From assembly GCA_964291285.2 (NCBI GenBank), contig OZ219786.1:64001-128000 (forward strand): 64,000 nt of DNA, in the 5' to 3' direction. Source of the DNA: Alphaproteobacteria bacterium (lineage in GTDB: Bacteria > Pseudomonadota > Alphaproteobacteria > Bin95). Below, one piece after another: positions 1 through 64,000 of the stretch. Positions within the stretch are counted from its first letter, which is position 1; each line of letters begins with the position of its first letter. Below the pieces are notes generated by a model, which saw nothing but the letters and a program-made list of their open reading frames with translations, had not been told where the DNA came from and did not search any database. A program made the translations under genes and the position numbers.

Positions 1-202
1 CATCGACGACCGTCGCCGTGCAACGGGGCTCGGGGACGGGTTCACCATGTTTCCGAAGGCTCTGGATATGAAAGGAGATTGCCTCACGTATTTCCGCTAT
101 TGCCTCTTGCCTGGTAGGCGCGGTTGCAACGCAGCCCGGCAAATCGGGAACATAAGCAGCGTAATTGGCCGGCGCTTTCTCGATCACGATGGTGTAGCGC
201 AT
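1..202 (-). CDS. hicB: HicB-family antitoxin (3' end runs off the window)
   Basis: Not in the ORF track. Manual translation from ATG at 202 gives MRYTIVIEKAPANYAAYVPDLPGCVATAPTRQEAIAEIREAISFHIQSLRKHGEPVPEP, with the HicB PDLPGC motif; lies directly downstream of hicA. Confidence 0.88.
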   Translation of the reverse strand, partial: MRYTIVIEKAPANYAAYVPDLPGCVATAPTRQEAIAEIREAISFHIQSLRKHGEPVPEPRCTATVVD

Positions 203-210
203 CCCGGTTC

Positions 211-402
211 TCACTCCTTCGTGCCGGACCGCTTCAGGATACTGGCCCACGTCCCTGGCGGCAGGTCATCGCTGGGTTTTCCGGCCCCTGTCACGGTCCC
301 CGGCTTTCGCGGATGTCGGTATTGGCGGTGACTGCCCCGAGTCCGAACCAGCCGCCAACCGTCTCGCTCTATCAGGCGTATTGTGTCCCGTACCTTGCGC
401 AC
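211..402 (-). CDS. hicA: HicA-family mRNA interferase toxin
   Basis: 63 aa with DGWRLVRTRGSHRQYRHP..PGTVT...DLPPGT..SILK, the HicA GSH signature. Confidence 0.9.
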   Translation of the reverse strand: MRKVRDTIRLIERDGWRLVRTRGSHRQYRHPRKPGTVTGAGKPSDDLPPGTWASILKRSGTKE

Positions 403-419
403 TCTACAGGTTCGTCATC

Positions 420-1244
420 CTAGCGCGGCCTTGCTCCCGAAGCGAGGACAGCGGGCAGGGAGAGGTCGAGGATGCCGTCCGCTCCGGCCATCGCGCGGGC
501 TTCGGCCAGCACGGCGGCCTCGATGGCGGCGCGGGCCTCCGGGGTCTGCGCGTCCAGAAGCGCGCGGGAGCGCACCGTGGCGTGGCGCAGCCCCTCGACC
601 AGCGCTTCGGGCGAAACGCGGCGGCGGATCGCGATTTCCTCCACCCTTGTCTCCCGGAAGCCCGCCGCCTCCAGAACACGCGCGCATTCCCCGGGGTCGG
701 CGAAGCGGAACATCTCCGGCCCCTCGGGAATGCCGCCCGCATGGGGGTCGCCGTGGGCCGCGACCGCGCGGCGGAACATGCCGAAATGCGCCACCCTGTC
801 CGCCGTGCACCAGGCAGAAAACGCATAGCGTCCGCCCGGCCGCAACACCCGGAACGCCTCCGCGACCGCGCGCTCCGGCCTGGCGAAATGCAGCATGCCG
901 AAGGAGCAGGTGACGGCGTCGAAGCTTCCCTCGTCGAACGGCAGCGCCTCGGCGTCGCCCTCGCGGAACTCGGCCTCGGGGAAGCTGCGCCGCGCTTCCT
1001 CCACCATGGCGGCGGCGAAATCCACGCCGGTCGCCTGCGCGCCGCGCCCGGCGGCCAGCGCCGCGCCGTAACCGGGCCCCGTCGCCACATCCAGCACGTC
1101 CATGCCGGTCCCCACACTGGCGGCGTCGAGCACCGGTCCGAGGCCAAGACGGGTCGAGTCCCAAGAGACGGCCCGGTAGCCGGCGGCCTGCCGGTTCCAG
1201 CCCTTGCGCTCGAACGCCTTGAAGTCGTCCGCATCGAAGCTCAT
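420..1244 (-). CDS. Class I SAM-dependent methyltransferase (UbiE-like)
   Basis: VLDVATGPG motif I, GDAEALPF..GSFDAV, RVLRPGG; start ATG 1244 overlaps the upstream stop. Confidence 0.85.
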   Translation of the reverse strand: MSFDADDFKAFERKGWNRQAAGYRAVSWDSTRLGLGPVLDAASVGTGMDVLDVATGPGYGAALAAGRGAQATGVDFAAAMVEEARRSFPEAEFREGDAEALPFDEGSFDAVTCSFGMLHFARPERAVAEAFRVLRPGGRYAFSAWCTADRVAHFGMFRRAVAAHGDPHAGGIPEGPEMFRFADPGECARVLEAAGFRETRVEEIAIRRRVSPEALVEGLRHATVRSRALLDAQTPEARAAIEAAVLAEARAMAGADGILDLSLPAVLASGARPR

Positions 1245-2296
1245 GCCGCCGCCTCGGCGAGGATATGCGCAGCTTCCTCGCAATCCGTGCGGCCCACGTC
1301 CAGATGAGTCACGGCGCGCATCCGCGTCGGCCCCATTGCGCCGATACGCAGGCCTGCCGCGCTGGCGCGCTCGGCAATGTCAGGGGCGCTTCGCCCTGTG
1401 CTGCCTACGTCGAAGAACAGGATGTTGGTCTCGCAGGGCTCGACCGAGATGCCGTCTATCCGAGCAAGCGCACCGGCCAGCAGGGAGGCATTGGCGTGGT
1501 CGTCTGTCAGCCGGTCCCAGTGCCGGTCGAGAGCATGCAGGCCGGCAGCGGCGACGATGCCGGCCTGCCGCATGGCGCCGCCCATGCGCTGCTTCCAGCG
1601 CCAGACCTCGTCGATGAAGGCGGTCGAGCCGGCGAGCACCGCACCCACAGGGCAGCCGAGCCCCTTGCTGAGGTCGATCCATGCGCTGTCGAAGCAGGCG
1701 GCATAGTCGGCAGCAGCAGTACCGGAGGCCACGACCGCATTCGGCAGCCGCGCGCCGTCCAGATGGGTCGCAAGGCCGTGCGCGCGGGCGATATTCGTCA
1801 CCGCCTGCACGGCCTCGAGCGGCCAGACGGAGCCGCCGCCCATATTGGCGGTATTCTCGACTTCCAGCAGCGCGGAGCGGGGTGCATAGCGGTGCTCCGG
1901 GCGGATGGCGGCTTCGGCCTGCTCCGCCGTGTACATGCCACGCTCGCCCGCAATCGGGGCGATCTGCACGCCGGAGAGCGCGGCCGGACCGCCGCCCTCG
2001 AAGTTCAGTATGTGGCACGACGCCTCGGCGATCACCTCGTCACCAGGCCGGCAATGGACCCGGATGGAAATCTCGTTGCACATCGTGCCCGAGGGCAGGA
2101 AGACCGCGGCTTCCTTGCCGAGCAGCGCCGCCACCCGTTCGCAAAGCGCATTGACGCTCGGGTCGGCGAAGGACTGCTCGTCTCCGACTGGGGCCTCGGC
2201 CATTGCCTGGCGCATTTCGGGCGTCGGCAGGGTCTGGGTGTCGCTGTAGAGGTTGATGCGCGGCGCATTGGCGCCTCGCCGCGTCGCTAAAGCCAT
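1241..2296 (-). CDS. Low-specificity L-threonine aldolase family (PLP)
   Basis: SDTQT.PT..MR.AM, GDE...DP, LPSGTMCN, HLDGARL, LSKGLGCPVG; the real start is inside the longer 674-aa ORF. Confidence 0.88.
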   Translation of the reverse strand: MALATRRGANAPRINLYSDTQTLPTPEMRQAMAEAPVGDEQSFADPSVNALCERVAALLGKEAAVFLPSGTMCNEISIRVHCRPGDEVIAEASCHILNFEGGGPAALSGVQIAPIAGERGMYTAEQAEAAIRPEHRYAPRSALLEVENTANMGGGSVWPLEAVQAVTNIARAHGLATHLDGARLPNAVVASGTAAADYAACFDSAWIDLSKGLGCPVGAVLAGSTAFIDEVWRWKQRMGGAMRQAGIVAAAGLHALDRHWDRLTDDHANASLLAGALARIDGISVEPCETNILFFDVGSTGRSAPDIAERASAAGLRIGAMGPTRMRAVTHLDVGRTDCEEAAHILAEAAA

Positions 2297-2352
2297 GATC
2301 TCGCTCGCGGGTTCGGGATTGGTATGGATCGATCGGTATCCTCGCGCCCCGG

Positions 2353-4080
2353 TCACGCGCCAATCGCATAGGCCATGCGGCGGGGGTCGGCGCCGCCGGT
2401 CATCACGCCGCGTTCGCTGTCGGCGTCGATCATGCACACGGAGCCTGCGAGCCAGATGCGCTCCGGCCACCGTTCGATCTCGTGGCCGCGCCGCGCAAGC
2501 TCGCCGCCAACCTCGTCCGCGATGGCGCTTTCCAGCTTGAGCAGGCCCGGATAGTAGGCGTGCGGCTCGAAGGAGGAGGGGAAGCTGTAGCTGGCATGGC
2601 GGGGCGCGGAGACGGCCTCCTGGGCGGACATGCCGTGGACTGTGAGGTTCATCAGGCATTGCGACATGGCCTGGGTCTGGACATCGCCGCCGGGCGTGCC
2701 GAAGGGCACGAAGCGCTTGCCGCCGTCCAGCACGGCCAGCCCGGGGTTGGGGGTCAGGCGAGGGCGCTTGCCGGGGGCGAGGGCCGAGGCATGGTCGGGG
2801 TCGGTCCAGGACTGGCAGCCGCGCGAGGAGATAGCGAGGCCGACGCCGGGGGCGACCGTGCCACCATAGGAGCCGTCCGACGGCGTGGCGGAGAAGACGT
2901 TTCCGTCCTCGTCCACGACGCAGACATAGGAGGTGTCGAGCGGCGCAACCTCCGGCTCCCGTGTCGGCACGGGCGCTGCGGGGACCGCGCGGCGCGATCC
3001 GGCCGCGCCCGGCGGCGGCATTTCCGGCATCGCGCGGGCCATGTCGATCTCCGCCCGGCGGACGGCGGCGTAATCCTCCGACGCGAGCGCGTCGATCGGC
3101 ACGTCCACGAAGCGCGGGTCGCCGAGCCAGGCGTCGCGGTCGGCCATGGCAAGCTTGACCGCCTCGACGGAGACATGCACCGCGTCGGCGCTGTTGTGGC
3201 CGAGCGCACGCAGGTCGTAGCCGCCGAGGATGTTCAGCACCTCGATCAGCGCCGGCCCCTGGCACCAGGGGCCGCAGGCATAGACGTCCGCATTGCCGAA
3301 CCGGCCGCGCACGGGCTCCTCGATGCCGACGCAGAAGGAGGCGAGGTCCTCAAGCGTCATCCAGCCGCCCTCGGCCGCCTGCCAGTCCGCGATGCGCTTC
3401 GCGATGTCGCCCTTGTAGAAGGCATCGCGGGCGGCCGCGAGCCCGGCCTTGCGCCCGCCCTTGCGCGCGGCGGCGGCCTCCTCGTCGGCCATGTATTGCA
3501 GCGCGGCCGCTCCTTCCTTCTGGAAGAACAGCTCGCCCGTCCGGGGCGGCCGCCCGCCCGGCAGGAAGATCGCCGCCGTGTGCGGCGCGGCGCGGAACTC
3601 GGCCTCGTGCTCCGAAATGATCCGCTCCATCAGCGGATACATCGGGAAGCCGTCGCGGGCGTAGCGGATCGCTGCCCGCGCGACCTCGCCGAAGCTCATC
3701 CGGCCCCAGAGCTCCAGCGCCGTGATCCAGGCGTCCGGGGCGGCGGGTACGACCGTCCGCAGCACGCCGTTCGGGATCGCCCCGCCATATTCGCGCCGGA
3801 AATGCCCGATGTCAGCCGCCTTCGGCCACCAGCCGAGACCGGAGATCGTGACCACCTTCTGCGCCTCGGCGCTGTAGACCATGATCGGCGCGACGCCGGC
3901 GACGCTCACCAGGTCGCTCTCCAGGATGCCGAGCGCCAGCCCGCCGGCCACGCCCGCGTCGATGGCATTGCCGCCCGCTTCCAGCACAGAGAACGCCGCG
4001 CTTGCCGCAAGCTGGTGTCCGGCCACCGCCATATGCCGGGTTGCGACTGTTTCGGCCCGTTCGCTCGCCATCGCTGCCAT
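2353..4080 (-). CDS. Gamma-glutamyltransferase family protein
   Basis: GGNAIDAGVA, DTSYVCVVDEDGN (Thr nucleophile), PGKRPR.TPNP, GTPGGD.Q.Q, GADPRR. Confidence 0.9.
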   Translation of the reverse strand: MAAMASERAETVATRHMAVAGHQLAASAAFSVLEAGGNAIDAGVAGGLALGILESDLVSVAGVAPIMVYSAEAQKVVTISGLGWWPKAADIGHFRREYGGAIPNGVLRTVVPAAPDAWITALELWGRMSFGEVARAAIRYARDGFPMYPLMERIISEHEAEFRAAPHTAAIFLPGGRPPRTGELFFQKEGAAALQYMADEEAAAARKGGRKAGLAAARDAFYKGDIAKRIADWQAAEGGWMTLEDLASFCVGIEEPVRGRFGNADVYACGPWCQGPALIEVLNILGGYDLRALGHNSADAVHVSVEAVKLAMADRDAWLGDPRFVDVPIDALASEDYAAVRRAEIDMARAMPEMPPPGAAGSRRAVPAAPVPTREPEVAPLDTSYVCVVDEDGNVFSATPSDGSYGGTVAPGVGLAISSRGCQSWTDPDHASALAPGKRPRLTPNPGLAVLDGGKRFVPFGTPGGDVQTQAMSQCLMNLTVHGMSAQEAVSAPRHASYSFPSSFEPHAYYPGLLKLESAIADEVGGELARRGHEIERWPERIWLAGSVCMIDADSERGVMTGGADPRRMAYAIGA

Positions 4081-4164
4081 GCTCCCCTGTCGTCCTGCCT
4101 TGCCATCCGGGCGGCTCTTAATGCCATGATGCGCGAGGGCGGTCAGGAAAGCGAGAGACGCGGC

Positions 4165-5316
4165 ATGCACATCCATTTCAGCGAGGAGGAATTCGCCGCG
4201 CGCCGGCGCGCGGCGGCCGAGGCGGCGGCGGCGGCCGGGTTCGACGGACTGCTCATCTTCAAGCAGGAGAGCATGTTCTACCTCACCGGCTACGACACGT
4301 TCGGCTTCTGCTTCTTCCAGTGCCTCCTGCTGGACGCCGATGGGCGGATGGCGCTGCTGACCCGCGCGCCCGACCGCCGCCAGGCGGAGTTCACCTCGGT
4401 TCTCGACGACATCCGCGTATGGGAGGACGCGGCCGATGCGCGGCCCGAGGACGACCTGAAGGCGATGCTGGCCGAGTTCGGCCTCAAAGGGCGGCGACTC
4501 GGGGTGGAGTGGCAGTCCTACGGTCTTCCCGCGGCGATGGGCTTCCGGCTCCGCGATGCGCTGGAAGGGTTCGTCGATCTGGGCGACGCTTCCGGGCTGG
4601 TGGACGGACTGCGGGTCATCAAGAGCCCGGCGGAGCTCGCTTATGTGCGCAAGGCGGGGGAGCTGGCTGACCGCGCCTGGGACGAGGCTGTACGGCTGGC
4701 GAGGCCGGGCGCCTTCGAAGGAGACATTCTGGCGGCGATGCAGGGCACGGTCTGGCAGGCCGGCGGCGACGACCCGGCCAACGAGTTCATCGTCGGCTCC
4801 GGCCCCGGCGCGCTCATGTGCCGCTACTACAGCGGCAGGCGGCACCTGGATGCGGACGACCAGCTGACGCTGGAATTCGCCGGCACCTGGCGGCACTACC
4901 ATGCCTGCCTGATGCGCACGATCCGCATCGGCCCGCCGCCGGCCCGCCAGCGTTTCCTGCACGACGCGGCGGTCGAGGCGCTGGCCGCCTGCCGGGAGGC
5001 GCTGAGGCCCGGCCGGCCGGTGGGCGAGGTGTTCGACGCCCATGCCCGCGTGCTGGATACACGCGGCCTTGCCGAACATCGCATGAATGCCTGCGGCTAT
5101 TCGCTGGGAGCTACATTCGCGCCGGTGTGGATGGACAGCCCGATGTTCTATCGCGGCAATCCGACACTCGCCGTGCCTGGTATGGTGTTCTTCATCCACA
5201 TCATCATTTTCGACAGTGATTCCGGTCTTGCCGCGACCACCGGCACTACGACCGTTGTCACCGAAACGGGTAACGATCCGGTGACCCACGCTTCCACTGA
5301 ACTCGTCGTCAACTAG
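4165..5316 (+). CDS. M24 Xaa-Pro peptidase/creatinase-like hydrolase
   Basis: YLTGYD, LRVIKSPAE, LEFAG...HYH.CLMRT, GYSLG pita-bread fold motifs. Confidence 0.85.
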   Translation: MHIHFSEEEFAARRRAAAEAAAAAGFDGLLIFKQESMFYLTGYDTFGFCFFQCLLLDADGRMALLTRAPDRRQAEFTSVLDDIRVWEDAADARPEDDLKAMLAEFGLKGRRLGVEWQSYGLPAAMGFRLRDALEGFVDLGDASGLVDGLRVIKSPAELAYVRKAGELADRAWDEAVRLARPGAFEGDILAAMQGTVWQAGGDDPANEFIVGSGPGALMCRYYSGRRHLDADDQLTLEFAGTWRHYHACLMRTIRIGPPPARQRFLHDAAVEALAACREALRPGRPVGEVFDAHARVLDTRGLAEHRMNACGYSLGATFAPVWMDSPMFYRGNPTLAVPGMVFFIHIIIFDSDSGLAATTGTTTVVTETGNDPVTHASTELVVN

Positions 5317-5335
5317 CAACCGACGGGGAGCGGCT

Positions 5336-6487
5336 TTGCCGATGGATTTCCTGACGCCCGAACAGGAGATGTGGCGCGAGACCGTCTTCCGCTTCATGGA
5401 GGAGGAAATCGGCCGCGACTATGTCCGCGAGAAGGACCGCAATCGCGAATACCCCTATGAGGGCTACGCGAAGGTCGTCTCCCAGGGCTGGATCGGCCTG
5501 CTGGTGCCCGAGGAGCGGGGCGGGCAGGGCGGCGACATCTTCTCCTACGCGCTGATGTGCGAGGGGCTGGCGCGTTACGGGCCGGACTTCGCCACCGCGC
5601 TGATGGTGCCGATGTTCACCGCGCAGAACATCGTCCATCACGGCAGCCGGGAGCAGGCCGCGCACTATATCGAGCCGTTCCTGACGGGCGAGATGCGCTT
5701 CGTCATCTCGCTGTCGGAGCCGCAGGCGGGTTCGGACGCCGCCAATGCCCGCACCCGCGCCCGGCGGGACGGAAACGAATGGGTGGTGAACGGGCAGAAG
5801 CTCTGGAATTCGGGCGGCGGCGCGAAGGGCGCCGTGCTGTGCGCTCTGGTGCGCACCGAAGCGGACTCCGCGAAGCATGACGGGCTTTCGGTGCTGCTGA
5901 TCCCGAACGATGCGCCGGGCGTAACCGTCCACAAGGTCGAGGCGCTCGCGCGGCGGGCTACGGGCTCCAACACGATCTTCTTCGACGATGTGCGCCTGCC
6001 CGGCCATGCCCTGCTCGGCGCGGAAGGGCAGGGCTGGCAGATCATGACAGAGCATCTGGAACTGGAGCGCATTTCGATCGCGGCCGGCTATGTCGGCTGC
6101 GCGCAGCAGGCCGTGGACGATGCCTGCGACTACGCCCGCGCGCGGGAACAATTCGGGCAGCCGATCTTCGATTTCCAGGTCATCCGGCATATGCTGGCCG
6201 ACATGCAGACCCGGGTGGACGCCGCGCGATTGCTGACCTACCGCGCCGCTGCGGCGGCGAACGGCGGCGAGCCGTGTCCGAAGGAAGCCGCGATGGCGAA
6301 GCTGTTCGCGTCCGAGACCCTGCAGGAGGTTTCGCGCCAGGGCGTGCAGATCATGGGCGGTATCGGCACTACGCCGGAGGCCGACATGGAGCGCTATTTC
6401 CGGGAGGGCATGCAGGCCACCATCGGCGGCGGCACCAGCCAGATCCAGCGCACCATCATCGCGAGGCATATGCGCCATGGCCGCTAG
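5336..6487 (+). CDS. Acyl-CoA dehydrogenase
   Basis: LSEPQAGSD, NGQKLWNS, REQFGQPI.DFQ, IGGGTSQIQR. Confidence 0.92.
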   Translation: MPMDFLTPEQEMWRETVFRFMEEEIGRDYVREKDRNREYPYEGYAKVVSQGWIGLLVPEERGGQGGDIFSYALMCEGLARYGPDFATALMVPMFTAQNIVHHGSREQAAHYIEPFLTGEMRFVISLSEPQAGSDAANARTRARRDGNEWVVNGQKLWNSGGGAKGAVLCALVRTEADSAKHDGLSVLLIPNDAPGVTVHKVEALARRATGSNTIFFDDVRLPGHALLGAEGQGWQIMTEHLELERISIAAGYVGCAQQAVDDACDYARAREQFGQPIFDFQVIRHMLADMQTRVDAARLLTYRAAAAANGGEPCPKEAAMAKLFASETLQEVSRQGVQIMGGIGTTPEADMERYFREGMQATIGGGTSQIQRTIIARHMRHGR

Positions 6488-7013
6488 AACCGGACTCGCG
6501 CTTTTCCTCCTGTTGTCGGCGGGGCCGGCGCTGGCGGCGGACTCGTGGGACAGGATGCTCTGCATGGCGGGCGGCGGCGCGCCGTCGGCGAATGTGCTCC
6601 ACTGCACGCGCGCGCTGGAGGGCGGCCTGTTCGAGACCCCGGAAGAGCGGGCAAGGGGCCTCTTCAAGCGCGGCACGGCGCAGATCGAGACCGGCGCTTA
6701 CAGGGCGGCGGTCGCTGATTTCGACGAGGCGATCGGCCTGCGTCCGGAATACGGAGAGGCCTTCCATAATCGCGGCGTCGCCAAGTGGCGTATGGGCAAG
6801 CTGGAAGCTGCGCTCGCCGATTTCGACGAAAGCGTCGCGCTCGGGCAGGTCGAGCTCTGGCGCGCCTACAAGGTGCGCGGCGACCTCAAGGCTGAAATGG
6901 GGCAGCTGGATGAGGCTCTCGCCGACTATGAGCGCTCGCTCGCCATCCGTCCCGACTGGGACTACGCAAGGAAGGCGCTAAGGCGCGTGATGGTGAGGAA
7001 GCAGGGGAACTGA
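6477..7013 (+). CDS. Secreted tetratricopeptide-repeat protein
   Basis: Signal peptide (…GPALAA) followed by about three TPRs (A.ADFDEAI.L.P, AFHNRG, ALADYERSL). Confidence 0.8.
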   Translation: MAARTGLALFLLLSAGPALAADSWDRMLCMAGGGAPSANVLHCTRALEGGLFETPEERARGLFKRGTAQIETGAYRAAVADFDEAIGLRPEYGEAFHNRGVAKWRMGKLEAALADFDESVALGQVELWRAYKVRGDLKAEMGQLDEALADYERSLAIRPDWDYARKALRRVMVRKQGN

Positions 7014-7029
7014 GCGCCTGACGGTGGCT

Positions 7030-7596
7030 TCACCGGTTTGCGCCGGGCACCCAGAGAACATCGGCGGCGCCCTCGTCGTTGGCCAGACGGGCAGCAACGA
7101 AAAGATGGTCCGAGAGGCGGTTTATGTAGTGCCGTGCGGCCTCGCCAACAGGTTCCTCGCGGGCAAGCGCCGTCATCGCACGTTCCGCCCGGCGGGCCGT
7201 GGTGCGCGCGAGGTGAAGCGCCGCCGCCGCCGGCGAACCGCCCGGCAGTACGAAGGAGTTGAGCGGCGCGAGCGCAGCGTTCATCGCGTCGATCTCGGCC
7301 TCCAGCCGTTGGACCTGTTCCGGCGCGACGCGCAAGGCCCCCCCGGAGCGCCGTTCGCCGCCTTCCGGCGTGCAGAGGTCGGCGCCCAGGTCGAACAGGT
7401 CGTTCTGGATGCGCGCCAGCATCTCGTCCATCCTGCCGGATGTATGCAGGCGGGCGAGGCCGATGCAGGCATTGGTCTCGTCCACCGCACCGAACGCCTC
7501 GACGCGGATGCTGTCCTTGGCGACGCGCGCGCCGTTGCCGAGCGAAGTTTCGCCTTTGTCTCCGCCCCTCGTGTAGATCCTGGTGAGCCGGACCAT
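7030..7596 (-). CDS. PduO-type cob(I)alamin adenosyltransferase
   Basis: MVRLTRIYTRGGDKGETSL, GAVDETN, QNDLFDLGADL, RRAER, NRLSD.LF. Confidence 0.93.
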   Translation of the reverse strand: MVRLTRIYTRGGDKGETSLGNGARVAKDSIRVEAFGAVDETNACIGLARLHTSGRMDEMLARIQNDLFDLGADLCTPEGGERRSGGALRVAPEQVQRLEAEIDAMNAALAPLNSFVLPGGSPAAAALHLARTTARRAERAMTALAREEPVGEAARHYINRLSDHLFVAARLANDEGAADVLWVPGANR

Positions 7597-7781
7597 CAGG
7601 AGCCGGCCAGCAGCGCCGCCGCGGCGATCAGAACGATGGCAAGGAATTGCAGGCCGACACGAAGTTGCATCAGCTTGTTGCCGTATTTCCGGTTGAAGCT
7701 GCCGCCCCGCATCATCCCGAAAATCCCGATGAACAGGACGAGCGCCACGGCGGCGAGGAAAATCGGGATCAGGAAGGACAT
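7596..7781 (-). CDS. Twin-transmembrane small protein (HIG1-like)
   Basis: Two hydrophobic helices with NKLMQLRVGLQ; the usual alphaproteobacterial neighbour of pduO. Confidence 0.82.
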   Translation of the reverse strand: MSFLIPIFLAAVALVLFIGIFGMMRGGSFNRKYGNKLMQLRVGLQFLAIVLIAAAALLAGS

Positions 7782-7892
7782 ACAGCCCGGACCTTTCGAC
7801 ACGCTGCCGATATCGCACAATGCCGGAGACGCTCAAGCGTTTCCACTCGATTCGCGCCGCCGATCCAGGCCGCAGGCTTCGTCCGGCTTGCA

Positions 7893-9080
7893 TCAACCGG
7901 CAATGGCGGGTTCCTCCGACAGCGCGGCTTCGGCGTCGTAGCCGTAAAGCCAGATCTGCCCCGGCGGGAAGCCGCCGCGATAGTCGGCGCGGTCCTTCGC
8001 TAGCTTGGCGTTGCGCGCCGCGACCTCCGCCGGGTCCGCCATAAGGCAGTGGTGCTCGATGGCGCGGGACCAGCCCTGCACCCGGTTGGCGCGCTCCCGG
8101 CGCAGCGCCTCGTAGCGTGCAAGGCCGTCCTCGCCCGCGTCCTCGGCAAGGCAGCCGGCCAGCACCCAGGCGTCCTCCAGGCTCATGGCGGCGCCCTGCG
8201 CGTGATAGGGCATCATGGCATGCGCGGCGTCGCCCAGCAGCACCGTTCGCCCGCGCGTCCAGGCAGGCAGGGCCTCCCGGTCGAACAGCGCCCATTCATG
8301 CACGGTCTCCGTGCGCTCCACCATGCGCGTGACCGTGGGCGGGAAGGGCGCCATCGCCGCGGCGGCGTCCTCCACCCGGCCGAGGCGGGACCACGACTCT
8401 GGCGTCTCGCGGTCCGTGCGCGCAATCGCGATCCAGTTCATCAGCCGCCCGGCCGAGACCCAGTAGCGCACCATGCAGGCGTCCGGCCCCCACCAGACGC
8501 CCGACTCGCGCGGAATGTCGAGATCGGCCAGCCGCTCGGCCGGGACCAGCGCGCGCCAGGCGACGGAGCCCGAATCCCGCGCATTGCCCGTGCCGAAGAG
8601 GTGGCGGCGCACCGGGCTGTGGATGCCGTCGGCGCCGATGACGATGTCGGCCTCCACGATCTCGCCGTCCGTCAGAGTCAGCCGCTCTCCGTCCACGGCG
8701 GCGACCTGCGCCCCGAGCCGTATCCGGCCCGAAGGCTGGCGCTTGAGCAGTCCGTCCAGCAGGTCCGCGCGATGGGCGTGGTAGTAGGGATAGCCGAAGG
8801 TCTCGCGCGCTTCCCGGCCGAGCGGGGCCTCGACCAGCATCTCGCCCTCATGGCTGCGGATCGCGAGCCCCTCCGGCTCGACGCCCCACCCGGCCATGTC
8901 GTCTTCGAGACCCAGCCAGTTCAGGATGCGCGTGGCGTTGGGGCTGAGCTGGATACCGGCGCCCACCGCCTCGATGCGCGGCGCCTGCTCCAGCACGACA
9001 GCGTCGATGCCGCGCTTTGCGAGGGAGAGGGAAAGCGCCAACCCGCCGATGCCGGCGCCTACGATAACGATCCGTGCCAT
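7893..9080 (-). CDS. FAD-dependent monooxygenase (salicylate hydroxylase-like)
   Basis: GAGIGGL, GAGIQLSPNA, GADGIHS, LLGDAAHAM.PYHAQGA. Confidence 0.88.
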   Translation of the reverse strand: MARIVIVGAGIGGLALSLSLAKRGIDAVVLEQAPRIEAVGAGIQLSPNATRILNWLGLEDDMAGWGVEPEGLAIRSHEGEMLVEAPLGREARETFGYPYYHAHRADLLDGLLKRQPSGRIRLGAQVAAVDGERLTLTDGEIVEADIVIGADGIHSPVRRHLFGTGNARDSGSVAWRALVPAERLADLDIPRESGVWWGPDACMVRYWVSAGRLMNWIAIARTDRETPESWSRLGRVEDAAAAMAPFPPTVTRMVERTETVHEWALFDREALPAWTRGRTVLLGDAAHAMMPYHAQGAAMSLEDAWVLAGCLAEDAGEDGLARYEALRRERANRVQGWSRAIEHHCLMADPAEVAARNAKLAKDRADYRGGFPPGQIWLYGYDAEAALSEEPAIAG

Positions 9081-9098
9081 ACAAGCTGCTCCGCGGGC

Positions 9099-10730
9099 TC
9101 AGTTGCGGCGTTCCAGCAGGCCGCGCGCGATGACGTGGGCCTGTATCTCGGCCGCGCCCTCGAAGATGTTGAGGATGCGGGCGTCGCAGAGGATGCGCCC
9201 GACCTCGTATTCCTGCGAATAGCCGTTGCCGCCATGCACCTGGACGGCATTGTCGGCGTTCGCCCACGCGGCGCGGGCGGCGAGCAGTTTGGCCATGCCG
9301 GCCTCGATGTCGCAGCGCCTGCCGCCGTCCTTCTCGCGCGCGGCGAAATAGGCGAGCTGGCGGGCGATCTGGGTCTCGACGGCCATCCAGGCGACCTTGC
9401 CGGCGACGCGCGGGAAGCCGAGGATCGCCTTGCCGAACTGCCTGCGCCCGGCGGCGTAGTCCAGCGCAAGCTCCATCGCGCGCTCCGCCACGCCCACCGA
9501 GCGCGCCGCGGTCTGGATGCGGGCGCTCTCGAAGGTCGCCATCAACTGCTTGAAGCCCTGGCCCTCCTCGCGACCGAGCAGGTTTTCCGTATCCACCTCG
9601 AAGCCGTCGAAGCCGATCTCGTATTCCTTCATGCCGCGATAGCCGAGCACGGGAATTTCGCCGCCGTCGATGCCGGGGTCCGGGAAGGGGTCGCCGTCAT
9701 CGCCGCGCGTCTTCGGTGCGAGGAACATGGAAAGGCCGCGATAGCCGGGCGTGTCGGGGTCGGTGCGGGCCAGCAAGGTCATCAGGTCGGCGCGCGCCGC
9801 ATGCGTGATCCAGGTCTTGGCCCCGCTGATCCGGTAGGTTTCGCCGTTGCGGACCGCGCGGGTCTTCACGCCGCCGAGGTCCGAGCCGACATCGGGTTCG
9901 GTGAACACCGCGGTCGGCAGCACGGCGCCGCTCGCAATGCCGGGCAGCCAGCGTTCCTTCTGCTCCTGCGTGCCGCCCATCCGTATCAGTTCGGCCGCGA
10001 TCTCCGATCGGGTGCCGAGCGAGCCCACGCCGATATAGCCGCGCGACAGCTCCTCCGTGACCACGCACATGGCCACCTTGCCCATGCCGAGGCCGCCCCA
10101 TTCCTCCGGCACGGTGAGCCCGAACACGCCCATCTCCGCCATGTCTTCGACGACCGCCATCGGGATGAGCTCGTCGCGGCTGTGCCAGCCGTGCGCCGGG
10201 CCGACGATGCGATCGTCCGCAAATCGCCGGAACTGGTCCCGCACCAGGGCGAGCGACTCGTCCTCCAGCCCGTCGGACGGCCTGTGGCCGTCGGCAAGCA
10301 GGGCGGCAATTTCCATGCGCGCGGCATTCGAATTGCCCTCGGCTGCCACGCGCTCGACGGCGGGAAGGCGCAGCGCAGCGCCGTCGATGCCGAGGTCCGC
10401 GGGCCGGACCACTTCTCCCTGCGAGACGGCGATGCCGCCCGCAAGCTGGGCCAGATACTCCCCGAACGCGGCCTGCAGGACGAACCGGTCGAGGTCCGTG
10501 AGACTGTCCGCCGCCTCCAGCCGCTGCGCCCAGCCCAGCATTTCCCGCAGGCCCGCCACGTAGGTCGCGGTCCAGGCGAAGCCGTGGGCGGCGAACTGGT
10601 CGCGCTCGAGCGCGGCGGGGTCGGTCCGGCCGCCGGCCTGCACGCGCGCCGCCACGCTGCCGCGCGCCTCTTCCAGATAGGACCGGGCCGCGCCGAGGGC
10701 CTCTTCGAGGAGGGGGATCGGGAGGGTCAT
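9099..10730 (-). CDS. mcd: (2S)-methylsuccinyl-CoA dehydrogenase-like acyl-CoA dehydrogenase (ethylmalonyl-CoA pathway)
   Basis: 543 aa with N-terminal extension QFAAHGFAW.ATYV and ACAD core AVFTEPDVGSDLG, GYRGMKEYE, IFEGAAEIQA. Confidence 0.8.
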   Translation of the reverse strand: MTLPIPLLEEALGAARSYLEEARGSVAARVQAGGRTDPAALERDQFAAHGFAWTATYVAGLREMLGWAQRLEAADSLTDLDRFVLQAAFGEYLAQLAGGIAVSQGEVVRPADLGIDGAALRLPAVERVAAEGNSNAARMEIAALLADGHRPSDGLEDESLALVRDQFRRFADDRIVGPAHGWHSRDELIPMAVVEDMAEMGVFGLTVPEEWGGLGMGKVAMCVVTEELSRGYIGVGSLGTRSEIAAELIRMGGTQEQKERWLPGIASGAVLPTAVFTEPDVGSDLGGVKTRAVRNGETYRISGAKTWITHAARADLMTLLARTDPDTPGYRGLSMFLAPKTRGDDGDPFPDPGIDGGEIPVLGYRGMKEYEIGFDGFEVDTENLLGREEGQGFKQLMATFESARIQTAARSVGVAERAMELALDYAAGRRQFGKAILGFPRVAGKVAWMAVETQIARQLAYFAAREKDGGRRCDIEAGMAKLLAARAAWANADNAVQVHGGNGYSQEYEVGRILCDARILNIFEGAAEIQAHVIARGLLERRN

Positions 10731-10812
10731 GGGTTCCGGCGGATGCCTCTTTCAGGTGACGCCGTTATAGCAAGACTATACACTTGCGGGCCGCAGTCCC
10801 GGTGCCGCACCC

Positions 10813-11772
10813 ATGCCGCTTCTCGACCCGAGCCCGACCTACAAGCCCTTCCGCTATCCGTGGGCTTACGATGCATGGCTCACGCAGCAGCGCATCCACT
10901 GGCTGCCGGAGGAAGTGCCGCTGTCCGACGACGTGGCCGACTGGCGGCGCATCCTCACCTTGGCCGAACGGAACCTGCTCACCCAGATCTTCCGCTTCTT
11001 CACCCAGGCGGATGTCGAGGTGAACAATTGCTACATGAAGCACTATGCCCGCGTCTTCGAGCCGACCGAGGTGCAGATGATGCTGGCAGCCTTCTCGAAT
11101 ATCGAGACGGTGCATATCGCCGCCTACAGCCATTTGCTGGACACGGTCGGGATGCCGGAGGTCGAGTATTCGGCCTTCATGCGCTACAAGGCGATGCGCG
11201 ACAAATACGACTACATGAAGCAGTTCGGCTCGGACTCGAAGGAAGACATCGCGCGCACGCTGGCGGTGTTCGGCGCCTTCACCGAGGGGGTCCAGCTTTT
11301 CGCCAGCTTCGCCATCCTGCTCAACTTCCCGCGCTTCGGCAAGATGAAGGGGATGGGGCAGATCGTGGCCTGGTCGGCGCGCGACGAGACCCTGCACACC
11401 GAGAACGCCATCCGGCTCTTCCGCACCTTCGTCGGCGAATATCCCGAAGTGTGGACCGATGCGCTCCGCCGGGACCTCGCGGACGCCTGCCGAACGGTGA
11501 TCGAGCATGAGGACGCCTTCATCGACCTCGCTTTCGAGATGGGCGGCGTCGAAGGCCTGGAGGCGGAGGAGGTGAAGTCCTACATCCGCTTCATCGCAGA
11601 CCGGCGGCTGGAACAGTTGGGCCTTGAGCCGATCTTCGCCGTGGCGGACAACCCGCTTTCCTGGATGGACGAGATGCTGAACGGCGTCGAGCACGCCAAT
11701 TTCTTCGAGAACCGCGCCACCGAATACGCCAAGGCCGCAACGCGCGGCAGCTGGGAAGAGGCGTTCGCCTGA
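10813..11772 (+). CDS. nrdB: Ribonucleotide reductase class Ia beta subunit
   Basis: YKPF.YPWA, HWLPEEVP, FFTQAD, ETVH..AYS, EG.QLF.SF, RDE.LH, NFFENRATEY. Confidence 0.95.
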   Translation: MPLLDPSPTYKPFRYPWAYDAWLTQQRIHWLPEEVPLSDDVADWRRILTLAERNLLTQIFRFFTQADVEVNNCYMKHYARVFEPTEVQMMLAAFSNIETVHIAAYSHLLDTVGMPEVEYSAFMRYKAMRDKYDYMKQFGSDSKEDIARTLAVFGAFTEGVQLFASFAILLNFPRFGKMKGMGQIVAWSARDETLHTENAIRLFRTFVGEYPEVWTDALRRDLADACRTVIEHEDAFIDLAFEMGGVEGLEAEEVKSYIRFIADRRLEQLGLEPIFAVADNPLSWMDEMLNGVEHANFFENRATEYAKAATRGSWEEAFA

Positions 11773-11800
11773 TCCGGAGGCAAGCCGATTGGCGCCGGAC

Positions 11801-11823
11801 CCCGGAACAAGTCCGGGCATGAC
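11801..11823 (-). repeat. Alphaproteobacterial REP-like palindromic element
   Basis: Minus strand GTCATGCCCGGACTTGTTCCGGG (CCCGGA..TCCGGG stem) between convergent genes; single copy in the window. Confidence 0.5.
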
Positions 11824-11867
11824 GAAGGGGCGCATGAGACCGTCCGGCCCAAGGCCCCCCGAAAATG

Positions 11868-12857
11868 TCATGTTTTGTCATGGTCAGGGGCGGAACCGGC
11901 GTCCTCCGGGCCGGTCCTCCGCTTCTTCCCCTTCTTCTTTTTCTGCTTCTTCCTGCTCGCCGCCGGTCCGCTCCAATCGTCGTCTTCGTCGCCGCCCCGC
12001 TCTTCCCGTTCGAGGCGGCTCTGCCTGCGTTCCTCGACCTCCTCCGGGGCCCAGGGGTCGTAGATGTCGTCGAAGCCGTTGCGGCGCTGGTATAGCCAGT
12101 CATGTTCGGCGCCGTCGGCCCGGTCGTCGTCGGTGCTGTCCTCGTGGCCGGGCGTGTCGGCGGCGGCCCAGGGGCAGTATTCGTAGGTCTCCTCGGGCGG
12201 GTCGTCGGCCGGCGGCAGGTCGTTTGCCGGCGCGGGCGGGGGGCCGAAGCCGACGGGCAGGCGGGAGCGCTCCTCGACGGCCGCGGCGAGCCTGCGGGCG
12301 GCCTCCTCATGTGCGGCCCCGTCGAAGCCCTCCTGCGCCTCCATCGCCTCGCGGCTCTCGCGGTGGCGGGCGAGCGCTCGTTCGGCCCGGGCATGGCCGC
12401 TGCGCACGGCGTCTGCGAGCGGTCCGGGCTCGGTGCCCGCCTCCTGCGCCTCGCCCGCTTCGATCTCGCCGAACTCGTCCTCGTGCGGCAGCGGCCAGAG
12501 GCGGGCCCGGTTCGCGCCGGCCGGACTGACAAGCCCGGCGACCTCGGCCTGGAAGCGCAGCACCCGGAGCATCATGTAGGCCGAGCCGCTGGCGACGGCG
12601 GCATCCCAGGCCTGCTCCGAGCGGGCGAGCAGGATGCGGGCCTCGTCGCGTTCGGTGCGCCGCCACGACAGGCGGATGCGGCGCACGCGCTCAACGATGT
12701 AGGGCCGCTCCAGCAGGGCGCATCCGGTCTGGCGGGCGGAGCGCTCGGCATAGCCGGCCTGCCTTGCGGCGTCTGCGGCATTGCCGGAGGCGGTGTAGTG
12801 GCGGCAGAAGGCCTCCTGGCGGGTGGAAAGCGCGACGGCGGGCTCGATGATGGGCAT
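11868..12857 (-). CDS. Terminase small subunit-like N-terminal HTH with long acidic region and basic tail
   Basis: LSTRQEAFCRHY..SGNAADAARQAGYAERSARQ.G..LL..P.I resembles the Terminase_2 N-terminus; the remainder is low complexity. Confidence 0.7.
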   Translation of the reverse strand: MPIIEPAVALSTRQEAFCRHYTASGNAADAARQAGYAERSARQTGCALLERPYIVERVRRIRLSWRRTERDEARILLARSEQAWDAAVASGSAYMMLRVLRFQAEVAGLVSPAGANRARLWPLPHEDEFGEIEAGEAQEAGTEPGPLADAVRSGHARAERALARHRESREAMEAQEGFDGAAHEEAARRLAAAVEERSRLPVGFGPPPAPANDLPPADDPPEETYEYCPWAAADTPGHEDSTDDDRADGAEHDWLYQRRNGFDDIYDPWAPEEVEERRQSRLEREERGGDEDDDWSGPAASRKKQKKKKGKKRRTGPEDAGSAPDHDKT

Positions 12858-13380
12858 GGGGTGCGGGTCCTTTCGTTCCGCTGGCGTTCGACAGGCAGGC
12901 CCGGCGGGGAGCGACCCTTATTCGCGCGCAATCGCGGGCGGGCGCGGGCGGGTGTCGGCGCCGGCGCGGTTCGCGCGCCTGATTGCGCGTGCGCGAGGCA
13001 GGCACAGGACGCACTTCGCCTGTCGGCTGAATCGGGGTCGTTCCGCACCGGGCCGGCGCGGGCGGGAAACGGCTCCGGATGCCGCTTACCTTGCACCCAT
13101 CATATCACGGGTTTTCCTGATTCAGACCATAAACAGAGAAATATTGCCTATATTCTATGAACAAATTGTCGCATCCGTTCATCGTCCCCGCAAAACGGGA
13201 TCATTCCTGACGTCCGATACTGCCGCAGGCCGGGGGGATCAGGACCGGCCGACCGGAGCCGCCACGAGAGTCAGGGCCGGCCCCCGGCTTCTCCGCTCGG
13301 GGGCAAGGACAGGCGCGGGCCGGAGTCCGTTCCTGCCGTTTCAATCTGAACGGATCATGTCCCGGAGCCTCGCCGGACGG

Positions 13381-14013
13381 CTACTCGGCGGCAGCCTCAC
13401 CGTTTTGCACGAGATCGAAGAGAGGCGCGAAATATTCCGGTTCCTGGGCGCCGGAGATGGCGTAGCGGCGGTCCACCACAAAGCAGGGCACGCCCTGAAT
13501 GCCCATCGCCCGCGCCCGCGCGTCCTCCTGCCGGACTTCCTGGCTCGCGGCGTCCGAGGCGAGAAAGGCTTCCGCCCCGCATCTGTCCCAGCCGGCGCGT
13601 GAAGCGATATCCGCCAATTGCTCCCTGTCGCCGATATCCTCGCCGTTCAGGAAATAGGCGTCGAAGAGCGCGTCCACCACCGCCGTCTGCCGCTCGCCGG
13701 ACTCCCGGATGAGCCGGTGCGCGGCGAGCGTGCTCGGCGTGCGCTCTATGGTGTCGAAGCGGAATTCGATGCCTTCCGACCGTCCGGTCTCGCGGATGCG
13801 GTCATAGGCGGGCCCGCCGCCTTCCGCGCCGAATTTGAGCGTGAGATAGTCCTGGCGCGCCATGCCTTCGGGCGGCATGCCCGGATTGAGCTGGAACGCC
13901 CGCCAGCGAATGACCGGGTCCAGGCCGGGCCGGGACTCCAGGGCGCGGGCGAGGCGCCGGCGCCCGATGAAGCACCAGGGGCAGATGACGTCGGAGAAAA
14001 TCTCGATCAGCAT
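13381..14013 (-). CDS. DsbA family oxidoreductase (FrnE-like)
   Basis: IEIFSDVICPWCFIG, FQLNP.MP, GIQGVP.F, SGAQ. Confidence 0.92.
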   Translation of the reverse strand: MLIEIFSDVICPWCFIGRRRLARALESRPGLDPVIRWRAFQLNPGMPPEGMARQDYLTLKFGAEGGGPAYDRIRETGRSEGIEFRFDTIERTPSTLAAHRLIRESGERQTAVVDALFDAYFLNGEDIGDREQLADIASRAGWDRCGAEAFLASDAASQEVRQEDARARAMGIQGVPCFVVDRRYAISGAQEPEYFAPLFDLVQNGEAAAE

Positions 14014-14052
14014 GGGCCGGCAATATAGGAGCGGCCTCCGGGGGAGGGAAGC

Positions 14053-14814
14053 GTGTCGATTGACGGAATGCTGCGGCTCGACGGCAGGACGGTGCTGGTC
14101 ACGGGCGCATCGCGCGGCCTCGGGCGGGGTTTCGCCTGGGTCGCGGCCGCAGCAGGTGCGCGCGTGGCGCTGGCGGCGCGGGACACGGAGGCGCTTGCCG
14201 AAGCGGCGGCGGGCATCGGCGGCGCTGCGGTCGTTCCCATGGATGTGACCGACCGCGAACAGGTGTCGGCGGGTTTCGACGCCGCAGAGAAGGCGCTCGG
14301 GCCCGTCCACGCCATCGTCAACAATTCCGGCGTCGCCGTGACCCGGCGGCTGCTGGAAACGGAGGAAGACGACTGGCGCCGGGTCATCGACACCAATCTC
14401 ACCGGCGCCTGGTTCGTGGCCCAGGAGGCGGCGAAGCGGATGGTTGCGCGCGGCGAAGGCGGCAGCATCGTCAATATCGGTTCGCTGCTGGGCCTGCGCA
14501 CCGGGCGCGGCGCCGTCGGCTACGCCGCCTCCAAGGCCGGGCTGCACCACCTGACGCGCGTCATGGCCGCCGAGCTCGCCCGCGACCGTGTGCGGGTGAA
14601 CACGCTCGCGCCCGGCTATGTGCTGACCGACCTCAACGAGGAGTTCTTCGCCTCGCCGCCGGGGCAGGCGCTGATGCGCCGGGTGCCGATGGGCCGCCTG
14701 GGCCAACCGGAAGAGCTGGCCGCGCCGCTGCTTTTCCTGCTGTCGGACGCCTCGGTCTACATCACCGGCCAGCTGCTCGCCGTGGACGGCGGGCATTCGG
14801 TGTCCAATGCGTGA
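14053..14814 (+). CDS. Short-chain dehydrogenase/reductase
   Basis: TGASRGLG, NNSG, YAASK, VDGG. Confidence 0.92.
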   Translation: MSIDGMLRLDGRTVLVTGASRGLGRGFAWVAAAAGARVALAARDTEALAEAAAGIGGAAVVPMDVTDREQVSAGFDAAEKALGPVHAIVNNSGVAVTRRLLETEEDDWRRVIDTNLTGAWFVAQEAAKRMVARGEGGSIVNIGSLLGLRTGRGAVGYAASKAGLHHLTRVMAAELARDRVRVNTLAPGYVLTDLNEEFFASPPGQALMRRVPMGRLGQPEELAAPLLFLLSDASVYITGQLLAVDGGHSVSNA

Positions 14815-14966
14815 AGGGCTGGGCGGAGCGTACAGTCTGGCGGATGGATAGCCGGTGCTCCGTTTGTGGGAAATCCATATCTTCTAAATCGTCGAAATTC
14901 TGCAACTATGATTTTCACGGCTTCCACTTTTCGGTCCTTTCCAGTGACTCTTGTGGCAGCAGTTCG

Positions 14967-15728
14967 CTACTTTGGGTCAAACGCCGGCTTTCCTCTGATT
15001 CGATCAGCGGTTGCCAGAAGCCGCTCTCTGGCTTTGCCTAGGAATTTCGTGTCGAACCGGCTGAGCATTCCAAACGTCGACAGCGTCAGAACGGTTTTTC
15101 CGGCGGTGTCCCGAATAGGGACTGAAACGGCCGCGATATCAGGTTCGTTGTCGCCCAGGTTCAGTGCATACCCTTGATCTCGAACGCTTGCCAACTCAGT
15201 TTCAAATTTTCCGGCATCGGGCATCGATGCGTGTGACCCAACAACCTTTTGCGCCGATAGCCGGGCATTTCGCTCGGCCGGCGACATCTCGGCAAGCCAG
15301 AGTTTCCCCTGCGCGGTAGAATGAAGGGGCAACAGCGTCCCGACTGTGATGTTCACCGATATCGGGCGCGTCGAGTTGGCAACGGCCACGCATGTCGGAC
15401 CGTGCCGTGTCAGGCGGCAGACCATCACCGACTCATTCAGGTCCCTGCTCAGCCCATCGATTTCGGGCTGAAGGACCTGAGCCAGCGCGTCGGTTTCTTC
15501 GGCAATCCAGCCGAGCTCTTCGATCTTTGGGCCCAGCGCATAGTAGCCCCTCTTGGTGCTGCGAACCGCACCCGCGTGTTCCAATGTCATCAGAAACCGA
15601 TGTGCCGTGGCGTTGTTCATGCCCATCCGCTCGACCACCGTCGCCGATGAGATTTCCCGTTGGCTTGGCGAGAAAAGCGACAGAATTTCAAAGCCTTTCA
15701 GCACTGAGTTGTTGAGCGGTGTGGCCAT
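14967..15728 (-). CDS. IclR-family transcriptional regulator
   Basis: N-terminal HTH (SVLKGFEIL…ATAHRFL.TL), PLHSTAQGK, RDQGYA. Confidence 0.92.
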   Translation of the reverse strand: MATPLNNSVLKGFEILSLFSPSQREISSATVVERMGMNNATAHRFLMTLEHAGAVRSTKRGYYALGPKIEELGWIAEETDALAQVLQPEIDGLSRDLNESVMVCRLTRHGPTCVAVANSTRPISVNITVGTLLPLHSTAQGKLWLAEMSPAERNARLSAQKVVGSHASMPDAGKFETELASVRDQGYALNLGDNEPDIAAVSVPIRDTAGKTVLTLSTFGMLSRFDTKFLGKARERLLATADRIRGKPAFDPK

Positions 15729-15777
15729 GCGTCCAAACCTCGTGTTCGCCTTTGCACATCCTGTGTCGAAACCCGGC

Positions 15778-15834
15778 TTGACAGAAATGATTCTACCACA
15801 CATTATATAAGATAATAATCTCATAATATGAGAT
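15778..15834 (+). promoter_or_regulatory. Sigma70-like promoter plus palindromic operator (likely IclR site)
   Basis: TTGACA (15778)-17 bp-CATTAT (15801), then a perfect 8-1-8 palindrome ATCTCATA-A-TATGAGAT at 15818-15834 just before the RBS. Confidence 0.65.
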
Positions 15835-15844
15835 AGGGGAGAAA

Positions 15845-16240
15845 ATGGCTCTCGGCCTGCCGATCGATAATGAAGCTGTCGCCGAGATGGTCGGTTCGTT
15901 ATTTGAACGACGGTCGCCGATGACGGGCGAAGTCGTGACCACCGCTGCCGCTGCCTGGGAAGCGCAAGACCACGCCGTCGAAATCGCCAATGACACGAAA
16001 TACGGGCTGACGGGGTCGGTTTTCACGCGCGACGTCGGCAGAGGCCTTGAGGTTGCCAAGCGCATGGTGACCGGGATCGCCCATGTCAACGGACCGGCGG
16101 TGGGCGACGAAGCCCAGATGCCCTTCGGGGGGACCAGGGCAAGCGGCTATGGCCGGTTCGGCGGACCGGTGGCAATCGACGAGTTCACCGAGCTCCGCTG
16201 GATCACCATCGAAGACCCGGATCAGCACCACCCGATCTGA
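15845..16240 (+). pseudogene. Aldehyde dehydrogenase with large in-frame internal deletion
   Basis: N-terminus (FERRSPMTGEVVT.AAAA) joined directly to the C-terminus (ANDT.YGL.GSVFTRD…PFGG..ASGYGRFGG…EFTE); catalytic core absent; 131 aa. Confidence 0.85.
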
Positions 16241-17973
16241 TGCCCAAGGACACGGACAAGCCCATGACGGTCACCGCAGGCGGTGCAATCTTCGGAAAGC
16301 TGAAGGCGCTTGGCGTCGACTATGTCTTTGCCAATTCAGGGACGGATTTTCCGCCGATCATAGAAGGGCTCATCGAGGCCCGCGACAAGGGCATCGACCT
16401 GCCCCAGGCGGTGACGGTGCCGCACGAACACGTCGCCGTGGGGATGGCGCACGGCTACTACCAGATGACTGGACGGGCCCAGGCGGTGATGCTGCACACG
16501 AATGTCGGGCTGTCGAACGGGGCAACCGGGGCGATCAATGCTGCCTGTGATCAGGTCCCGATGTTCCTGATGTCCGGAAGAACGCCGGTTGCCGAGGGCG
16601 GTCGTTTCGGGGCCCGGACCGTCCCCATCGGCTGGGGGCAGGAGATGTACGACCAGACCGCCCTGGTCAGGGAAGCGTGCAAGTGGGACTACGAATTGCG
16701 CTTCTCCGACCACGTCGCTGAGGTGCTGGACCGGGGATGGTCGATTGCCAACTCCACGCCCCAGGGGCCGGTTTACCTTAGCCTACCCCGCGAAGTCCTG
16801 TGTGAACCCTGTCCTCCTGACGGCCTCGACCAGCCGTCGCGCATGGTTCCAGCGGTCACCGCTCCCTCCCAAGCGGCATTGGATGGTGCGGCCGCACTGC
16901 TGGCCAAGGCGGAAAGTCCGCTGATCATCGCACAGCGCGGTGCAGGCTCATCGGAGGCGTTCAACACCCTGGCGCGGTTCGTCGAAGAGTGGGCCATGCC
17001 GCTGTCGCACTACTGGGCGAACCAGATCGCCATTCCAATGTCCAACCCGTGCCATGTCGGCTGGAATCCCGGCGATCTGTTGAACGAGGCGGACGTTGTA
17101 CTGGTGGTCAACGCTCTGGCCCCCTGGTGGCCGGACCACGCTGCGCCCCATCCTGACGCAAAGGTCATCCATCTCGGGCCAGACCCGCTCTTTGCCCGGT
17201 CAACGCCGATCCGGACCTTCAGGTCGGACGTGACATTGGCGGGAGATACCGCCCAGACGCTTCTGGCGCTGATCGAGGCCGTGAAAGGGTGCTCCCGGGA
17301 CGCCGCGGCGTTGGAACAGCGCAGGGCGAGGATTGCAGCGATCGCTTCCGGGGAACGCGAAAGGGTCCGGGAGAACGCAAAGCGGGGCTGCAGGAGCCCG
17401 ATGTCGAAAGAATGGGTCAGCCATTGTCTCGGCAAGGCGATCCGCGGTCGCAAGGCGAGCGTGTTCCACGAACTCGGCTGCCCGCTGCCGCCGCTCGAAC
17501 TGGACGACCACCAAAGCTATTTCCAGGAGCCGCATTCCGGCGGGTTGGGCTGGGGACCTCCCGCCGCGATGGGCGCGCAGCTTGCCGACCCCGACCGCCT
17601 GGTCTTCGCGACCGTCGGGGACGGTAGCTACATGTTCGCCAATCCAACAGCCTGTCACCAGGTCTGTGAGGCCCTCGGCCTGCCGGTCATCACGCTCGTC
17701 CTGAATAACGAGGAATGGGGCGCTGTCCGCCATTCGGTCGAAGGGCTCTACAAGGGCGGGTTGGCGTCGAAGTCGAACGACGTACCCCTGACATCGCTGC
17801 GTCCCAGCCCCGACTTCACGAAAACCGCCGAGGCCAGCCGCGCCTATACCGAAACCGTGACGAACGGCCACGACCTTCCCGCTGCGCTGGAGCGGGCCAT
17901 CAAGGTGGCGACCGAGGATAAGCGGCAGGTGCTGCTCAACATCGCCATCGAAAGAACCAGCCCCCACCAGTGA
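16240..17973 (+). CDS. Thiamine-diphosphate-dependent enzyme (acetolactate synthase-like family)
   Basis: FANSGTDFPPIIE, PHE.VAV.MA.GY, GDGSY.F…LNNEEW. Confidence 0.9.
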   Translation: MPKDTDKPMTVTAGGAIFGKLKALGVDYVFANSGTDFPPIIEGLIEARDKGIDLPQAVTVPHEHVAVGMAHGYYQMTGRAQAVMLHTNVGLSNGATGAINAACDQVPMFLMSGRTPVAEGGRFGARTVPIGWGQEMYDQTALVREACKWDYELRFSDHVAEVLDRGWSIANSTPQGPVYLSLPREVLCEPCPPDGLDQPSRMVPAVTAPSQAALDGAAALLAKAESPLIIAQRGAGSSEAFNTLARFVEEWAMPLSHYWANQIAIPMSNPCHVGWNPGDLLNEADVVLVVNALAPWWPDHAAPHPDAKVIHLGPDPLFARSTPIRTFRSDVTLAGDTAQTLLALIEAVKGCSRDAAALEQRRARIAAIASGERERVRENAKRGCRSPMSKEWVSHCLGKAIRGRKASVFHELGCPLPPLELDDHQSYFQEPHSGGLGWGPPAAMGAQLADPDRLVFATVGDGSYMFANPTACHQVCEALGLPVITLVLNNEEWGAVRHSVEGLYKGGLASKSNDVPLTSLRPSPDFTKTAEASRAYTETVTNGHDLPAALERAIKVATEDKRQVLLNIAIERTSPHQ

Positions 17974-18008
17974 CCGGGGCAAGACAACGAAGACAAGAGG
18001 AGAAACAC

Positions 18009-18995
18009 ATGACTGTCTTCACCAGGATCCTTGGCGGAGCCGCCGTTCTGGCCATCTCGACCGCGGCCTATGGCGACGAGTTGAAACTCGCGCATTTCGC
18101 ATCGACCAAGTATCACCTGCATAATGAGATGTTCGTGCCCCTTTCGGAGCAACTCGCGGAGGCCACCGGAGGGGCGACCACAATTCGCGTCTATCCCGGC
18201 GGGGAATTGGGCGCCGGACCTGCCAAGCAGTACGACCGGGTACTCGATGGCGTTGCCGATTTGGTCTACGCCCTTCCGGGCTACACGGCGTCGCAGTTCA
18301 AGCAGACGCTGCTGGTCGAGCTTCCGGGCGTCGTGAATCCGGGCGCGAACAAGACCGAAGCGATCTGGAACAACATCGACATGCTCGACAGAGAGTTCCG
18401 CCGTACCAAGCTCCTCGGGTTGTGGACAGCGGCTGACGGGTCGCTCCTCATGGCCGACAAGCGGATCGAAAACGTGTCCGACCTGGCGGGACTGAAGATT
18501 CGCGTGCCGTCCAAAAACACCGGACGCCTTGTCGAGGCCTGGGGCGCAACCGCTGTGTCCATGCCGATTACCCAGGTCTACCAGGCCCTGGAGACCGGCG
18601 TCGTCGACGGAACGCTCGTCGACACATCGGTTCTGACCAGCTTCAAGCTGGGCGAGGTGACCAAGTACATCACATCCGGCATGAACGCCACGAACTCGAT
18701 GTTCATGCTGGTCATGAACCGCGACAGTTGGGATGCCCTCGACGCTGACACGCAGGCGAAGCTCACCGCGTTAACCGGGGCAGAGTTGTCCGAAGGTGGC
18801 CGCGTCACCATGACGAACGCAGCGGATCGTGCCTTGGCCAAGTGGATCGAAGAGGGCGGCGAAGTGATCGAGCTTTCGCCGGAGGCCGCAGCCGGGTTCA
18901 ACGCGGCCAGCGACGCCTTGGCCGCCGCGGTCATCGCGGAACTCGACGGCGAAGGCGTTGACGCCTCGGCCTGGGCTGCCGCTCTTCGGAACTGA
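18009..18995 (+). CDS. dctP: TRAP transporter substrate-binding protein
   Basis: Signal peptide; YPGGELG, DL.GLKIRVP, YQAL.TGVVDG. Confidence 0.9.
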   Translation: MTVFTRILGGAAVLAISTAAYGDELKLAHFASTKYHLHNEMFVPLSEQLAEATGGATTIRVYPGGELGAGPAKQYDRVLDGVADLVYALPGYTASQFKQTLLVELPGVVNPGANKTEAIWNNIDMLDREFRRTKLLGLWTAADGSLLMADKRIENVSDLAGLKIRVPSKNTGRLVEAWGATAVSMPITQVYQALETGVVDGTLVDTSVLTSFKLGEVTKYITSGMNATNSMFMLVMNRDSWDALDADTQAKLTALTGAELSEGGRVTMTNAADRALAKWIEEGGEVIELSPEAAAGFNAASDALAAAVIAELDGEGVDASAWAAALRN

Positions 18996-19510
18996 TGGCC
19001 GGGGACTTCAAGATAACCGGTGGCGCTCCGGACCTTCCGGAGCGCCTGCTCCGGGGGGTCGCTCTGGCCGGCGGTCTCGTTCTCATTGCGATAATGCTGT
19101 TGGTAAGCGCCGCCGTGTTTGCTCGGTACGTCGTGAACCAACCGATCCTGGGAGATCAGGAACTCGTCGAAATCGGGATGTCCCTGGTCGTCATGATGGC
19201 CATGCCGTTTGCCGCGCTGAAGGGGGCCCATATCCGGGTCGATATCCTGGATGGTCCGATCGGAAGACGCGGCCGGTTCTGGGGCGATGTCTTTGCCCGG
19301 GTCGTCTCGTGCTTCGTCCTGTTCCTTTTGATCCACAAGACGTGGGACAAGGCCTGGGACGCCCGCGAATACGGCGATGTCACGAATATGATCGAGATAC
19401 CGGTCTGGATCGCATACGGCGCAATTTCTGTTGGCATGGCGCTGTTTGCCGTGGTGCTGGCAGGTCAACTCTTCAACCAATTCCGCCGGGCGGTTCCGGC
19501 CCGTGAGTGA
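18995..19510 (+). CDS. dctQ: TRAP transporter small permease
   Basis: Four TM segments; RY..N.PI.G..E, HIRVDI. Confidence 0.88.
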   Translation: MAGDFKITGGAPDLPERLLRGVALAGGLVLIAIMLLVSAAVFARYVVNQPILGDQELVEIGMSLVVMMAMPFAALKGAHIRVDILDGPIGRRGRFWGDVFARVVSCFVLFLLIHKTWDKAWDAREYGDVTNMIEIPVWIAYGAISVGMALFAVVLAGQLFNQFRRAVPARE

Positions 19511-20804
19511 AACGCTGATCGGCGTCGGCGGAATCGCCGCTCTCTTCTTCTGCCTGGTCGCCCGGATGCCTGTGGGAATGGCTTTGCTTGTCGTCGGCTT
19601 CGGCGGTATCTGGGTCATCGACGGCCAGAGGGCAGGCATTGCGACCATGTCGTCCGAAACCTATTCGTCGATCACGGGATACAGCCTGTCGATCATCCCG
19701 CTCTTCGTTCTTATGGGCAACGTGGCCGGGGCTGCCGGGTATTCGAAGAGGCTCTACGAGGCTGCCAACGCCTGGATCGGTCGCCTGCGGGGCGGCCTGG
19801 CCTCTGCCACTGTCGTGGGCTGTGCAGCCTTCGCTGCCGTGTCCGGGTCGTCGGTTGCCACAGCGGCAACCATCGGCAAGGTCGCCTTGCCACAGATGAA
19901 GCGTTTCGGCTATGCCGATGGCCTCGCCACCGGGTCCGTAGCCGCCGGCGGGACTCTCGGTATCCTTATCCCGCCGTCAACCGGCTTTATCCTCTACGCA
20001 ATTCTGACCGAGGAGAGCATCGGCAAGCTCTTCATCGCAGGAATCCTGCCGGGCATTCTGCTGTCGCTCCTCTTCGTGTTGGTCATCATCGTTATCACCT
20101 CGCTGAAGCCGTCCGAGGGCCCGGGCGGTCCGGGCACGACCGTGGGACAAAAGCTCCTCGCAACTTTGCGTTCTTTACCGCTCGTCGGCGTCATTCTCGT
20201 CTCGATCGGAGGTATTTACCTCGGTGTCTTCACGCCGGTCGAGGCGGCAGGTGTCGGTGCGACGCTCGTCACCGCGATGGCTCTTGGGACCGGCGCGGTT
20301 CGATTGGGACGGGTGCCCGGCATTCTGCTGGAAACTGTCACCATGACGGCGATGCTCTACCTGATCATCATCGGAGCGCATGTCTTCGGTCCATTTCTGG
20401 CCCTCACCCACATCCCCGAAACCTTGTCGCTGGAACTCAAGGAACTCGGCCTCGGGCCCTACGCGACACTGACCATGATCCTGATTGGATATGTGATCCT
20501 CGGCATGTTCTTCGACGGGCTTGCCATGCTCGTGGTCACACTCCCCGTTGTCTTCCCGATCATCTCGGGTCTTGGCTTCGACCCGATCTGGTTCGGCGTG
20601 ATCTGCGTGATCGTCATCGAGATGGGACTGATTACTCCGCCGGTCGGGATCAACGCCTTCGTAGTGAAGGGTGTGGCGTCCGGAGTTCCGATGAGTACCA
20701 TTTTCAGGGGTGTGCTTCCGTTTTGGTTTGCAATGGCAGCCTGCCTTCTGCTCTTGGTGTTGTTCCCCGATATTGCCTTGTTCCTGCCGAACCAAATGAG
20801 GTGA
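19503..20804 (+). CDS. dctM: TRAP transporter large permease
   Basis: IPLFVLMG, SGSSVAT, GGTLGILIPPS, TPPVG; GTG start 19503. Confidence 0.92.
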   Translation: MSETLIGVGGIAALFFCLVARMPVGMALLVVGFGGIWVIDGQRAGIATMSSETYSSITGYSLSIIPLFVLMGNVAGAAGYSKRLYEAANAWIGRLRGGLASATVVGCAAFAAVSGSSVATAATIGKVALPQMKRFGYADGLATGSVAAGGTLGILIPPSTGFILYAILTEESIGKLFIAGILPGILLSLLFVLVIIVITSLKPSEGPGGPGTTVGQKLLATLRSLPLVGVILVSIGGIYLGVFTPVEAAGVGATLVTAMALGTGAVRLGRVPGILLETVTMTAMLYLIIIGAHVFGPFLALTHIPETLSLELKELGLGPYATLTMILIGYVILGMFFDGLAMLVVTLPVVFPIISGLGFDPIWFGVICVIVIEMGLITPPVGINAFVVKGVASGVPMSTIFRGVLPFWFAMAACLLLLVLFPDIALFLPNQMR

Positions 20805-20973
20805 CGGGCGCAACGGCGCGGCCTCATGACCATCCCCCGCATGCTGAAGGAAGCAACCGCAAGGCCCGTAATCCTGCGGGCCCGGCTCAACCTGCCCAAC
20901 GTGAACCAAATGCCGGAGTGGGCGGACGGACTGCCCAGCCGCCGCAGCAAGCTCCCACAAAAAGAGCATCGGC

Positions 20974-21000
20974 TATGGCGGATGGGGAGGGATTCGAACC
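20974..21000. repeat. Distal att site: 27-bp duplicate of the tRNA-Ser 3' end
   Basis: TATGGCGGATGGGGAGGGATTCGAACC, identical to 32996-33022. Confidence 0.95.
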
Positions 21001-21049
21001 ATGTGAGAAATATAAAATGTATCAATGACTTGCGGATGATGAAGAAATC

Positions 21050-21067
21050 TTGCCCACCACTTTGCCC
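21050..21067. repeat. Putative integrase arm-type site (copy 1)
   Basis: TTGCCCACCACTTTGCCC, identical to 32862-32879; made of tandem TTGCCC(ACC) units; lies just inside the att. Confidence 0.7.
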
Positions 21068-21122
21068 GCCCCCGCCGCCGCGTGCTACACACGCCGACGG
21101 GGAGGAGTCCGCGCAAAGGCCC

Positions 21123-21335
21123 CTAGCGGCTCTTGACCTTCCCAAGCAGCAGCCTGGAGCGTCGGCAGCGGACAGCAACATTGGACCGGCCCAGGCGGAC
21201 CGCCACGGCCTCCAGTTCGGACACGGGCTTGGGCTCGCCGCGCTTCGATTTGCGACCGTTCACCGGCAGGGGTGCAGCCGCCAGGGCCTGCTCATCCTCT
21301 TCCGGCGTCCACCGCACGTTGATTCTTGCCATCAT
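21123..21335 (-). CDS. Small Myb/SANT-like HTH protein
   Basis: RWTPEEDE…LGRSNVAVRCRRSRL; start overlaps the portal stop. Confidence 0.55.
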   Translation of the reverse strand: MMARINVRWTPEEDEQALAAAPLPVNGRKSKRGEPKPVSELEAVAVRLGRSNVAVRCRRSRLLLGKVKSR

Positions 21336-22414
21336 GCGTCTCCTTCTGCTGCCAGCAGCCCGGTCACGGCGACGGCCTCGGCCATGGGCATGCCGCCGGC
21401 GACCAATTTCTGGAATGCCTGCGCCCGGCCGGCCAGGTCGAGCGGGTAGGTGTCGAAGCGCAGGTGCACCGGCACCGACAGCTTGGCCGTCAGTTCATGC
21501 GCGAGCATCCGGGCCAGCGGCTGCACCGTGCCCATATGCCACTGCCGCAGCGCCTCGCGCTTCGCGGTCCCGTCGCTATCGTCGAACAGCGCCGGGCTGC
21601 ATCCGCACGCCGCCAGCATCCGGGCAAAGGCCCCGTCCGCGACCGCCCCCACTGCGTCGGGCGGCGACGGCCCCAGGCGCGATGCGCTCCAATCCTTCTG
21701 CGGGGCGGCAACCCGGCCCTGGTCCCAGCCGGCTTGAGTGGTCTCTACCAGCACCGCCTTGCCCCGCGCCTTGGCGATGTCGGCCTTGAGCATGGCGAGC
21801 GGGTCATCGTCGCCGCCGTCGCCGCCGTCTTGCGGAACGGAGATTATCTGCGCCAGCGGCCCCGCCGCCTCGTCGGCCAGGGACCGCTCGATCTCCGCCT
21901 GGAGCTTCGCCGTGTGCGCGGCCCAGGACAGCGGCCCGGACCCGATGTAGGGCTGACCCGGCGAGCTACCCCACCGGACGAAAATCACGCTTGATGCCGG
22001 TAGCTGCCAGGTGGTGGAGGTGGAAGGCCCGTAGGCGGTCGCGCGCACGGTCCAGGACGCGGGATCGTGTCCGCCCTCCCAATGCCAGGACGCGGCCGGG
22101 ATCAGGTGCGCCCCGCCATCGCTCATCCGGATGACGTGCATCGAGACGCCCGCGCGGACCAGATCGCGGCCCACCTGCGCCAGAAACGCCGGCGTAACGG
22201 CTTCCTGCACCCATGACGGCGCGTCTACGTCTGCCGCCGCGAAGGCCCTCGACAACGCGCCCGCTGCTGCCTCTACGGCGGCCGTGCTCGATGTGTCAGC
22301 CGCCGTTCCTGCCGCCGTGCTCTCGATCAGCCTCAGCACCGCATCGGTAAACTCGCCGCCGCTGTCTCGCGTCTCTGGCGCTTTCTCGCGCGTCCTGGGC
22401 CAGCGCCAGGGCAT
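21332..22414 (-). CDS. Phage portal protein (divergent)
   Basis: 360 aa; VGRDLVRAG.S..VI, G.GPL, ARMLAACG.SP.L, GTVQPL.R.L..EL..KL resemble HK97-type portals; head-module context. Confidence 0.7.
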   Translation of the reverse strand: MPWRWPRTREKAPETRDSGGEFTDAVLRLIESTAAGTAADTSSTAAVEAAAGALSRAFAAADVDAPSWVQEAVTPAFLAQVGRDLVRAGVSMHVIRMSDGGAHLIPAASWHWEGGHDPASWTVRATAYGPSTSTTWQLPASSVIFVRWGSSPGQPYIGSGPLSWAAHTAKLQAEIERSLADEAAGPLAQIISVPQDGGDGGDDDPLAMLKADIAKARGKAVLVETTQAGWDQGRVAAPQKDWSASRLGPSPPDAVGAVADGAFARMLAACGCSPALFDDSDGTAKREALRQWHMGTVQPLARMLAHELTAKLSVPVHLRFDTYPLDLAGRAQAFQKLVAGGMPMAEAVAVTGLLAAEGDA

Positions 22415-22773
22415 CAGCCCACCAGCCCCGCGCGGCGCACCTTCCACGGCGAGAGCAGGCCCTTGGCCCCGCAGTCCCGGAACATGGGCGCGTGATTGAC
22501 CACATACTCCATCGACTGCGGCCCTAAGGTATGTGATTTCACGCCATCGGAAAATCGGTCCTTCAGATACCCCGCAAACCGGATCACCGCCTCATCTTTC
22601 ACCACTTGGGGCGCGCCGGCCGCTTCTCGCTCCACCAGGGCCGCCGCAACGGCCCCTACACGCTGGGTGCGTGCATCGCTATCCGGCACGCCGTCCAGGC
22701 GTATGGCCGCCCGTAGCTTTGCCGTCGCCGCTGTCAGCGCCGCAGGGTTCGTGGGCCAGGGACTCAGAGCCAT
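22414..22773 (-). CDS. Head-tail connector (gp6-like)
   Basis: 119 aa; AAALVERE…APQVVKDEAVIRFAGYL…AKGLLSPWK pattern and size. Confidence 0.6.
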   Translation of the reverse strand: MALSPWPTNPAALTAATAKLRAAIRLDGVPDSDARTQRVGAVAAALVEREAAGAPQVVKDEAVIRFAGYLKDRFSDGVKSHTLGPQSMEYVVNHAPMFRDCGAKGLLSPWKVRRAGLVG

Positions 22774-23723
22774 GCCCGCCGCCTCCGTGCTCGCGGCGCA
22801 TGGGCACTCGCCAGTTCATCCGGCGTCGGCACCAGGTCAGGCGCGGGCCAACCCTCGCGCGCGTCGGTCGCCGAGACGATGAAGGCCCGAATACCGATCC
22901 GCTCGTAGGCCATGGCGGCGCTCCCGTCCTCGCGGGGGATCGCCACGCCCTCCGAACGGTCGGCATCGAGGAAGGGCCGCACAACAACGCCGGCGTCCTC
23001 ATGGGCGGCGAGCACCGCGTCGCCCGCCGCCCCGCGCGGTATGTCGATCTCCACATCCGCGCCGCCCTCCACGGCCCGGCCGCGCATGGTCCCTCGCCCG
23101 GCACCGGCGAGTGGCGCGGCGTAGCTGCCGAAGCCGGCGACTGCCTCCCGCTCAAAGCGCGTGAACACCTCGTCAAACGCTTCCTTCAACGCCTCGCCCG
23201 TGAAGCGCGCGAATTTGCACCCGTCCCCCGAACACTCGCAGGCCAGGTCCGTATCGGCAGGGATATGCGCCCGGAGCGTTCGACCCGACCGCGCGCGCGC
23301 CTCGACCCGGCTGGCCTCGTAGGATGGCGCGCGGACAATGCCGACCCCCGAGAGCACGGCGTCCTGAATGACGCGCAAGCCTCCCTCCCGGCGCTCCTGG
23401 ACGGCCTCGAACTCCACAGACAGCCCGCCGAGGCGCCCGGCCCTGATCTCAGCCAAGGCGCGGTCGGCCGCCGGTATGGGCGGCAGGGTCGCTGTCATCC
23501 GGAGTGCATCGCGGCCCTGCCGGAGTTCCAGCCCGCCGCCCGGCTGCCAGGCAACAGCCCGCTCCGCATCGTGAAACAGGTTGAGGGGGATGGCGGCCGC
23601 CATGCGCAGGCTGCCCGGCTCGAACCGCTCCCGGTGCGAAGGAGAGATATCGCCGTAGCGCATGACGGTCCCGGACAGCCGCCGCCCTTCCGCCCGGACC
23701 TCGCCCGCCGCGCGCCGCTCCAT
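22764..23723 (-). CDS. HK97-family prohead protease with second degenerate domain
   Basis: RRLSG…Y, ERFEPGSL, LFHD (His), GLSVEF (Ser), V..PSY. Confidence 0.8.
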   Translation of the reverse strand: MERRAAGEVRAEGRRLSGTVMRYGDISPSHRERFEPGSLRMAAAIPLNLFHDAERAVAWQPGGGLELRQGRDALRMTATLPPIPAADRALAEIRAGRLGGLSVEFEAVQERREGGLRVIQDAVLSGVGIVRAPSYEASRVEARARSGRTLRAHIPADTDLACECSGDGCKFARFTGEALKEAFDEVFTRFEREAVAGFGSYAAPLAGAGRGTMRGRAVEGGADVEIDIPRGAAGDAVLAAHEDAGVVVRPFLDADRSEGVAIPREDGSAAMAYERIGIRAFIVSATDAREGWPAPDLVPTPDELASAHAPRARRRRAWL

Positions 23724-23734
23724 CAGGCCGGCCC

Positions 23735-25000
23735 TCAGGAAGCGACCTTGAACGCCGTCTGCGCGTAGGCTGCCGGCTGGACCAAGATCACGTCGCCAAG
23801 CAGCACGTGCATGGTGAAGCTGCGGGTCGCCGATGCAGCGCCGGAATAGATGTCGTCGATGGAGACCTCGCCCCAGTGCGGGCAAACCGCCGTGCGCATC
23901 CCCGTGCGGCCCCGCCGGTGCAGTATCGCCTGCTGCACGTTGGTCGCCGCTGCCGGCATCCTGGCGTTGGTCCACCAGCCCCCCGTGTGCGCGGCGGCAT
24001 AGTCGGCGAACGAGATCGCACCCAGGTCGGCGCTCACAATGTCCCGGAACGTCTTCGCCGAAAGCTTGTAGGTATCGACGCCGGCGACGATGGCGACCTC
24101 GCTCATGCGCGAGGCCCACAGCCCGTCGATGCCGTCCGCGAACGCCTCCACGAAGGCGTCAAAGTCGGCAATCTTCGTGGGCGCGGTCGGGTCGGTCAGG
24201 CGTTGCAGGATGCCGGAGAGGTTCGGTGCCGTGCCGTTTCCGTTCAGCCCCTGCTCGTCTAGCTCATCCGACAGAGCGAGGCTGAGGTTCTGCCGTAGCG
24301 CCGCCTCGAAGTTCGCCTGGCCAACGGCGGCGATATCCTCGAGACGGAGTTCCAGCCGGGCGGACACCCGCTTCGGGGTCGCGGTGGTGACCGTGAGCGC
24401 CGCCGCCGTGGCCGCGATCGCCGCGCCCTTCGCTTTCGCATCGGCCGTCAGTGACGTCCCGATGGTCGCGGTCGCGTATGTGCCGGATGCGACACGCGGC
24501 ATCTCGACGCCCAGCCGGGGCACCACGGCGGCGGCGAACACGGCCGGCCGGATCGGATCGAGGTTGACGCCGACCGTGGAGGGTGCCGGCGAAACCGCAC
24601 GTTCCTCGCGCCGCTCGGTATCCCACAGTTCGATCGGAATGCCCTGCACGCCGGCGGCGGCAGCAAGCTCATGCTCCGGACCGTCCACCAGGCGACCGCG
24701 CGCGGCGGCCAGCAGGTAGTTCGTCAGGCTCGCCCTGCCGCGAAGCTCGATGCGCTCCCGCATTTCCGCGTCAGGCTGGCCGACGAGGGTTTCCGTCCGC
24801 TGCTCGGCATCTTCCTGCTCCACCGCGACCCGTGCGGCGCGCAGCTGGCGCTCAAGGTCCGGCGTGCCGGCCTCGATGGCGTCGAGTTCGGCACGGGTTT
24901 CCTCGGTCAGGCTGTCGGCCCGGCCGAGTTCCGCCATGCGCTGCCGCTCCTTGCTCCGGCGGTCCCGAAGTTCTCGGAGTTTCTGCTGCGCGGGGGTCAT
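23735..25000 (-). CDS. Major capsid protein, HK97 fold, with N-terminal coiled-coil scaffold domain
   Basis: Helical N-terminus, then TPKRVSARL, LSLALSDELDEQGLNGNGTAPNLSGIL, DVILVQPAAY. Confidence 0.85.
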   Translation of the reverse strand: MTPAQQKLRELRDRRSKERQRMAELGRADSLTEETRAELDAIEAGTPDLERQLRAARVAVEQEDAEQRTETLVGQPDAEMRERIELRGRASLTNYLLAAARGRLVDGPEHELAAAAGVQGIPIELWDTERREERAVSPAPSTVGVNLDPIRPAVFAAAVVPRLGVEMPRVASGTYATATIGTSLTADAKAKGAAIAATAAALTVTTATPKRVSARLELRLEDIAAVGQANFEAALRQNLSLALSDELDEQGLNGNGTAPNLSGILQRLTDPTAPTKIADFDAFVEAFADGIDGLWASRMSEVAIVAGVDTYKLSAKTFRDIVSADLGAISFADYAAAHTGGWWTNARMPAAATNVQQAILHRRGRTGMRTAVCPHWGEVSIDDIYSGAASATRSFTMHVLLGDVILVQPAAYAQTAFKVAS

Positions 25001-25317
25001 CAGCGGCCCTCCTTCCAGGCGTTCGCGAGTTCCTCGATATAGGCCCGGCGCGCGGCTTCGGCTTTCAACGCCGCCTCCCGCGACGCCGGCGGCATCCACC
25101 GGCAGGCGAAAGAGGCGAGGTGCGCAATCACCGCGCTGTCACTGGCCTCCTCCACCGGGACCATTTCGATCCGAGGCATCTCACCGTCATCGGCGGGCGG
25201 CGGCATATGCACGACCAGCCCGCCATCATGGTCGCGTATCGCCTGACGCGCCGCCGCAAGCCATTGGACTGCCGACGCCGACAGCCGCACGGTGCGCGTC
25301 TTTCCGGTGTCACTCAT
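25000..25317 (-). CDS. Hypothetical protein (possible ribbon-helix-helix-like N-terminus)
   Basis: GGAGG RBS; TGATG coupling to capsid gene; TRTVRLSASAVQWL. Confidence 0.6.
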   Translation of the reverse strand: MSDTGKTRTVRLSASAVQWLAAARQAIRDHDGGLVVHMPPPADDGEMPRIEMVPVEEASDSAVIAHLASFACRWMPPASREAALKAEAARRAYIEELANAWKEGR

Positions 25318-25491
25318 CCGCCACCTCCATGTTGCGCTCCGTGACTATATTCGGACGGCGTATAACGTCAAGCGGTAAAGTCAGCGCCCGCCCCCGCCGC
25401 CGCCCTAAACTCGTCTATGGGACGGCGTACGAAACTGCCGCGCAACGAGCGGCAGTCAAAAAAAACCGCCGCACCGCAACGAGGGCGGAGG

Positions 25492-25809
25492 TTACGAGCG
25501 CGCGGCCAACTCCCACACCGCCCGCACCCACTCCGCCGCGCCCGGGATTGGCGGCCCGCTGTTCTCCCGTGCGGTCTTCGCCAGGTGGCAGCTTCGGCAC
25601 AAAGTTTGCAACCCGTTCGGATCGTAGGGGTCCTGGCCCGGCTCCCTCTGGAACGGGGTGATGTGGTCGCACTCCAGCCGCCCGGCCCGCCCGCAGGCGA
25701 CGCACCGCCAGCCATCGCGCTCGAAAACCGCGCGGCGCACTGCCTGCCAGCGGCCGGCGTGCAGCCGGGTATGGGCGCGGCTCACCCTGCCAGGCCCCTG
25801 TATCGCCAC
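25492..25809 (-). CDS. HNH endonuclease (packaging-associated)
   Basis: W..VRRAVFERDGWRCVACG..LECDHI.P….GLQTLCRSCH..KT..E. Confidence 0.9.
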   Translation of the reverse strand: MAIQGPGRVSRAHTRLHAGRWQAVRRAVFERDGWRCVACGRAGRLECDHITPFQREPGQDPYDPNGLQTLCRSCHLAKTARENSGPPIPGAAEWVRAVWELAARS

Positions 25810-27365
25810 GCTCGGCGCGGCTTCCGGTCGAACGCGCCCTCCGCCAGGCCGGCAGCGATCACGGCGGCGCTGAGCACGTCGATGCGCCCGTTCGCCTTCG
25901 CCTTGTCGAGGCCGGGATTTCCGTTCCCGTCGCGCCGGATCGTGCTCTTGGCGATGGCGGTCATGAGCGAGAGATTTTCTGCCATGCGGAATCGCTGCTG
26001 GATCACCAGCCGCTGAAAGGCGCGGACATCGCGCCCCCCGTCCTTCCCCGCGCCGACGCGCCGGAGGTCTATAGGCCAGCGCACCGCAGCCCGGTCCATG
26101 AAATCCCGGACCTCAGCGTCCTTGTAGCTGTCCGCCGCCGCCGCCGCCACGCGCACGCCCTCAAGGTCCGCCTGAATATCAGCGAGGAAGGCATCGGGCC
26201 GCACGATCCGGCCGGGAAAGGTCCGCAGCTCCCCCCGCCGCTCCATCACCACGTAGGGCGCGTCATCGCGCCGCTGCCGGTCCGCCAGGGACGGGATATC
26301 GCCAAAGGCCATCCAGGTCTCCGCGCGCCCGGTAGCAGGCCAGATCGCGCACGCCGCCGTGCTGCTGGTCGCCTCGCCGAAGTCGAAGCCGAGGAACGCC
26401 GGCCCTTCTCGACCGGGCGGATCGGCGACGAAACACGCACGCAGGTCATCCGGACTGCAAATCATCTCTCGCGAAGGATCGAGGCTCTGGTTGAGGTCGA
26501 ACGCCCGGAAGCTCGGTTCATCGCCCGGCGCCCCGCGTATCCGGGCAACCTCGGCTTCCATGTAGGCGATCTGCTTGATACCGGCCGCGAGGCCCGGATT
26601 GGCCGCGTGCCATGCAGCCCGATCATCTATCGCCGCCCCGGCCGGCGCAGCGAAGACGTGCGCCACCGTCGCCGGGTTCTCCAGCACCTCCCGGTATAGA
26701 GGACTGTCCCCCCGGACACTGATATGCAGAATTCGGCCGCCCTTCGCCGACACGCTGGAACGCAACCCCGCCAACAACTCCCTCGCGCGCTCCGGGAACA
26801 GGCCCGTCTCATCGACGATCACCAGGTCGAACCCGGACGAGTGCCCGGCGCTGCGCTCGGAGGCGAGCGTCTCGAGACTGCCGGTCGCACCCTCGATTGC
26901 GCCCGGATATGGCGATCTGCGGATCGTCACCTGGTCATCGAGGCCGGACGCCTGGACGATGGCGGCGACTTGGTCCCGAAGCTCTGCGGCCTTCTCCAGG
27001 GACAAACTCGCAATCGCCCCGCGCCACCCATCCTGCCGCAGCGGCCCGACCAAAAAGCCCAGCGCCAGGACGGCGCACACGGCAGACTTGGCATTTTTCC
27101 TCGCGACGCAGAGCGCACTCTCATGCGCACCCCAACCCGCACGGAGGAAATCCTCCGCGAAGCCCGGCAATTCCATGGCCGTGCCGGCAAGAGGGTGGCC
27201 GGGAGGAACCCGGAGCGTCGTCTGCGCCCACGCCGACAGAGCCGCCACCGGGTCCGCGGGCATGGCCGGCACAGCCGCAGCCGCGCCCGCCTTCTGCCGC
27301 GCACGCTGCCGGCGCTTGCGCTCCCTGGCGGCAAGGCGCGCCGCTGTCGGGTCCCGATAGGGCAT
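25782..27365 (-). CDS. terL: Terminase large subunit
   Basis: Walker A ARKNAKS, Walker B LVIVDE, nuclease LGFDFG, C-terminal RIDVLSAAVIA. Confidence 0.88.
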   Translation of the reverse strand: MPYRDPTAARLAARERKRRQRARQKAGAAAAVPAMPADPVAALSAWAQTTLRVPPGHPLAGTAMELPGFAEDFLRAGWGAHESALCVARKNAKSAVCAVLALGFLVGPLRQDGWRGAIASLSLEKAAELRDQVAAIVQASGLDDQVTIRRSPYPGAIEGATGSLETLASERSAGHSSGFDLVIVDETGLFPERARELLAGLRSSVSAKGGRILHISVRGDSPLYREVLENPATVAHVFAAPAGAAIDDRAAWHAANPGLAAGIKQIAYMEAEVARIRGAPGDEPSFRAFDLNQSLDPSREMICSPDDLRACFVADPPGREGPAFLGFDFGEATSSTAACAIWPATGRAETWMAFGDIPSLADRQRRDDAPYVVMERRGELRTFPGRIVRPDAFLADIQADLEGVRVAAAAADSYKDAEVRDFMDRAAVRWPIDLRRVGAGKDGGRDVRAFQRLVIQQRFRMAENLSLMTAIAKSTIRRDGNGNPGLDKAKANGRIDVLSAAVIAAGLAEGAFDRKPRRAWRYRGLAG

Positions 27366-27592
27366 GTCAGGTCACGCCGTCAGCGCCGGGCGTGACGCAA
27401 TCGAGGCGGGGAAGTCCCCCCGCCGCTTCCACCCCCTCAAACGGCCCCGGCGGTGCCATCAGAGACCGGTCCAGCATGTCGCCTTCACCCCTCATTCGAC
27501 GTAGCGGGTTCCTCCTGGTCATCATCGGCCGCCAAGGGCATGATGTTCTCCTCATCGGCACCACCTCTCATCACCGGCACCATGTTCTCATC

Positions 27593-27710
27593 TGTAGCCG
27601 ATGTAACCGAAGTAACCACAATTCTGGTTCAATCCACCTGCACGCGCGCGTACGTACGTGCGCAGGGGGCTTGAATGGAGAAAGCGGTTACTTCGGCTAC
27701 ACCGGTTACA
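27593..27710. other. Putative replication origin of the satellite
   Basis: Imperfect 25-bp inverted repeat (TGTAGCCGATGTAACCGAAGTAACC / GGTTACTTCGGCTACACCGGTTACA) built of 9-bp-spaced GG(T/C)TAC units, around a central CACGCGCGCGTACGTACGTG, at the 3' end of the helicase gene. Confidence 0.55.
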
Positions 27711-28429
27711 GAAGGCGGGCGTCGCCGTGCGCCTTCAAACCAACGCGTACCTTGGTGTTGGCGCTGCCGCACCCTTGCGGGACGCGCCGCTGTGCCGACG
27801 GATAGCCGGCATCCGTCAATGCCCGACCGAACGCATTCTGGCTCGGAATGCTGGACCGCAACCCGGCGTGGCGACGCCAATCGCAGAACCGCTCGTAGAG
27901 GTGGTTGGATGTGTCGAACCGGTCCGGGCCGGTATCGCAACATTCCGTGATGAAGCGGCCGAGTGGTGACGCTTCGGAGAGCCAGCGCCAGGTTTCGCGT
28001 TCGACGACGCTCGGCATGGTCCATTCGTTCGAGGCGAACATGGCCGCGAACCGGCGCGCGCCTTCCATCATCCATGCCAGCACGGCAGGCTGCTCCTTCC
28101 CCATGAGTTCGTGCTTCACAGCCGGGTTTTGCGCCTTTAAGGCTTCGCCGGCCGGGATGACGACGAACCTCCGCGTGATCGACGCGTCCACCACGGCGAC
28201 AGACGGCAGGCTCGCCGGGTTGCCCTGGCAGTGGATGGTTCCGGTAATTCGGGCGTTTCGGGGGTTCTCGCGCATCCGGTTGACCGGCGTTTCGTCGCCG
28301 CCGGACATGGACTTGAGAACCTCGACATTCAGCTGCCGCGCCCGGAGCTCGTTACTGACCACGAGTCGCTTTCCGACCAGCGCCTCCAAAAATGTCCGGT
28401 GCTGGCCGTCGCCGCCTTCCAGTGTTGAA

Positions 28430-30125
28430 CCTAAATCCGGCAGTTGAGGATGGCTTGGCCTTGCCGAATCCCTTGTAGTCTGCGGGTATGAGCGGCTTTT
28501 CAGGGGCCGAAGAGGCTCACCCTTTGGGTGATTATCCTGGCGCTGTGCGGGATGTCGCCCGAGCGTCGGTGAAGGTGGACACCTTCGGCGGCGCGGTTCA
28601 TGTGGAATGGGACCCTGATGCGGCGGTGACGCCGCTGGGGCATCTGGCGTTTTTCTCGGAATACCTGAAGGTAAGCGGTCGCTTTGACGCTTTGGTTGCG
28701 GACTGCCCGCTGCACTACACGAGCCCGAACGCGCCGTCGAAGCGGGATGTCCTGGGGACGGTTCTTCTGTCGGTTCTGGCGGGGCAGTCTCGCTATGCGC
28801 ACATCACGTCGCTGCGCGGCGACGGGGTGAACCCTGCGCTGCTGGGTATGGACAAGGTTGCGAGCGAGGATTCGGTGCGGCGCGGTCTGGAGCGGATCGG
28901 TGCGGATGTCGGCACATCGTGGCTTCAGGGCCATCTGGACGAGGTGGTCCGTCCGCTGCTGAGGGAGCCGTGGGTTCTGGACTGCGACACGACGATCAAG
29001 GCGCTTTACGGTCGTCAGGAGGGGGCGGTTGTGAGCTACAACCCGAAGAAGCCGGGCCGCCCCTCGCATGCCTGCCATGCGTTCCTGATGGCGGGCACGC
29101 GGCTTGTTCTGGATGTCGAGGTGGCGCCGGGCAACCATCACCATTCGAGGCGCGCGGCGCCGTCCTTGTGGGCGTTGCTCGACCGTCTCGGTCGGGATCG
29201 CTGGCCGCGTCTGGTGCGGGGCGATAAGGACTGGGGCAGCGAGGCCAACATGGCGTCGTGCGAGGCTGCGGGTCTGGACTATTTGTTCAAGCTGCGCCTG
29301 ACGAAGGGGGCGCGCCGGCTTGCCGAGCGGCTGATGGTGCGGGACGGCTGGGAGGATGCAGGCCAGGGCTGGTCGGGGATCGGGGCCGATCTGCGTCTGC
29401 AGGGCTGGAGCCGGACGCGCCGGGTTGTGGTGCTGCGTCGGCGGCTTCCTGCGACGCTGGCGCTGACGCGTGGCGACAAGGCCCAGGGCGAGCTGTTCTG
29501 GACCGAGGCGCAGCCCGGCACCGGGGTGTGGGAGTTCGCGGTGCTGGCGACCTCGCTGGACCTGGAGATACGCTCGCTGGCCCAGCTCTACCGCGACCGG
29601 GCGGACGCGGAGAACGGCTTCGACGAGTTGAAGAACCAGTGGGGTTGGGGCGGCTTCACCACGCGCGACCTGACGCGCTGCCGGCACATGGCCCGGCTGA
29701 TCGCGCTCATCTACAACTGGTGGAGCCTGTTCGTGCGCCTCGCCGACCCCGACCATCACCGCGAGGCGATCACCAGCCGGCCGCTGCTCCTGCACGGGGT
29801 TGCCCGCCAGACCCACCACGCCGGCCAGACCCGGCTGACGGTGACCTCCCATCACGGGCGTCGCAAGACGGTGATGGCGGCGCTGCGCCGGATCGCCGGC
29901 TTCTTCCGGTCGCTGACGCAAACTGCGGAGCAGTTGAGCGCCGGGGATCGCTGGCGCCGCATCCTCGCCGAGGCGCTCAGGAAATACCTCCATGGCCGCG
30001 AACCGGGGCGTCAACCCTGGCTGCCGCCACCCAGGGCCGCGACCACGTGCTGAAATCCACGCCCAAATCCGACCGTTCACACTACCCCGAGACAGCGATC
30101 AAGCTCGTCAACTGCCGGATTTAGG
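28430..30125 (+). mobile_element. IS1380-family insertion sequence (1696 bp)
   Basis: 18-bp terminal inverted repeats CCTAAATCCGGCAGTTGA / TCAACTGCCGGATTTAGG and a 5-bp target duplication TTGAA (28425-28429, 30126-30130). Confidence 0.92.
28488..30053 (+). CDS. IS1380-family DDE transposase
   Basis: LDCDTT.K.LYG.QEGA…YNP.KPGRPSH, RGD, YRDRADAENGFDELKNQWG. Confidence 0.9.
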   Translation: MSGFSGAEEAHPLGDYPGAVRDVARASVKVDTFGGAVHVEWDPDAAVTPLGHLAFFSEYLKVSGRFDALVADCPLHYTSPNAPSKRDVLGTVLLSVLAGQSRYAHITSLRGDGVNPALLGMDKVASEDSVRRGLERIGADVGTSWLQGHLDEVVRPLLREPWVLDCDTTIKALYGRQEGAVVSYNPKKPGRPSHACHAFLMAGTRLVLDVEVAPGNHHHSRRAAPSLWALLDRLGRDRWPRLVRGDKDWGSEANMASCEAAGLDYLFKLRLTKGARRLAERLMVRDGWEDAGQGWSGIGADLRLQGWSRTRRVVVLRRRLPATLALTRGDKAQGELFWTEAQPGTGVWEFAVLATSLDLEIRSLAQLYRDRADAENGFDELKNQWGWGGFTTRDLTRCRHMARLIALIYNWWSLFVRLADPDHHREAITSRPLLLHGVARQTHHAGQTRLTVTSHHGRRKTVMAALRRIAGFFRSLTQTAEQLSAGDRWRRILAEALRKYLHGREPGRQPWLPPPRAATTC

Positions 30126-30898
30126 TTGAACGGTCCACCGCGCCGCCGTAGCCGCCCGCTGCTTTTTTGCACGCGGAGAGAAGCGTTGATTTGCCGCTTC
30201 CGCCCTCGCCGACCCAAAGGAACACCTTCTCGAAGCCGACCCCTCCTATCAGGCTCCCGCCGAGCACAAGCTGATAGAATTGCTGAAGCTCATCGTCACC
30301 GCCGGACATATGGTCGAGCACCTCATGCAGGCGCGTCGAAGGGCAAGCGGGATCGGGGCGGCAACCCGCCCGCATGGTGATCCGGTCTGTGAGAACCGCT
30401 TTGCGTTCCTGTCCGGACACCAGGTCCACGAGTCGGTTTCCGGGCAATCCGAGTGCGTTCGGGTTCGCGTCCCAATCTTCACGCGGCGACAGAACGGCGG
30501 GCCGTTCGACCAGCTTCAGCGCGTCGTTGATATGTCGATAGCGCCCGGCGCGGCGCATGTTCTCGTCCGTCGCTTCATCGTCGCCATTTATTCGCGCCCT
30601 GCTTTCCACCAGCTTGCGCATGGCGTCCCGGCTCGCGATCGTGGCGGCGTCGGCAGACAGCCAGCCTGTGTCCTGCATCCAGAACAGCCATTCGCCCGGC
30701 GCGAGCACTTGAAACCGTCCGGCGGCGAATTGGAGGAACCCGTCTGCAAGCTCCACTTCCGATAGCCCGGCGGCCAGCTTCGGCCTCGCCGCCTTCGGTC
30801 TGTTGCCCCGCAGTTTTTTGTTCGGTATAGTCATGATATTCCTCTCGTCCAGGAAACCCCGCACCGGGCACTGCATGGCCCGGCGCGGAACACACACA

Positions 30899-30926
30899 GA
30901 AACCCCGGCTCCCGTGCCGGGGTTTC
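30899..30926. terminator. Hairpin (terminator/attenuator) between alpA and helicase
   Basis: 11-bp stem GAAACCCCGGC-TCCCGT-GCCGGGGTTTC with T-rich flanks. Confidence 0.5.
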
Positions 30927-30931
30927 GCTTT

Positions 30932-31138
30932 TCAGGCTGCGGCAGCCTCTCCGGCTGCACGGGGCAGAGCGGCTAGCCATGCCTCAATCTCACTGGCCGG
31001 CCAGCGAATGACCTTGCCGCCGATCTTGAGCGGCCGGGGGAATTCGCCCCGGTTCATCATTGCGTAAATGGTAGAGCGGCCAAGGCCCGTTTCCGCGAGC
31101 ACTTCGCTCATTTTCATGAGCCGGTTTCCAGCCTCCAT
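30932..31138 (-). CDS. alpA: AlpA-family regulator/excisionase
   Basis: EVLAETGLGRSTIY.MM.RGEFPRPLKIG…W..SEIEAW. Confidence 0.92.
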   Translation of the reverse strand: MEAGNRLMKMSEVLAETGLGRSTIYAMMNRGEFPRPLKIGGKVIRWPASEIEAWLAALPRAAGEAAAA

Positions 31139-31179
31139 TGCGCCTCTCCTGCGTTCAAACCGAGCGGCACAATGTGGGA

Positions 31180-31671
31180 TTATTCGGAGGCTGTATGTAT
31201 GTTTCGACGCGCTTCCTTAAACATACGTTCGCCCCGTCTCCGGGCGCTCTCCACCGCCTCATAAGACAGGTTCAAGCCCTCGGCGATGAAGCGGCAGGCG
31301 GCACGCTTGGAGACGCCCAGCTCGGCAGCGCTTTCCACCATTGCCGCAATGCGGATGTCGCGCGTCGGGTCGCTGCGCGAGCCCTTCGGCGCTGCCCGTT
31401 CACCGCGTAGATATTCGGTCATGAACGCGGCCAGCCGGGCAGGCATTTCCTCGCCGGCCTCGAAGATCGCGGCGGCCAGTTCCAACAGCTGTTGAAACAC
31501 CCAGGGGTCGCGCTCTGCAAAGTGCAGCCAATGGGCCAGCGCCACCGGCCGCCGCGCGTCTGAAAGCCTTTGCCACACAAGGCACAGCGGCAAGCGTTCG
31601 GAGTAGCAGTAACTGAGCCAGCCACCTGTGCAGTAACCGAGCCAGTCATCTGTAGCCGGAATGTCAGCCAT
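31180..31671 (-). CDS. Hypothetical protein with probable C-terminal HTH
   Basis: Start overlaps the integrase stop; RD.RIAA.V…GVSKRAAC..IAEGL.LSYEAV. Confidence 0.6.
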   Translation of the reverse strand: MADIPATDDWLGYCTGGWLSYCYSERLPLCLVWQRLSDARRPVALAHWLHFAERDPWVFQQLLELAAAIFEAGEEMPARLAAFMTEYLRGERAAPKGSRSDPTRDIRIAAMVESAAELGVSKRAACRFIAEGLNLSYEAVESARRRGERMFKEARRNIHTASE

Positions 31672-32857
31672 GGCGCTGGTGCAGCTGCACCACATTGCCG
31701 GCCTCCGGCCCGCTGCCCACATAGGCCGCCCACTCGGCCATAAGGCCGCGCCTGCGCTCCAACAGGTCGGAGCGGGCATAGGCGGCCTCCACCGCGTCGG
31801 CCACGGTATGCGCCAGCGCCCGCTCCATCACGGCATGCGGCGCGTTGGTGTTCTCTTGTGCCCAATCCCGGAAGGTGGATCGCATGCCGTGGATCGTGGC
31901 CCGGTCTGCAAGGCCGGTGTCCCGCAGCATCTTGGTCAGCGTCATGTCCGAGAGCGGCGCACCGTGCTTGAGCGGCGAGGGAAACAGCAGGTCGCTGTCG
32001 TCTCGCAGCCGGGCGGCCTCTTGCAGCACGGCCAGCGCCGCGTCGGAGAGCGGCACGCGGTGCGCCACGCGAGCCTTCATGCGCTCTGCCGGCACCGTCC
32101 ACTGCCGCGCCTCCATGTCAATCTCTGCCCAGGCCGCGCCGCGCGCTTCACCAGAGCGCGCCGCCGTGAGCACCAGGAAGCGGAGGCAGAGCTTGGCCGC
32201 CATGGAGGCGCTCGTTGCGTCCACCGTCGCCAGCGCAGCCGGTATCTCTGTATACGGCAGCGCCCGGAAGTGTGCGCCCAGGCGCGGCATGCGCGGCAGC
32301 GCTGCGTCTATCACCTCGCCCGCCGGGTTCGCCTCCACATAGTCATGCGCCAGCGCCCAGGCGAAGACGGAGCGGATACGCTGCCGCACGCGCCGCGCCG
32401 TCTCCGGCTTGGCCGCCCATATCGGCGTCAGCACCGCCAGCACATCGCGGCGCTCTATGCGGTCCAGCGCCATCTTGCCCAGCTTCGGGAAGGCGTAGGT
32501 GCGCAAAGTGTTGAGCCACTGCTGATTGTGCTTGCCGTTCTTCCAACGGGGCATATTAGCCGCGTGAACCTGCCGCGCGGCCTCCTCAAATGTCGGCATC
32601 TTCGCCCGGTGCTTCTCCGCCACCGGGTCGCGCCCGTCTGCAATCGCCGCACGATGCTCGTCGGCCAGCTGCCGCGCCTTGGCCAAGGAGACCGTGGGGA
32701 AGCCGCCCAGGCCAATCTCCCGCCGTCGCCCGTCCACCGTTGCCCGGAAAATCCAGCCCTTGCTCCCGCCGCTGGCGATGCGCAGATACAGGCCGCGCCC
32801 GTCTGCGTGCATGCCCGGCTTGGTCAGTGCTTTCGTCTTTGCTGCTGTCAGTGTCAT
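31664..32857 (-). CDS. int: P4-type tyrosine integrase
   Basis: Arm-binding DG.GLYLR…GLG.FP.VSL..AR; catalytic R (TAARSGE), HGMRSTFRDW, LAH, AY.RSD. Confidence 0.95.
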   Translation of the reverse strand: MTLTAAKTKALTKPGMHADGRGLYLRIASGGSKGWIFRATVDGRRREIGLGGFPTVSLAKARQLADEHRAAIADGRDPVAEKHRAKMPTFEEAARQVHAANMPRWKNGKHNQQWLNTLRTYAFPKLGKMALDRIERRDVLAVLTPIWAAKPETARRVRQRIRSVFAWALAHDYVEANPAGEVIDAALPRMPRLGAHFRALPYTEIPAALATVDATSASMAAKLCLRFLVLTAARSGEARGAAWAEIDMEARQWTVPAERMKARVAHRVPLSDAALAVLQEAARLRDDSDLLFPSPLKHGAPLSDMTLTKMLRDTGLADRATIHGMRSTFRDWAQENTNAPHAVMERALAHTVADAVEAAYARSDLLERRRGLMAEWAAYVGSGPEAGNVVQLHQRHG

Positions 32858-32861
32858 GGTT

Positions 32862-32879
32862 TTGCCCACCACTTTGCCC
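32862..32879. repeat. Putative integrase arm-type site (copy 2)
   Basis: TTGCCCACCACTTTGCCC immediately upstream of the int start, overlapping its RBS region. Confidence 0.7.
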
Positions 32880-32997
32880 ACCAGAACAAGCGGCACAATA
32901 CAGCACGGAAAAAGACAACGCAAGACAGAAATACAGCTCTATGCCTTGTTGTGCTTAGGTTTTTACGGGCAGCAGTGGACTGTGCAAAACAGGCTTA

Positions 32998-33087
32998 TGG
33001 CGGATGGGGAGGGATTCGAACCCTCGGTGGACTTGCGCCCACGCCGGTTTTCAAGACCGGTGCATTCAACCGCTCTGCCACCCATCC
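32998..33087 (-). tRNA. tRNA-Ser (TGA)
   Basis: GGATGGGTGGCAGAGCGGTTGAATGCACCGGTCTTGAAAACCGG…GGTTCGAATCCCTCCCCATCCGCCA; 90 nt, long variable arm, encoded CCA. Confidence 0.97.
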
Positions 33088-33188
33088 GGCAGGCCGGGCC
33101 GGGCTCGCGCCGGCTCCGTGCAGCAGCCGCACCATCCTGCTAGGCTGGCCGCTCTGGAACAAGCCGGATTACGAAAGGCGCGTCTTCC

Positions 33189-34274
33189 ATGAAGGTCGGC
33201 ATTCTCTTCACCTCGCATCCGGACCCGAAGTCCGAGCCCTATCCGCACCAGGCCATCCACGAGCGCACCACCCGTGAAATCCTGGAGGCCGAGGAACTCG
33301 GCTTCGACAGCGTGTGGATCGCCGAACACCACTTCTCGAACAAGTACGGCATCCTGCCGGACCCGTTCAGCTATCTCTCCTATCTCGCTGCGAAGACGAC
33401 GAGAATCCAGCTCGGCGCCGCCGTGATGGTCGTGCCGCTGCACCATCCCATGCGGATCGTCGAGAATGCGGCCTTCGTCGATATCCTGAGCAACGGGCGC
33501 TTCCAGCTCGGCCTCGGCTCGGGCTACCGGCCCTATGAGTTCGAGGGCCTCGGCATCAGCTACGAGGAACGCCGCGAAATCCAGGCGGAGGCGATTCCGC
33601 TCATTCTCGACGGCTTCCACAAGAAGCGGGTGAATGCCGACGGCAAGTATTTCAGGATCGAGATGGACGAGATCTACGAGGTCTTCCCGCAGCCGGTCCA
33701 GCAGCCGCACCCGCCGTTCTACATGGGCGCCGGCACCGAAGGCTCGATCCGCATGGCGGCGCGGAACGGGTTCGGCCTGATGCAGTCGTCACTGCCTTCG
33801 GCCGCCACCATCGGCGAGCATATCGCGGTCTATCGCGAGCACATGGCGGAGGCGCCGGCCCCGTTCAACGCCAACCCGGCTTTCGGCGAGGTGGACGTGG
33901 TGCGCATGACCTATGTGGCGCCGACCGACGCCCGGGCCCGCGAGGAGAGCGAGGCCGGCATCACCCACCACATGAAGACGTTCCTGAGCGGCGCGGTCGG
34001 GCGCTATCTGGGCGACGTGACCGAGAAGGCGGACGAGAACCAGTTCGCCTACGAGCACCTGGTGAAGGACACCATCCTGCACGGCTCGCCGGACACGGTG
34101 CTGCGCAAGATCGAGGCCTTCCGCGACGTCGGCACGACCTCGCTGATGATCCACTATCCGCCCTATTACGGCGTCGAGCGCACGCTGGACATGCTGCGGC
34201 TCTTCGCCGCCGAGGTGCTGCCGGAACTGAAGCGGATGGAGGCACGGCCCGAGCCGCTCCGCGCCGCCGGGTAG
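33189..34274 (+). CDS. Luciferase-like (LLM) flavin-dependent oxidoreductase
   Basis: AEELGFDSVWIAEHHF, DILSNGR..LGLGSGY, P.PVQQPHPP. Confidence 0.9.
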   Translation: MKVGILFTSHPDPKSEPYPHQAIHERTTREILEAEELGFDSVWIAEHHFSNKYGILPDPFSYLSYLAAKTTRIQLGAAVMVVPLHHPMRIVENAAFVDILSNGRFQLGLGSGYRPYEFEGLGISYEERREIQAEAIPLILDGFHKKRVNADGKYFRIEMDEIYEVFPQPVQQPHPPFYMGAGTEGSIRMAARNGFGLMQSSLPSAATIGEHIAVYREHMAEAPAPFNANPAFGEVDVVRMTYVAPTDARAREESEAGITHHMKTFLSGAVGRYLGDVTEKADENQFAYEHLVKDTILHGSPDTVLRKIEAFRDVGTTSLMIHYPPYYGVERTLDMLRLFAAEVLPELKRMEARPEPLRAAG

Positions 34275-34281
34275 CGCCCCG

Positions 34282-35430
34282 GTGGCCTGGGGGGAGATCA
34301 CCGAAGAGCGGCTGGCGGAAGCGGCCGCGCTGATCGGCAGGCCGTTGCGCCGCTCGCGCCTGCAATGGATCGAGACGGCGACGCGCGACGCCGTCCGCCA
34401 TTTCGCCTGGGGCGTGGGCGACGACAACCCGCTCTGGCTCGACGAGGACTATGCCAGGGCGTCGCCCGCCGGCGGTATCGTCGCGCCGCCCTGCATCCTC
34501 TACGCCGTGGACATGACCATCGTTGCGCCCAAGCTCTCCGGCGTGCAGTGGATTTATGCCGGAACCGACTTCACCTGGTTCGACCGCATCCGCCTGGATA
34601 TGCGCTTCGAGGTCGAGGCGCGGCTGGTGCGCCAGGAGATGAAGTCCGGCCGGCGCTTCGCCCGGTGGGTGCTGCAGACGGGCGAGGTGGACTACCGGGA
34701 CAGGAGCGATGGCCGGCTTGTCGCAAAGGCCGTCGGACAGGTGGCCCGGACGCCGCGCGGCGAGCAGCTGAAGGCGGAGCGGGGCGGCGAGGCGGCGAGC
34801 GCGGCCGCCCACCGCTACACGCCCGAGGAACTGGACGGGATCGAGCGCGAGGTCCTCGCCGAAACCCGGCGGGGGCCGGAGCCGCTCTACTGGGAGGACG
34901 TATCGGTCGGCGACGCCGTGCCGCCGGTGGTCAAGGGGCCGCTCACCATCACCGATATCGTCGCCTGGTATTCCGCGACGCAGGGCGCCATGCCCTATGG
35001 CGGGGCGCATGGGGACGCGGTGCGTTACCGCCGGCGCCACGACGACTACCACATCAATCCGGAGACGGGCGCCAAGGACGCGGCCGGCCGCGGCCATCTC
35101 GAAGCCGCCACCGGCCGCGATGTCGGCATGGGCGGCGCCTACGACGTGGGCCCGCAGCGCATCGCCTGGGCGCAGCACATGCTGACGGACTGGATCGGCG
35201 ACCACGGCTTCCTGCACCGGCTGAACGTCTCCGTGCGCCGGCCGAACCTCGTCGGCGACACGATCCGGTGGCGGGGCAGGGTGACGGCCAAGCGGGAGGC
35301 CGGCGGCGCCATGCTGGCCGATCTCGACGTCGAGGCGCGGAACCAGTCCGAAATCGTCTCGGCCTTCGGCACGGCCACCGTCGCGCTGCCCTCGCGGAAG
35401 AAGGGGCCGGTGCCCCTGCCGTTATTGTGA
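34282..35430 (+). CDS. Double hot-dog MaoC-like acyl dehydratase
   Basis: RHFAWGVGDDNPLW, APP, YWEDV.VGD..P, N.VGD. Confidence 0.82.
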   Translation: MAWGEITEERLAEAAALIGRPLRRSRLQWIETATRDAVRHFAWGVGDDNPLWLDEDYARASPAGGIVAPPCILYAVDMTIVAPKLSGVQWIYAGTDFTWFDRIRLDMRFEVEARLVRQEMKSGRRFARWVLQTGEVDYRDRSDGRLVAKAVGQVARTPRGEQLKAERGGEAASAAAHRYTPEELDGIEREVLAETRRGPEPLYWEDVSVGDAVPPVVKGPLTITDIVAWYSATQGAMPYGGAHGDAVRYRRRHDDYHINPETGAKDAAGRGHLEAATGRDVGMGGAYDVGPQRIAWAQHMLTDWIGDHGFLHRLNVSVRRPNLVGDTIRWRGRVTAKREAGGAMLADLDVEARNQSEIVSAFGTATVALPSRKKGPVPLPLL

Positions 35431-37130
35431 AGGAGGCGCGCCGGCTGCCCGTCGGCCCGGTCCCGGCATCCTTCGACGGGACCGGCCGGGCGCCGGCCTA
35501 TGCCGAAACCTGGCTCGCCATGGCAGGCGCGGAAGCCGCGTCCGGCGGCCCGGCAATCCGGCTCTGGGATTTCCAGGTGGGCATGGAAGGCAGCGGCGCG
35601 GACGCGTGCGCCGTTGCCGGACCGGCGGCCGCGATCGGCCATGCGGACGGTCCGGGCGTGCCGCTGCCGGCGGACATGCCGGAGAAATGGTGCGGACTTG
35701 TGGGCGCCATACTGGCGCTAGCGGAGGCCTGGCGCGGACAGGACGGCCGTGCACCTGAATACGATGTGTCAGCGGCGGACATCATGCGCACCTTCGCACT
35801 GCAGAACTCCGGCACGCCGGAGGAGCGGCGCCGCCTCTGGAAGCGCAACGGGCGTATCTGCGTCGAGCATGGCCTTATCTTTCCCATGGGCTTCTTTGCC
35901 TGCCGGGACGGCCATGTCGCGCTGCTCGGGCGCTCCCGGCGGGACTGGCGGCGGATCGCGGCGGCATTGGGCGACCCCGGATGGACGCGCCGGCCGGGCT
36001 TCGACAATCCGTTCGCCCTGGCGAGAGACAGCGCTGAAGCGGACGCGCTCCTGGAAGAAACGCTGGCGGACAAGGAGAGGGACGGGCTTCTGGCGCGCGG
36101 GCTGGAGGAAGGCGCGGTCATCGCTCCCGTTTACAGCTATGGCGAGGCGCTGGAGCGAGGCGTGTTCAGGCCCGGTTTCGAAGAGCCGGCCATGCCGTTT
36201 CTGGCGGAGCCGTCGGGCGGCGGGGGCGCCAAGGTCCGCCGGAAGCGGGGCGGCCCGGCAGGGCCGCTGGAGGGGCTTGTCTGCGTGGAGCTTTGCTGGA
36301 TCTGGTCGGGGCCGATGGTGGGCCAGTTGCTGGCCGATCTCGGCGCGGAGGTCGTCAAGGTCGAGTCTCCGGACCGCTTCGATCTCTACCGCACGCGCGG
36401 ACTGGAGCATTTGCGGGGCGAGATGGACGAGCATGTCCGGCTCGAAAGCTCGCTTTACTTCCACAGCCTGAACCGGAACAAGACCGGGCTTTCGCTCAAC
36501 CTGAAGTCGGAGGAGGGCAGGACCCGGCTGCTTGAACTGGTGGCCCGAGCCGACCTGCTGATCGAAAATTTCACCGTCGGGACGATGGAGCGGATGGGGC
36601 TCGGGCGCGAGGTGCTGGCACGCGCCAATCCGGGTCTGGTCAGCCTGTCGATGAGCGGGCCGGGCAAGGGCTCGTCGGTGGAGTGGCTCCGGTCCTACGG
36701 TCTGGTGCTGAGCGCGCTCGGCGGCGCGGAAATCCTGATCCGGGACGATGAGGGCGCCTTCATCGGCTCGCCGACCTTCTCGATCAGTGACCCGAATGCC
36801 GCCTGTTTCGGCGCGCTGGCGGTGCTTGCCGCCCTGGTTGCGGGGGACCGCGACGGCGAGGGCCGGGCGCTCGACCTCTCGCAGATCGAGGCCGCCGCGG
36901 CGCTCGCCGCAACGCCGGCCGTCGGCCCGCCGTATCCGATGACGGCGCCTGTAGTCGAACTCGACGACAGCGACGCCTCGCCTGCCTTCGCGGACTGTCC
37001 CGGCTGGATCGAGGCTCACCATCCCGTCACCGGCAGGGAACGGCTGGTGGCCGCGCCCTGGCGCGTGGACGGGAGACGCCCGCCGTTCCGCAAACCCGCA
37101 CCGATGCTCGAACGGGGAACCGAAAGATGA
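35427..37130 (+). CDS. CaiB/BaiF family III CoA-transferase (two-domain)
   Basis: PLEGL..VE..WIWSGP…LADLGAEVVKVE, LNRNK, ADLLIENF; preceded by a degenerate first domain. Confidence 0.82.
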   Translation: MKEARRLPVGPVPASFDGTGRAPAYAETWLAMAGAEAASGGPAIRLWDFQVGMEGSGADACAVAGPAAAIGHADGPGVPLPADMPEKWCGLVGAILALAEAWRGQDGRAPEYDVSAADIMRTFALQNSGTPEERRRLWKRNGRICVEHGLIFPMGFFACRDGHVALLGRSRRDWRRIAAALGDPGWTRRPGFDNPFALARDSAEADALLEETLADKERDGLLARGLEEGAVIAPVYSYGEALERGVFRPGFEEPAMPFLAEPSGGGGAKVRRKRGGPAGPLEGLVCVELCWIWSGPMVGQLLADLGAEVVKVESPDRFDLYRTRGLEHLRGEMDEHVRLESSLYFHSLNRNKTGLSLNLKSEEGRTRLLELVARADLLIENFTVGTMERMGLGREVLARANPGLVSLSMSGPGKGSSVEWLRSYGLVLSALGGAEILIRDDEGAFIGSPTFSISDPNAACFGALAVLAALVAGDRDGEGRALDLSQIEAAAALAATPAVGPPYPMTAPVVELDDSDASPAFADCPGWIEAHHPVTGRERLVAAPWRVDGRRPPFRKPAPMLERGTER

Positions 37131-38713
37131 TCCGCATCATGGGCGAGACGCCGCATGCCGCCACGCTCCGCGATCTGGTGACGATGCGCGCTGCGCTCGG
37201 CGACAAGCCGCTGCTCATCTGCCGCGACGAGACCCTGACCTACGCCGATGCCGACCGGCTCTCGAACCGCGCCGCCAACGCACTGCTCCAGCGCGGCATA
37301 GGCAAGGGCGATGTGGTCGCGACCTTCATGTACAACTCGCTCGCGCAGGAGATCGTCTGGTTTGCCTGCGCCAAGATCGGCGCGGTTTACGCGGCCCTCA
37401 ATGTCTCGCTCGCGCGCGACGACCTCGCCTACAGCCTGAACGATACCGGCGCGAAGCTGCTGGTCGCGGACGACGAGCTGATGGATGTCTGCGAGGCGGC
37501 GGCGGACCGGTTTTCGTCTCCTCCGACAATTCTGGTGCATGGAGCGCCGCGCGCGGGATACGGCGCCTGGGAGGAGCTGCTGACAGGCTCGGAGGCGCTT
37601 CCCGAGGCGGAGGTGCGGCCGACCGACCCCGCGGCCATCGTCTATACGGGAGGCAGCACCTCCATGCCCAAGGGCGTGCTCGTCTCCCACCTCTATTACA
37701 TCGGCGCGGCCATTCGCTATGCGGAGATCGCCGAGGCCGGTCCCGACGACGTGCATTTTGCGAACTCGCATTTCTTCCATATCGGCGGCCAGCAATTCGG
37801 CGTCACCGGTCCGCTCTACACCGGCATGACCGGCGTGATGCACAAATGGTTCAGCGCCTCGCGCTACTGGGAGACTGTGCATCGACACGGCGCCACCATC
37901 ATCGACCCGCTGGGCACGATGATGTCCGTGCTGCTGCGCCGGCCGGAAAGCGGGCTCGACCGCTCGCACCGGGTAAAGGTCGGGGTGGGAATTGCGTCCG
38001 GCCAGGTGCGACGCGAGCTCCGCGACGAGTTCGAGGCCCGTTTCGGCATCCCGATGCTGGAGGTCTATGCGATGACGGAGATGGGCGTGCTGCTCTGCTC
38101 CGAGCGCCTGCACGACCGCAAGGCCGGCACCTGCGGCCGGCCGCACGGGTGGGCCGAAATCATGGTCGCAGATGCCGACGACAACCCGCTGCCTGCGGGC
38201 GAGACGGGCCAGCTGCTGCTGCGGCCCGGAGTGCCGAACACCTACATGATCGAGTACATCAACAAACCGGAGGCAACCCTCGCCGCCTGGCGGAATCTCT
38301 GGTACCACTCGGGCGATCTCGGCTGGCTCGACGAGGACGGCTATGTCCATTTCGTCGGCCGCGAGGCGCACTGGATCCGCCGGCGGGGCGAGAACGTCTC
38401 GGCCTTCGAGGTGGAGAAGGCGATCACGGCCCACGAGGCGGTGGTGGACTGCGCTTGCGTGGGCGTGCCCTCCGATCTCGGCGAAGAGGACATCAAGGCC
38501 TATGTGCAGGTCTCCGCGCCGGTCGAGCCGGGGGCGCTGGTCGAGTGGTGCCGGGAACGCATCGCCTATTTCAAGGCGCCGCGCTACGTCGAGTTCGTGG
38601 ACGAGTTCCCCCGCACGATGACCAAGAACGAAATCGCGCGCCACGAGTTGCGCGAACGCGGGATCGGTGCCTGCTGGGACGCGGAGGCGGATCGGATGGC
38701 GCCGGCTTCCTGA
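37127..38713 (+). CDS. Acyl-CoA synthetase (CaiC-like)
   Basis: YTGGSTSMPKGV, YAMTE, WYHSGD, IRRRGENVS. Confidence 0.9.
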   Translation: MIRIMGETPHAATLRDLVTMRAALGDKPLLICRDETLTYADADRLSNRAANALLQRGIGKGDVVATFMYNSLAQEIVWFACAKIGAVYAALNVSLARDDLAYSLNDTGAKLLVADDELMDVCEAAADRFSSPPTILVHGAPRAGYGAWEELLTGSEALPEAEVRPTDPAAIVYTGGSTSMPKGVLVSHLYYIGAAIRYAEIAEAGPDDVHFANSHFFHIGGQQFGVTGPLYTGMTGVMHKWFSASRYWETVHRHGATIIDPLGTMMSVLLRRPESGLDRSHRVKVGVGIASGQVRRELRDEFEARFGIPMLEVYAMTEMGVLLCSERLHDRKAGTCGRPHGWAEIMVADADDNPLPAGETGQLLLRPGVPNTYMIEYINKPEATLAAWRNLWYHSGDLGWLDEDGYVHFVGREAHWIRRRGENVSAFEVEKAITAHEAVVDCACVGVPSDLGEEDIKAYVQVSAPVEPGALVEWCRERIAYFKAPRYVEFVDEFPRTMTKNEIARHELRERGIGACWDAEADRMAPAS

Positions 38714-38962
38714 CGGCGAGGCCTCGCCGGTCGTCAAAGCGTCGCCGCCCAAGGTCGGTCCGGTCGTTATTCGCTGCTCTTTCGGTGCGTTCATTTGCCT
38801 GCAGGCGTCGGTTCTTTCTCCGGTTCTCTTCTTCCGGGACATCGCATTGTTTCCGTTGCGCCGGGATGAAACCGGGCCGGACAAGCAGAGAAGCGACGCT
38901 GGCGCGGAGACGATTGGGCGCTATGATTGCGGCAACGCAAGCGGCGGGATTGGCCGGCAAGC

Positions 38963-39700
38963 ATGAGACTGCGGATCAAGTTGGGACTGGCATTCCTGGC
39001 CGGCGTTGCCCTTTCTCTCGCGCTGGTCGTATATGCCGCACTCGACACGTTCGACCGCGAACTCCGGACCGTTAAGGCGTCGCACTTCGGTTTCACCGTC
39101 GATGAAATCGCCCATGCGGTTACGGTCCGCACGGATCTGGGCCTTCGGCTCGAAACGATCCCGGAAATTGCGGCATTGCTGGACCGTACCCAGGCAGCCG
39201 ACCCGGATATCGACCGGTTGCTGGTTTTCGGAGCGGACGGCCGGGTCGTATTCTCCACCGACCAGACAGACCTCGGGACCACGATCGATGCCGGCGACCG
39301 GACCGGGCGCTGGATTGAGGCCGATGAGCGGGCGGTGACCGTGGGCAGCCCGCTGATCAACAATTTCGGCAAGGTGGTCGGAGGCGTCCTGCTGGAGAGC
39401 GAAGTCCGGCACAGCGCGCCGCTGCGCGAACGCGCGGCCATTACCGTTTTCGGCATTGCCGCCGGCGTATTCGCGGTCTGCCTCCTGCTCGTTTTCCTGT
39501 TTGCCCGCTGGGTGCTGCATCCGGTTCTCGACATGCTGAGGCGAAGCGACGCTTCGTTGCTGGCGATGGCGGAGGGCCAGACGGTAGAGCTGGAGGGGGC
39601 GCCGCCGTCGCTTGCGGGCTTCCATGACACTGCGGCGAGAATGCTGGCCACGATGGACGACGATGCGCGCGAGGTCGACCGGCTGGACCGGATCGGATGA
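38963..39700 (+). CDS. Two-TM membrane protein with periplasmic sensor-like domain (paralog A)
   Basis: TM, DLGL.LE.I…DPDI…F, PLINNFGKVVGGV, TM; its stop overlaps the PP2C start. Confidence 0.75.
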   Translation: MRLRIKLGLAFLAGVALSLALVVYAALDTFDRELRTVKASHFGFTVDEIAHAVTVRTDLGLRLETIPEIAALLDRTQAADPDIDRLLVFGADGRVVFSTDQTDLGTTIDAGDRTGRWIEADERAVTVGSPLINNFGKVVGGVLLESEVRHSAPLRERAAITVFGIAAGVFAVCLLLVFLFARWVLHPVLDMLRRSDASLLAMAEGQTVELEGAPPSLAGFHDTAARMLATMDDDAREVDRLDRIG

Positions 39701-42621
39701 CGGGCATGGGCCGGGTCTCGCGCATGATCTGCCTGAAAGCCTGCGCCGCCGCCATCGTGGTTGCGCTGTTGCAGGCGGTGCTGACGACCGCAGCGTTCCA
39801 CTGGTGGGCCGAGGAGCCGCTGACGGGCGAGCTCGACCGCAAGGCGCTCGCAGTCGGCCAGGCTATGAAGGCCGAGATGGAGCGTGCCGCCCGGGTCGGC
39901 ATCCCGCTCGAGGAGCTCCGGGGAGTCGAGCCATTCTTCCAGCGCTTCCTCGACGACAACCCGGACATACGCTTCATCGCAATGACCACGCCGGACAAGG
40001 AGCCGGTCTATTTCAGCGGCGTCGCGCGCGCCCGGCTGGAGAAAGTCCTTGAGTCGGCGGGGACCGCATTTGAGGAGCGCCGCCTGGCGGGAGGTATGAC
40101 GGAAGCCCGGAGCCGTCATACCTTCGGCGACCTTTCTGTCGATATCCGTCCGATAGGTCCGGCGGACTATCCACTCGCCCTCCTGCATGTCGCGGTCGAA
40201 AAGGGCTTCGTGACGCATGTGCTGCGTCGCAATTGGCCGGGCTTTGCCATTGCGGGCGTGGTCGGCATCGTCGTCGGGCTGCTGTGCACGGTCGTTCTGA
40301 CATTGCGGGTCGGCCGGCGGTTGCAACGATTCGATAACGGAATCGCGCAAGCGGCCGGCGGCCACCCGGTGCTGCTCGCGGATCTGGGGCAGCGGGACGA
40401 AATCGGCTATGCCGCCCGCGCATTCAATGCGGTGCTGCACGGCCTCCGCACGCGATATGACGAAACCCTGGATCAGGCGGAGGACGCCCGGGACGCCGCG
40501 GTCGGCCGGACGGTGCGGGATTCGCTGGAACGCATTCGCCGGGGGCTGGTCCAGAGGCTGGAGCCCGCCTTCCGCGACATTCCCCCGACGCCGCCCACCG
40601 CGGTCGGCCGCTTCGGCCGGAATGTCTCGATACGCCTGCGTCTGACGGCAATCATCAGCCTTGCGGGGCTTCTGCTGGCGATAGGCCTCGGCTATGGCAG
40701 CATCGTGCGTGAGCGCCTTCTTGCCGAAAGCTATAACGAAGACCGCCAGACGGCATTGAAGACCGTCTGGAAGACCCTGTCGCAGCGCGAGACGGACACG
40801 GTCGCACGCCTGCTGGCCCCGTTGCGCGCCAACGAAGACGTCCGGGCCGCGCTTCTCGCCGGCGATACACTGCTTGCCGCGCGCCTGATCGAGGATCTTT
40901 CCGTGGGGAGCGGAATTGAACGGCTCGTGACGTTCGACCCCTCGGAAGGGGCAGGGGGGCGCCTATTCGTAGGCCGCAACCCCCTGTCGCCGCGCGTGGC
41001 CAAGCGAATCGTCGATACCGGGACGCGGGCAAGCGGCGGCGACATCGACGCCGACGGACAACCGGTCTGGACGGTTGCGGAGGCCCTCGGAGACCCGGAC
41101 CGGGGCGATGTGTTGATCGTTGCCGCAAGCCTCCCGCTTGCCTCCGCGGTGCAGGAAGCGGGGGCGGTCCTCGGTGGAGAAGCCTTTCTGGTCGGGAGCG
41201 AGGGCGGACTGATCTTCGGCACCAACCCGCCGCTCTGGCAAGGTCTGGACCAGAACAGTGCGGACTATGCCACGACGACAACGAACATCCCGGCCCTGAA
41301 CGGCGGGCGCCTTTCCGGCCTGCATGTCGTCTCCGATGTCAGCGAACTCGCCGCGCGGCAGCAGGCGCTGCGTATTGCCTATTTCGGAGCAGCGGCAGTT
41401 TTCGCCTGCATTGCCCTTTGGGCGCTCTATGCGAATCTGAGCGGCTCCCTGCAGCCGCTCGACCGTGTGATCGGCGTACTGGAGGCGCTCTCCGACGGCC
41501 GTCGCGGCGTGTGGCTCGAACAGGAGGCCGGCAGGGACGAAATCGCCCGCATCGCCAGGGCGGTCGAGGCGTATCGAAGTTCCCTGGGCGAGGTCGAACG
41601 CCTGTCAGCTGAGCGCCGCCGGGCGCAACGGCGGCGCGAACGCTTCCTGCGCCAGCAGATGGCCGGACTGACGTCGGCTGTGGGCGCGGAGGCCCGCCAG
41701 GCCGTTACGGACCAGCTCGCCGAGCTTGAACGGGAAGGCGCCAGCGACGAGTTCGAAGCTCTCACGCTCGTGTTCGAACAGATGGCGCAGCGCATTCGCG
41801 AACAGCATGGACGCCTGACCGAGCTGGTCGAGGAACTGCGCGAGGCGCTCAAGCACAAGGAGCGCCTGGTCGCGATCGAGCGCGAGCTGTCCATCGCGCA
41901 CGACTTGCAACTCTCGGTGCTGCCGCGCGAGACGCCGCCGCAGCGTACCGTCGAGATCGCGGCGCAGATGCTCCCGGCCAAGGAGGTCGGCGGCGACTTC
42001 TACGACTATTTCGCCATCGACGAACAGCGCATCGGACTCGTCATCGCGGATGTCTCGGGCAAGGGCATCCCGGCCGCCTTCTTCATGCTGATTGCGCGCA
42101 CCCTGCTCAAGGCTACCGCTCTGATCGGCGAGTCGCCGGGCCGGGTGCTGACCGCGTTGAACGACATGCTGGAGGCAGAGAACGAGCAGATGATGTTCGT
42201 GACCGCCTTCTATGCAGTCGTGAATACCGAAACCGGCCATGTGACCTTCGCCAACGCCGGACATAATCCGACTTACCGGATCGACGGTGGGGGGCAGCTA
42301 TCGACTCTGCCGATGGATCCCGGCCTGGCGCTCGCCATCATGCCGGGATTCGATTTCGAGGAGGGAGAGACGACGCTGGCGCCGGGCGACACGCTGTTCC
42401 TCTACACGGACGGCGTGAACGAGGCCTTCAACGAAGCGGGCGAACAATTCGGCGAACCGCGCCTGGAAGCGGAACTGGCGGCCCATGCAGACGCCTCGCC
42501 GGCCATCATTTGCGATGCGATGCGCGCCTCGGTCGAGGAATTCTCGACAGGAGTCGAGCAGAGCGACGACATCACCACGGTGGCGGTGCGCTATCTGGGA
42601 AACGGTCCGGCCGCGTCCTGA
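39697..42621 (+). CDS. Membrane sensor PP2C (SpoIIE/RsbU-type) phosphatase with two sensor-HAMP modules
   Basis: PAKEVGGDFYD, IADVSGKG.PAA, NAGH, LYTDGVNEA, QSDDIT; HAMP motifs RDEIG and RDEIA; four TMs. Confidence 0.9.
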   Translation: MTGMGRVSRMICLKACAAAIVVALLQAVLTTAAFHWWAEEPLTGELDRKALAVGQAMKAEMERAARVGIPLEELRGVEPFFQRFLDDNPDIRFIAMTTPDKEPVYFSGVARARLEKVLESAGTAFEERRLAGGMTEARSRHTFGDLSVDIRPIGPADYPLALLHVAVEKGFVTHVLRRNWPGFAIAGVVGIVVGLLCTVVLTLRVGRRLQRFDNGIAQAAGGHPVLLADLGQRDEIGYAARAFNAVLHGLRTRYDETLDQAEDARDAAVGRTVRDSLERIRRGLVQRLEPAFRDIPPTPPTAVGRFGRNVSIRLRLTAIISLAGLLLAIGLGYGSIVRERLLAESYNEDRQTALKTVWKTLSQRETDTVARLLAPLRANEDVRAALLAGDTLLAARLIEDLSVGSGIERLVTFDPSEGAGGRLFVGRNPLSPRVAKRIVDTGTRASGGDIDADGQPVWTVAEALGDPDRGDVLIVAASLPLASAVQEAGAVLGGEAFLVGSEGGLIFGTNPPLWQGLDQNSADYATTTTNIPALNGGRLSGLHVVSDVSELAARQQALRIAYFGAAAVFACIALWALYANLSGSLQPLDRVIGVLEALSDGRRGVWLEQEAGRDEIARIARAVEAYRSSLGEVERLSAERRRAQRRRERFLRQQMAGLTSAVGAEARQAVTDQLAELEREGASDEFEALTLVFEQMAQRIREQHGRLTELVEELREALKHKERLVAIERELSIAHDLQLSVLPRETPPQRTVEIAAQMLPAKEVGGDFYDYFAIDEQRIGLVIADVSGKGIPAAFFMLIARTLLKATALIGESPGRVLTALNDMLEAENEQMMFVTAFYAVVNTETGHVTFANAGHNPTYRIDGGGQLSTLPMDPGLALAIMPGFDFEEGETTLAPGDTLFLYTDGVNEAFNEAGEQFGEPRLEAELAAHADASPAIICDAMRASVEEFSTGVEQSDDITTVAVRYLGNGPAAS

Positions 42622-43619
42622 CCCCACTGCCGGTCGAGGCTTGTAGCAAGAATGTGCTCGACCAGGGCCTCCGAGGATATGCCTGCACGCGCCGCGCTTT
42701 GCGCGAAGGCCATCGCACCGCCGATCGAGCAGGCGAGATTGAACTCGAGGAAGGCATGTCCCGAGGGACCGAACCGGAAATCGCAGCGCAGATAGTCGTA
42801 TGGCTCCACCGCTCTCGCGAACCGCAGGGCATCTTCAACAATGGGCTTGAGCCAGGGCTCATCACCGGGGAACTCGCGTGTGAGGCCGGGTTCCAGCTTC
42901 CGTTTCTGACGGTGGGTGAACAGCCCGTAAGGACTGTCGCATGTCTGGGTAGCAGGGGGCAGGGCCACCGGCCCGTTATCGCCTACCAGGATCGGCACCG
43001 TCACGTCGAAGTCGCCGAAGACCTGCTCGACAAGGCACTCGTCGATGGTGGCCCCGAGAGCCGCGATCCGCGGTTCGAGAGCACCGAAATCCTCTTGCGC
43101 GCTCGAGGCGTCGATGCCTGTCGATGCGGCGCCAAAACGCGGCTTGGCGACATAGGGCCCGTCGAAGTCCGGCTTCCGCACCGGGCCGTTTCCCGCGAAC
43201 ACTTTCCCGTCCGGCGCCGGTATGCCGAGCGCCCGCGCCGCCAGCTTGCTCAGCCACTTGTCCTCAGCGAGCGCGCGAATGTTCGCCGGTGCGCCCATAC
43301 AGGCGATGCCGGCTTTCGCCGCCATAGCGGAGACGTAGATCTCGGAATTCCGGAACGGCGCAATGTTGTAGAGCGAGAAAACGTAATTCCGGCCTTCGAA
43401 GGCCTGGGGTACGACGTCGAGATCGGAACTGCTGTCGACATCCAGGCCGAGACCGTTTCGCAGCACATCCCAGATCTCATACTGGTAGGCCGGCTGCACG
43501 CCGTAATCCGGATGGATGTCTGGAGGCCTGGGTGTGTCGGGTGACGGCGCATGAGGCGCCAGATACAGGATTTTGAGCGCGGCGCGGCGTTTGTCGTCCA
43601 GACGTTTCAGGGCGATCAA
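42591..43619 (-). CDS. D-Ala-D-Ala ligase-like ATP-grasp protein (paralog 1)
   Basis: AEDKWLSK, YVAKPRFGAASTGI, DYLRCDFR, FLEFN. Confidence 0.8.
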   Translation of the reverse strand: MIALKRLDDKRRAALKILYLAPHAPSPDTPRPPDIHPDYGVQPAYQYEIWDVLRNGLGLDVDSSSDLDVVPQAFEGRNYVFSLYNIAPFRNSEIYVSAMAAKAGIACMGAPANIRALAEDKWLSKLAARALGIPAPDGKVFAGNGPVRKPDFDGPYVAKPRFGAASTGIDASSAQEDFGALEPRIAALGATIDECLVEQVFGDFDVTVPILVGDNGPVALPPATQTCDSPYGLFTHRQKRKLEPGLTREFPGDEPWLKPIVEDALRFARAVEPYDYLRCDFRFGPSGHAFLEFNLACSIGGAMAFAQSAARAGISSEALVEHILATSLDRQWGQDAAGPFPR

Positions 43620-44629
43620 GAATCGGCTCCGGTCTTTATGAATTGGGCGAAGCGCAGGATTTCCATGGGCGGATACACCTTCAGCTTGTGCGCCGTTTCC
43701 ATGTTGACCACGAAGGAGAACCGGGAGAGCGTTTCGATGGGGATGTCGCCGGGGTCCTTGCCGCCGGTGAGAATCTGCTCCGCCTTGAAGGCCGCGAATT
43801 GCCCGACCGCGTAGAGCGGGCTGACGAGCCCCGTCATGCAGTGCTGCCGGATCAGGGTCTCCACGCCGCAGAAGGTCGGCAGGCCGAGTTCAGTTGCAGT
43901 GCGGGTCACCAACTCGGCATGGGCGCCGAAGAAGTTGGACGGCGGGATATAGAGGAAATCGACTCCGGCCTGTTTCAGGCGCCGGAGCGCCGGCTCTATC
44001 TGGGCCGGGTCCCGTTCGACCTTGGGCTCCGTCGGGCTGTCGGAGACGAATTCGATGCCGGATTCCTCCACCAGCGTCCGCATGGAGGCCTCGGTGCGGC
44101 GCTGTGCGCCCGAGCTCTTGTCGTAGAGCATGCCGAGCTTCTCGAAGGGCATGTAGGTGCGCATCGCGTTGAGGCGCACGAGGTTCGAAACGACGTGCAT
44201 TGCCCCGGTGATGTTGCGCTTCGAAAGCATCGGCGCCGCCGGGTCCGGAGGCTGGGGCACCAGTTTCGACCGGGCAGGAAACGAGACCATCGAAAACACG
44301 ACGGGAATGTCGAGGACATGCTTCTGGGGATCGGCCTCTTCAAGCCGCCCGACGACCGCGCGCGTCACCGAGGTTGTCTGGGTATAGACGAGGTCGGGCT
44401 TGAGCGCCTTGATTTCCTCGACATAGCCCGGGAGGCGGGACCGGTCGTTCTCCATGTCGCGAAGGACGAAGTTGGCATCGACGCCGTTTGCCGTCAGGTA
44501 GTCGCGAAAGCCGTCATCCGCGCCTGACCCGGCGCGATGCACGATCATGTAGATGGTGAAGGGGTCGGCTTGGGAAGCCGGGGCCGCCACGGTCGAGATG
44601 GCGAACGCCAGCAATAGCACTCGTAACAT
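43616..44629 (-). CDS. ABC-type periplasmic substrate-binding protein (no cognate permease nearby)
   Basis: Signal peptide; KPDLVYT..T, IPVVF..V..P, VGQFAA.KAEQIL.G..PGDIPIET, VNMETA..L. Confidence 0.82.
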   Translation of the reverse strand: MLRVLLLAFAISTVAAPASQADPFTIYMIVHRAGSGADDGFRDYLTANGVDANFVLRDMENDRSRLPGYVEEIKALKPDLVYTQTTSVTRAVVGRLEEADPQKHVLDIPVVFSMVSFPARSKLVPQPPDPAAPMLSKRNITGAMHVVSNLVRLNAMRTYMPFEKLGMLYDKSSGAQRRTEASMRTLVEESGIEFVSDSPTEPKVERDPAQIEPALRRLKQAGVDFLYIPPSNFFGAHAELVTRTATELGLPTFCGVETLIRQHCMTGLVSPLYAVGQFAAFKAEQILTGGKDPGDIPIETLSRFSFVVNMETAHKLKVYPPMEILRFAQFIKTGADS

Positions 44630-44721
44630 GGGAGGCGGGTCCGCTGCGTTGCCGGTGGAAGGGTTGACAGCTATCATACGCTGGTTCCCTGTAATTTCGA
44701 CACACATCTGGCCAATTTGGG

Positions 44722-45732
44722 ATGCTCGAGCTGTTACAAATCGGCCCGGACCGGCGTGAGGAGCTGGATATCCTGTTTCTCGCCAAATATGCGGAGGACT
44801 GGACCGAACCGCCGCCCACAGTGCATCCGCGTTACGGGCGCGAGCTCTACACCAAGTTCGAGGTACTTTCGGTCCTGCGGGGCCTGGCGCGCTCTGTGGA
44901 GCCCTGCGCCAGCCTCGAGGCCTTCGAAGAACGCATGCGCCGCAAGCCGGCTCCCGACTACATCTTCCAGATCTACAACCGGGAGCCCGTACGCAACCCC
45001 GAGATACTGGTGTCCGCACTCTGCGCGCGCACGGGCGTTCCCTATCTTGGCAGCCCGCCCAATGTGCGCGCCATGGCAGAGGACAAGTGGATTACCAAGC
45101 TGATGGCCCGGGCCGCGGGCCTGTCGGTGCCCGAAGGCGCCGTGGCGGTCGCCAGGGCCGATCTTGACGAACCGCCCGGTTTCGACGGGCCTTATTTCGT
45201 CAAGCCCCGCTTCGGCGCCAACTCCGAAGGTGTCGATGAAGGCTCGATCTGCGATGGCTGGGAAGAAGCGCGGTCACGGGCATCGGCTCTGCTGGCGGCC
45301 GGTGAGGAGGCGCTGATCGAGACGCTGGCGCCCGGCCTCGACGTGACCGTGCCGGTGCTGGGCGGGCCTCTTGCGCTTCATCCCGTCGCCAACCATTCCG
45401 AACTGCGCGAAGGCGTGCAGACCGAAGGGCAAAAGCGCTTTCTGGAGCCCGGAAAGCGGGGCGAGCCGTTCGACGACGCCGCGCTTTGCGAAGAACTCCG
45501 GGAGGCGGCGGTTGCGTTCGCGAAGCTGGTGCAGCCCTGCGACTATCTCAGGGTCGATTTCCGGGTCGCGCCGGACCGGTCCTTCCGCCTGCTCGAGTTC
45601 AATGTCACCTGCAACCTGGCGACGGTCATGTCCATGAATGTCGGCGCAGGCGCCGCGGGCGTGTCGCATGCGGCGATGATCGAGCATTTCCTCTGCTACA
45701 GCATGCAGCGTCAGGGGCTGCTGGCGGCATGA
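44722..45732 (+). CDS. D-Ala-D-Ala ligase-like ATP-grasp protein (paralog 2)
   Basis: AEDKWITK, YFVKPRFGANSEGV, DYLRVDFR, LLEFN. Confidence 0.8.
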   Translation: MLELLQIGPDRREELDILFLAKYAEDWTEPPPTVHPRYGRELYTKFEVLSVLRGLARSVEPCASLEAFEERMRRKPAPDYIFQIYNREPVRNPEILVSALCARTGVPYLGSPPNVRAMAEDKWITKLMARAAGLSVPEGAVAVARADLDEPPGFDGPYFVKPRFGANSEGVDEGSICDGWEEARSRASALLAAGEEALIETLAPGLDVTVPVLGGPLALHPVANHSELREGVQTEGQKRFLEPGKRGEPFDDAALCEELREAAVAFAKLVQPCDYLRVDFRVAPDRSFRLLEFNVTCNLATVMSMNVGAGAAGVSHAAMIEHFLCYSMQRQGLLAA

Positions 45733-46481
45733 GGCTGCTGATTGTCCTGAACGGCGCTTTCCTTTGCGCCTTCGCGGTGACGATGGCGCTGATGATCCTG
45801 CTCAACCAGCAGAAGTTCTCCGACATCCTGCGCGGGCTGGACGATTCCCGGGTTTCGGTCGTCACGCTCGACACGTCCCGCCGGCTGCGGCAGGCCGTGG
45901 ACCTCGGGCTGCCTCTCAAGGACATCGCCGAGAGCCGGGCCATGGTGGAGGCGCTGGTCGCGGAGTATCCGGAACTTCAGTCCGTCAGCATTTTCGATGC
46001 GGGGGGCAGGCTGCTTGTGCATGGCGGCAACGAGTTGAGTGGCGGAGAGTCGGAGGCGCCCCGGGCGTGGAGCGCCGGCAACCGGGAGGCGGCCGGGGAG
46101 GTCTGGCGCATCGAGGACCCGGAATCCTTCGTGGTCGGCGCGCCCGTCATCAACAATTTCGGGAAGCTCGAGGGAGGGGTGGCGGTTCGCTACAGCAAGG
46201 CGCGCTTCAGCAGCATCGTTGAAGGATTGACGACCGAGCTCCTGGAAGCCGCGGTTCTCATCTTTATTGCCAGCGGACTGCTGGCGGTGCTGGGAACCGC
46301 CGCCGCGCTCTGGAGATTGACCAGGACCGCCCGTTATCTGCGTCAAAGTGTTGAAAACCTTCTGAAGCAGGATTCTGGCGAAACGCCGGCGGATACCGAC
46401 CTCGCCGAATTCGTTGGCTACAGCGCTTCCGTGCGGGAAACGGCGGCGACGCTGGCGGATGCCGAAAGGAACGTGCGGTGA
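45729..46481 (+). CDS. Two-TM membrane protein with periplasmic sensor-like domain (paralog B)
   Basis: TM, AVDLGLPLKDI…YPEL…IFD, PVINNFGKLEGGV, TM; ATGA coupling to the ATP-grasp gene. Confidence 0.75.
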   Translation: MRLLIVLNGAFLCAFAVTMALMILLNQQKFSDILRGLDDSRVSVVTLDTSRRLRQAVDLGLPLKDIAESRAMVEALVAEYPELQSVSIFDAGGRLLVHGGNELSGGESEAPRAWSAGNREAAGEVWRIEDPESFVVGAPVINNFGKLEGGVAVRYSKARFSSIVEGLTTELLEAAVLIFIASGLLAVLGTAAALWRLTRTARYLRQSVENLLKQDSGETPADTDLAEFVGYSASVRETAATLADAERNVR

Positions 46482-48508
46482 CCCCCGACCGCGACGACCG
46501 CCGACGGGCCCCGACCCTTGCGGGCATCGGCATCCGCATCGGTTTCGTCGCCGTGGTGGCTCTCGTGGCCGCCAATGCGTTCTTGGCCTGGATCGCGCTC
46601 GGCGCGGTCGAGACGAGGCTGGAGCCCGTCATCAAGGACAAGGCGCACGTCCTGGCCCGGTCGATTGCCAACGACCTCTACACGGCAGTGCGCCTCGATA
46701 TTCCGGTCCAGGGGCTGAGAGGTGTCGACGCCTATCTGGACGACCTGCTGACGGACCATCCGGAGGTTGCCTATCTCGCCGTGACCGACGCCGGGGGCAA
46801 GGTGCTGTTCTCGGCGGAGGCCAGCGGCGATGTAGAGGTCAGTTCCTACCCATTGGCCGCGAATGCCGGCACTTTCGTTTCGATCGGCTCCGACTACAAC
46901 ATCGCGCATCCCCTGGTTCATGGCGGCAAGCAGGTCGGACACGCAATGGTCGGGATAGACCGGCGCTATGTCCGCAACACCATGGCCGGCATTTTCACCG
47001 ATATCGGCATTTCGCTGTGTGTCGCCATCCTGATCGTTCTCGAACTCACCCTGCTGGTGCTGTCGCTTACGGTCGCCCGGTCCATCGGCCTGATGAGGCG
47101 GCTGATGCACGCCGTCAGCGAAGGGGACTTCTCGGCTTCCATAACCACGCGCGGACGGGACGATCTGGCCCGGGTCATCGATGCGATGAATGGCATCAAT
47201 ACCGAGATCAACCGGCGTTTCCGCGCATTGGTAGCCACCGGCGGCGCCGTCGAAAGGCTTCGGGAGGGGCGGGTGTTCGCCGAGGCGGGCGCCTACCGGC
47301 CCGTGCAGGTGCTGCGCGCCGGAGACGTGCAGTATCCGCTGTTCTTCTTCATTTTCGGCGTCGAGCTGTCGCGTCCGTTCTTCCCCCTCTTCGTGCGCGA
47401 CCTTTACGATCCCGCGCTCGGCATCGACGCCTCGATCGCGATCGCCATGCCGATGTCGGTCTGGGTGGTCGCGATGCTGTTCACGACGCCGCTCGCGCCG
47501 ACGCTGATCCGGCGCCTCGGCACGCGCAACACGCTGCTGCTCGGCATGGCGCCTACGAGCGTCGGCCTCATCGCGACGGCTTTCGCGACCGGGTTCATCG
47601 AACTCATTGCGTGGCGTTGCGTGACGGCGGCGGGCTTCGGCCTCGTCACCGCTGCAATTCTCGTCCGGCTCGCCATCACGGCGCCGGAACGGCGGCGCGC
47701 GCTCAATATCGGCGTGTTCGTCACGGCCACGGGCGGCGGCAGCATCTGCGCGACCGCAATCGGAGGCATCCTCGCCGAACGGCTGGGGTACGAGAACACC
47801 TTTATCGTCGGGGCGACTATCGTCTTCGTCGCCATGACGATCACCTACGGCTTCCTGTCGTCGGAGGAAGGGGTCGGGTCCAGCATTGGCACGCCGACCC
47901 AACGCAGGCGGCTGGGAATTTACGGCAGTCCGAGATTCATGACATTCATGGCCCTCTCGGCCCTGCCGTCACGGACCGTGCTCACCGGCTTCCTGTTCTT
48001 CCTGGTGCCGCTTTATCTCGATTCGCTCGATTTCGGCGGAGCGGCCATCGGGCGCACCATGATGGTCTATTTCCTGGTGCTGCTGGTCATGAACCAGGCG
48101 GCGGCGCTGATCGCCGACAGGTTCCAGAACCACGGCATGCTGATCGTCGTTGGCGGGATCTCGGTTGCAGCGGGCTGCCTGCTGTTCGTTTCCACGGCCG
48201 ACGCCTTGCTGCTGGCCTGCGGCGTTGCGCTGATCGGGCTCGGCCAGTCCTTCGTGATGACACCGCAAGTGGCTGTGCTGCCGACTTATTTCAGGTCCGA
48301 AACGGAGGCCTTTGGCACCGGCCCGGTAACGGCGGCGTTCCGGGTGGTGGAGCGCGCCGGCAGCATTGCCGGCCCCCTTCTTGCCGGGAGCATCGTTGCC
48401 TTCGCCGGGCTGCAGCATGCGGGCCGGCTGCTCGGCTACGGCATAGCGGTCACGACCCTGTTTCTGGCCCTGCTGCTTGTCGTTGGCGTGTTCACCCGCC
48501 GGCGCTGA
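46478..48508 (+). CDS. MFS transporter fused to N-terminal periplasmic sensor domain and HAMP
   Basis: TM-periplasmic-TM, HAMP (SEGDFS…RDDLA), then ~12-TM MFS (LIRRLGTR, GGILAERLGY, IADRF). Confidence 0.85.
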   Translation: MTPDRDDRRRAPTLAGIGIRIGFVAVVALVAANAFLAWIALGAVETRLEPVIKDKAHVLARSIANDLYTAVRLDIPVQGLRGVDAYLDDLLTDHPEVAYLAVTDAGGKVLFSAEASGDVEVSSYPLAANAGTFVSIGSDYNIAHPLVHGGKQVGHAMVGIDRRYVRNTMAGIFTDIGISLCVAILIVLELTLLVLSLTVARSIGLMRRLMHAVSEGDFSASITTRGRDDLARVIDAMNGINTEINRRFRALVATGGAVERLREGRVFAEAGAYRPVQVLRAGDVQYPLFFFIFGVELSRPFFPLFVRDLYDPALGIDASIAIAMPMSVWVVAMLFTTPLAPTLIRRLGTRNTLLLGMAPTSVGLIATAFATGFIELIAWRCVTAAGFGLVTAAILVRLAITAPERRRALNIGVFVTATGGGSICATAIGGILAERLGYENTFIVGATIVFVAMTITYGFLSSEEGVGSSIGTPTQRRRLGIYGSPRFMTFMALSALPSRTVLTGFLFFLVPLYLDSLDFGGAAIGRTMMVYFLVLLVMNQAAALIADRFQNHGMLIVVGGISVAAGCLLFVSTADALLLACGVALIGLGQSFVMTPQVAVLPTYFRSETEAFGTGPVTAAFRVVERAGSIAGPLLAGSIVAFAGLQHAGRLLGYGIAVTTLFLALLLVVGVFTRRR

Positions 48509-50153
48509 CCATCGCTTCGATCAGGACGGGACCTGAGCCCGCAAGAGCATCGCGGTAGGCCTTGCGGAAAGCGGCTGGCGTTTCGGCCCGCAAGGCGGCC
48601 ATGCCGAAGCCTTCCGCAAGCCGCGTGGCGTCGATGGGGGGATCGCGAAAATCCATCCCTATCGGCGCGTCATTGTCGTGAAACGCCTTCATCCTGTCCT
48701 TCAGAATGCGGTAGCCGCCATTGTTGGCGATAACGAAAACGACCGGCAGCCGGGCATTGACGGCGGTCCAGAGCGCCTGGATCGAATACATGGCGCTGCC
48801 GTCGCCGATAAGCGCCACCGTGCGCCGGGCGGGCTGTGCGATCTGCACGCCGACGGCCGCCGCAATGCCCCATCCGATGCCGCCAGAGACATTGCCGAAA
48901 TACCCATTCGCATCCCGGAACGGTAGGAAGTCCAGAAGACGCGCGCCGGTGGTGATGCCCTCATCGACGACAATGCCGTCTTCGGGCAGCTCCTCGGCAA
49001 GGCACTTGCAGAGCCAGGCCGGCGGGATGGGCCCTGCGTCTTCCTGTACCTGCGCCACGGCGTCTGCCGCCTTCCGCCGGTTCGCGGTCCAATTGCTTTC
49101 CGCCAGCGCGGCGATGCGCTCCTGCCGGTCCGTGCCGAGCTTGTCCTCCAGCACCGGATTCAAGGCTGCAAGCGTCTCCCTTACACCGCCCAGCGCGGCG
49201 ATCTCGGCGGGATAGTTCTTGGCGAGCTCCCAGTCCCTCAGACCGATCTGGATGACCGACATATGGTCGGGCAGCGGGTCCGTTTCGCTCCACACCGACA
49301 TGCGCAGAAAGTCGGCTCCGAGTCCGACGATCAGGTCGTAGGGCGCAAGCGTCCGACGGACCTGGGGCTGACTGCGCGTGAGCGCCCCCATGAAGCAAGG
49401 GTGCTCCGAGGGAAAATGCGCCCCCTGGGGCACACTTTGCTGATAGACGGGCGCGCCCAGCAATTCGGCGAACCGGGCGGCAGCATCGAGCGCGTCGCCG
49501 GTGGCCGTCTCATGGCCGGCGAGGACAACCGGATTTGCAGCGGCAGCGATGCGGTCGGCCATCGCCGCCAGCGCTTCATCCGAAGGACGGGTGCGGGCAT
49601 CGACCCGGGTGGCCCGGCCAAGATCGATGGCCTCGTGGCGGTTCAGGATGTCTCCCGGCAGGGAGATGAACACGGGCCCCGTCGGCGGCGTTGTCGCAAC
49701 CTTGGCGGCGCGGCGTAAAATGCGGGGCAGATCCTCGATCCTGGAGACTTCGACGGCCCATTTGACTACCGGCTCGGCAATCGGGGTGAGCGGGGCATAG
49801 AGGAGCGGTTCCGTCAGCCCGTGGCCCTGTTCCTGCTGGCCGGCGGTCACGATGATCGGCGAGCCGCTTTGCGAGGCGGTGTAAAGCGCGCCGATGGCAT
49901 TCCCCAATCCCGGCGCGACATGAACATTGCAGGCCGCCAGCTTGCCGGACGCGCGCGCATAGCCGTCGGCCATGGCAACGACCACCGACTCCTGCAGTCC
50001 AAGCACGTAACCGAGGTCGGTCTGCTCGGTCAGCGCGTGCATGATCGGCAATTCCGTCGTGCCCGGATTGCCGAAAAGATGCGTGATGCCCTCGTCCTTG
50101 AGCACGGTAAGGAAGGCGCTGCGGCCGCTGATCGTGTTGGAAGGGGATGACAT
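48492..50153 (-). CDS. Benzoylformate decarboxylase-like ThDP enzyme
   Basis: FGNPGTTELP, LQE..VVAMADGYA, HVAPGLGNA, GDGSAMY.IQALW…NNGGY. Confidence 0.88.
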   Translation of the reverse strand: MSSPSNTISGRSAFLTVLKDEGITHLFGNPGTTELPIMHALTEQTDLGYVLGLQESVVVAMADGYARASGKLAACNVHVAPGLGNAIGALYTASQSGSPIIVTAGQQEQGHGLTEPLLYAPLTPIAEPVVKWAVEVSRIEDLPRILRRAAKVATTPPTGPVFISLPGDILNRHEAIDLGRATRVDARTRPSDEALAAMADRIAAAANPVVLAGHETATGDALDAAARFAELLGAPVYQQSVPQGAHFPSEHPCFMGALTRSQPQVRRTLAPYDLIVGLGADFLRMSVWSETDPLPDHMSVIQIGLRDWELAKNYPAEIAALGGVRETLAALNPVLEDKLGTDRQERIAALAESNWTANRRKAADAVAQVQEDAGPIPPAWLCKCLAEELPEDGIVVDEGITTGARLLDFLPFRDANGYFGNVSGGIGWGIAAAVGVQIAQPARRTVALIGDGSAMYSIQALWTAVNARLPVVFVIANNGGYRILKDRMKAFHDNDAPIGMDFRDPPIDATRLAEGFGMAALRAETPAAFRKAYRDALAGSGPVLIEAMVSAGG

Positions 50154-50256
50154 CGGCTGTTCTCTTCCTTCATTCGCCGGGAAACCGGTCTGCCGGGGCG
50201 CCGGATTGGATGTGCCGGACGGGACCGGCGGTCCTGTCCCGTCCGGAAAGCAAAGG

Positions 50257-50997
50257 TCAGGACGCGAGAAAACCGCCGTCCACATAGAGCTCCACGCCGG
50301 AGCAGTAGCTGCTGTCGTCGGATGCCAGGAAGAGCACGGCTTTGGCGACCTCGTCCGCCCGCCCGTTGCGGCCCATCGGAACCCGGCGCAGCATCCGCTC
50401 GCGCACGGCGGGATCGGCGGTGGCGCCGGAGGTCCGCATAGGCGGCATCAGGCCTGGATGGACCGAATTCGCCCTGATTCCCTCGGGCGCGTGGCGCACG
50501 GCCAATGATTTCGTCAATACGCGGATTGCGCCCTTGGAGGCATTGTAGCCGTGATGGACGACGTCCTGGCCGACCACGCCGGAGATCGACGAAATATTGA
50601 CAATGACGCCGCCGCTCGCGGCCGCCATCTTCGGCACGAAATGCCGGCATCCGAGAAACGCCCCGGTGACATTGATGGCCATGAGGCTGTTCCATGCGTC
50701 GAGGTCGAACGGATCGGCATAGCCGCTGCCGCTGATGCCGGCATTGTTGACCAGAATACCGGCCTCCGGCCGGGAGGCGGCCAATTCCGCCCATCCCGAA
50801 TCCTCGGTCACATCCAGCCGGTGGAAGGATGCCTTGCCCCCGTTGGCGGCGATCTTTTCCGCCTGCGACCGTCCTTCCTTTTCCAGGATATCCGCGATGA
50901 CAATGTCCGCGCCCTCGGAAGCAAGGAGTTCGGCAGTGACCGCCCCCATGCCCCAGGCCCCTCCGGTGACGATCGCGGTCTTGCCGGCAAGCTTCAT
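50257..50997 (-). CDS. Short-chain dehydrogenase/reductase
   Basis: TGGAWGMG, NNAGI, YNASK, VDGG. Confidence 0.92.
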   Translation of the reverse strand: MKLAGKTAIVTGGAWGMGAVTAELLASEGADIVIADILEKEGRSQAEKIAANGGKASFHRLDVTEDSGWAELAASRPEAGILVNNAGISGSGYADPFDLDAWNSLMAINVTGAFLGCRHFVPKMAAASGGVIVNISSISGVVGQDVVHHGYNASKGAIRVLTKSLAVRHAPEGIRANSVHPGLMPPMRTSGATADPAVRERMLRRVPMGRNGRADEVAKAVLFLASDDSSYCSGVELYVDGGFLAS

Positions 50998-51177
50998 TCT
51001 TCTTCTCCCACAGCGAGGTCTTGCGCAAAGCGGCGCCCATCATGGCGCAACCGGAAACGCCCCGAAAGATACGCCATGGCGGGAACCGGCCGGCGCGACA
51101 GGCCTGGAATCGTCCGATATGTTGGCGCGGAAGTCGTCGGGCTTCCGGTTGCCGGGCCCGTGAACAAGGGGAAGGCG

Positions 51178-52191
51178 ATGCGGCGAAGCGCTGTCGCGCT
51201 TGCGGTGTTGGTCGGGGTCTGTTGCGCCGGCGGGAACGCGCATGCGGACGATTTCGGCAGGTGGCTGGCGGAATTTCGCGCCGAGGCCGCGGGAAAGGGC
51301 ATTTCGCCAAGCACGCTGGACGCCGCGCTGACGGGACTCAGGCCGCTGGAGAAGGTCCTGAACCGCGACCGCAAGCAACCGGAATTCAAGCTGACCTTCG
51401 AGACCTACAGCAACCGCCTTCTCAAGCCGGTCAATATCGAACGGGGCAGGGCGATGATGACGGAACATGCCGGGTTGCTGCGGCGCGTGTCTGGGCGCTA
51501 CGGCGTACAACCGCGCTTCATTGTCGCAATCTGGGGCATCGAAACCCGCTACGGCGCCATAAAGGGCAGCACGGAAGTGGTACCCGCGCTCGCGACGCTG
51601 GCGTTCGACCGGCGGCGGTCCCGGTTCTTCCGCGCGCAGCTGCTGGATGCGCTGCGCATGGTGGACAAGGGTTATATCCAGCTTGCCGACATGAAGGGCT
51701 CCTGGGCGGGCGCAATGGGCCATCCCCAGTTCATTCCGTCCAGCTACCTTGCATTCGCGCAAGATTTCGACGGCGACGGCCGGCGGGACATCTGGAATAA
51801 TCTCGGCGATGTTTTCGCCTCAATTGCCAACTATCTCCACCGGCACGGTTGGTCGGATGCGCGCACATGGGGGCGCGGGGTGCGGGTGCCGGAGGCAGTG
51901 AGACAGGCCTACGATTCAATGGCCGCCGGGAAAGCGAAGGGATGCCGCGCGCTCCGGCAGGCGACGAAAGCGCAAGGTCTCGCGGAATGGCAGGCGGCGG
52001 GCCTGCGCCGCCTGTCCGGCGCCGCACTACCGGCCGTGATGCTCGACGCCAGGCTGCTCATGCCGGACGGCGCCGATGGCAGGGCTTTTCTCGTCTATCG
52101 CAACTACGAGGGGCTGTTGCGCTACAATTGCTCCAATCTTTATGCATTGACGGTGGGGCTGTTGTCGGATGCTGTCGGGGGGCGCCGATGA
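51178..52191 (+). CDS. Lytic murein transglycosylase (MltB family)
   Basis: [38 protein letters not shown]. Confidence 0.92.
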
Positions 52192-53048
52192 TCCGCGTCC
52201 TTGCGCTGTTGCTGGCATTCGCTGTTTGCGCCTGCAGTTCGCCCGACCCGGTCAAGCGGACGGCGAAGACGGGAGAGCGGAGCGGAAAGGTGGTGGACAG
52301 GCGCCTCGGCGTCTCGGCATCGCCATACCGCCCGTTGACCTACAATGTCAGCAGCTACAAGGTCGGCGAGCCCTACAAGATCGCCGAGCGCTGGTACCGA
52401 CCGAAGGAATACGAGACCTTTTCCGAAACCGGCATAGCGTCTTGGTACGGACATAAATTCCACAGCCGCCAGACGGCCAATGGTGAAGTCTTCAACATGT
52501 ACGCGATGACGGCGGCGCATCGCGTGCTGCCGTTGCCGAGCGTGGTGCGCGTCACCAATCTCAGCAATGGACGAAGCGTGGTCGTGCGCATCAACGACCG
52601 CGGCCCCTATGCGCATGAGCGAATCATCGACCTGTCGCTTTCGGCCGCCGAGAAGATCGGTTTCCGCCGCAAGGGCGTCACCAGGGTGCGGGTCGAATTG
52701 CTGCCTGAACTGAGCCGCAAGGTCGCACGGATTGCAAGGGCCGGCGGCGGAGCCCGGAAGCAGGACCGTCTCGTGGCCGATTTCGTCAGAGGCGGCAGCC
52801 CCCGGACCGGCGTGTATTATGTGCAGGCGGGCACGTTTCGCGACCGCAGAAATGCCGAGGTCATGGCAAACAGGTTGAGGCGGCACTTCGACAGCGTGCG
52901 GGTTCACACGAGCACGGCGAAGAACGGCAGGGTCCTGCACCGCGTCCGCATCGGGCCGGAAAGCACCAGGCAATCGGCGGACGCCTTGCAGGCCCGCGTG
53001 AAGGCGCGCGGACCGCGGGACGCCTTTGTGGTCCGCTCGACCGGATAG
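52188..53048 (+). CDS. rlpA: Septal ring lytic transglycosylase RlpA (lipoprotein, SPOR domain)
   Basis: Lipobox, GIASWYG, TANGE, TAAH..LPLPS, NDRGP, C-terminal SPOR. Confidence 0.93.
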
Positions 53049-53059
53049 GGAGCGCGCCC

Positions 53060-54190
53060 ATGCGATTGAGTGTCTTCACTATTCTGGCCTCGCTGCTGTT
53101 GGCCTTGGCCGCCCGCGCCGATACGACCATCGCTCCGCACGCGATATTGATCGACGGGACGACCGGGACCGTGCTGCTGGAAAAGGACGCCGACACACCG
53201 CTCCCGCCGGCGTCAATGAGCAAGCTCATGACAGTGCTCATGGTCTTCGAGCGGTTGAAGGCCGGCGTGCTTTCGATGGACCAGACCTTCCCTGTCAGCC
53301 ACAAGGCCTGGAAGATGGGCGGTTCCAAGACCTTCGTGCGCGTCAACAGGCGCGTATCGGTTGCCGACCTGCTGCGGGGCGTCATCGTGCAGTCGGGCAA
53401 CGATGCCTCCATCGTCATTGCCGAGGGGATTTCCGGCAGCGAGGAAGCGTTCGCCGAAGCGATGACGGCACGCGCGCGGGAACTGGGCCTTACGAGCGCG
53501 AATTTCACGAATGCGACCGGCTGGCCGCATCCGCAACATGTGATCTCGCCACGCGACCTCGCCCGTCTTGCACAAATTCTTGTGACAGAGTTTCCCGAGC
53601 ATTACGGGATGTTTGCGGAGCGCGAATTCGAGTTCAACAAGATCAAGCAGCGCAACCGCAACCCCCTGTTGGGACGCGTGCCGGGCGCCGATGGCCTCAA
53701 GACCGGCCATACGAACGCATCGGGTTACGGCCTGACCGCCTCTGCCGAGCGCGACGGGCGGCGGCTCTACCTTGTGATGAACGGGTTGAGGAACTCCCGG
53801 GCGCGGGCGCGGGAGGCGGAGCGGCTGATCGAATGGGGCTTTCGCGAGTTCGCAGCCTATCCCCTCGTGAAAGAGGGAGAAACGGTCGAGAAGGCGGCCG
53901 TATGGCTCGGCAGCGTGGACCATGTGCCGCTGGTTCCGGACCGCGACGTGGTGCTTTCGCTGAAGCGCCAGGCGCGCTCCGGGCTGAAGGCGTCCGTCAG
54001 GTGGACAGGGCCGGTCGTTGCCCCCGTGAAGGAGGGCCAGCAGCTTGCAGTTCTGCGTCTGGAGGCGCCCGGCATCCAGCCGGTGGAACACCCGCTTTAC
54101 GCTGGAACGGACGTCGAGCGGATCGGTTTTTTCGGCCGCATCTTTGAGCGGATGCGCGCCATGATCTTCGGCTTCGACCCCGCGGCGTGA
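53060..54190 (+). CDS. dacA: D-alanyl-D-alanine carboxypeptidase
   Basis: PASMSK (SxxK), SGN, KTG. Confidence 0.92.
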   Translation: MRLSVFTILASLLLALAARADTTIAPHAILIDGTTGTVLLEKDADTPLPPASMSKLMTVLMVFERLKAGVLSMDQTFPVSHKAWKMGGSKTFVRVNRRVSVADLLRGVIVQSGNDASIVIAEGISGSEEAFAEAMTARARELGLTSANFTNATGWPHPQHVISPRDLARLAQILVTEFPEHYGMFAEREFEFNKIKQRNRNPLLGRVPGADGLKTGHTNASGYGLTASAERDGRRLYLVMNGLRNSRARAREAERLIEWGFREFAAYPLVKEGETVEKAAVWLGSVDHVPLVPDRDVVLSLKRQARSGLKASVRWTGPVVAPVKEGQQLAVLRLEAPGIQPVEHPLYAGTDVERIGFFGRIFERMRAMIFGFDPAA

Positions 54191-54807
54191 CGGGCAGGCT
54201 GATAACCTTCGAAGGCGGCGACGGGGCCGGAAAATCGACCCAGATCGCACGGCTCGCCGACTGGCTGGAAGAGCGCAACATTCAGGTGGTCTGCACACGC
54301 GAGCCAGGCGGCACGACGGAAGCCGAAGCCATCCGCGGACTGCTCGTTTCCGGAGAGTCGGACTGGGACCCGCTCACCGAGGCGATGCTGCATCACGCAG
54401 CGCGGCGGGAACATGCCGAAAAGCGTATCCGCCCGGCGCTTGCGGCCGGGACATGGGTGCTGTCGGACCGGTTTTTCGATTCGACGGTTGCCTACCAGTG
54501 CTATGGCCAGGGCGTTGCGCCGGAAGATGAGGCGGTCCTGCGACGGCTTGCAATCGGGGCACTGCGCCCCGACCTGACGCTGCTGCTGGACATACCGGTC
54601 GAAACCGGGCGTGACAGGGCGCGCGACCGGCGGAAGAGCCGCTACGAGGAGATGAACGACGAACTGCATCTCCGCGTACGCGCGGGGTTTCTGGAAATCG
54701 CGCGCCGGGAACCGGGGCGGGTGGCGGTCATCGACGCAGGAAGGGAGCCGGATGGCGTGGCGGCAGCCGTGCAAGCCATCGTCGCGGAGCGTTTCGGCCT
54801 GTCATGA
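54187..54807 (+). CDS. tmk: Thymidylate kinase
   Basis: FEGGDGAGKSTQ, REPGG, DRF.DST.AYQ. Confidence 0.96.
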   Translation: MTGRLITFEGGDGAGKSTQIARLADWLEERNIQVVCTREPGGTTEAEAIRGLLVSGESDWDPLTEAMLHHAARREHAEKRIRPALAAGTWVLSDRFFDSTVAYQCYGQGVAPEDEAVLRRLAIGALRPDLTLLLDIPVETGRDRARDRRKSRYEEMNDELHLRVRAGFLEIARREPGRVAVIDAGREPDGVAAAVQAIVAERFGLS

Positions 54808-55817
54808 TCGCCGGGGAGAAAGCGGAACCGAGAAAACGGGAGAGGCTGGTCGGCCATCCGGCAGCGGCAGGCATGCTTGCTACCGACCATGCTGCCGGCA
54901 GGCTGCATCATGCTTGGATTCTGGCCGGGCCGCGCGGAATCGGGAAAGCTACACTGGCCTTCAGGTTCGCCCGCTATCTCCTTGCAGGACAATCCGGATT
55001 GCTTCCGGAAGAAGCAAGGGCCAAGCCGCTCCACCTCCCGGCCGACGACCCGGTCTTCCGCCACGTGGCGTCGGGCGGCCATGCCGACCTGCGGACCGTC
55101 GAGCCGGCGGGCGCGCGCGGAGAAATCCGGGTCGATGCGATACGCGATGCGATTCGTTTCCTGAAGCTGACACCCGGCGAGTCGGCATGGCGCGTCCTGA
55201 TCGTGGACGGGGCGGATTCCATGAACCCGAACGCGCAGAACGCCGCCTTGAAGGTGTTGGAGGAACCGCCGCGCAACGTATTGATTCTGTTGATTGCCCA
55301 TCGCCCGTCGCTGCTTCTCCCGACGGTGCGCTCGCGCTGCCGCCTGCTGCGAATGGCTCCCCTCGACCGCCCGGCTTTCGACGAGGTGCTTTTCGACATC
55401 GCGCCGGAACTGGATGCGGAGGCCTGCGCCCGTCTGTTCGCGGTTTCCGGCGGCAGCCCCGGGGCGGCGCTGGAATTGGAACAGTTCGGCGGGCGCGGGA
55501 TCAAGGAGGCGGTCGATGCCTTGCTCGAGTCGCTGCCGGCCATCGACCGCGAGGCACTGGAAGCTGTCGCCGCCGCGGTAACCGGGAACCGCGAGCCCGG
55601 ACATTTCCAGGCGTTCGGGAGAATCCTCATGGCAAGCTTGGCCGAACGCCTGCGGACTGCCGGTCCTGACGCCGCCTGGCTGGACGCCGAGGCGGGCGTG
55701 TCGCGCCTGCTGGAGCGCTGTATTGCGCTGTCCCTCGACCGGCGGCAAACGGTGTTCGAGATTTTCAGCGGGCTCGCCAGAACGGCCGCCGGTGGGGGGC
55801 AGGGCGCCCGTGCTTGA
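54804..55817 (+). CDS. holB: DNA polymerase III delta' subunit
   Basis: HHAW…GPRGIGKAT, NAALKVLEEPP, SRC; follows tmk. Confidence 0.93.
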   Translation: MIAGEKAEPRKRERLVGHPAAAGMLATDHAAGRLHHAWILAGPRGIGKATLAFRFARYLLAGQSGLLPEEARAKPLHLPADDPVFRHVASGGHADLRTVEPAGARGEIRVDAIRDAIRFLKLTPGESAWRVLIVDGADSMNPNAQNAALKVLEEPPRNVLILLIAHRPSLLLPTVRSRCRLLRMAPLDRPAFDEVLFDIAPELDAEACARLFAVSGGSPGAALELEQFGGRGIKEAVDALLESLPAIDREALEAVAAAVTGNREPGHFQAFGRILMASLAERLRTAGPDAAWLDAEAGVSRLLERCIALSLDRRQTVFEIFSGLARTAAGGGQGARA

Positions 55818-55877
55818 TTCCGTGAATTATAAGTGGGACAACCCGCCCGTGTTCCGGGACCCGGATGTCCGCCCCCC

Positions 55878-57428
55878 ATGAGCGACGCTACGCCGTTCTA
55901 CATCACCACGCCGATCTACTACGTCAACGATGCGCCCCATATCGGTCATGCGTACACCACATTGGCTTGCGATGTGCTGGCGCGCTTCAAGCGGCTCGAC
56001 GGCTACGATGTCCAGTTCCTGACCGGCACGGACGAGCACGGGCAGAAGGTTGAAAAGGCCGCTGCGGCGGCGGGCGAAGCGGCGCAGCCCTTCACGGACC
56101 GGATGTCCGGGAATTTCCGCGATCTGGCGGGAACCCTGCGCACATCCAACGACATCTTCATCCGCACCACCGAACACCGCCACAAGCTTGCGAGCCAGGC
56201 CATCTGGAAGGCGCTGGTGGCCGCCGGCGACATCTATCTCGGCAGCTATGCCGGCTGGTATTCGGTGCGCGACGAGGCGTTCTTCACCGAGTCCGAGGTG
56301 ACGAAACGCGAGGATGGCGTCCGCATCGCGCCGACCGGGGCCGAATGCGAATGGGTAGAGGAGCCGAGCTACTTCTTCCGGCTTTCAGAGTGGCAGGACC
56401 GTCTGCTTGCCTTCTACGAGGCCAATCCCGATTTCATCGGGCCGCAAAGCCGGCGCAACGAGGTCGTCAGTTTCGTCAGGGGAGGCCTGCAGGACCTGTC
56501 GGTCTCGCGTACGACCTTCAACTGGGGCATCCCGGTTCCCGGCGACGACGCGCATGTCATGTATGTCTGGCTGGATGCGCTGACGAACTACATTACCGGC
56601 GTCGGCTATCCCGAGACCGACGGCGCCTTTTTCTCCCGCTATTGGCCCGCAAGCCTTCACATGGTCGGCAAGGACATCGTGCGCTTCCATGCGGTCTATT
56701 GGCCGGCCTTCCTCATGGCCGCCGGCGTGGCACCGCCCAGACGCGTGTTCGCGCATGGCTGGTGGACCAATGAGGGCGAGAAAATCTCCAAGTCGCTCGG
56801 CAATGTCATCGATCCCTACGACCTGATCGATCGTTACGGGCTGGACCAGCTGCGCTATTTCCTGCTGCGCGAGGTGCCGTTCGGCAATGACGGCGATTTC
56901 TCGCACCGGTCGATGGTCCAGCGCATGAACGGCGAACTCGCCAACGACTACGGCAATCTGGTGCAGCGGACGCTGTCGATGATCGCCCGGAATTGCGGCG
57001 GCGAACTGCCCGGGCCGGGACAGTTTTCGCCCGAAGACAAGGGATTGCTCGGCGAAGTCGCCGGCCTGCTGGATCCGCTTCGCTCGGCGATGGACCGGCA
57101 GGCCTTCCACGAGGCGCTGGAAGACATCTGGCGCGTTATCCGGGCGGCCAATGCCTATATAGCCGGCGAGGAGCCTTGGGCGCTGCGCAAGAGCGACCCG
57201 GAGCGCATGGGCACGGTCCTGTTCGTTGCCGCCGAGGCTATCAGGGGCCTGGCTCTTGCGACCCTGCCATTCATGCCGGATGCGTCCCACCGTATTCTCG
57301 ACCAGCTTGCCGTCGAGCCCGAAGCCCGCGATTTCGCAGCGTTCGGAGAGGCCGGAACACTCAGCCCCGGCAGGGCGCTGCCCAGGCCGGAAGGCGTGTT
57401 CCCGCGCTATAGCGGCGAGGAAGCATGA
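55878..57428 (+). CDS. metG: Methionine-tRNA ligase
   Basis: YITTPIYY.N..PHIGH, YVWLDAL, KISKS. Confidence 0.97.
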   Translation: MSDATPFYITTPIYYVNDAPHIGHAYTTLACDVLARFKRLDGYDVQFLTGTDEHGQKVEKAAAAAGEAAQPFTDRMSGNFRDLAGTLRTSNDIFIRTTEHRHKLASQAIWKALVAAGDIYLGSYAGWYSVRDEAFFTESEVTKREDGVRIAPTGAECEWVEEPSYFFRLSEWQDRLLAFYEANPDFIGPQSRRNEVVSFVRGGLQDLSVSRTTFNWGIPVPGDDAHVMYVWLDALTNYITGVGYPETDGAFFSRYWPASLHMVGKDIVRFHAVYWPAFLMAAGVAPPRRVFAHGWWTNEGEKISKSLGNVIDPYDLIDRYGLDQLRYFLLREVPFGNDGDFSHRSMVQRMNGELANDYGNLVQRTLSMIARNCGGELPGPGQFSPEDKGLLGEVAGLLDPLRSAMDRQAFHEALEDIWRVIRAANAYIAGEEPWALRKSDPERMGTVLFVAAEAIRGLALATLPFMPDASHRILDQLAVEPEARDFAAFGEAGTLSPGRALPRPEGVFPRYSGEEA

Positions 57429-58207
57429 TGCTGGTGGACAGCCATTGCCACCTCGATTTCCCGGACTTCGAGGGGGAAGTGGACGCGCTGGTGGAGCGCG
57501 CGCGGGAAGCCGGGGTCGGCTGCATGGTGACGATCTGCACGCGCCCGCGACAGGCCGAGGCCGTGATTGCGCTTGCCGAGCGCCATGAGAGCGTGTTCTG
57601 CGCGGTCGGGCTGCACCCGCACCATGTCGCCGCCGAAGGGCTGTCGGAAGAGGGGGATCTTGCCGGCCTGGCGGAACACCCCAAGGTCGTTGCGCTCGGC
57701 GAAACCGGTCTCGACTACCACTACGACCGCAGTCCGCGCGAGCTTCAGCAGGAAAGCTTCCGGCGCCATATCCGCGCCGCTGCAAAGGCGGACGTGCCGT
57801 TCGTCGTGCATAGCCGCAACGCCGATACGGACACCGCAACGATCCTTGAAGAAGAGGCGGCGGGGCAGGTCCCGGGCGTTATGCATTGTTTCAGCAGCGG
57901 GCAAGAATTGGCAGACAAGGCCTTGGAATTAGGGCTTTATATTTCGCTTTCGGGCATCGTGACCTTCCGTAATTCAGTGGCCCTGCGCGAGATAGCGGCG
58001 GATGTGCCGCTCGACCGGCTGCTGGTTGAAACCGATGCGCCGTTCCTGGCGCCGGTGCCGATGCGGGGCAAACGCAACGAGCCGGCCTATGTTGTCCACA
58101 CGGCCGCGGTCGCGGCCGAATTGAAGGGCATTTCGGGCGAAGCCTTTGCGGCGGCCAGCACGGACAACTTCTTCCGCCTGTTCCCGAAGGCGCGCACTTG
58201 CGCATAA
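57425..58207 (+). CDS. tatD: TatD-family nuclease
   Basis: DSHCHL, GETGLDY, HCF, ETDAP.LAP. Confidence 0.95.
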   Translation: MMLVDSHCHLDFPDFEGEVDALVERAREAGVGCMVTICTRPRQAEAVIALAERHESVFCAVGLHPHHVAAEGLSEEGDLAGLAEHPKVVALGETGLDYHYDRSPRELQQESFRRHIRAAAKADVPFVVHSRNADTDTATILEEEAAGQVPGVMHCFSSGQELADKALELGLYISLSGIVTFRNSVALREIAADVPLDRLLVETDAPFLAPVPMRGKRNEPAYVVHTAAVAAELKGISGEAFAAASTDNFFRLFPKARTCA

Positions 58208-59808
58208 CCATTCTCGGCTGCGGCGGCTCCGCCGGCGTGCCGGTCGCGAGCGGCGACTGGGGCGCCTGCGACCCCGGTGACCCGCGAAACCGTCGCCGTC
58301 GTCCCTGCATCCTGATCGAGGCGGAAGGCACGCGCATAGTCGTCGATACCGGGCCGGATTTCCGCGAGCAGTGGCTTTCCGCGGGCGGCGGGCGGCTCGA
58401 CGCCGTCATCTACACCCATGCCCATGCCGACCATATTCACGGCATCGACGACCTGAAGTCCCTCTGCACCGAGCGCGGCGGTCCCATCGATGTTTACGGA
58501 CGGGCGGAAGTGCTGGAGCGGATCCGGCAGAGGTTCCCCTATGCCTTTGCCGGTCCCGTCGATGGACCGATCTACTTTCGGCCCTCCGTGAATCCGCATC
58601 CGGTCGAAGACCGTTTCGAGATTTCAGGCATTGGGTTCCGGGCCTTCGAGCAGCAACACGGGCAGGGACGGTCCACCGGGCTCAGGATCGGGAACTTCGC
58701 TTACAGCACCGACGTGTCGGCCCTCGACGAAGCCGCGTTCGAGGCGCTCGACGGAATCGAGACCTGGATCGTCGGCGCGGGCCATGCAGACTTCCCGAGC
58801 GGCAACCACGCCTTCCTGCCGGTCGTTCTGGAGTGGGTGGAACGCCTCGGACCTCAGCGTGTCGTGCTGACGCACCTTAATCATTTCATGGATTACCGCA
58901 CGGTCGCCGGCGAACTTCCGGAGGGGGTCGAGCCCGGCATCGACGGCATGACCTTCGACGTCCTTCCGAATTCGCCCGCCTCGATTTCCCATAATATACA
59001 TTATGCGATAATAAGATCGCAACCCGTTGATTCCCTTCTGGAAATCATGGCCACGCTGCGGGCGCCCTCTATTGGCTGTCCCTGGGATATCGAGCAGAAC
59101 TTCGAGACCATCGCGCCGTACACGGTCGAGGAAGCCTATGAAGTTGCGGAGGCCATCCGTTCCGGAGACCTCGACGCGCTGCGCGACGAGCTGGGCGACC
59201 TGCTCTTCCAGGTCGTCTTCCACGCAAGAATGGCCGAGGAGCGCGGCGCATTCGCCTTTGGCGATGTCGTCAATGCAGTTTCCGCCAAGATGGTCGCGCG
59301 CCATCCCCATGTCTTTGGCAGCGCGACGGTTGCCGACGCCGATGCGCAGACCGCCAACTGGGAGGCGCAGAAGGAACGCGAGCGGCAGCGCAAGGCCGAC
59401 GACGCCGGCGCGCCGCGTTCGAGCGTGCTGGACGATGTGCCGTTGGCCCTGCCGGCGCTGATGCGCGCGGAGAAACTGCAGCGCCGCGCGGCGCGGATCG
59501 GCTTCGACTGGCCGAACGCCGCGCCGGTTTTCGACAAGGTGCGCGAGGAACTCGAAGAAATTGCGGCGCCGGGCGCCGATGTTCCGGCCGAACTCGGCGA
59601 CCTGCTCTTTTCCGCCGTCAATCTCGCGCGTAAGCTCGGCGCCCAGCCGGAAACAGTGCTGCGGGACGCCAACGCCCGGTTCGAAAGGCGGTTTCGCCGG
59701 GTCGAAACCCTCGCGTACAAGGAAGGCATGGCGCTGGCGGAGGCGCCGCTCGCGGAACTGGACCGCTTGTGGGACCTCGCAAAACGGGAAGAAAAGGATG
59801 CAGGCTGA
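58198..59808 (+). CDS. mazG: Fusion of MBL-fold hydrolase (PhnP-like) and nucleoside triphosphate pyrophosphohydrolase MazG
   Basis: ILGCG.S.GVP and THAHADH.HG.DDL, then LLEIMATLR…CPWD.EQ, EE.YEV, ELGDLL; no stop codon between the domains (checked codon by codon 58921-59050). Confidence 0.8.
   Translation: MRITILGCGGSAGVPVASGDWGACDPGDPRNRRRRPCILIEAEGTRIVVDTGPDFREQWLSAGGGRLDAVIYTHAHADHIHGIDDLKSLCTERGGPIDVYGRAEVLERIRQRFPYAFAGPVDGPIYFRPSVNPHPVEDRFEISGIGFRAFEQQHGQGRSTGLRIGNFAYSTDVSALDEAAFEALDGIETWIVGAGHADFPSGNHAFLPVVLEWVERLGPQRVVLTHLNHFMDYRTVAGELPEGVEPGIDGMTFDVLPNSPASISHNIHYAIIRSQPVDSLLEIMATLRAPSIGCPWDIEQNFETIAPYTVEEAYEVAEAIRSGDLDALRDELGDLLFQVVFHARMAEERGAFAFGDVVNAVSAKMVARHPHVFGSATVADADAQTANWEAQKERERQRKADDAGAPRSSVLDDVPLALPALMRAEKLQRRAARIGFDWPNAAPVFDKVREELEEIAAPGADVPAELGDLLFSAVNLARKLGAQPETVLRDANARFERRFRRVETLAYKEGMALAEAPLAELDRLWDLAKREEKDAG
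58984..59011 (-). other. dif: dif site (XerCD chromosome dimer resolution)
   Basis: TTATCGCATAA-TGTATA-TTATGGGAAAT versus E. coli dif GGTGCGCATAA-TGTATA-TTATGTTAAAT: 18 contiguous identities plus terminal AAAT; AT-rich island in GC-rich DNA. Confidence 0.85.
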
Positions 59809-60946
59809 GCTTCAACAGGAACTCTCCCGCAGGCTGTTCGCCCATCTCGATGCGGGAACGACCGATGTCTGGCCGGAGGTCGTCCGCCAGCCGGTCAGCG
59901 CCTATACCTGCCCCGAGCGGGCCGAACGGGAAAACCGGGAGCTGTTCCGGAGGCGCCCACTCTTCGTCGGGCTCTCGGGGCTGTTGCCGAATCCCGGAGA
60001 CTGGATCACCAGTGACGAGACCGGCATACCGGTGCTCATCGTCCGCGGCCGCGACGGGGAACTCAGGGCTTTCGCAAATGTCTGCCGCCATCGCGGGGCG
60101 AGGCTCGTCGATGGCCGCGGCTGCGGCGCGGCCTCCTTCTCCTGTCCATACCACGGTTGGACCTATGACCTTGAGGGCCGGCTGATCGGCTTGCCCGACG
60201 AACGCAATTTCCCGGGTGTCGAACGGGACGGCCACCGGCTGGCGCCGGTGCCGGTGGCGGAGAAGCACGGCATGGTCTTCGTGCAGGCGACGCCGGGCGA
60301 GCCGTTCGATGTGGATGAACTGCTGGAAGGCATGGCCGCGGAGCTTGCGCCTTATCGGCTCGAAGGCTGGACGCCCTACTCCCACCAGCGCTTCGATTTC
60401 TCCATGAACTGGAAGATCGCCGTCGACACCTTCCTGGAGCCCTACCACTTCCCTTTCCTGCACAAGAACACCGTCGGCCCGATCTTTATCGGCAATCTCT
60501 GTCTTTACGATGGTTTCGGGCCGCATCTTCGCGAGGTACTGCCGCGCCATGGCCTCCGCGAGATGCGCGAGAAGCCGCCGGAGGACTGGGACCTCGTGGA
60601 CAACTCGGCGCTCGTTTACGTGTTTTTCCCGAATACCGCCTTCATCGTCCAGAAGGACCATATGGAAGTCTGGCGCTGCTTCCCGAAAAAGGACGGCGGA
60701 CCGGGCGCTTCGACGGTCCTGTTCGACTTCTACATCCCGAATCCGGTGCGGAGCGAAAAAGCACGCACCCATTGGGACAAGAACGTCGATCTGGCGGTGC
60801 GCACCGTGATCGAGGAAGACTTCCCGACCGGCGAGACGATCCAGGCGGGCTTCGCCGCCGGGGTGAACGCGCATGTCACCATCGGCCGGAACGAGCCGGC
60901 CGTTGCGCATTTCGAAACGGTGGCGAACCGCTACGTCGCGGCCTGA
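59798..60946 (+). CDS. Rieske ring-hydroxylating oxygenase alpha subunit
   Basis: NVCRHRG…CPYHGWTY Rieske motif; NWK…DTFLEPYH..FLH; EED. Confidence 0.92.
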   Translation: MQAELQQELSRRLFAHLDAGTTDVWPEVVRQPVSAYTCPERAERENRELFRRRPLFVGLSGLLPNPGDWITSDETGIPVLIVRGRDGELRAFANVCRHRGARLVDGRGCGAASFSCPYHGWTYDLEGRLIGLPDERNFPGVERDGHRLAPVPVAEKHGMVFVQATPGEPFDVDELLEGMAAELAPYRLEGWTPYSHQRFDFSMNWKIAVDTFLEPYHFPFLHKNTVGPIFIGNLCLYDGFGPHLREVLPRHGLREMREKPPEDWDLVDNSALVYVFFPNTAFIVQKDHMEVWRCFPKKDGGPGASTVLFDFYIPNPVRSEKARTHWDKNVDLAVRTVIEEDFPTGETIQAGFAAGVNAHVTIGRNEPAVAHFETVANRYVAA

Positions 60947-61359
60947 AGCGCGTCCAGCGTCGTCTCGAAAGGCAGCAATACCGCGCCGTGGCGCGCTGTT
61001 ACTTCGCGCACAGGTTCAAGGCGTTCGAACGCGCTCCACACGCCCTTCGGCGTTGCCCCGCCCTTCAGGAACGCTTCGACCTGGGCGCGACCTTCCTCGA
61101 CCTCCCGGGCACTGCGTCCGGGCGCCGTCTCCGCAAACAGCGCCGCCGACGCCTGGCCGAAGGCGCAGGCCTGGATGCGCTGCGCATAGTCGGCAATCCG
61201 GCCGTCCCGGACCGCAAGCTCGACCGTCATCGCACTGCCGCAAAGCCGGCTGGTGCGCGTCGCAGCCCCGTCGGCATCGGCCAGCCGTCCCACGCGGGAA
61301 ATGCCGCCCGCAAGACGGAGGATGTCGCGCGTGTAGAGCTTGAAGAGCGCGTCCGTCAT
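60931..61359 (-). CDS. NifU/IscU-like Fe-S scaffold protein
   Basis: SRLCGS..TV, ACAFGQASA, ARH..VLLPF. Confidence 0.85.
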   Translation of the reverse strand: MTDALFKLYTRDILRLAGGISRVGRLADADGAATRTSRLCGSAMTVELAVRDGRIADYAQRIQACAFGQASAALFAETAPGRSAREVEEGRAQVEAFLKGGATPKGVWSAFERLEPVREVTARHGAVLLPFETTLDALQAAT

Positions 61360-61421
61360 GGCAGAGCCCATCTGGGCCCGGGGAGGGCCGGCGGCAAGGC
61401 CCTGCCCTCCCCCGCCGGCGC

Positions 61422-62996
61422 TTACTTCTTCACGACATAGTAGAGCATGAACTGGTTGTCGGCGCGCTGGGCGAGCTCGACGGAGTCGCTCTTGCCCCAT
61501 GCAAGTCCCTGCTGGTGCAGTGGAATCGTGCCGACTTCCGAGGCAGCGATCCCGTAGGCCTTCGCGATCATGGCGTTGCGTTCCGCCTCGTCGGTCGAGA
61601 CCTTGATCCTGTCGGTCAGCGCATCGACTTCCTTGTTGCAGTAGCCGCCGACATTGAACTTGCCGCGCCCGGTTTCCTCCCGGCAATTCAGGAGGTTGTA
61701 GAGCACGTTCCAGCTATCGAACGAACCCGGTGTCCAGCCGAGCAGGAAGAAGCTGGTGTCGTAGTTCGGCCCCAGGATCTTCTTGAAGAACAGCGCCTTC
61801 GGTTCGGCCACAAGGTTCACCTTGACGCCGACCTTGGCGAGCATCGAGGAAATCGCGATGCAGATCTGCTCGTCGTTCACATAACGGTTGTTCGGGCAGT
61901 TCATGCCGACCTCGAATCCCTCGGCGTAACCGGCTTCCGCCAGAAGCGATTTCGCCTTGTCCGGATCATAGGCAAGGCGCTCAATGCCGGGCGCATGCGG
62001 GAAGAGCTTCGGTGAGATCATCAGCGCCGAGGGGTCGGACAGGCGGCGCATCACCTTCTTGCGGATCGCGTCGATATTGATCGCGTGATAGAAGGCCTGC
62101 CGCACCCGCACATCCTTGAACGGGTTGGCACCCTTGACGCTCGAATAGAGAAGTTCGTCGCGGGCGATGTCGAGGCCGAGGAAGATCGTGCGCAGTTCGG
62201 GGCCGATCAGCACCGAGGTGCCGTCATTGCCGTCCACGCGCTTGATGTCCTGCACCGGCACGGGATAGGCCATGTCGATCTCGCCGGAGAGCAGCGCGGC
62301 GACTCGGGTCGCGTCGGAGCCGATCGGCTTGAAGACCACGCGCGTCAGGTTGTGCTTCGGCGTGTCCCACCAGCCTTCATGCGGCTCCAGCACCGTCTCC
62401 ACATCAGTCTCGCGCTTCACGACCTTGAAGGGTCCGGTGCCGTTGGCGTTGAAGGCGGCGAAATTGTCCGTGCCTTCGGCAAGCGAGGTCGGCGCTGCGG
62501 CGTTGTTCGCTTCCGACCACTCCTTGTCCATGATGTACCAGGTCGCCCATTCCGAATGCAGGATCGGGTTGGGGCCGTCGGTCACGAAATCGACCGTGTA
62601 GTCATCGACCTTCTCGACCTTGACGCTCTTGGCGATGCGGGTCGTCAGGTCCGACCCCTCGGCCCGCACGCGGTCGGCGGAGAAGATCACGTCGTCGGCG
62701 TTGAAGGGGTTGCCGTTGTGGAAGACGACGCCCAGCCGCAGGTAGAAGCGCCACCGGTCGGGCTCGACGATCTCCCAGCGCTCGGCGAGTGCGGGCTGGA
62801 TGTCCAGGTCGGGGCCGCGCCGTATCAGCCCTTCATAGACATTGCCGAGCAGGCCGAGCGTGAAGGTCTCGTTCAGCACATAGGGATCGAGCGCCTGCGC
62901 GTCGCCCTGGAACGACCAGGTGAAGGTCTTGGCGCCGGCGGGCATCGCCATGGCCATCGTCGCGGCGATCGCCGCCGCAGCTGTTCGGAGTCGCAT
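61422..62996 (-). CDS. Peptide/nickel ABC transporter substrate-binding protein (DppA-like)
   Basis: LDP, YEGL, FHNG.PF.ADDV, NGTGPF, D.RVRQA. Confidence 0.92.
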   Translation of the reverse strand: MRLRTAAAAIAATMAMAMPAGAKTFTWSFQGDAQALDPYVLNETFTLGLLGNVYEGLIRRGPDLDIQPALAERWEIVEPDRWRFYLRLGVVFHNGNPFNADDVIFSADRVRAEGSDLTTRIAKSVKVEKVDDYTVDFVTDGPNPILHSEWATWYIMDKEWSEANNAAAPTSLAEGTDNFAAFNANGTGPFKVVKRETDVETVLEPHEGWWDTPKHNLTRVVFKPIGSDATRVAALLSGEIDMAYPVPVQDIKRVDGNDGTSVLIGPELRTIFLGLDIARDELLYSSVKGANPFKDVRVRQAFYHAINIDAIRKKVMRRLSDPSALMISPKLFPHAPGIERLAYDPDKAKSLLAEAGYAEGFEVGMNCPNNRYVNDEQICIAISSMLAKVGVKVNLVAEPKALFFKKILGPNYDTSFFLLGWTPGSFDSWNVLYNLLNCREETGRGKFNVGGYCNKEVDALTDRIKVSTDEAERNAMIAKAYGIAASEVGTIPLHQQGLAWGKSDSVELAQRADNQFMLYYVVKK

Positions 62997-63043
62997 CCTC
63001 GGAGCCTCTCAAAGTCGGTTGCGGGACGAGAACCTAAGCCGCC

Positions 63044-64000
63044 TCACCCGCCGTCGTAAAGCCAGCATGCCGCGCGGTTGGAGCCGCCCGTTTCCACCAG
63101 TTCCGGGCGTTCGCTGCGGCAGCGCGCAAAAACCTTCGGACAGCGCGGCCCGAAGGCGCAACCGGCGGGAATCTCGGTCAGGCGCGGCATCGCGCCTTCG
63201 ATCTGGACCAACCGGTCCCGGCGCTCCGCCATGGACGGGATCGAACCCATCAGGCCCTCCGTGTAGGGATGGCGCGCAGCCTGGATGACATCGCGCACCG
63301 GGCCGATCTCGGCGATCCGTCCGGCATACATCACCGCCACCCTGTCCGCTGTCTCGGCGATCACGCCCATATCATGCGTCACCAGCATCACCGCCGTGCC
63401 GTGCTCCCGGCAGAGGCGCTTGAGAAGCGCGATGATCTGCGCCTGGATCGAAACGTCGAGAGCCGTCGTCGGCTCGTCGGCGATCAGCAGGCGCGGATTG
63501 GCCGCGAGCGCGAGCGCGATCACCACACGCTGGCGCATGCCGCCCGAAAACTCGTGCGGATAGCTGTTGATGCGGCGCTCGGCGGCCGGAATGCCGACTT
63601 CCGACAGCAATTCGAGCGCGCGGTCCCGCGCCGCCCGCTCGCCGAGGTCGAGATGGGTCGTAATCGTTTCGGTGAGTTGGCGGCCTATGGTGTAGAGTGG
63701 GTTGAGGCTGGTCAGCGGGTCCTGGAACACGGCGCCGATCTGCTTGCCGCGAATGCGGCGCATGGCTTCCGGGGCGAGATTGTCGATGCGCTGGCCGGCG
63801 AGACGGATTCGCCCGTCCGCAATTCGTCCCGGCGGCTCCAGCAGGCCGATGATCGACATGCCGGTCAGCGACTTGCCGGCGCCGGATTCGCCGACCACGC
63901 CCAGCACCTCGCCCTCTTCTATCGCGAAGGAGATGTCGTCCACCGCAACCAGCACGCCGCGCCGCGTCGGGAACTCGACCCGGAGGTTCTCGACCTCAAG
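63044..64000 (-). CDS. Peptide ABC transporter ATP-binding protein (DppD-like; start outside window)
   Basis: GESGAGKS, FQDP, YPHEFSGGMRQR, DEPTT, HPYT; frame stays open to the window end (LEVENLRVEF). Confidence 0.93.
   Translation of the reverse strand, partial: LEVENLRVEFPTRRGVLVAVDDISFAIEEGEVLGVVGESGAGKSLTGMSIIGLLEPPGRIADGRIRLAGQRIDNLAPEAMRRIRGKQIGAVFQDPLTSLNPLYTIGRQLTETITTHLDLGERAARDRALELLSEVGIPAAERRINSYPHEFSGGMRQRVVIALALAANPRLLIADEPTTALDVSIQAQIIALLKRLCREHGTAVMLVTHDMGVIAETADRVAVMYAGRIAEIGPVRDVIQAARHPYTEGLMGSIPSMAERRDRLVQIEGAMPRLTEIPAGCAFGPRCPKVFARCRSERPELVETGGSNRAACWLYDGG

What the first reader, a model, noticed from the sequence alone, without database searches (positions are those of the whole stretch)
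38963..48508. Candidate undescribed signalling system: paired sensor proteins, PP2C, sensor-MFS, two ATP-grasp ligases and an orphan binding protein
Seen: seven tightly packed genes in three units, [sensor A > sensor-HAMP-PP2C], [ATP-grasp 1 < SBP] and [ATP-grasp 2 > sensor B > sensor-HAMP-MFS], with overlapping start/stop codons within each unit. The layout is symmetrical: each large output protein (a phosphatase, a transporter) is preceded by a small two-TM paralog. Established: SpoIIE/RsbU PP2Cs act in partner-switching, ATP-grasp enzymes form amide bonds, and periplasmic binding proteins can present ligands to membrane sensors. Inference: the ligases make or modify a small peptide-like molecule, the MFS moves it, and the SBP presents it to heteromeric sensors that control both phosphatase and transporter. 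I do not recognise this as a named system, but cannot exclude a prior description.
Basis: partly seen in the sequence, partly recalled or inferred. Interest (0 to 1): 0.85.

Follow-up and report, generated by a model that had tools for sequence, protein, structure and literature searches.

The report
Sensor-fused transporter, phosphatase and ligase cluster
A conserved bacterial gene set in which a lone periplasmic binding protein seems to feed sensor domains fused to a membrane transporter and to a signalling phosphatase, with two amino-acid-ligase-like enzymes alongside; the arrangement appears undescribed and its ligand is unknown.

Summary
The seven genes are real and lie as described, in three units with 4-base start/stop overlaps. 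All five periplasmic modules (A, F, two in B, one in G) belong to one TM-sCache-TM-HAMP family.

Three independent seeds (ATP-grasp, sensor-MFS, small sensor) recover the association in about eight lineages, including Myxococcota, Burkholderiales and Zavarzinia.

It is an orphan PF04392 binding protein, a sensor-HAMP-MFS protein and a second, output-less sensor copy, which is either separate or fused to the MFS protein. The PP2C is frequent (20 of 32 loci). The Ddl-like ligases are an accessory of one sub-clade: they occur in 2 of 10 sensor-MFS regions found from the small-sensor seed.

My best reading (0.4) is a binding-protein-coupled, HAMP-gated MFS transporter with a parallel PP2C output, in which the ligases act on the cargo.

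My literature searches found no description. This scan had already noted the same kind of cluster in another genome (e1-1509292).

The parts
38963..39700 (+). A: small output-less sensor (TM, sCache-like periplasmic domain, TM, HAMP-like tail), 245 aa
   Evidence: ORF and hydropathy. It shares 30% identity with F and is a member of small-sensor alignment A2. Its stop overlaps the start of B as ATGA.
39697..42621 (+). B: double-sensor HAMP PP2C phosphatase, 974 aa. Sensor module 1 is residues 1-310, sensor module 2 plus HAMP is residues 311-640, and the SpoIIE domain is residues 775-966 (42019-42594).
   Evidence: Pfam SpoIIE E 9.6e-53 and HAMP 32.2 bits. Four TM peaks. Module origins. It is the only PF07228 match in the genome.
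42591..43619 (-). C: Ddl-like ATP-grasp ligase 1, 342 aa
   Evidence: Pfam and NCBIfam matches are weak and below the Ddl cut-offs. The profile matches PDB Ddl at E 5e-17. The AF2 model has pLDDT 91.5. The top Foldseek hits are all Ddl/VanA.
43616..44629 (-). D: orphan periplasmic solute-binding protein (PF04392) with a signal peptide, 337 aa
   Evidence: Pfam 56.7 bits against a cut-off of 25.9. PDB relatives are 3lkv, 6hni and 3lft. It is the only PF04392 match in the genome and has no ABC permease nearby.
44630..44721 (.). Divergent intergenic region between D-C and E-F-G
   Evidence: The only two sigma-70-like matches in 38600-48700 lie here. The count is not above chance (2 found, 1.5 expected). 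Sequence.
44722..45732 (+). E: Ddl-like ATP-grasp ligase 2, 336 aa, paralog of C
   Evidence: 41% identity to C. It sits in a separate deep subclade of the ATP-grasp tree. It differs from C in the loops that correspond to the Ddl substrate loops.
45729..46481 (+). F: small output-less sensor, 250 aa
   Evidence: AF2 model pLDDT 92.5 with TM helix, PDC/sCache fold, TM and HAMP. Foldseek hits are a WalK model, KinD, CitA and DcuS. ATGA overlap with E.
46478..48508 (+). G: sensor-HAMP-MFS fusion, 676 aa. Sensor plus HAMP is residues 1-270 (46478-47287). The MFS domain is residues 271-676 (47288-48508).
   Evidence: Pfam MFS_1 94.9 bits and HAMP 24.1 bits. Hydropathy. Full-length relatives. GTGA overlap with F.

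Best explanation
This is a binding-protein-coupled, sensor-gated MFS transporter wired in parallel to a PP2C signalling output.

Proposed mechanism:
1. The orphan periplasmic PF04392 protein D binds a small, probably amino-acid-like solute.
2. Loaded D docks on the sCache-type periplasmic domains of membrane receptors of a single family.
3. One receptor is a pair made of the output-less stub F and the sensor-HAMP-MFS protein G. The stub supplies the second Cache/HAMP protomer, so that one HAMP bundle controls one MFS domain. The HAMP gates transport of the solute. I favour uptake.
4. The other receptor is stub A with B. B carries two sensor modules and a SpoIIE-type PP2C. This is the only SpoIIE-type match in the genome, so B probably sets the phosphorylation state of the dispersed STAS / RsbW-like partner-switching proteins.
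5. The two Ddl-like ATP-grasp ligases C and E act in the cytoplasm on the transported solute, ligating it and so trapping or assimilating it.

Shown here: the gene set, the domain folds, the paralogy, the co-occurrence, the natural fusions, and the orphan status of D and B.

Inferred: docking, heterodimerisation, gating, the direction of transport, the ligase substrates, and the PP2C targets.
For: - Co-occurrence: among 32 loci with a sensor-MFS ORF, the SBP is present in 30. The two misses, L057 and L076, end at a contig edge. A small sensor is present in 30, missing in L058 and in the contig-end locus L080. PP2C is present in 20.
- Sensor-MFS seed in metagenomes: 9 of 10 loci have the ATP-grasp and 9 of 10 have the SBP.
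- Small-sensor seed over 400 Pseudomonadota genomes: 17 regions were fetched and 10 hold a sensor-MFS. All 10 have an adjacent PF04392-type SBP and a second sensor module. That module is separate in L114 and L116-L119 and fused in L120, L122, L125 and L128.
- Fusion proteins stub+sensor+MFS (P0244 999 aa, P0271, P0329, P0333) argue for physical association.
- The same sensor family sits next to a PF04392 SBP when its output is a hybrid histidine kinase (L121, L123, L124, L126). This fits the SBP acting as the input.
- SBP genes next to the kinases they activate are an established pattern (PMC11113362, abstract seen).
- D is the only PF04392 match in the genome and has no ABC permease nearby.
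- B is the only PF07228 match. STAS proteins and two RsbW-like kinases lie elsewhere in the genome.
- The ligase has a whole-length Ddl fold, and the residues at the Ddl ATP/Mg/catalytic positions are kept.
- SBPs adjacent to the C/E-type ligase form one clade of 21 rows (SH-aLRT 96).
- A second, unrelated Ddl-like ligase sits next to sensor-MFS+SBP in L128 and L129.
Against:
- An MFS transporter that depends on a binding protein has no precedent I know of.
- The direction of transport is open. The weak PDB matches of the MFS domain are to the antiporters NorA and VAChT (E about 2e-4). The NCBIfam hits mix exporters and organic-anion importers.
- Eight of ten sensor-MFS regions from the small-sensor seed have no ligase, so the ligase step is not part of the general mechanism.
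- Conservation within the window's own clade is not independent evidence, because the flanks are syntenic too.
- The number of truly independent lineages is small, about eight.
- The PP2C targets are not linked to the locus.
Confidence: 0.4

Rival explanations
1. Autocrine or quorum-type loop. The ligases C and E synthesise dipeptide-like signals. G exports them. D recaptures the signal in the periplasm and presents it to the sensors. The sensors feed back on the exporter and switch the PP2C.
For: - ATP-grasp ligases of the Ddl type are biosynthetic. In C the residues at the Ddl ATP/Mg/catalytic positions are kept.
- The weak structural-sequence matches of the MFS domain are to the DHA1-type antiporters NorA and VAChT.
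- SBPs linked to the C/E-type ligase form one clade, as expected if binding specificity and product co-evolved.
- The two ligase paralogs differ in the loops that align with the Ddl substrate loops, which would allow two signals.
- In Myxococcota a Porin_O_P gene lies inside the cluster in L015, L019 and L026.
Against: - The core (SBP, stub, sensor-MFS) occurs without any ligase in 8 of 10 regions from the small-sensor seed and in L083. Those systems would lack a synthase.
- There is a single SBP for two ligases in this window.
- No product is known.
Confidence: 0.2
2. The MFS domain is a co-sensor (transceptor) rather than a bulk transporter. Its transport cycle or occupancy reports cargo availability to the Cache/HAMP heteromer and through it to the PP2C. 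This resembles UhpC with UhpB or DcuB/DctA with DcuS.
For: - Trigger transporters and transporter-kinase fusions are established (PMC7096432, passages read).
- In L011, L057, L076 and L077 a second sensor-MFS lies directly upstream of a sensor-PP2C. In this window that sensor module has fused to the PP2C with loss of the membrane domain.
- PP2C is present in 20 of 32 sensor-MFS loci.
Against: - 12 of 32 sensor-MFS loci have no PP2C. In the Burkholderiales loci the neighbour is a dCache-cyclase of another sensor type.
- The MFS domain keeps a full-length MFS_1 match.
- B works here without the MFS part.
Confidence: 0.15
3. The ATP-grasp enzymes modify the receptors themselves, for example by adding an amino acid to a cytoplasmic tail. 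This would be an adaptation system analogous to receptor methylation.
For: - Each ligase paralog sits in a unit with its own sensor pair.
- ATP-grasp enzymes that modify proteins exist (RimK, TTL; recalled, not tested here).
Against: - All listed Foldseek matches (ranks 1-50) of the C model are Ddl or VanA small-molecule ligases, aligned over 327-362 columns.
- Zavarzinia (L021) has two sensor sets and one ligase.
- Most relatives of the core lack the ligase.
- The small sensors have no conserved C-terminal acceptor motif.
Confidence: 0.04
4. The seven genes are neighbours by descent only and have no common function.
For: Within the window's own clade the flanking genes are conserved too (11 loci), so order conservation there proves little.
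Against: - The association recurs with different flanks in Myxococcota, Burkholderiales, Zavarzinia, the L011 type, L024, L058 and L083, and in genomes G136, G317, G353, G244, G304, G155, G355, G192 and G008.
- There are 4-base overlaps within the units.
- Gene fusions exist.
Confidence: 0.03

Closest known systems
WalK / CitA / DcuS / KinD-type receptor input modules (TM, single Cache/PDC domain, TM, HAMP)
   Same: The F model has this topology and fold. The top Foldseek match is a WalK model (9a5d, TMq 0.65), followed by KinD 4jgo, CitA 1p0z, DcuS 3by8 and WalK 4ywz. Relatives with a kinase output carry Pfam sCache_3_2 over its cut-off.
   Different: Here the module ends after the HAMP (A, F), or is followed by an MFS domain (G) or a PP2C (B), not by a kinase. 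Pfam Cache matches of the small sensors are all below the gathering score (10 of 26 weak dCache_1 matches).
Binding-protein-dependent receptors (LuxP-LuxQ and TorT-TorS, recalled; AgtS and AruS with adjacent sbp genes, PMC11113362 abstract)
   Same: An SBP gene with no ABC partner sits next to membrane receptors that have periplasmic domains. The same sensor family is paired with PF04392 SBPs in hybrid-kinase loci.
   Different: The SBP family is PF04392, whose solved ligands are L-Trp, L-Tyr and L-Phe (PMC10443332 Table 1). The outputs are a transporter and a PP2C. Binding of D to any sensor is not shown.
Trigger transporters and transporter-sensor fusions (LysP-CadC, DcuB/DctA-DcuS, UhpC-UhpB, CbrA; PMC7096432, passages read)
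   Same: A transporter domain and signalling domains act together, and in CbrA they share one polypeptide.
   Different: In CbrA an SLC5 transporter precedes the kinase domains. Here an extracytoplasmic sensor and a HAMP precede an MFS domain, so the signalling domains look like an input to the transporter. An obligate stub paralog and an SBP also accompany it.
TRAP and TTT binding-protein-dependent secondary transporters (recalled)
   Same: The parts list is tripartite: a periplasmic binding protein, a small membrane protein and a large 12-TM secondary carrier.
   Different: There is no homology. Only MFS_1, LacY_symp and HAMP were found in G, and no Pfam family was found in A or F. The small subunit is a Cache-HAMP protein.
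RsbU / SpoIIE / SiaA PP2C partner-switching phosphatases
   Same: There is a full-length PF07228 domain after a HAMP and a coiled region. STAS proteins and RsbW-like kinases are present in the genome.
   Different: The NCBIfam SiaA equivalog scores 82.7 bits against a cut-off of 700. The input is two tandem Cache modules plus a stub. The partners are not encoded nearby.
D-alanine--D-alanine ligase (Ddl / VanA)
   Same: The fold matches over the whole length (TMq about 0.7, about 20% identity). The residues at the Ddl ATP, Mg and catalytic positions are kept: K121, K159, E198, K239, R278, D280, E292 and N294 in C numbering.
   Different: NCBIfam Ddl models score 36-52 bits against cut-offs of 243-246. 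The position that aligns with Ddl Tyr216 is an invariant Arg (R240). The loop that aligns with Ser281/Leu282 differs and carries an invariant Cys297. The Ddl residue numbers are recalled. A true Ddl lies elsewhere in the genome.

Membership tests
SpoIIE/RsbU-type PP2C (PF07228) | Full-length PF07228 catalytic domain over the gathering score | tested here: met
   179.4 bits against a cut-off of 25, profile positions 1-191 of 192.
SpoIIE/RsbU-type PP2C (PF07228) | A STAS-domain substrate and an RsbW-like kinase in the same genome | tested here: met
   A STAS protein of 135 aa (L133:3652-4059), a two-STAS protein of 477 aa, and two HATPase_c_2 proteins of 143-144 aa, all unlinked to the locus.
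SpoIIE/RsbU-type PP2C (PF07228) | Dephosphorylates a phospho-STAS partner | not testable with these tools
   Needs a biochemical assay.
SiaA (NF038263 equivalog) | Score over the curated equivalog cut-off | tested here: not met
   82.7 bits against 700.
D-alanine--D-alanine ligase | Score over the NCBIfam Ddl cut-offs | tested here: not met
   C scores 39.4 and 35.9 bits. E scores 41.9 and 51.5 bits. The cut-offs are 245.65 and 243.
D-alanine--D-alanine ligase | ATP-grasp fold of the Ddl type with the ATP/Mg/catalytic residues | tested here: met
   Foldseek top hits are Ddl. The residues at those Ddl positions are conserved.
D-alanine--D-alanine ligase | Substrate-site residues (Tyr216, Ser281/Leu282 of E. 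coli DdlB; numbering recalled) | tested here: not met
   The aligned positions are R240 and a different loop with C297.
PF04392 ABC-type solute-binding protein | Pfam match over the cut-off and a signal peptide | tested here: met
   56.7 bits against 25.9. The N-terminus is hydrophobic and ends in ASQA.
PF04392 ABC-type solute-binding protein | Cognate ABC permease and ATPase encoded alongside | tested here: not met
   The flanks hold none. D lies at C2:107646, and the nearest of the 28 BPD_transp_2 matches on contig C2 is at C2:540157.
Major facilitator superfamily transporter | MFS_1 match over the cut-off across both six-helix halves | tested here: met
   94.9 bits against 33.4, residues 289-617. 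There are about 11 hydropathy peaks in residues 288-669.
Major facilitator superfamily transporter | Transports a solute, and in which direction | not testable with these tools
   Only weak and mixed family hints are available.
Cache/PDC-HAMP receptor input | PDC fold between two TM helices, followed by a HAMP | tested here: met
   AF2 model of F with pLDDT 92.5. Foldseek hits. The HAMP in B is over the cut-off; in G it scores 24.1 against 25.
Cache/PDC-HAMP receptor input | Pfam Cache family over the gathering score | tested here: not met
   The best match is dCache_1 at E 6.6e-6. None of the 26 small sensors is over the cut-off.
TRAP/TTT binding-protein-dependent secondary transporters | Homology of the membrane subunits to DctQ/DctM or TctB/TctA | tested here: not met
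   The Pfam scan of A, F and G gave only MFS_1, LacY_symp and HAMP in G and no family in A or F.
Binding-protein-dependent receptor | Physical contact between the SBP and the sensor domain | not tested

The most novel reading that the evidence does not exclude
These genes define a third, unrecognised class of binding-protein-dependent secondary transporter. It is an MFS carrier whose own N-terminal Cache-HAMP module is the docking and gating device. An obligate output-less stub completes the two-protomer HAMP bundle. The same binding protein drives a PP2C (or, in relatives, a kinase) through sister receptors. Where Ddl-like ligases are present, they trap the imported solute, which makes uptake effectively ATP-driven.
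Probability: 0.3. Interest if true: 0.85.

Novelty: new variant of a known kind. Interest (0 to 1): 0.72.

Why it matters
If the reading holds, HAMP domains would control a transporter directly, and MFS carriers could be made dependent on a periplasmic binding protein. I found neither in print. HAMP domains are known as couplers between sensors and kinases, cyclases or chemoreceptor tips.

The family is not rare. A profile of the small sensor finds 1175 protein clusters at E <= 1e-10. Sensor-MFS systems turned up in 9 of the 13 genomes whose regions I examined, out of a 400-genome sample of Pseudomonadota.

The locus also offers a defined entry point to a partner-switching network, because B is the only PF07228 phosphatase in the genome. 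The two orphan Ddl-like ligases would be tractable through the ligand of the binding protein.

Cultured hosts with the four-gene module are available for experiments: Cystobacter fuscus, Corallococcus species and Zavarzinia (record titles).

Tried and rejected
- Complex prediction. I submitted the SBP (residues 22-337) with the periplasmic domains of G (42-171) and F (27-170). The queue was full, and the tool was declared unavailable. There is no result either way.
- Metagenome scan with the 18-sequence sensor-MFS alignment A4. The tool reported that no stretch was conserved enough. I repeated the scan with the 8-sequence alignment A5.
- Greedy longest-ORF gene calling mis-picked opposite-strand ORFs in high-GC loci. 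I replaced it with a GC3-guided caller and with profile scans of all six-frame ORFs.
- The careful ATP-grasp tree did not finish in 300 s, so the quick IQ-TREE tree was used.
- Promoter and terminator scan: 2 promoter-like sites against 1.5 expected, and 11 terminator-like sites against 7.3 expected. This is not informative.
- RNA evidence. Three metatranscriptome runs hold contigs 90-95% identical over parts of all seven genes, and some bridge A/B, C/D and E/F. Contigs cannot show a transcript or a strand, and DNA carry-over was not excluded. Bins without cover mean nothing.
- MFS domain against the PDB: only E about 1e-4 hits to VAChT and NorA. This is too weak to set the direction of transport.
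- The ESM Atlas for F returned mostly unnamed clusters.
- Literature searches without a relevant hit. PF04392 occurs in 6 papers, none about signalling clusters. The review PMC8050422 does not contain ABC_sub_bind, MFS or ATP-grasp.
- Considered and rejected: membership in SiaA, a true Ddl, a RimK-like protein ligase, and chance co-location.
- Not examined: 17 of the 30 other genomes that hit the small-sensor profile. Most of those hits were weaker and lay in frames of about 480-810 aa.
Full report
**Observation**

The region 38963-48508 holds seven reading frames in three units.
- A (38963-39700) and B (39697-42621) lie on the + strand.
- D (43616-44629) and C (42591-43619) lie on the - strand.
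- E (44722-45732), F (45729-46481) and G (46478-48508) lie on the + strand.

Within the units, each stop overlaps the next start by four bases: ATGA, TTGA, ATGA and GTGA. B and C converge and overlap by 31 bases. GC content is 0.63-0.68 throughout, with no compositional break.

Pfam gives the following:
- SpoIIE (E 9.6e-53) and HAMP in B.
- Weak Dala_Dala_lig_C in C and E.
- ABC_sub_bind (PF04392, 56.7 bits) in D.
- HAMP (24.1 bits, just under the cut-off) and MFS_1 (94.9 bits) in G.
- Nothing over the cut-off in A or F.

A and F share 30% identity over their full length. C and E share 41%. The N-termini of B and G resemble each other and F. B has four hydrophobic helices before the HAMP, so it has two periplasmic modules, not one. 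The flanks encode a CoA-transferase, an acyl-CoA synthetase, a TPP enzyme, a lytic transglycosylase and an RlpA-like protein.

**Anatomy of the sensor modules**

After two rounds of profile building on six-frame ORFs, the profiles of the small sensors, of B's N-terminal part and of G's N-terminal part converge on one family.

An AF2 model of F (pLDDT 92.5) shows a long TM/periplasmic helix, a PDC-type alpha/beta domain, a second long helix through the membrane, and a two-helix HAMP-like tail. Its best structural matches are a WalK model (TMq 0.65), KinD, CitA, DcuS and Tlp3. Pfam sees only sub-threshold dCache_1 in 10 of 26 small sensors. The ESM Atlas places F among unnamed clusters. A and F are therefore Cache-HAMP receptors without an output.

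**Anatomy of the ligases**

A profile of the ligase family matches Ddl chains in the PDB at E 5e-17 over positions 100-339. The AF2 model of C (pLDDT 91.5) matches Ddl/VanA over its whole length, and every listed Foldseek hit (ranks 1-50) is one of these.

The residues at the Ddl ATP, Mg and catalytic positions are conserved. In contrast, the position aligned with Ddl Tyr216 is an invariant Arg. The loop aligned with Ser281/Leu282 differs and carries an invariant Cys. C and E differ from each other in exactly these loops and in the N-domain. The Ddl residue numbers are recalled. NCBIfam Ddl models score far below their cut-offs, and a separate Ddl-like match lies elsewhere in the genome. C and E therefore look like active small-molecule ligases of unknown and probably different specificity.

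**The binding protein, the phosphatase and the MFS domain**

- D is the only PF04392 match in the genome. None of the 28 BPD_transp_2 permease matches is near it.
- The solved PF04392 proteins bind L-Trp, L-Tyr or L-Phe (PMC10443332 Table 1).
- B is the only PF07228 match in the genome.
- STAS proteins and two 143-144 aa RsbW-like kinases are scattered on other contigs, among unrelated genes.
- The MFS domain has only weak relatives among solved structures, VAChT and NorA at E about 2e-4. Its NCBIfam hits are mixed.

**Comparative evidence, seed 1: the ATP-grasp**

An alignment of relatives retrieved 69 genome loci. Profile scans and tblastn show the following.
- All seven genes occur in the same order in 12 loci (L001-L010, L012, L013). 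In L002 the SBP frame is broken.
- L011 and L057 share a variant with a second small sensor, a second sensor-MFS and a separate 719-aa sensor-PP2C.
- The four-gene operon small sensor > sensor-MFS > ATP-grasp > SBP occurs in Burkholderiales (L016, L023; L022 and L025 are cut contigs) and in Myxococcota (L015, L019, L020, L026). The Myxococcota loci also carry a second sensor-MFS + SBP pair.
- Further variants occur in L021 (Zavarzinia, with a PP2C unit), L024 and L058.

In the ATP-grasp tree these ligases form one clade of 43 rows (SH-aLRT 94). Of these, 38 have sensor-MFS and SBP in the locus, 3 have the SBP only, and 2 have neither (L014, L017). The other two clades sit in quite different contexts.

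One caution applies. Inside the window's own clade the flanks are syntenic too, in 11 loci. Only the distant lineages count as independent evidence.

**Comparative evidence, seed 2: the sensor-MFS**

The word-indexed search found 69 proteins. Most are 66-96% identical, and a few are distant.

A metagenome scan with alignment A5 gave 10 loci.
- L074 and L078 carry all seven genes.
- L075 carries C (cut by the contig end), D, E, F and G by tblastn. This contig contains Ns.
- L076 and L077 are of the L011 type.
- L079-L082 have small > sensor-MFS > ATP-grasp > SBP. L080 begins inside the MFS gene.
- L083 has small > sensor-MFS > SBP and a PP2C, but no ligase.

Over all 32 loci with a sensor-MFS ORF, the SBP is present in 30, the ligase in 31, a small sensor in 30 and the PP2C in 20. 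In 23 of these loci the ligase is present by construction, because the ligase was the seed.

**Comparative evidence, seed 3: the small sensor**

A profile search of 1.84 billion representative proteins found 2197 clusters at E <= 1e-3, 1175 at <= 1e-10 and 268 at <= 1e-30. Of the best 150, 138 are at most 306 aa long. I Pfam-scanned 13 proteins: the 12 longer ones and P0241 (306 aa). Six carry MFS_1 and none carries another output. Several are stub+sensor+MFS fusions of 907-999 aa.

In 400 sampled Pseudomonadota genomes, 30 hit the profile at E <= 1e-8. I fetched 17 regions from 13 of these genomes and found the following.
- Ten regions hold a sensor-MFS. All ten have an adjacent PF04392-type SBP and a second sensor module, which is separate in five and clearly fused in four.
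- Five regions hold a PP2C.
- Only two (L128, L129) hold an ATP-grasp.
- Four further regions (L121, L123, L124, L126) pair a PF04392 SBP with an sCache_3_2-HAMP hybrid histidine kinase and have no stub.

The ATP-grasp of L128/L129 is as far from C/E as from the housekeeping Ddl. I did not examine the remaining 17 hit genomes.

The SBP tree puts all SBPs adjacent to a C/E-type ligase in one clade of 21 rows (SH-aLRT 96). It puts the kinase-linked SBPs on a long separate branch. Related sequences share labels, so this is consistent with a single gain of the ligase but does not prove it.

**What follows from the comparison**

The conserved core is SBP + sensor-MFS + a second Cache-HAMP copy. The PP2C is a frequent partner. 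The C/E-type ligase is an accessory of one sub-clade. A different Ddl-like ligase has joined the same kind of transporter in another lineage, which ties the ligation to the transporter's cargo.

Outside its own clade, B(1-310) matches best the sensor module of the second sensor-MFS that precedes the 719-aa PP2C in L011, L057, L076 and L077. The scores are 62-68 bits, against about 32 bits for other sensor-MFS proteins. B(311-640) matches best the N-terminal sensor of those PP2Cs. B is therefore a fusion in which the membrane-transport domain was lost. This is a second kind of fusion evidence that these receptors work together.

Other recurrent neighbours are as follows.
- A dCache-adenylate/guanylate cyclase-cNMP-binding protein lies next to the module in L016, L023, L079 and L081. 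A dCache-cyclase lies in L024.
- A Porin_O_P gene lies inside the Myxococcota clusters L015, L019 and L026.

**Expression hint**

Three metatranscriptome runs from three studies are labelled sponge metagenome, organism A and marine metagenome. They hold contigs 90-95% identical to parts of all seven genes. Single contigs bridge A/B, C/D and E/F. Contigs show neither strand nor transcript, and DNA carry-over was not excluded, so this is a weak hint only.

**Mechanism**

I commit to a binding-protein-coupled, HAMP-gated MFS transporter with a parallel PP2C output (confidence 0.4).
1. D binds a small amino-acid-like solute and docks on the Cache domains.
2. F completes with G a two-protomer Cache/HAMP unit that controls a single MFS domain. 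This would explain why every sensor-MFS in the seed-3 sample has a second module, separate or fused, while the kinase-type relatives have none.
3. A and B read the same input and set the state of the dispersed STAS / RsbW-like proteins.
4. C and E ligate the transported solute in the cytoplasm.

I favour uptake, for two reasons: binding proteins serve import in every transport context I know of, and most relatives lack any synthase. The direction is nevertheless open.

Shown: genes, folds, paralogy, co-occurrence, fusions, and the orphan status of D and B. Inferred: every physical contact, the gating, the direction, the substrates and the PP2C targets.

**Comparison with what is known**

The input module works like those of WalK/CitA/DcuS-type kinases. 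The SBP pairing resembles known SBP-activated kinases, whose sbp genes are often adjacent (PMC11113362, abstract). The union of transporter and signalling parts recalls trigger transporters and CbrA (PMC7096432, passages read). The tripartite parts list recalls TRAP and TTT systems (recalled), but without homology.

Full-text searches found no description of this arrangement:
- ATP-grasp / HAMP / MFS / PP2C.
- HAMP domain + major facilitator superfamily + fused + sensor domain.
- HAMP + MFS_1 + Cache.
- Ddl-like / ATP-grasp / SBP / MFS / signaling.

Subscription journals and supplementary files were not searched. My results agree. They add the accessory status of the ligases, the kinase-type relatives, the origin of B, and the orphan status of D and B.

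**Limits**

- No interface prediction could be run.
- Gene calls in the loci are my own and approximate.
- Both trees are quick searches.
- The number of independent lineages is about eight plus nine sampled genomes.
- Nothing here identifies the ligand.

Noticed in passing
L030, L032, L044, L049, L052, L054 (ATP-grasp at about 10000-11000 in each): A sister clade of the same ATP-grasp family (20 rows) lies in Rhizobiales and Rhodospirillales. Its neighbours are a Phosphonate-bd ABC transporter, DUF364/DUF4213/DUF2478 'metal chelation' proteins, cobW, a nitroreductase and, in some loci, NifH or Nitro_FeMo-Co genes. Its role there is unknown.
   Followed up: partly
L039, L042, L051, L061 (ATP-grasp at about 10000-11000, convergent gene to about 13300): In Firmicutes, Bacteroidota and Massilia the ATP-grasp relative sits beside a tyrosine recombinase and a convergent 756-806 aa protein. 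That protein shows only TPR repeats, or nothing, in Pfam. L061 also has an epsilon/zeta toxin-antitoxin pair. This looks like a mobile-element cargo.
   Followed up: no
L121, L123, L124, L126: A PF04392 binding-protein gene lies directly upstream of an sCache_3_2-HAMP(-PAS-GAF) hybrid histidine kinase in four gamma/beta-type genomes. This recurrent SBP-kinase pair uses the same sensor family.
   Followed up: partly
L002:9507-10004 and L018:8894-11011: In one MAG the cluster's SBP frame is broken into pieces. Another contig of the same assembly carries an intact SBP (89% identical) with an E-type ligase (82%) next to a LysR regulator, and no sensors.
   Followed up: no
window 41974-42007 (inside the PP2C domain of B): A 34-base stretch is matched by several other contigs of DNA run X4. 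The depth rises to 254 against about 110 elsewhere, and loose ends diverge on both sides. It may be a conserved PP2C motif shared with other organisms of the sample, or a short repeat.
   Followed up: no
G000 C3:1673094-1673525, C3:2027519-2027953, C3:910151-910558, C1:904867-906300: The partner-switching parts of this genome are each solitary among metabolic genes rather than in an operon. They comprise two RsbW-like kinases, one single-domain STAS protein and one double-STAS protein.
   Followed up: partly
L016:3781-6426, L023:3930-6458, L079:509-3037, L081:5312-7843: A dCache_1-adenylate/guanylate cyclase-cNMP-binding protein of 842-881 aa is divergently encoded next to every Burkholderiales-type four-gene module that has enough flank. 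This suggests a cyclic-nucleotide output in place of the PP2C.
   Followed up: partly
L011:12202-15303: Beside the L011 cluster lie a circularly permuted ATP-grasp (CP_ATPgrasp_1/2) and an Alpha-E domain gene. They are probably unrelated to the system.
   Followed up: no
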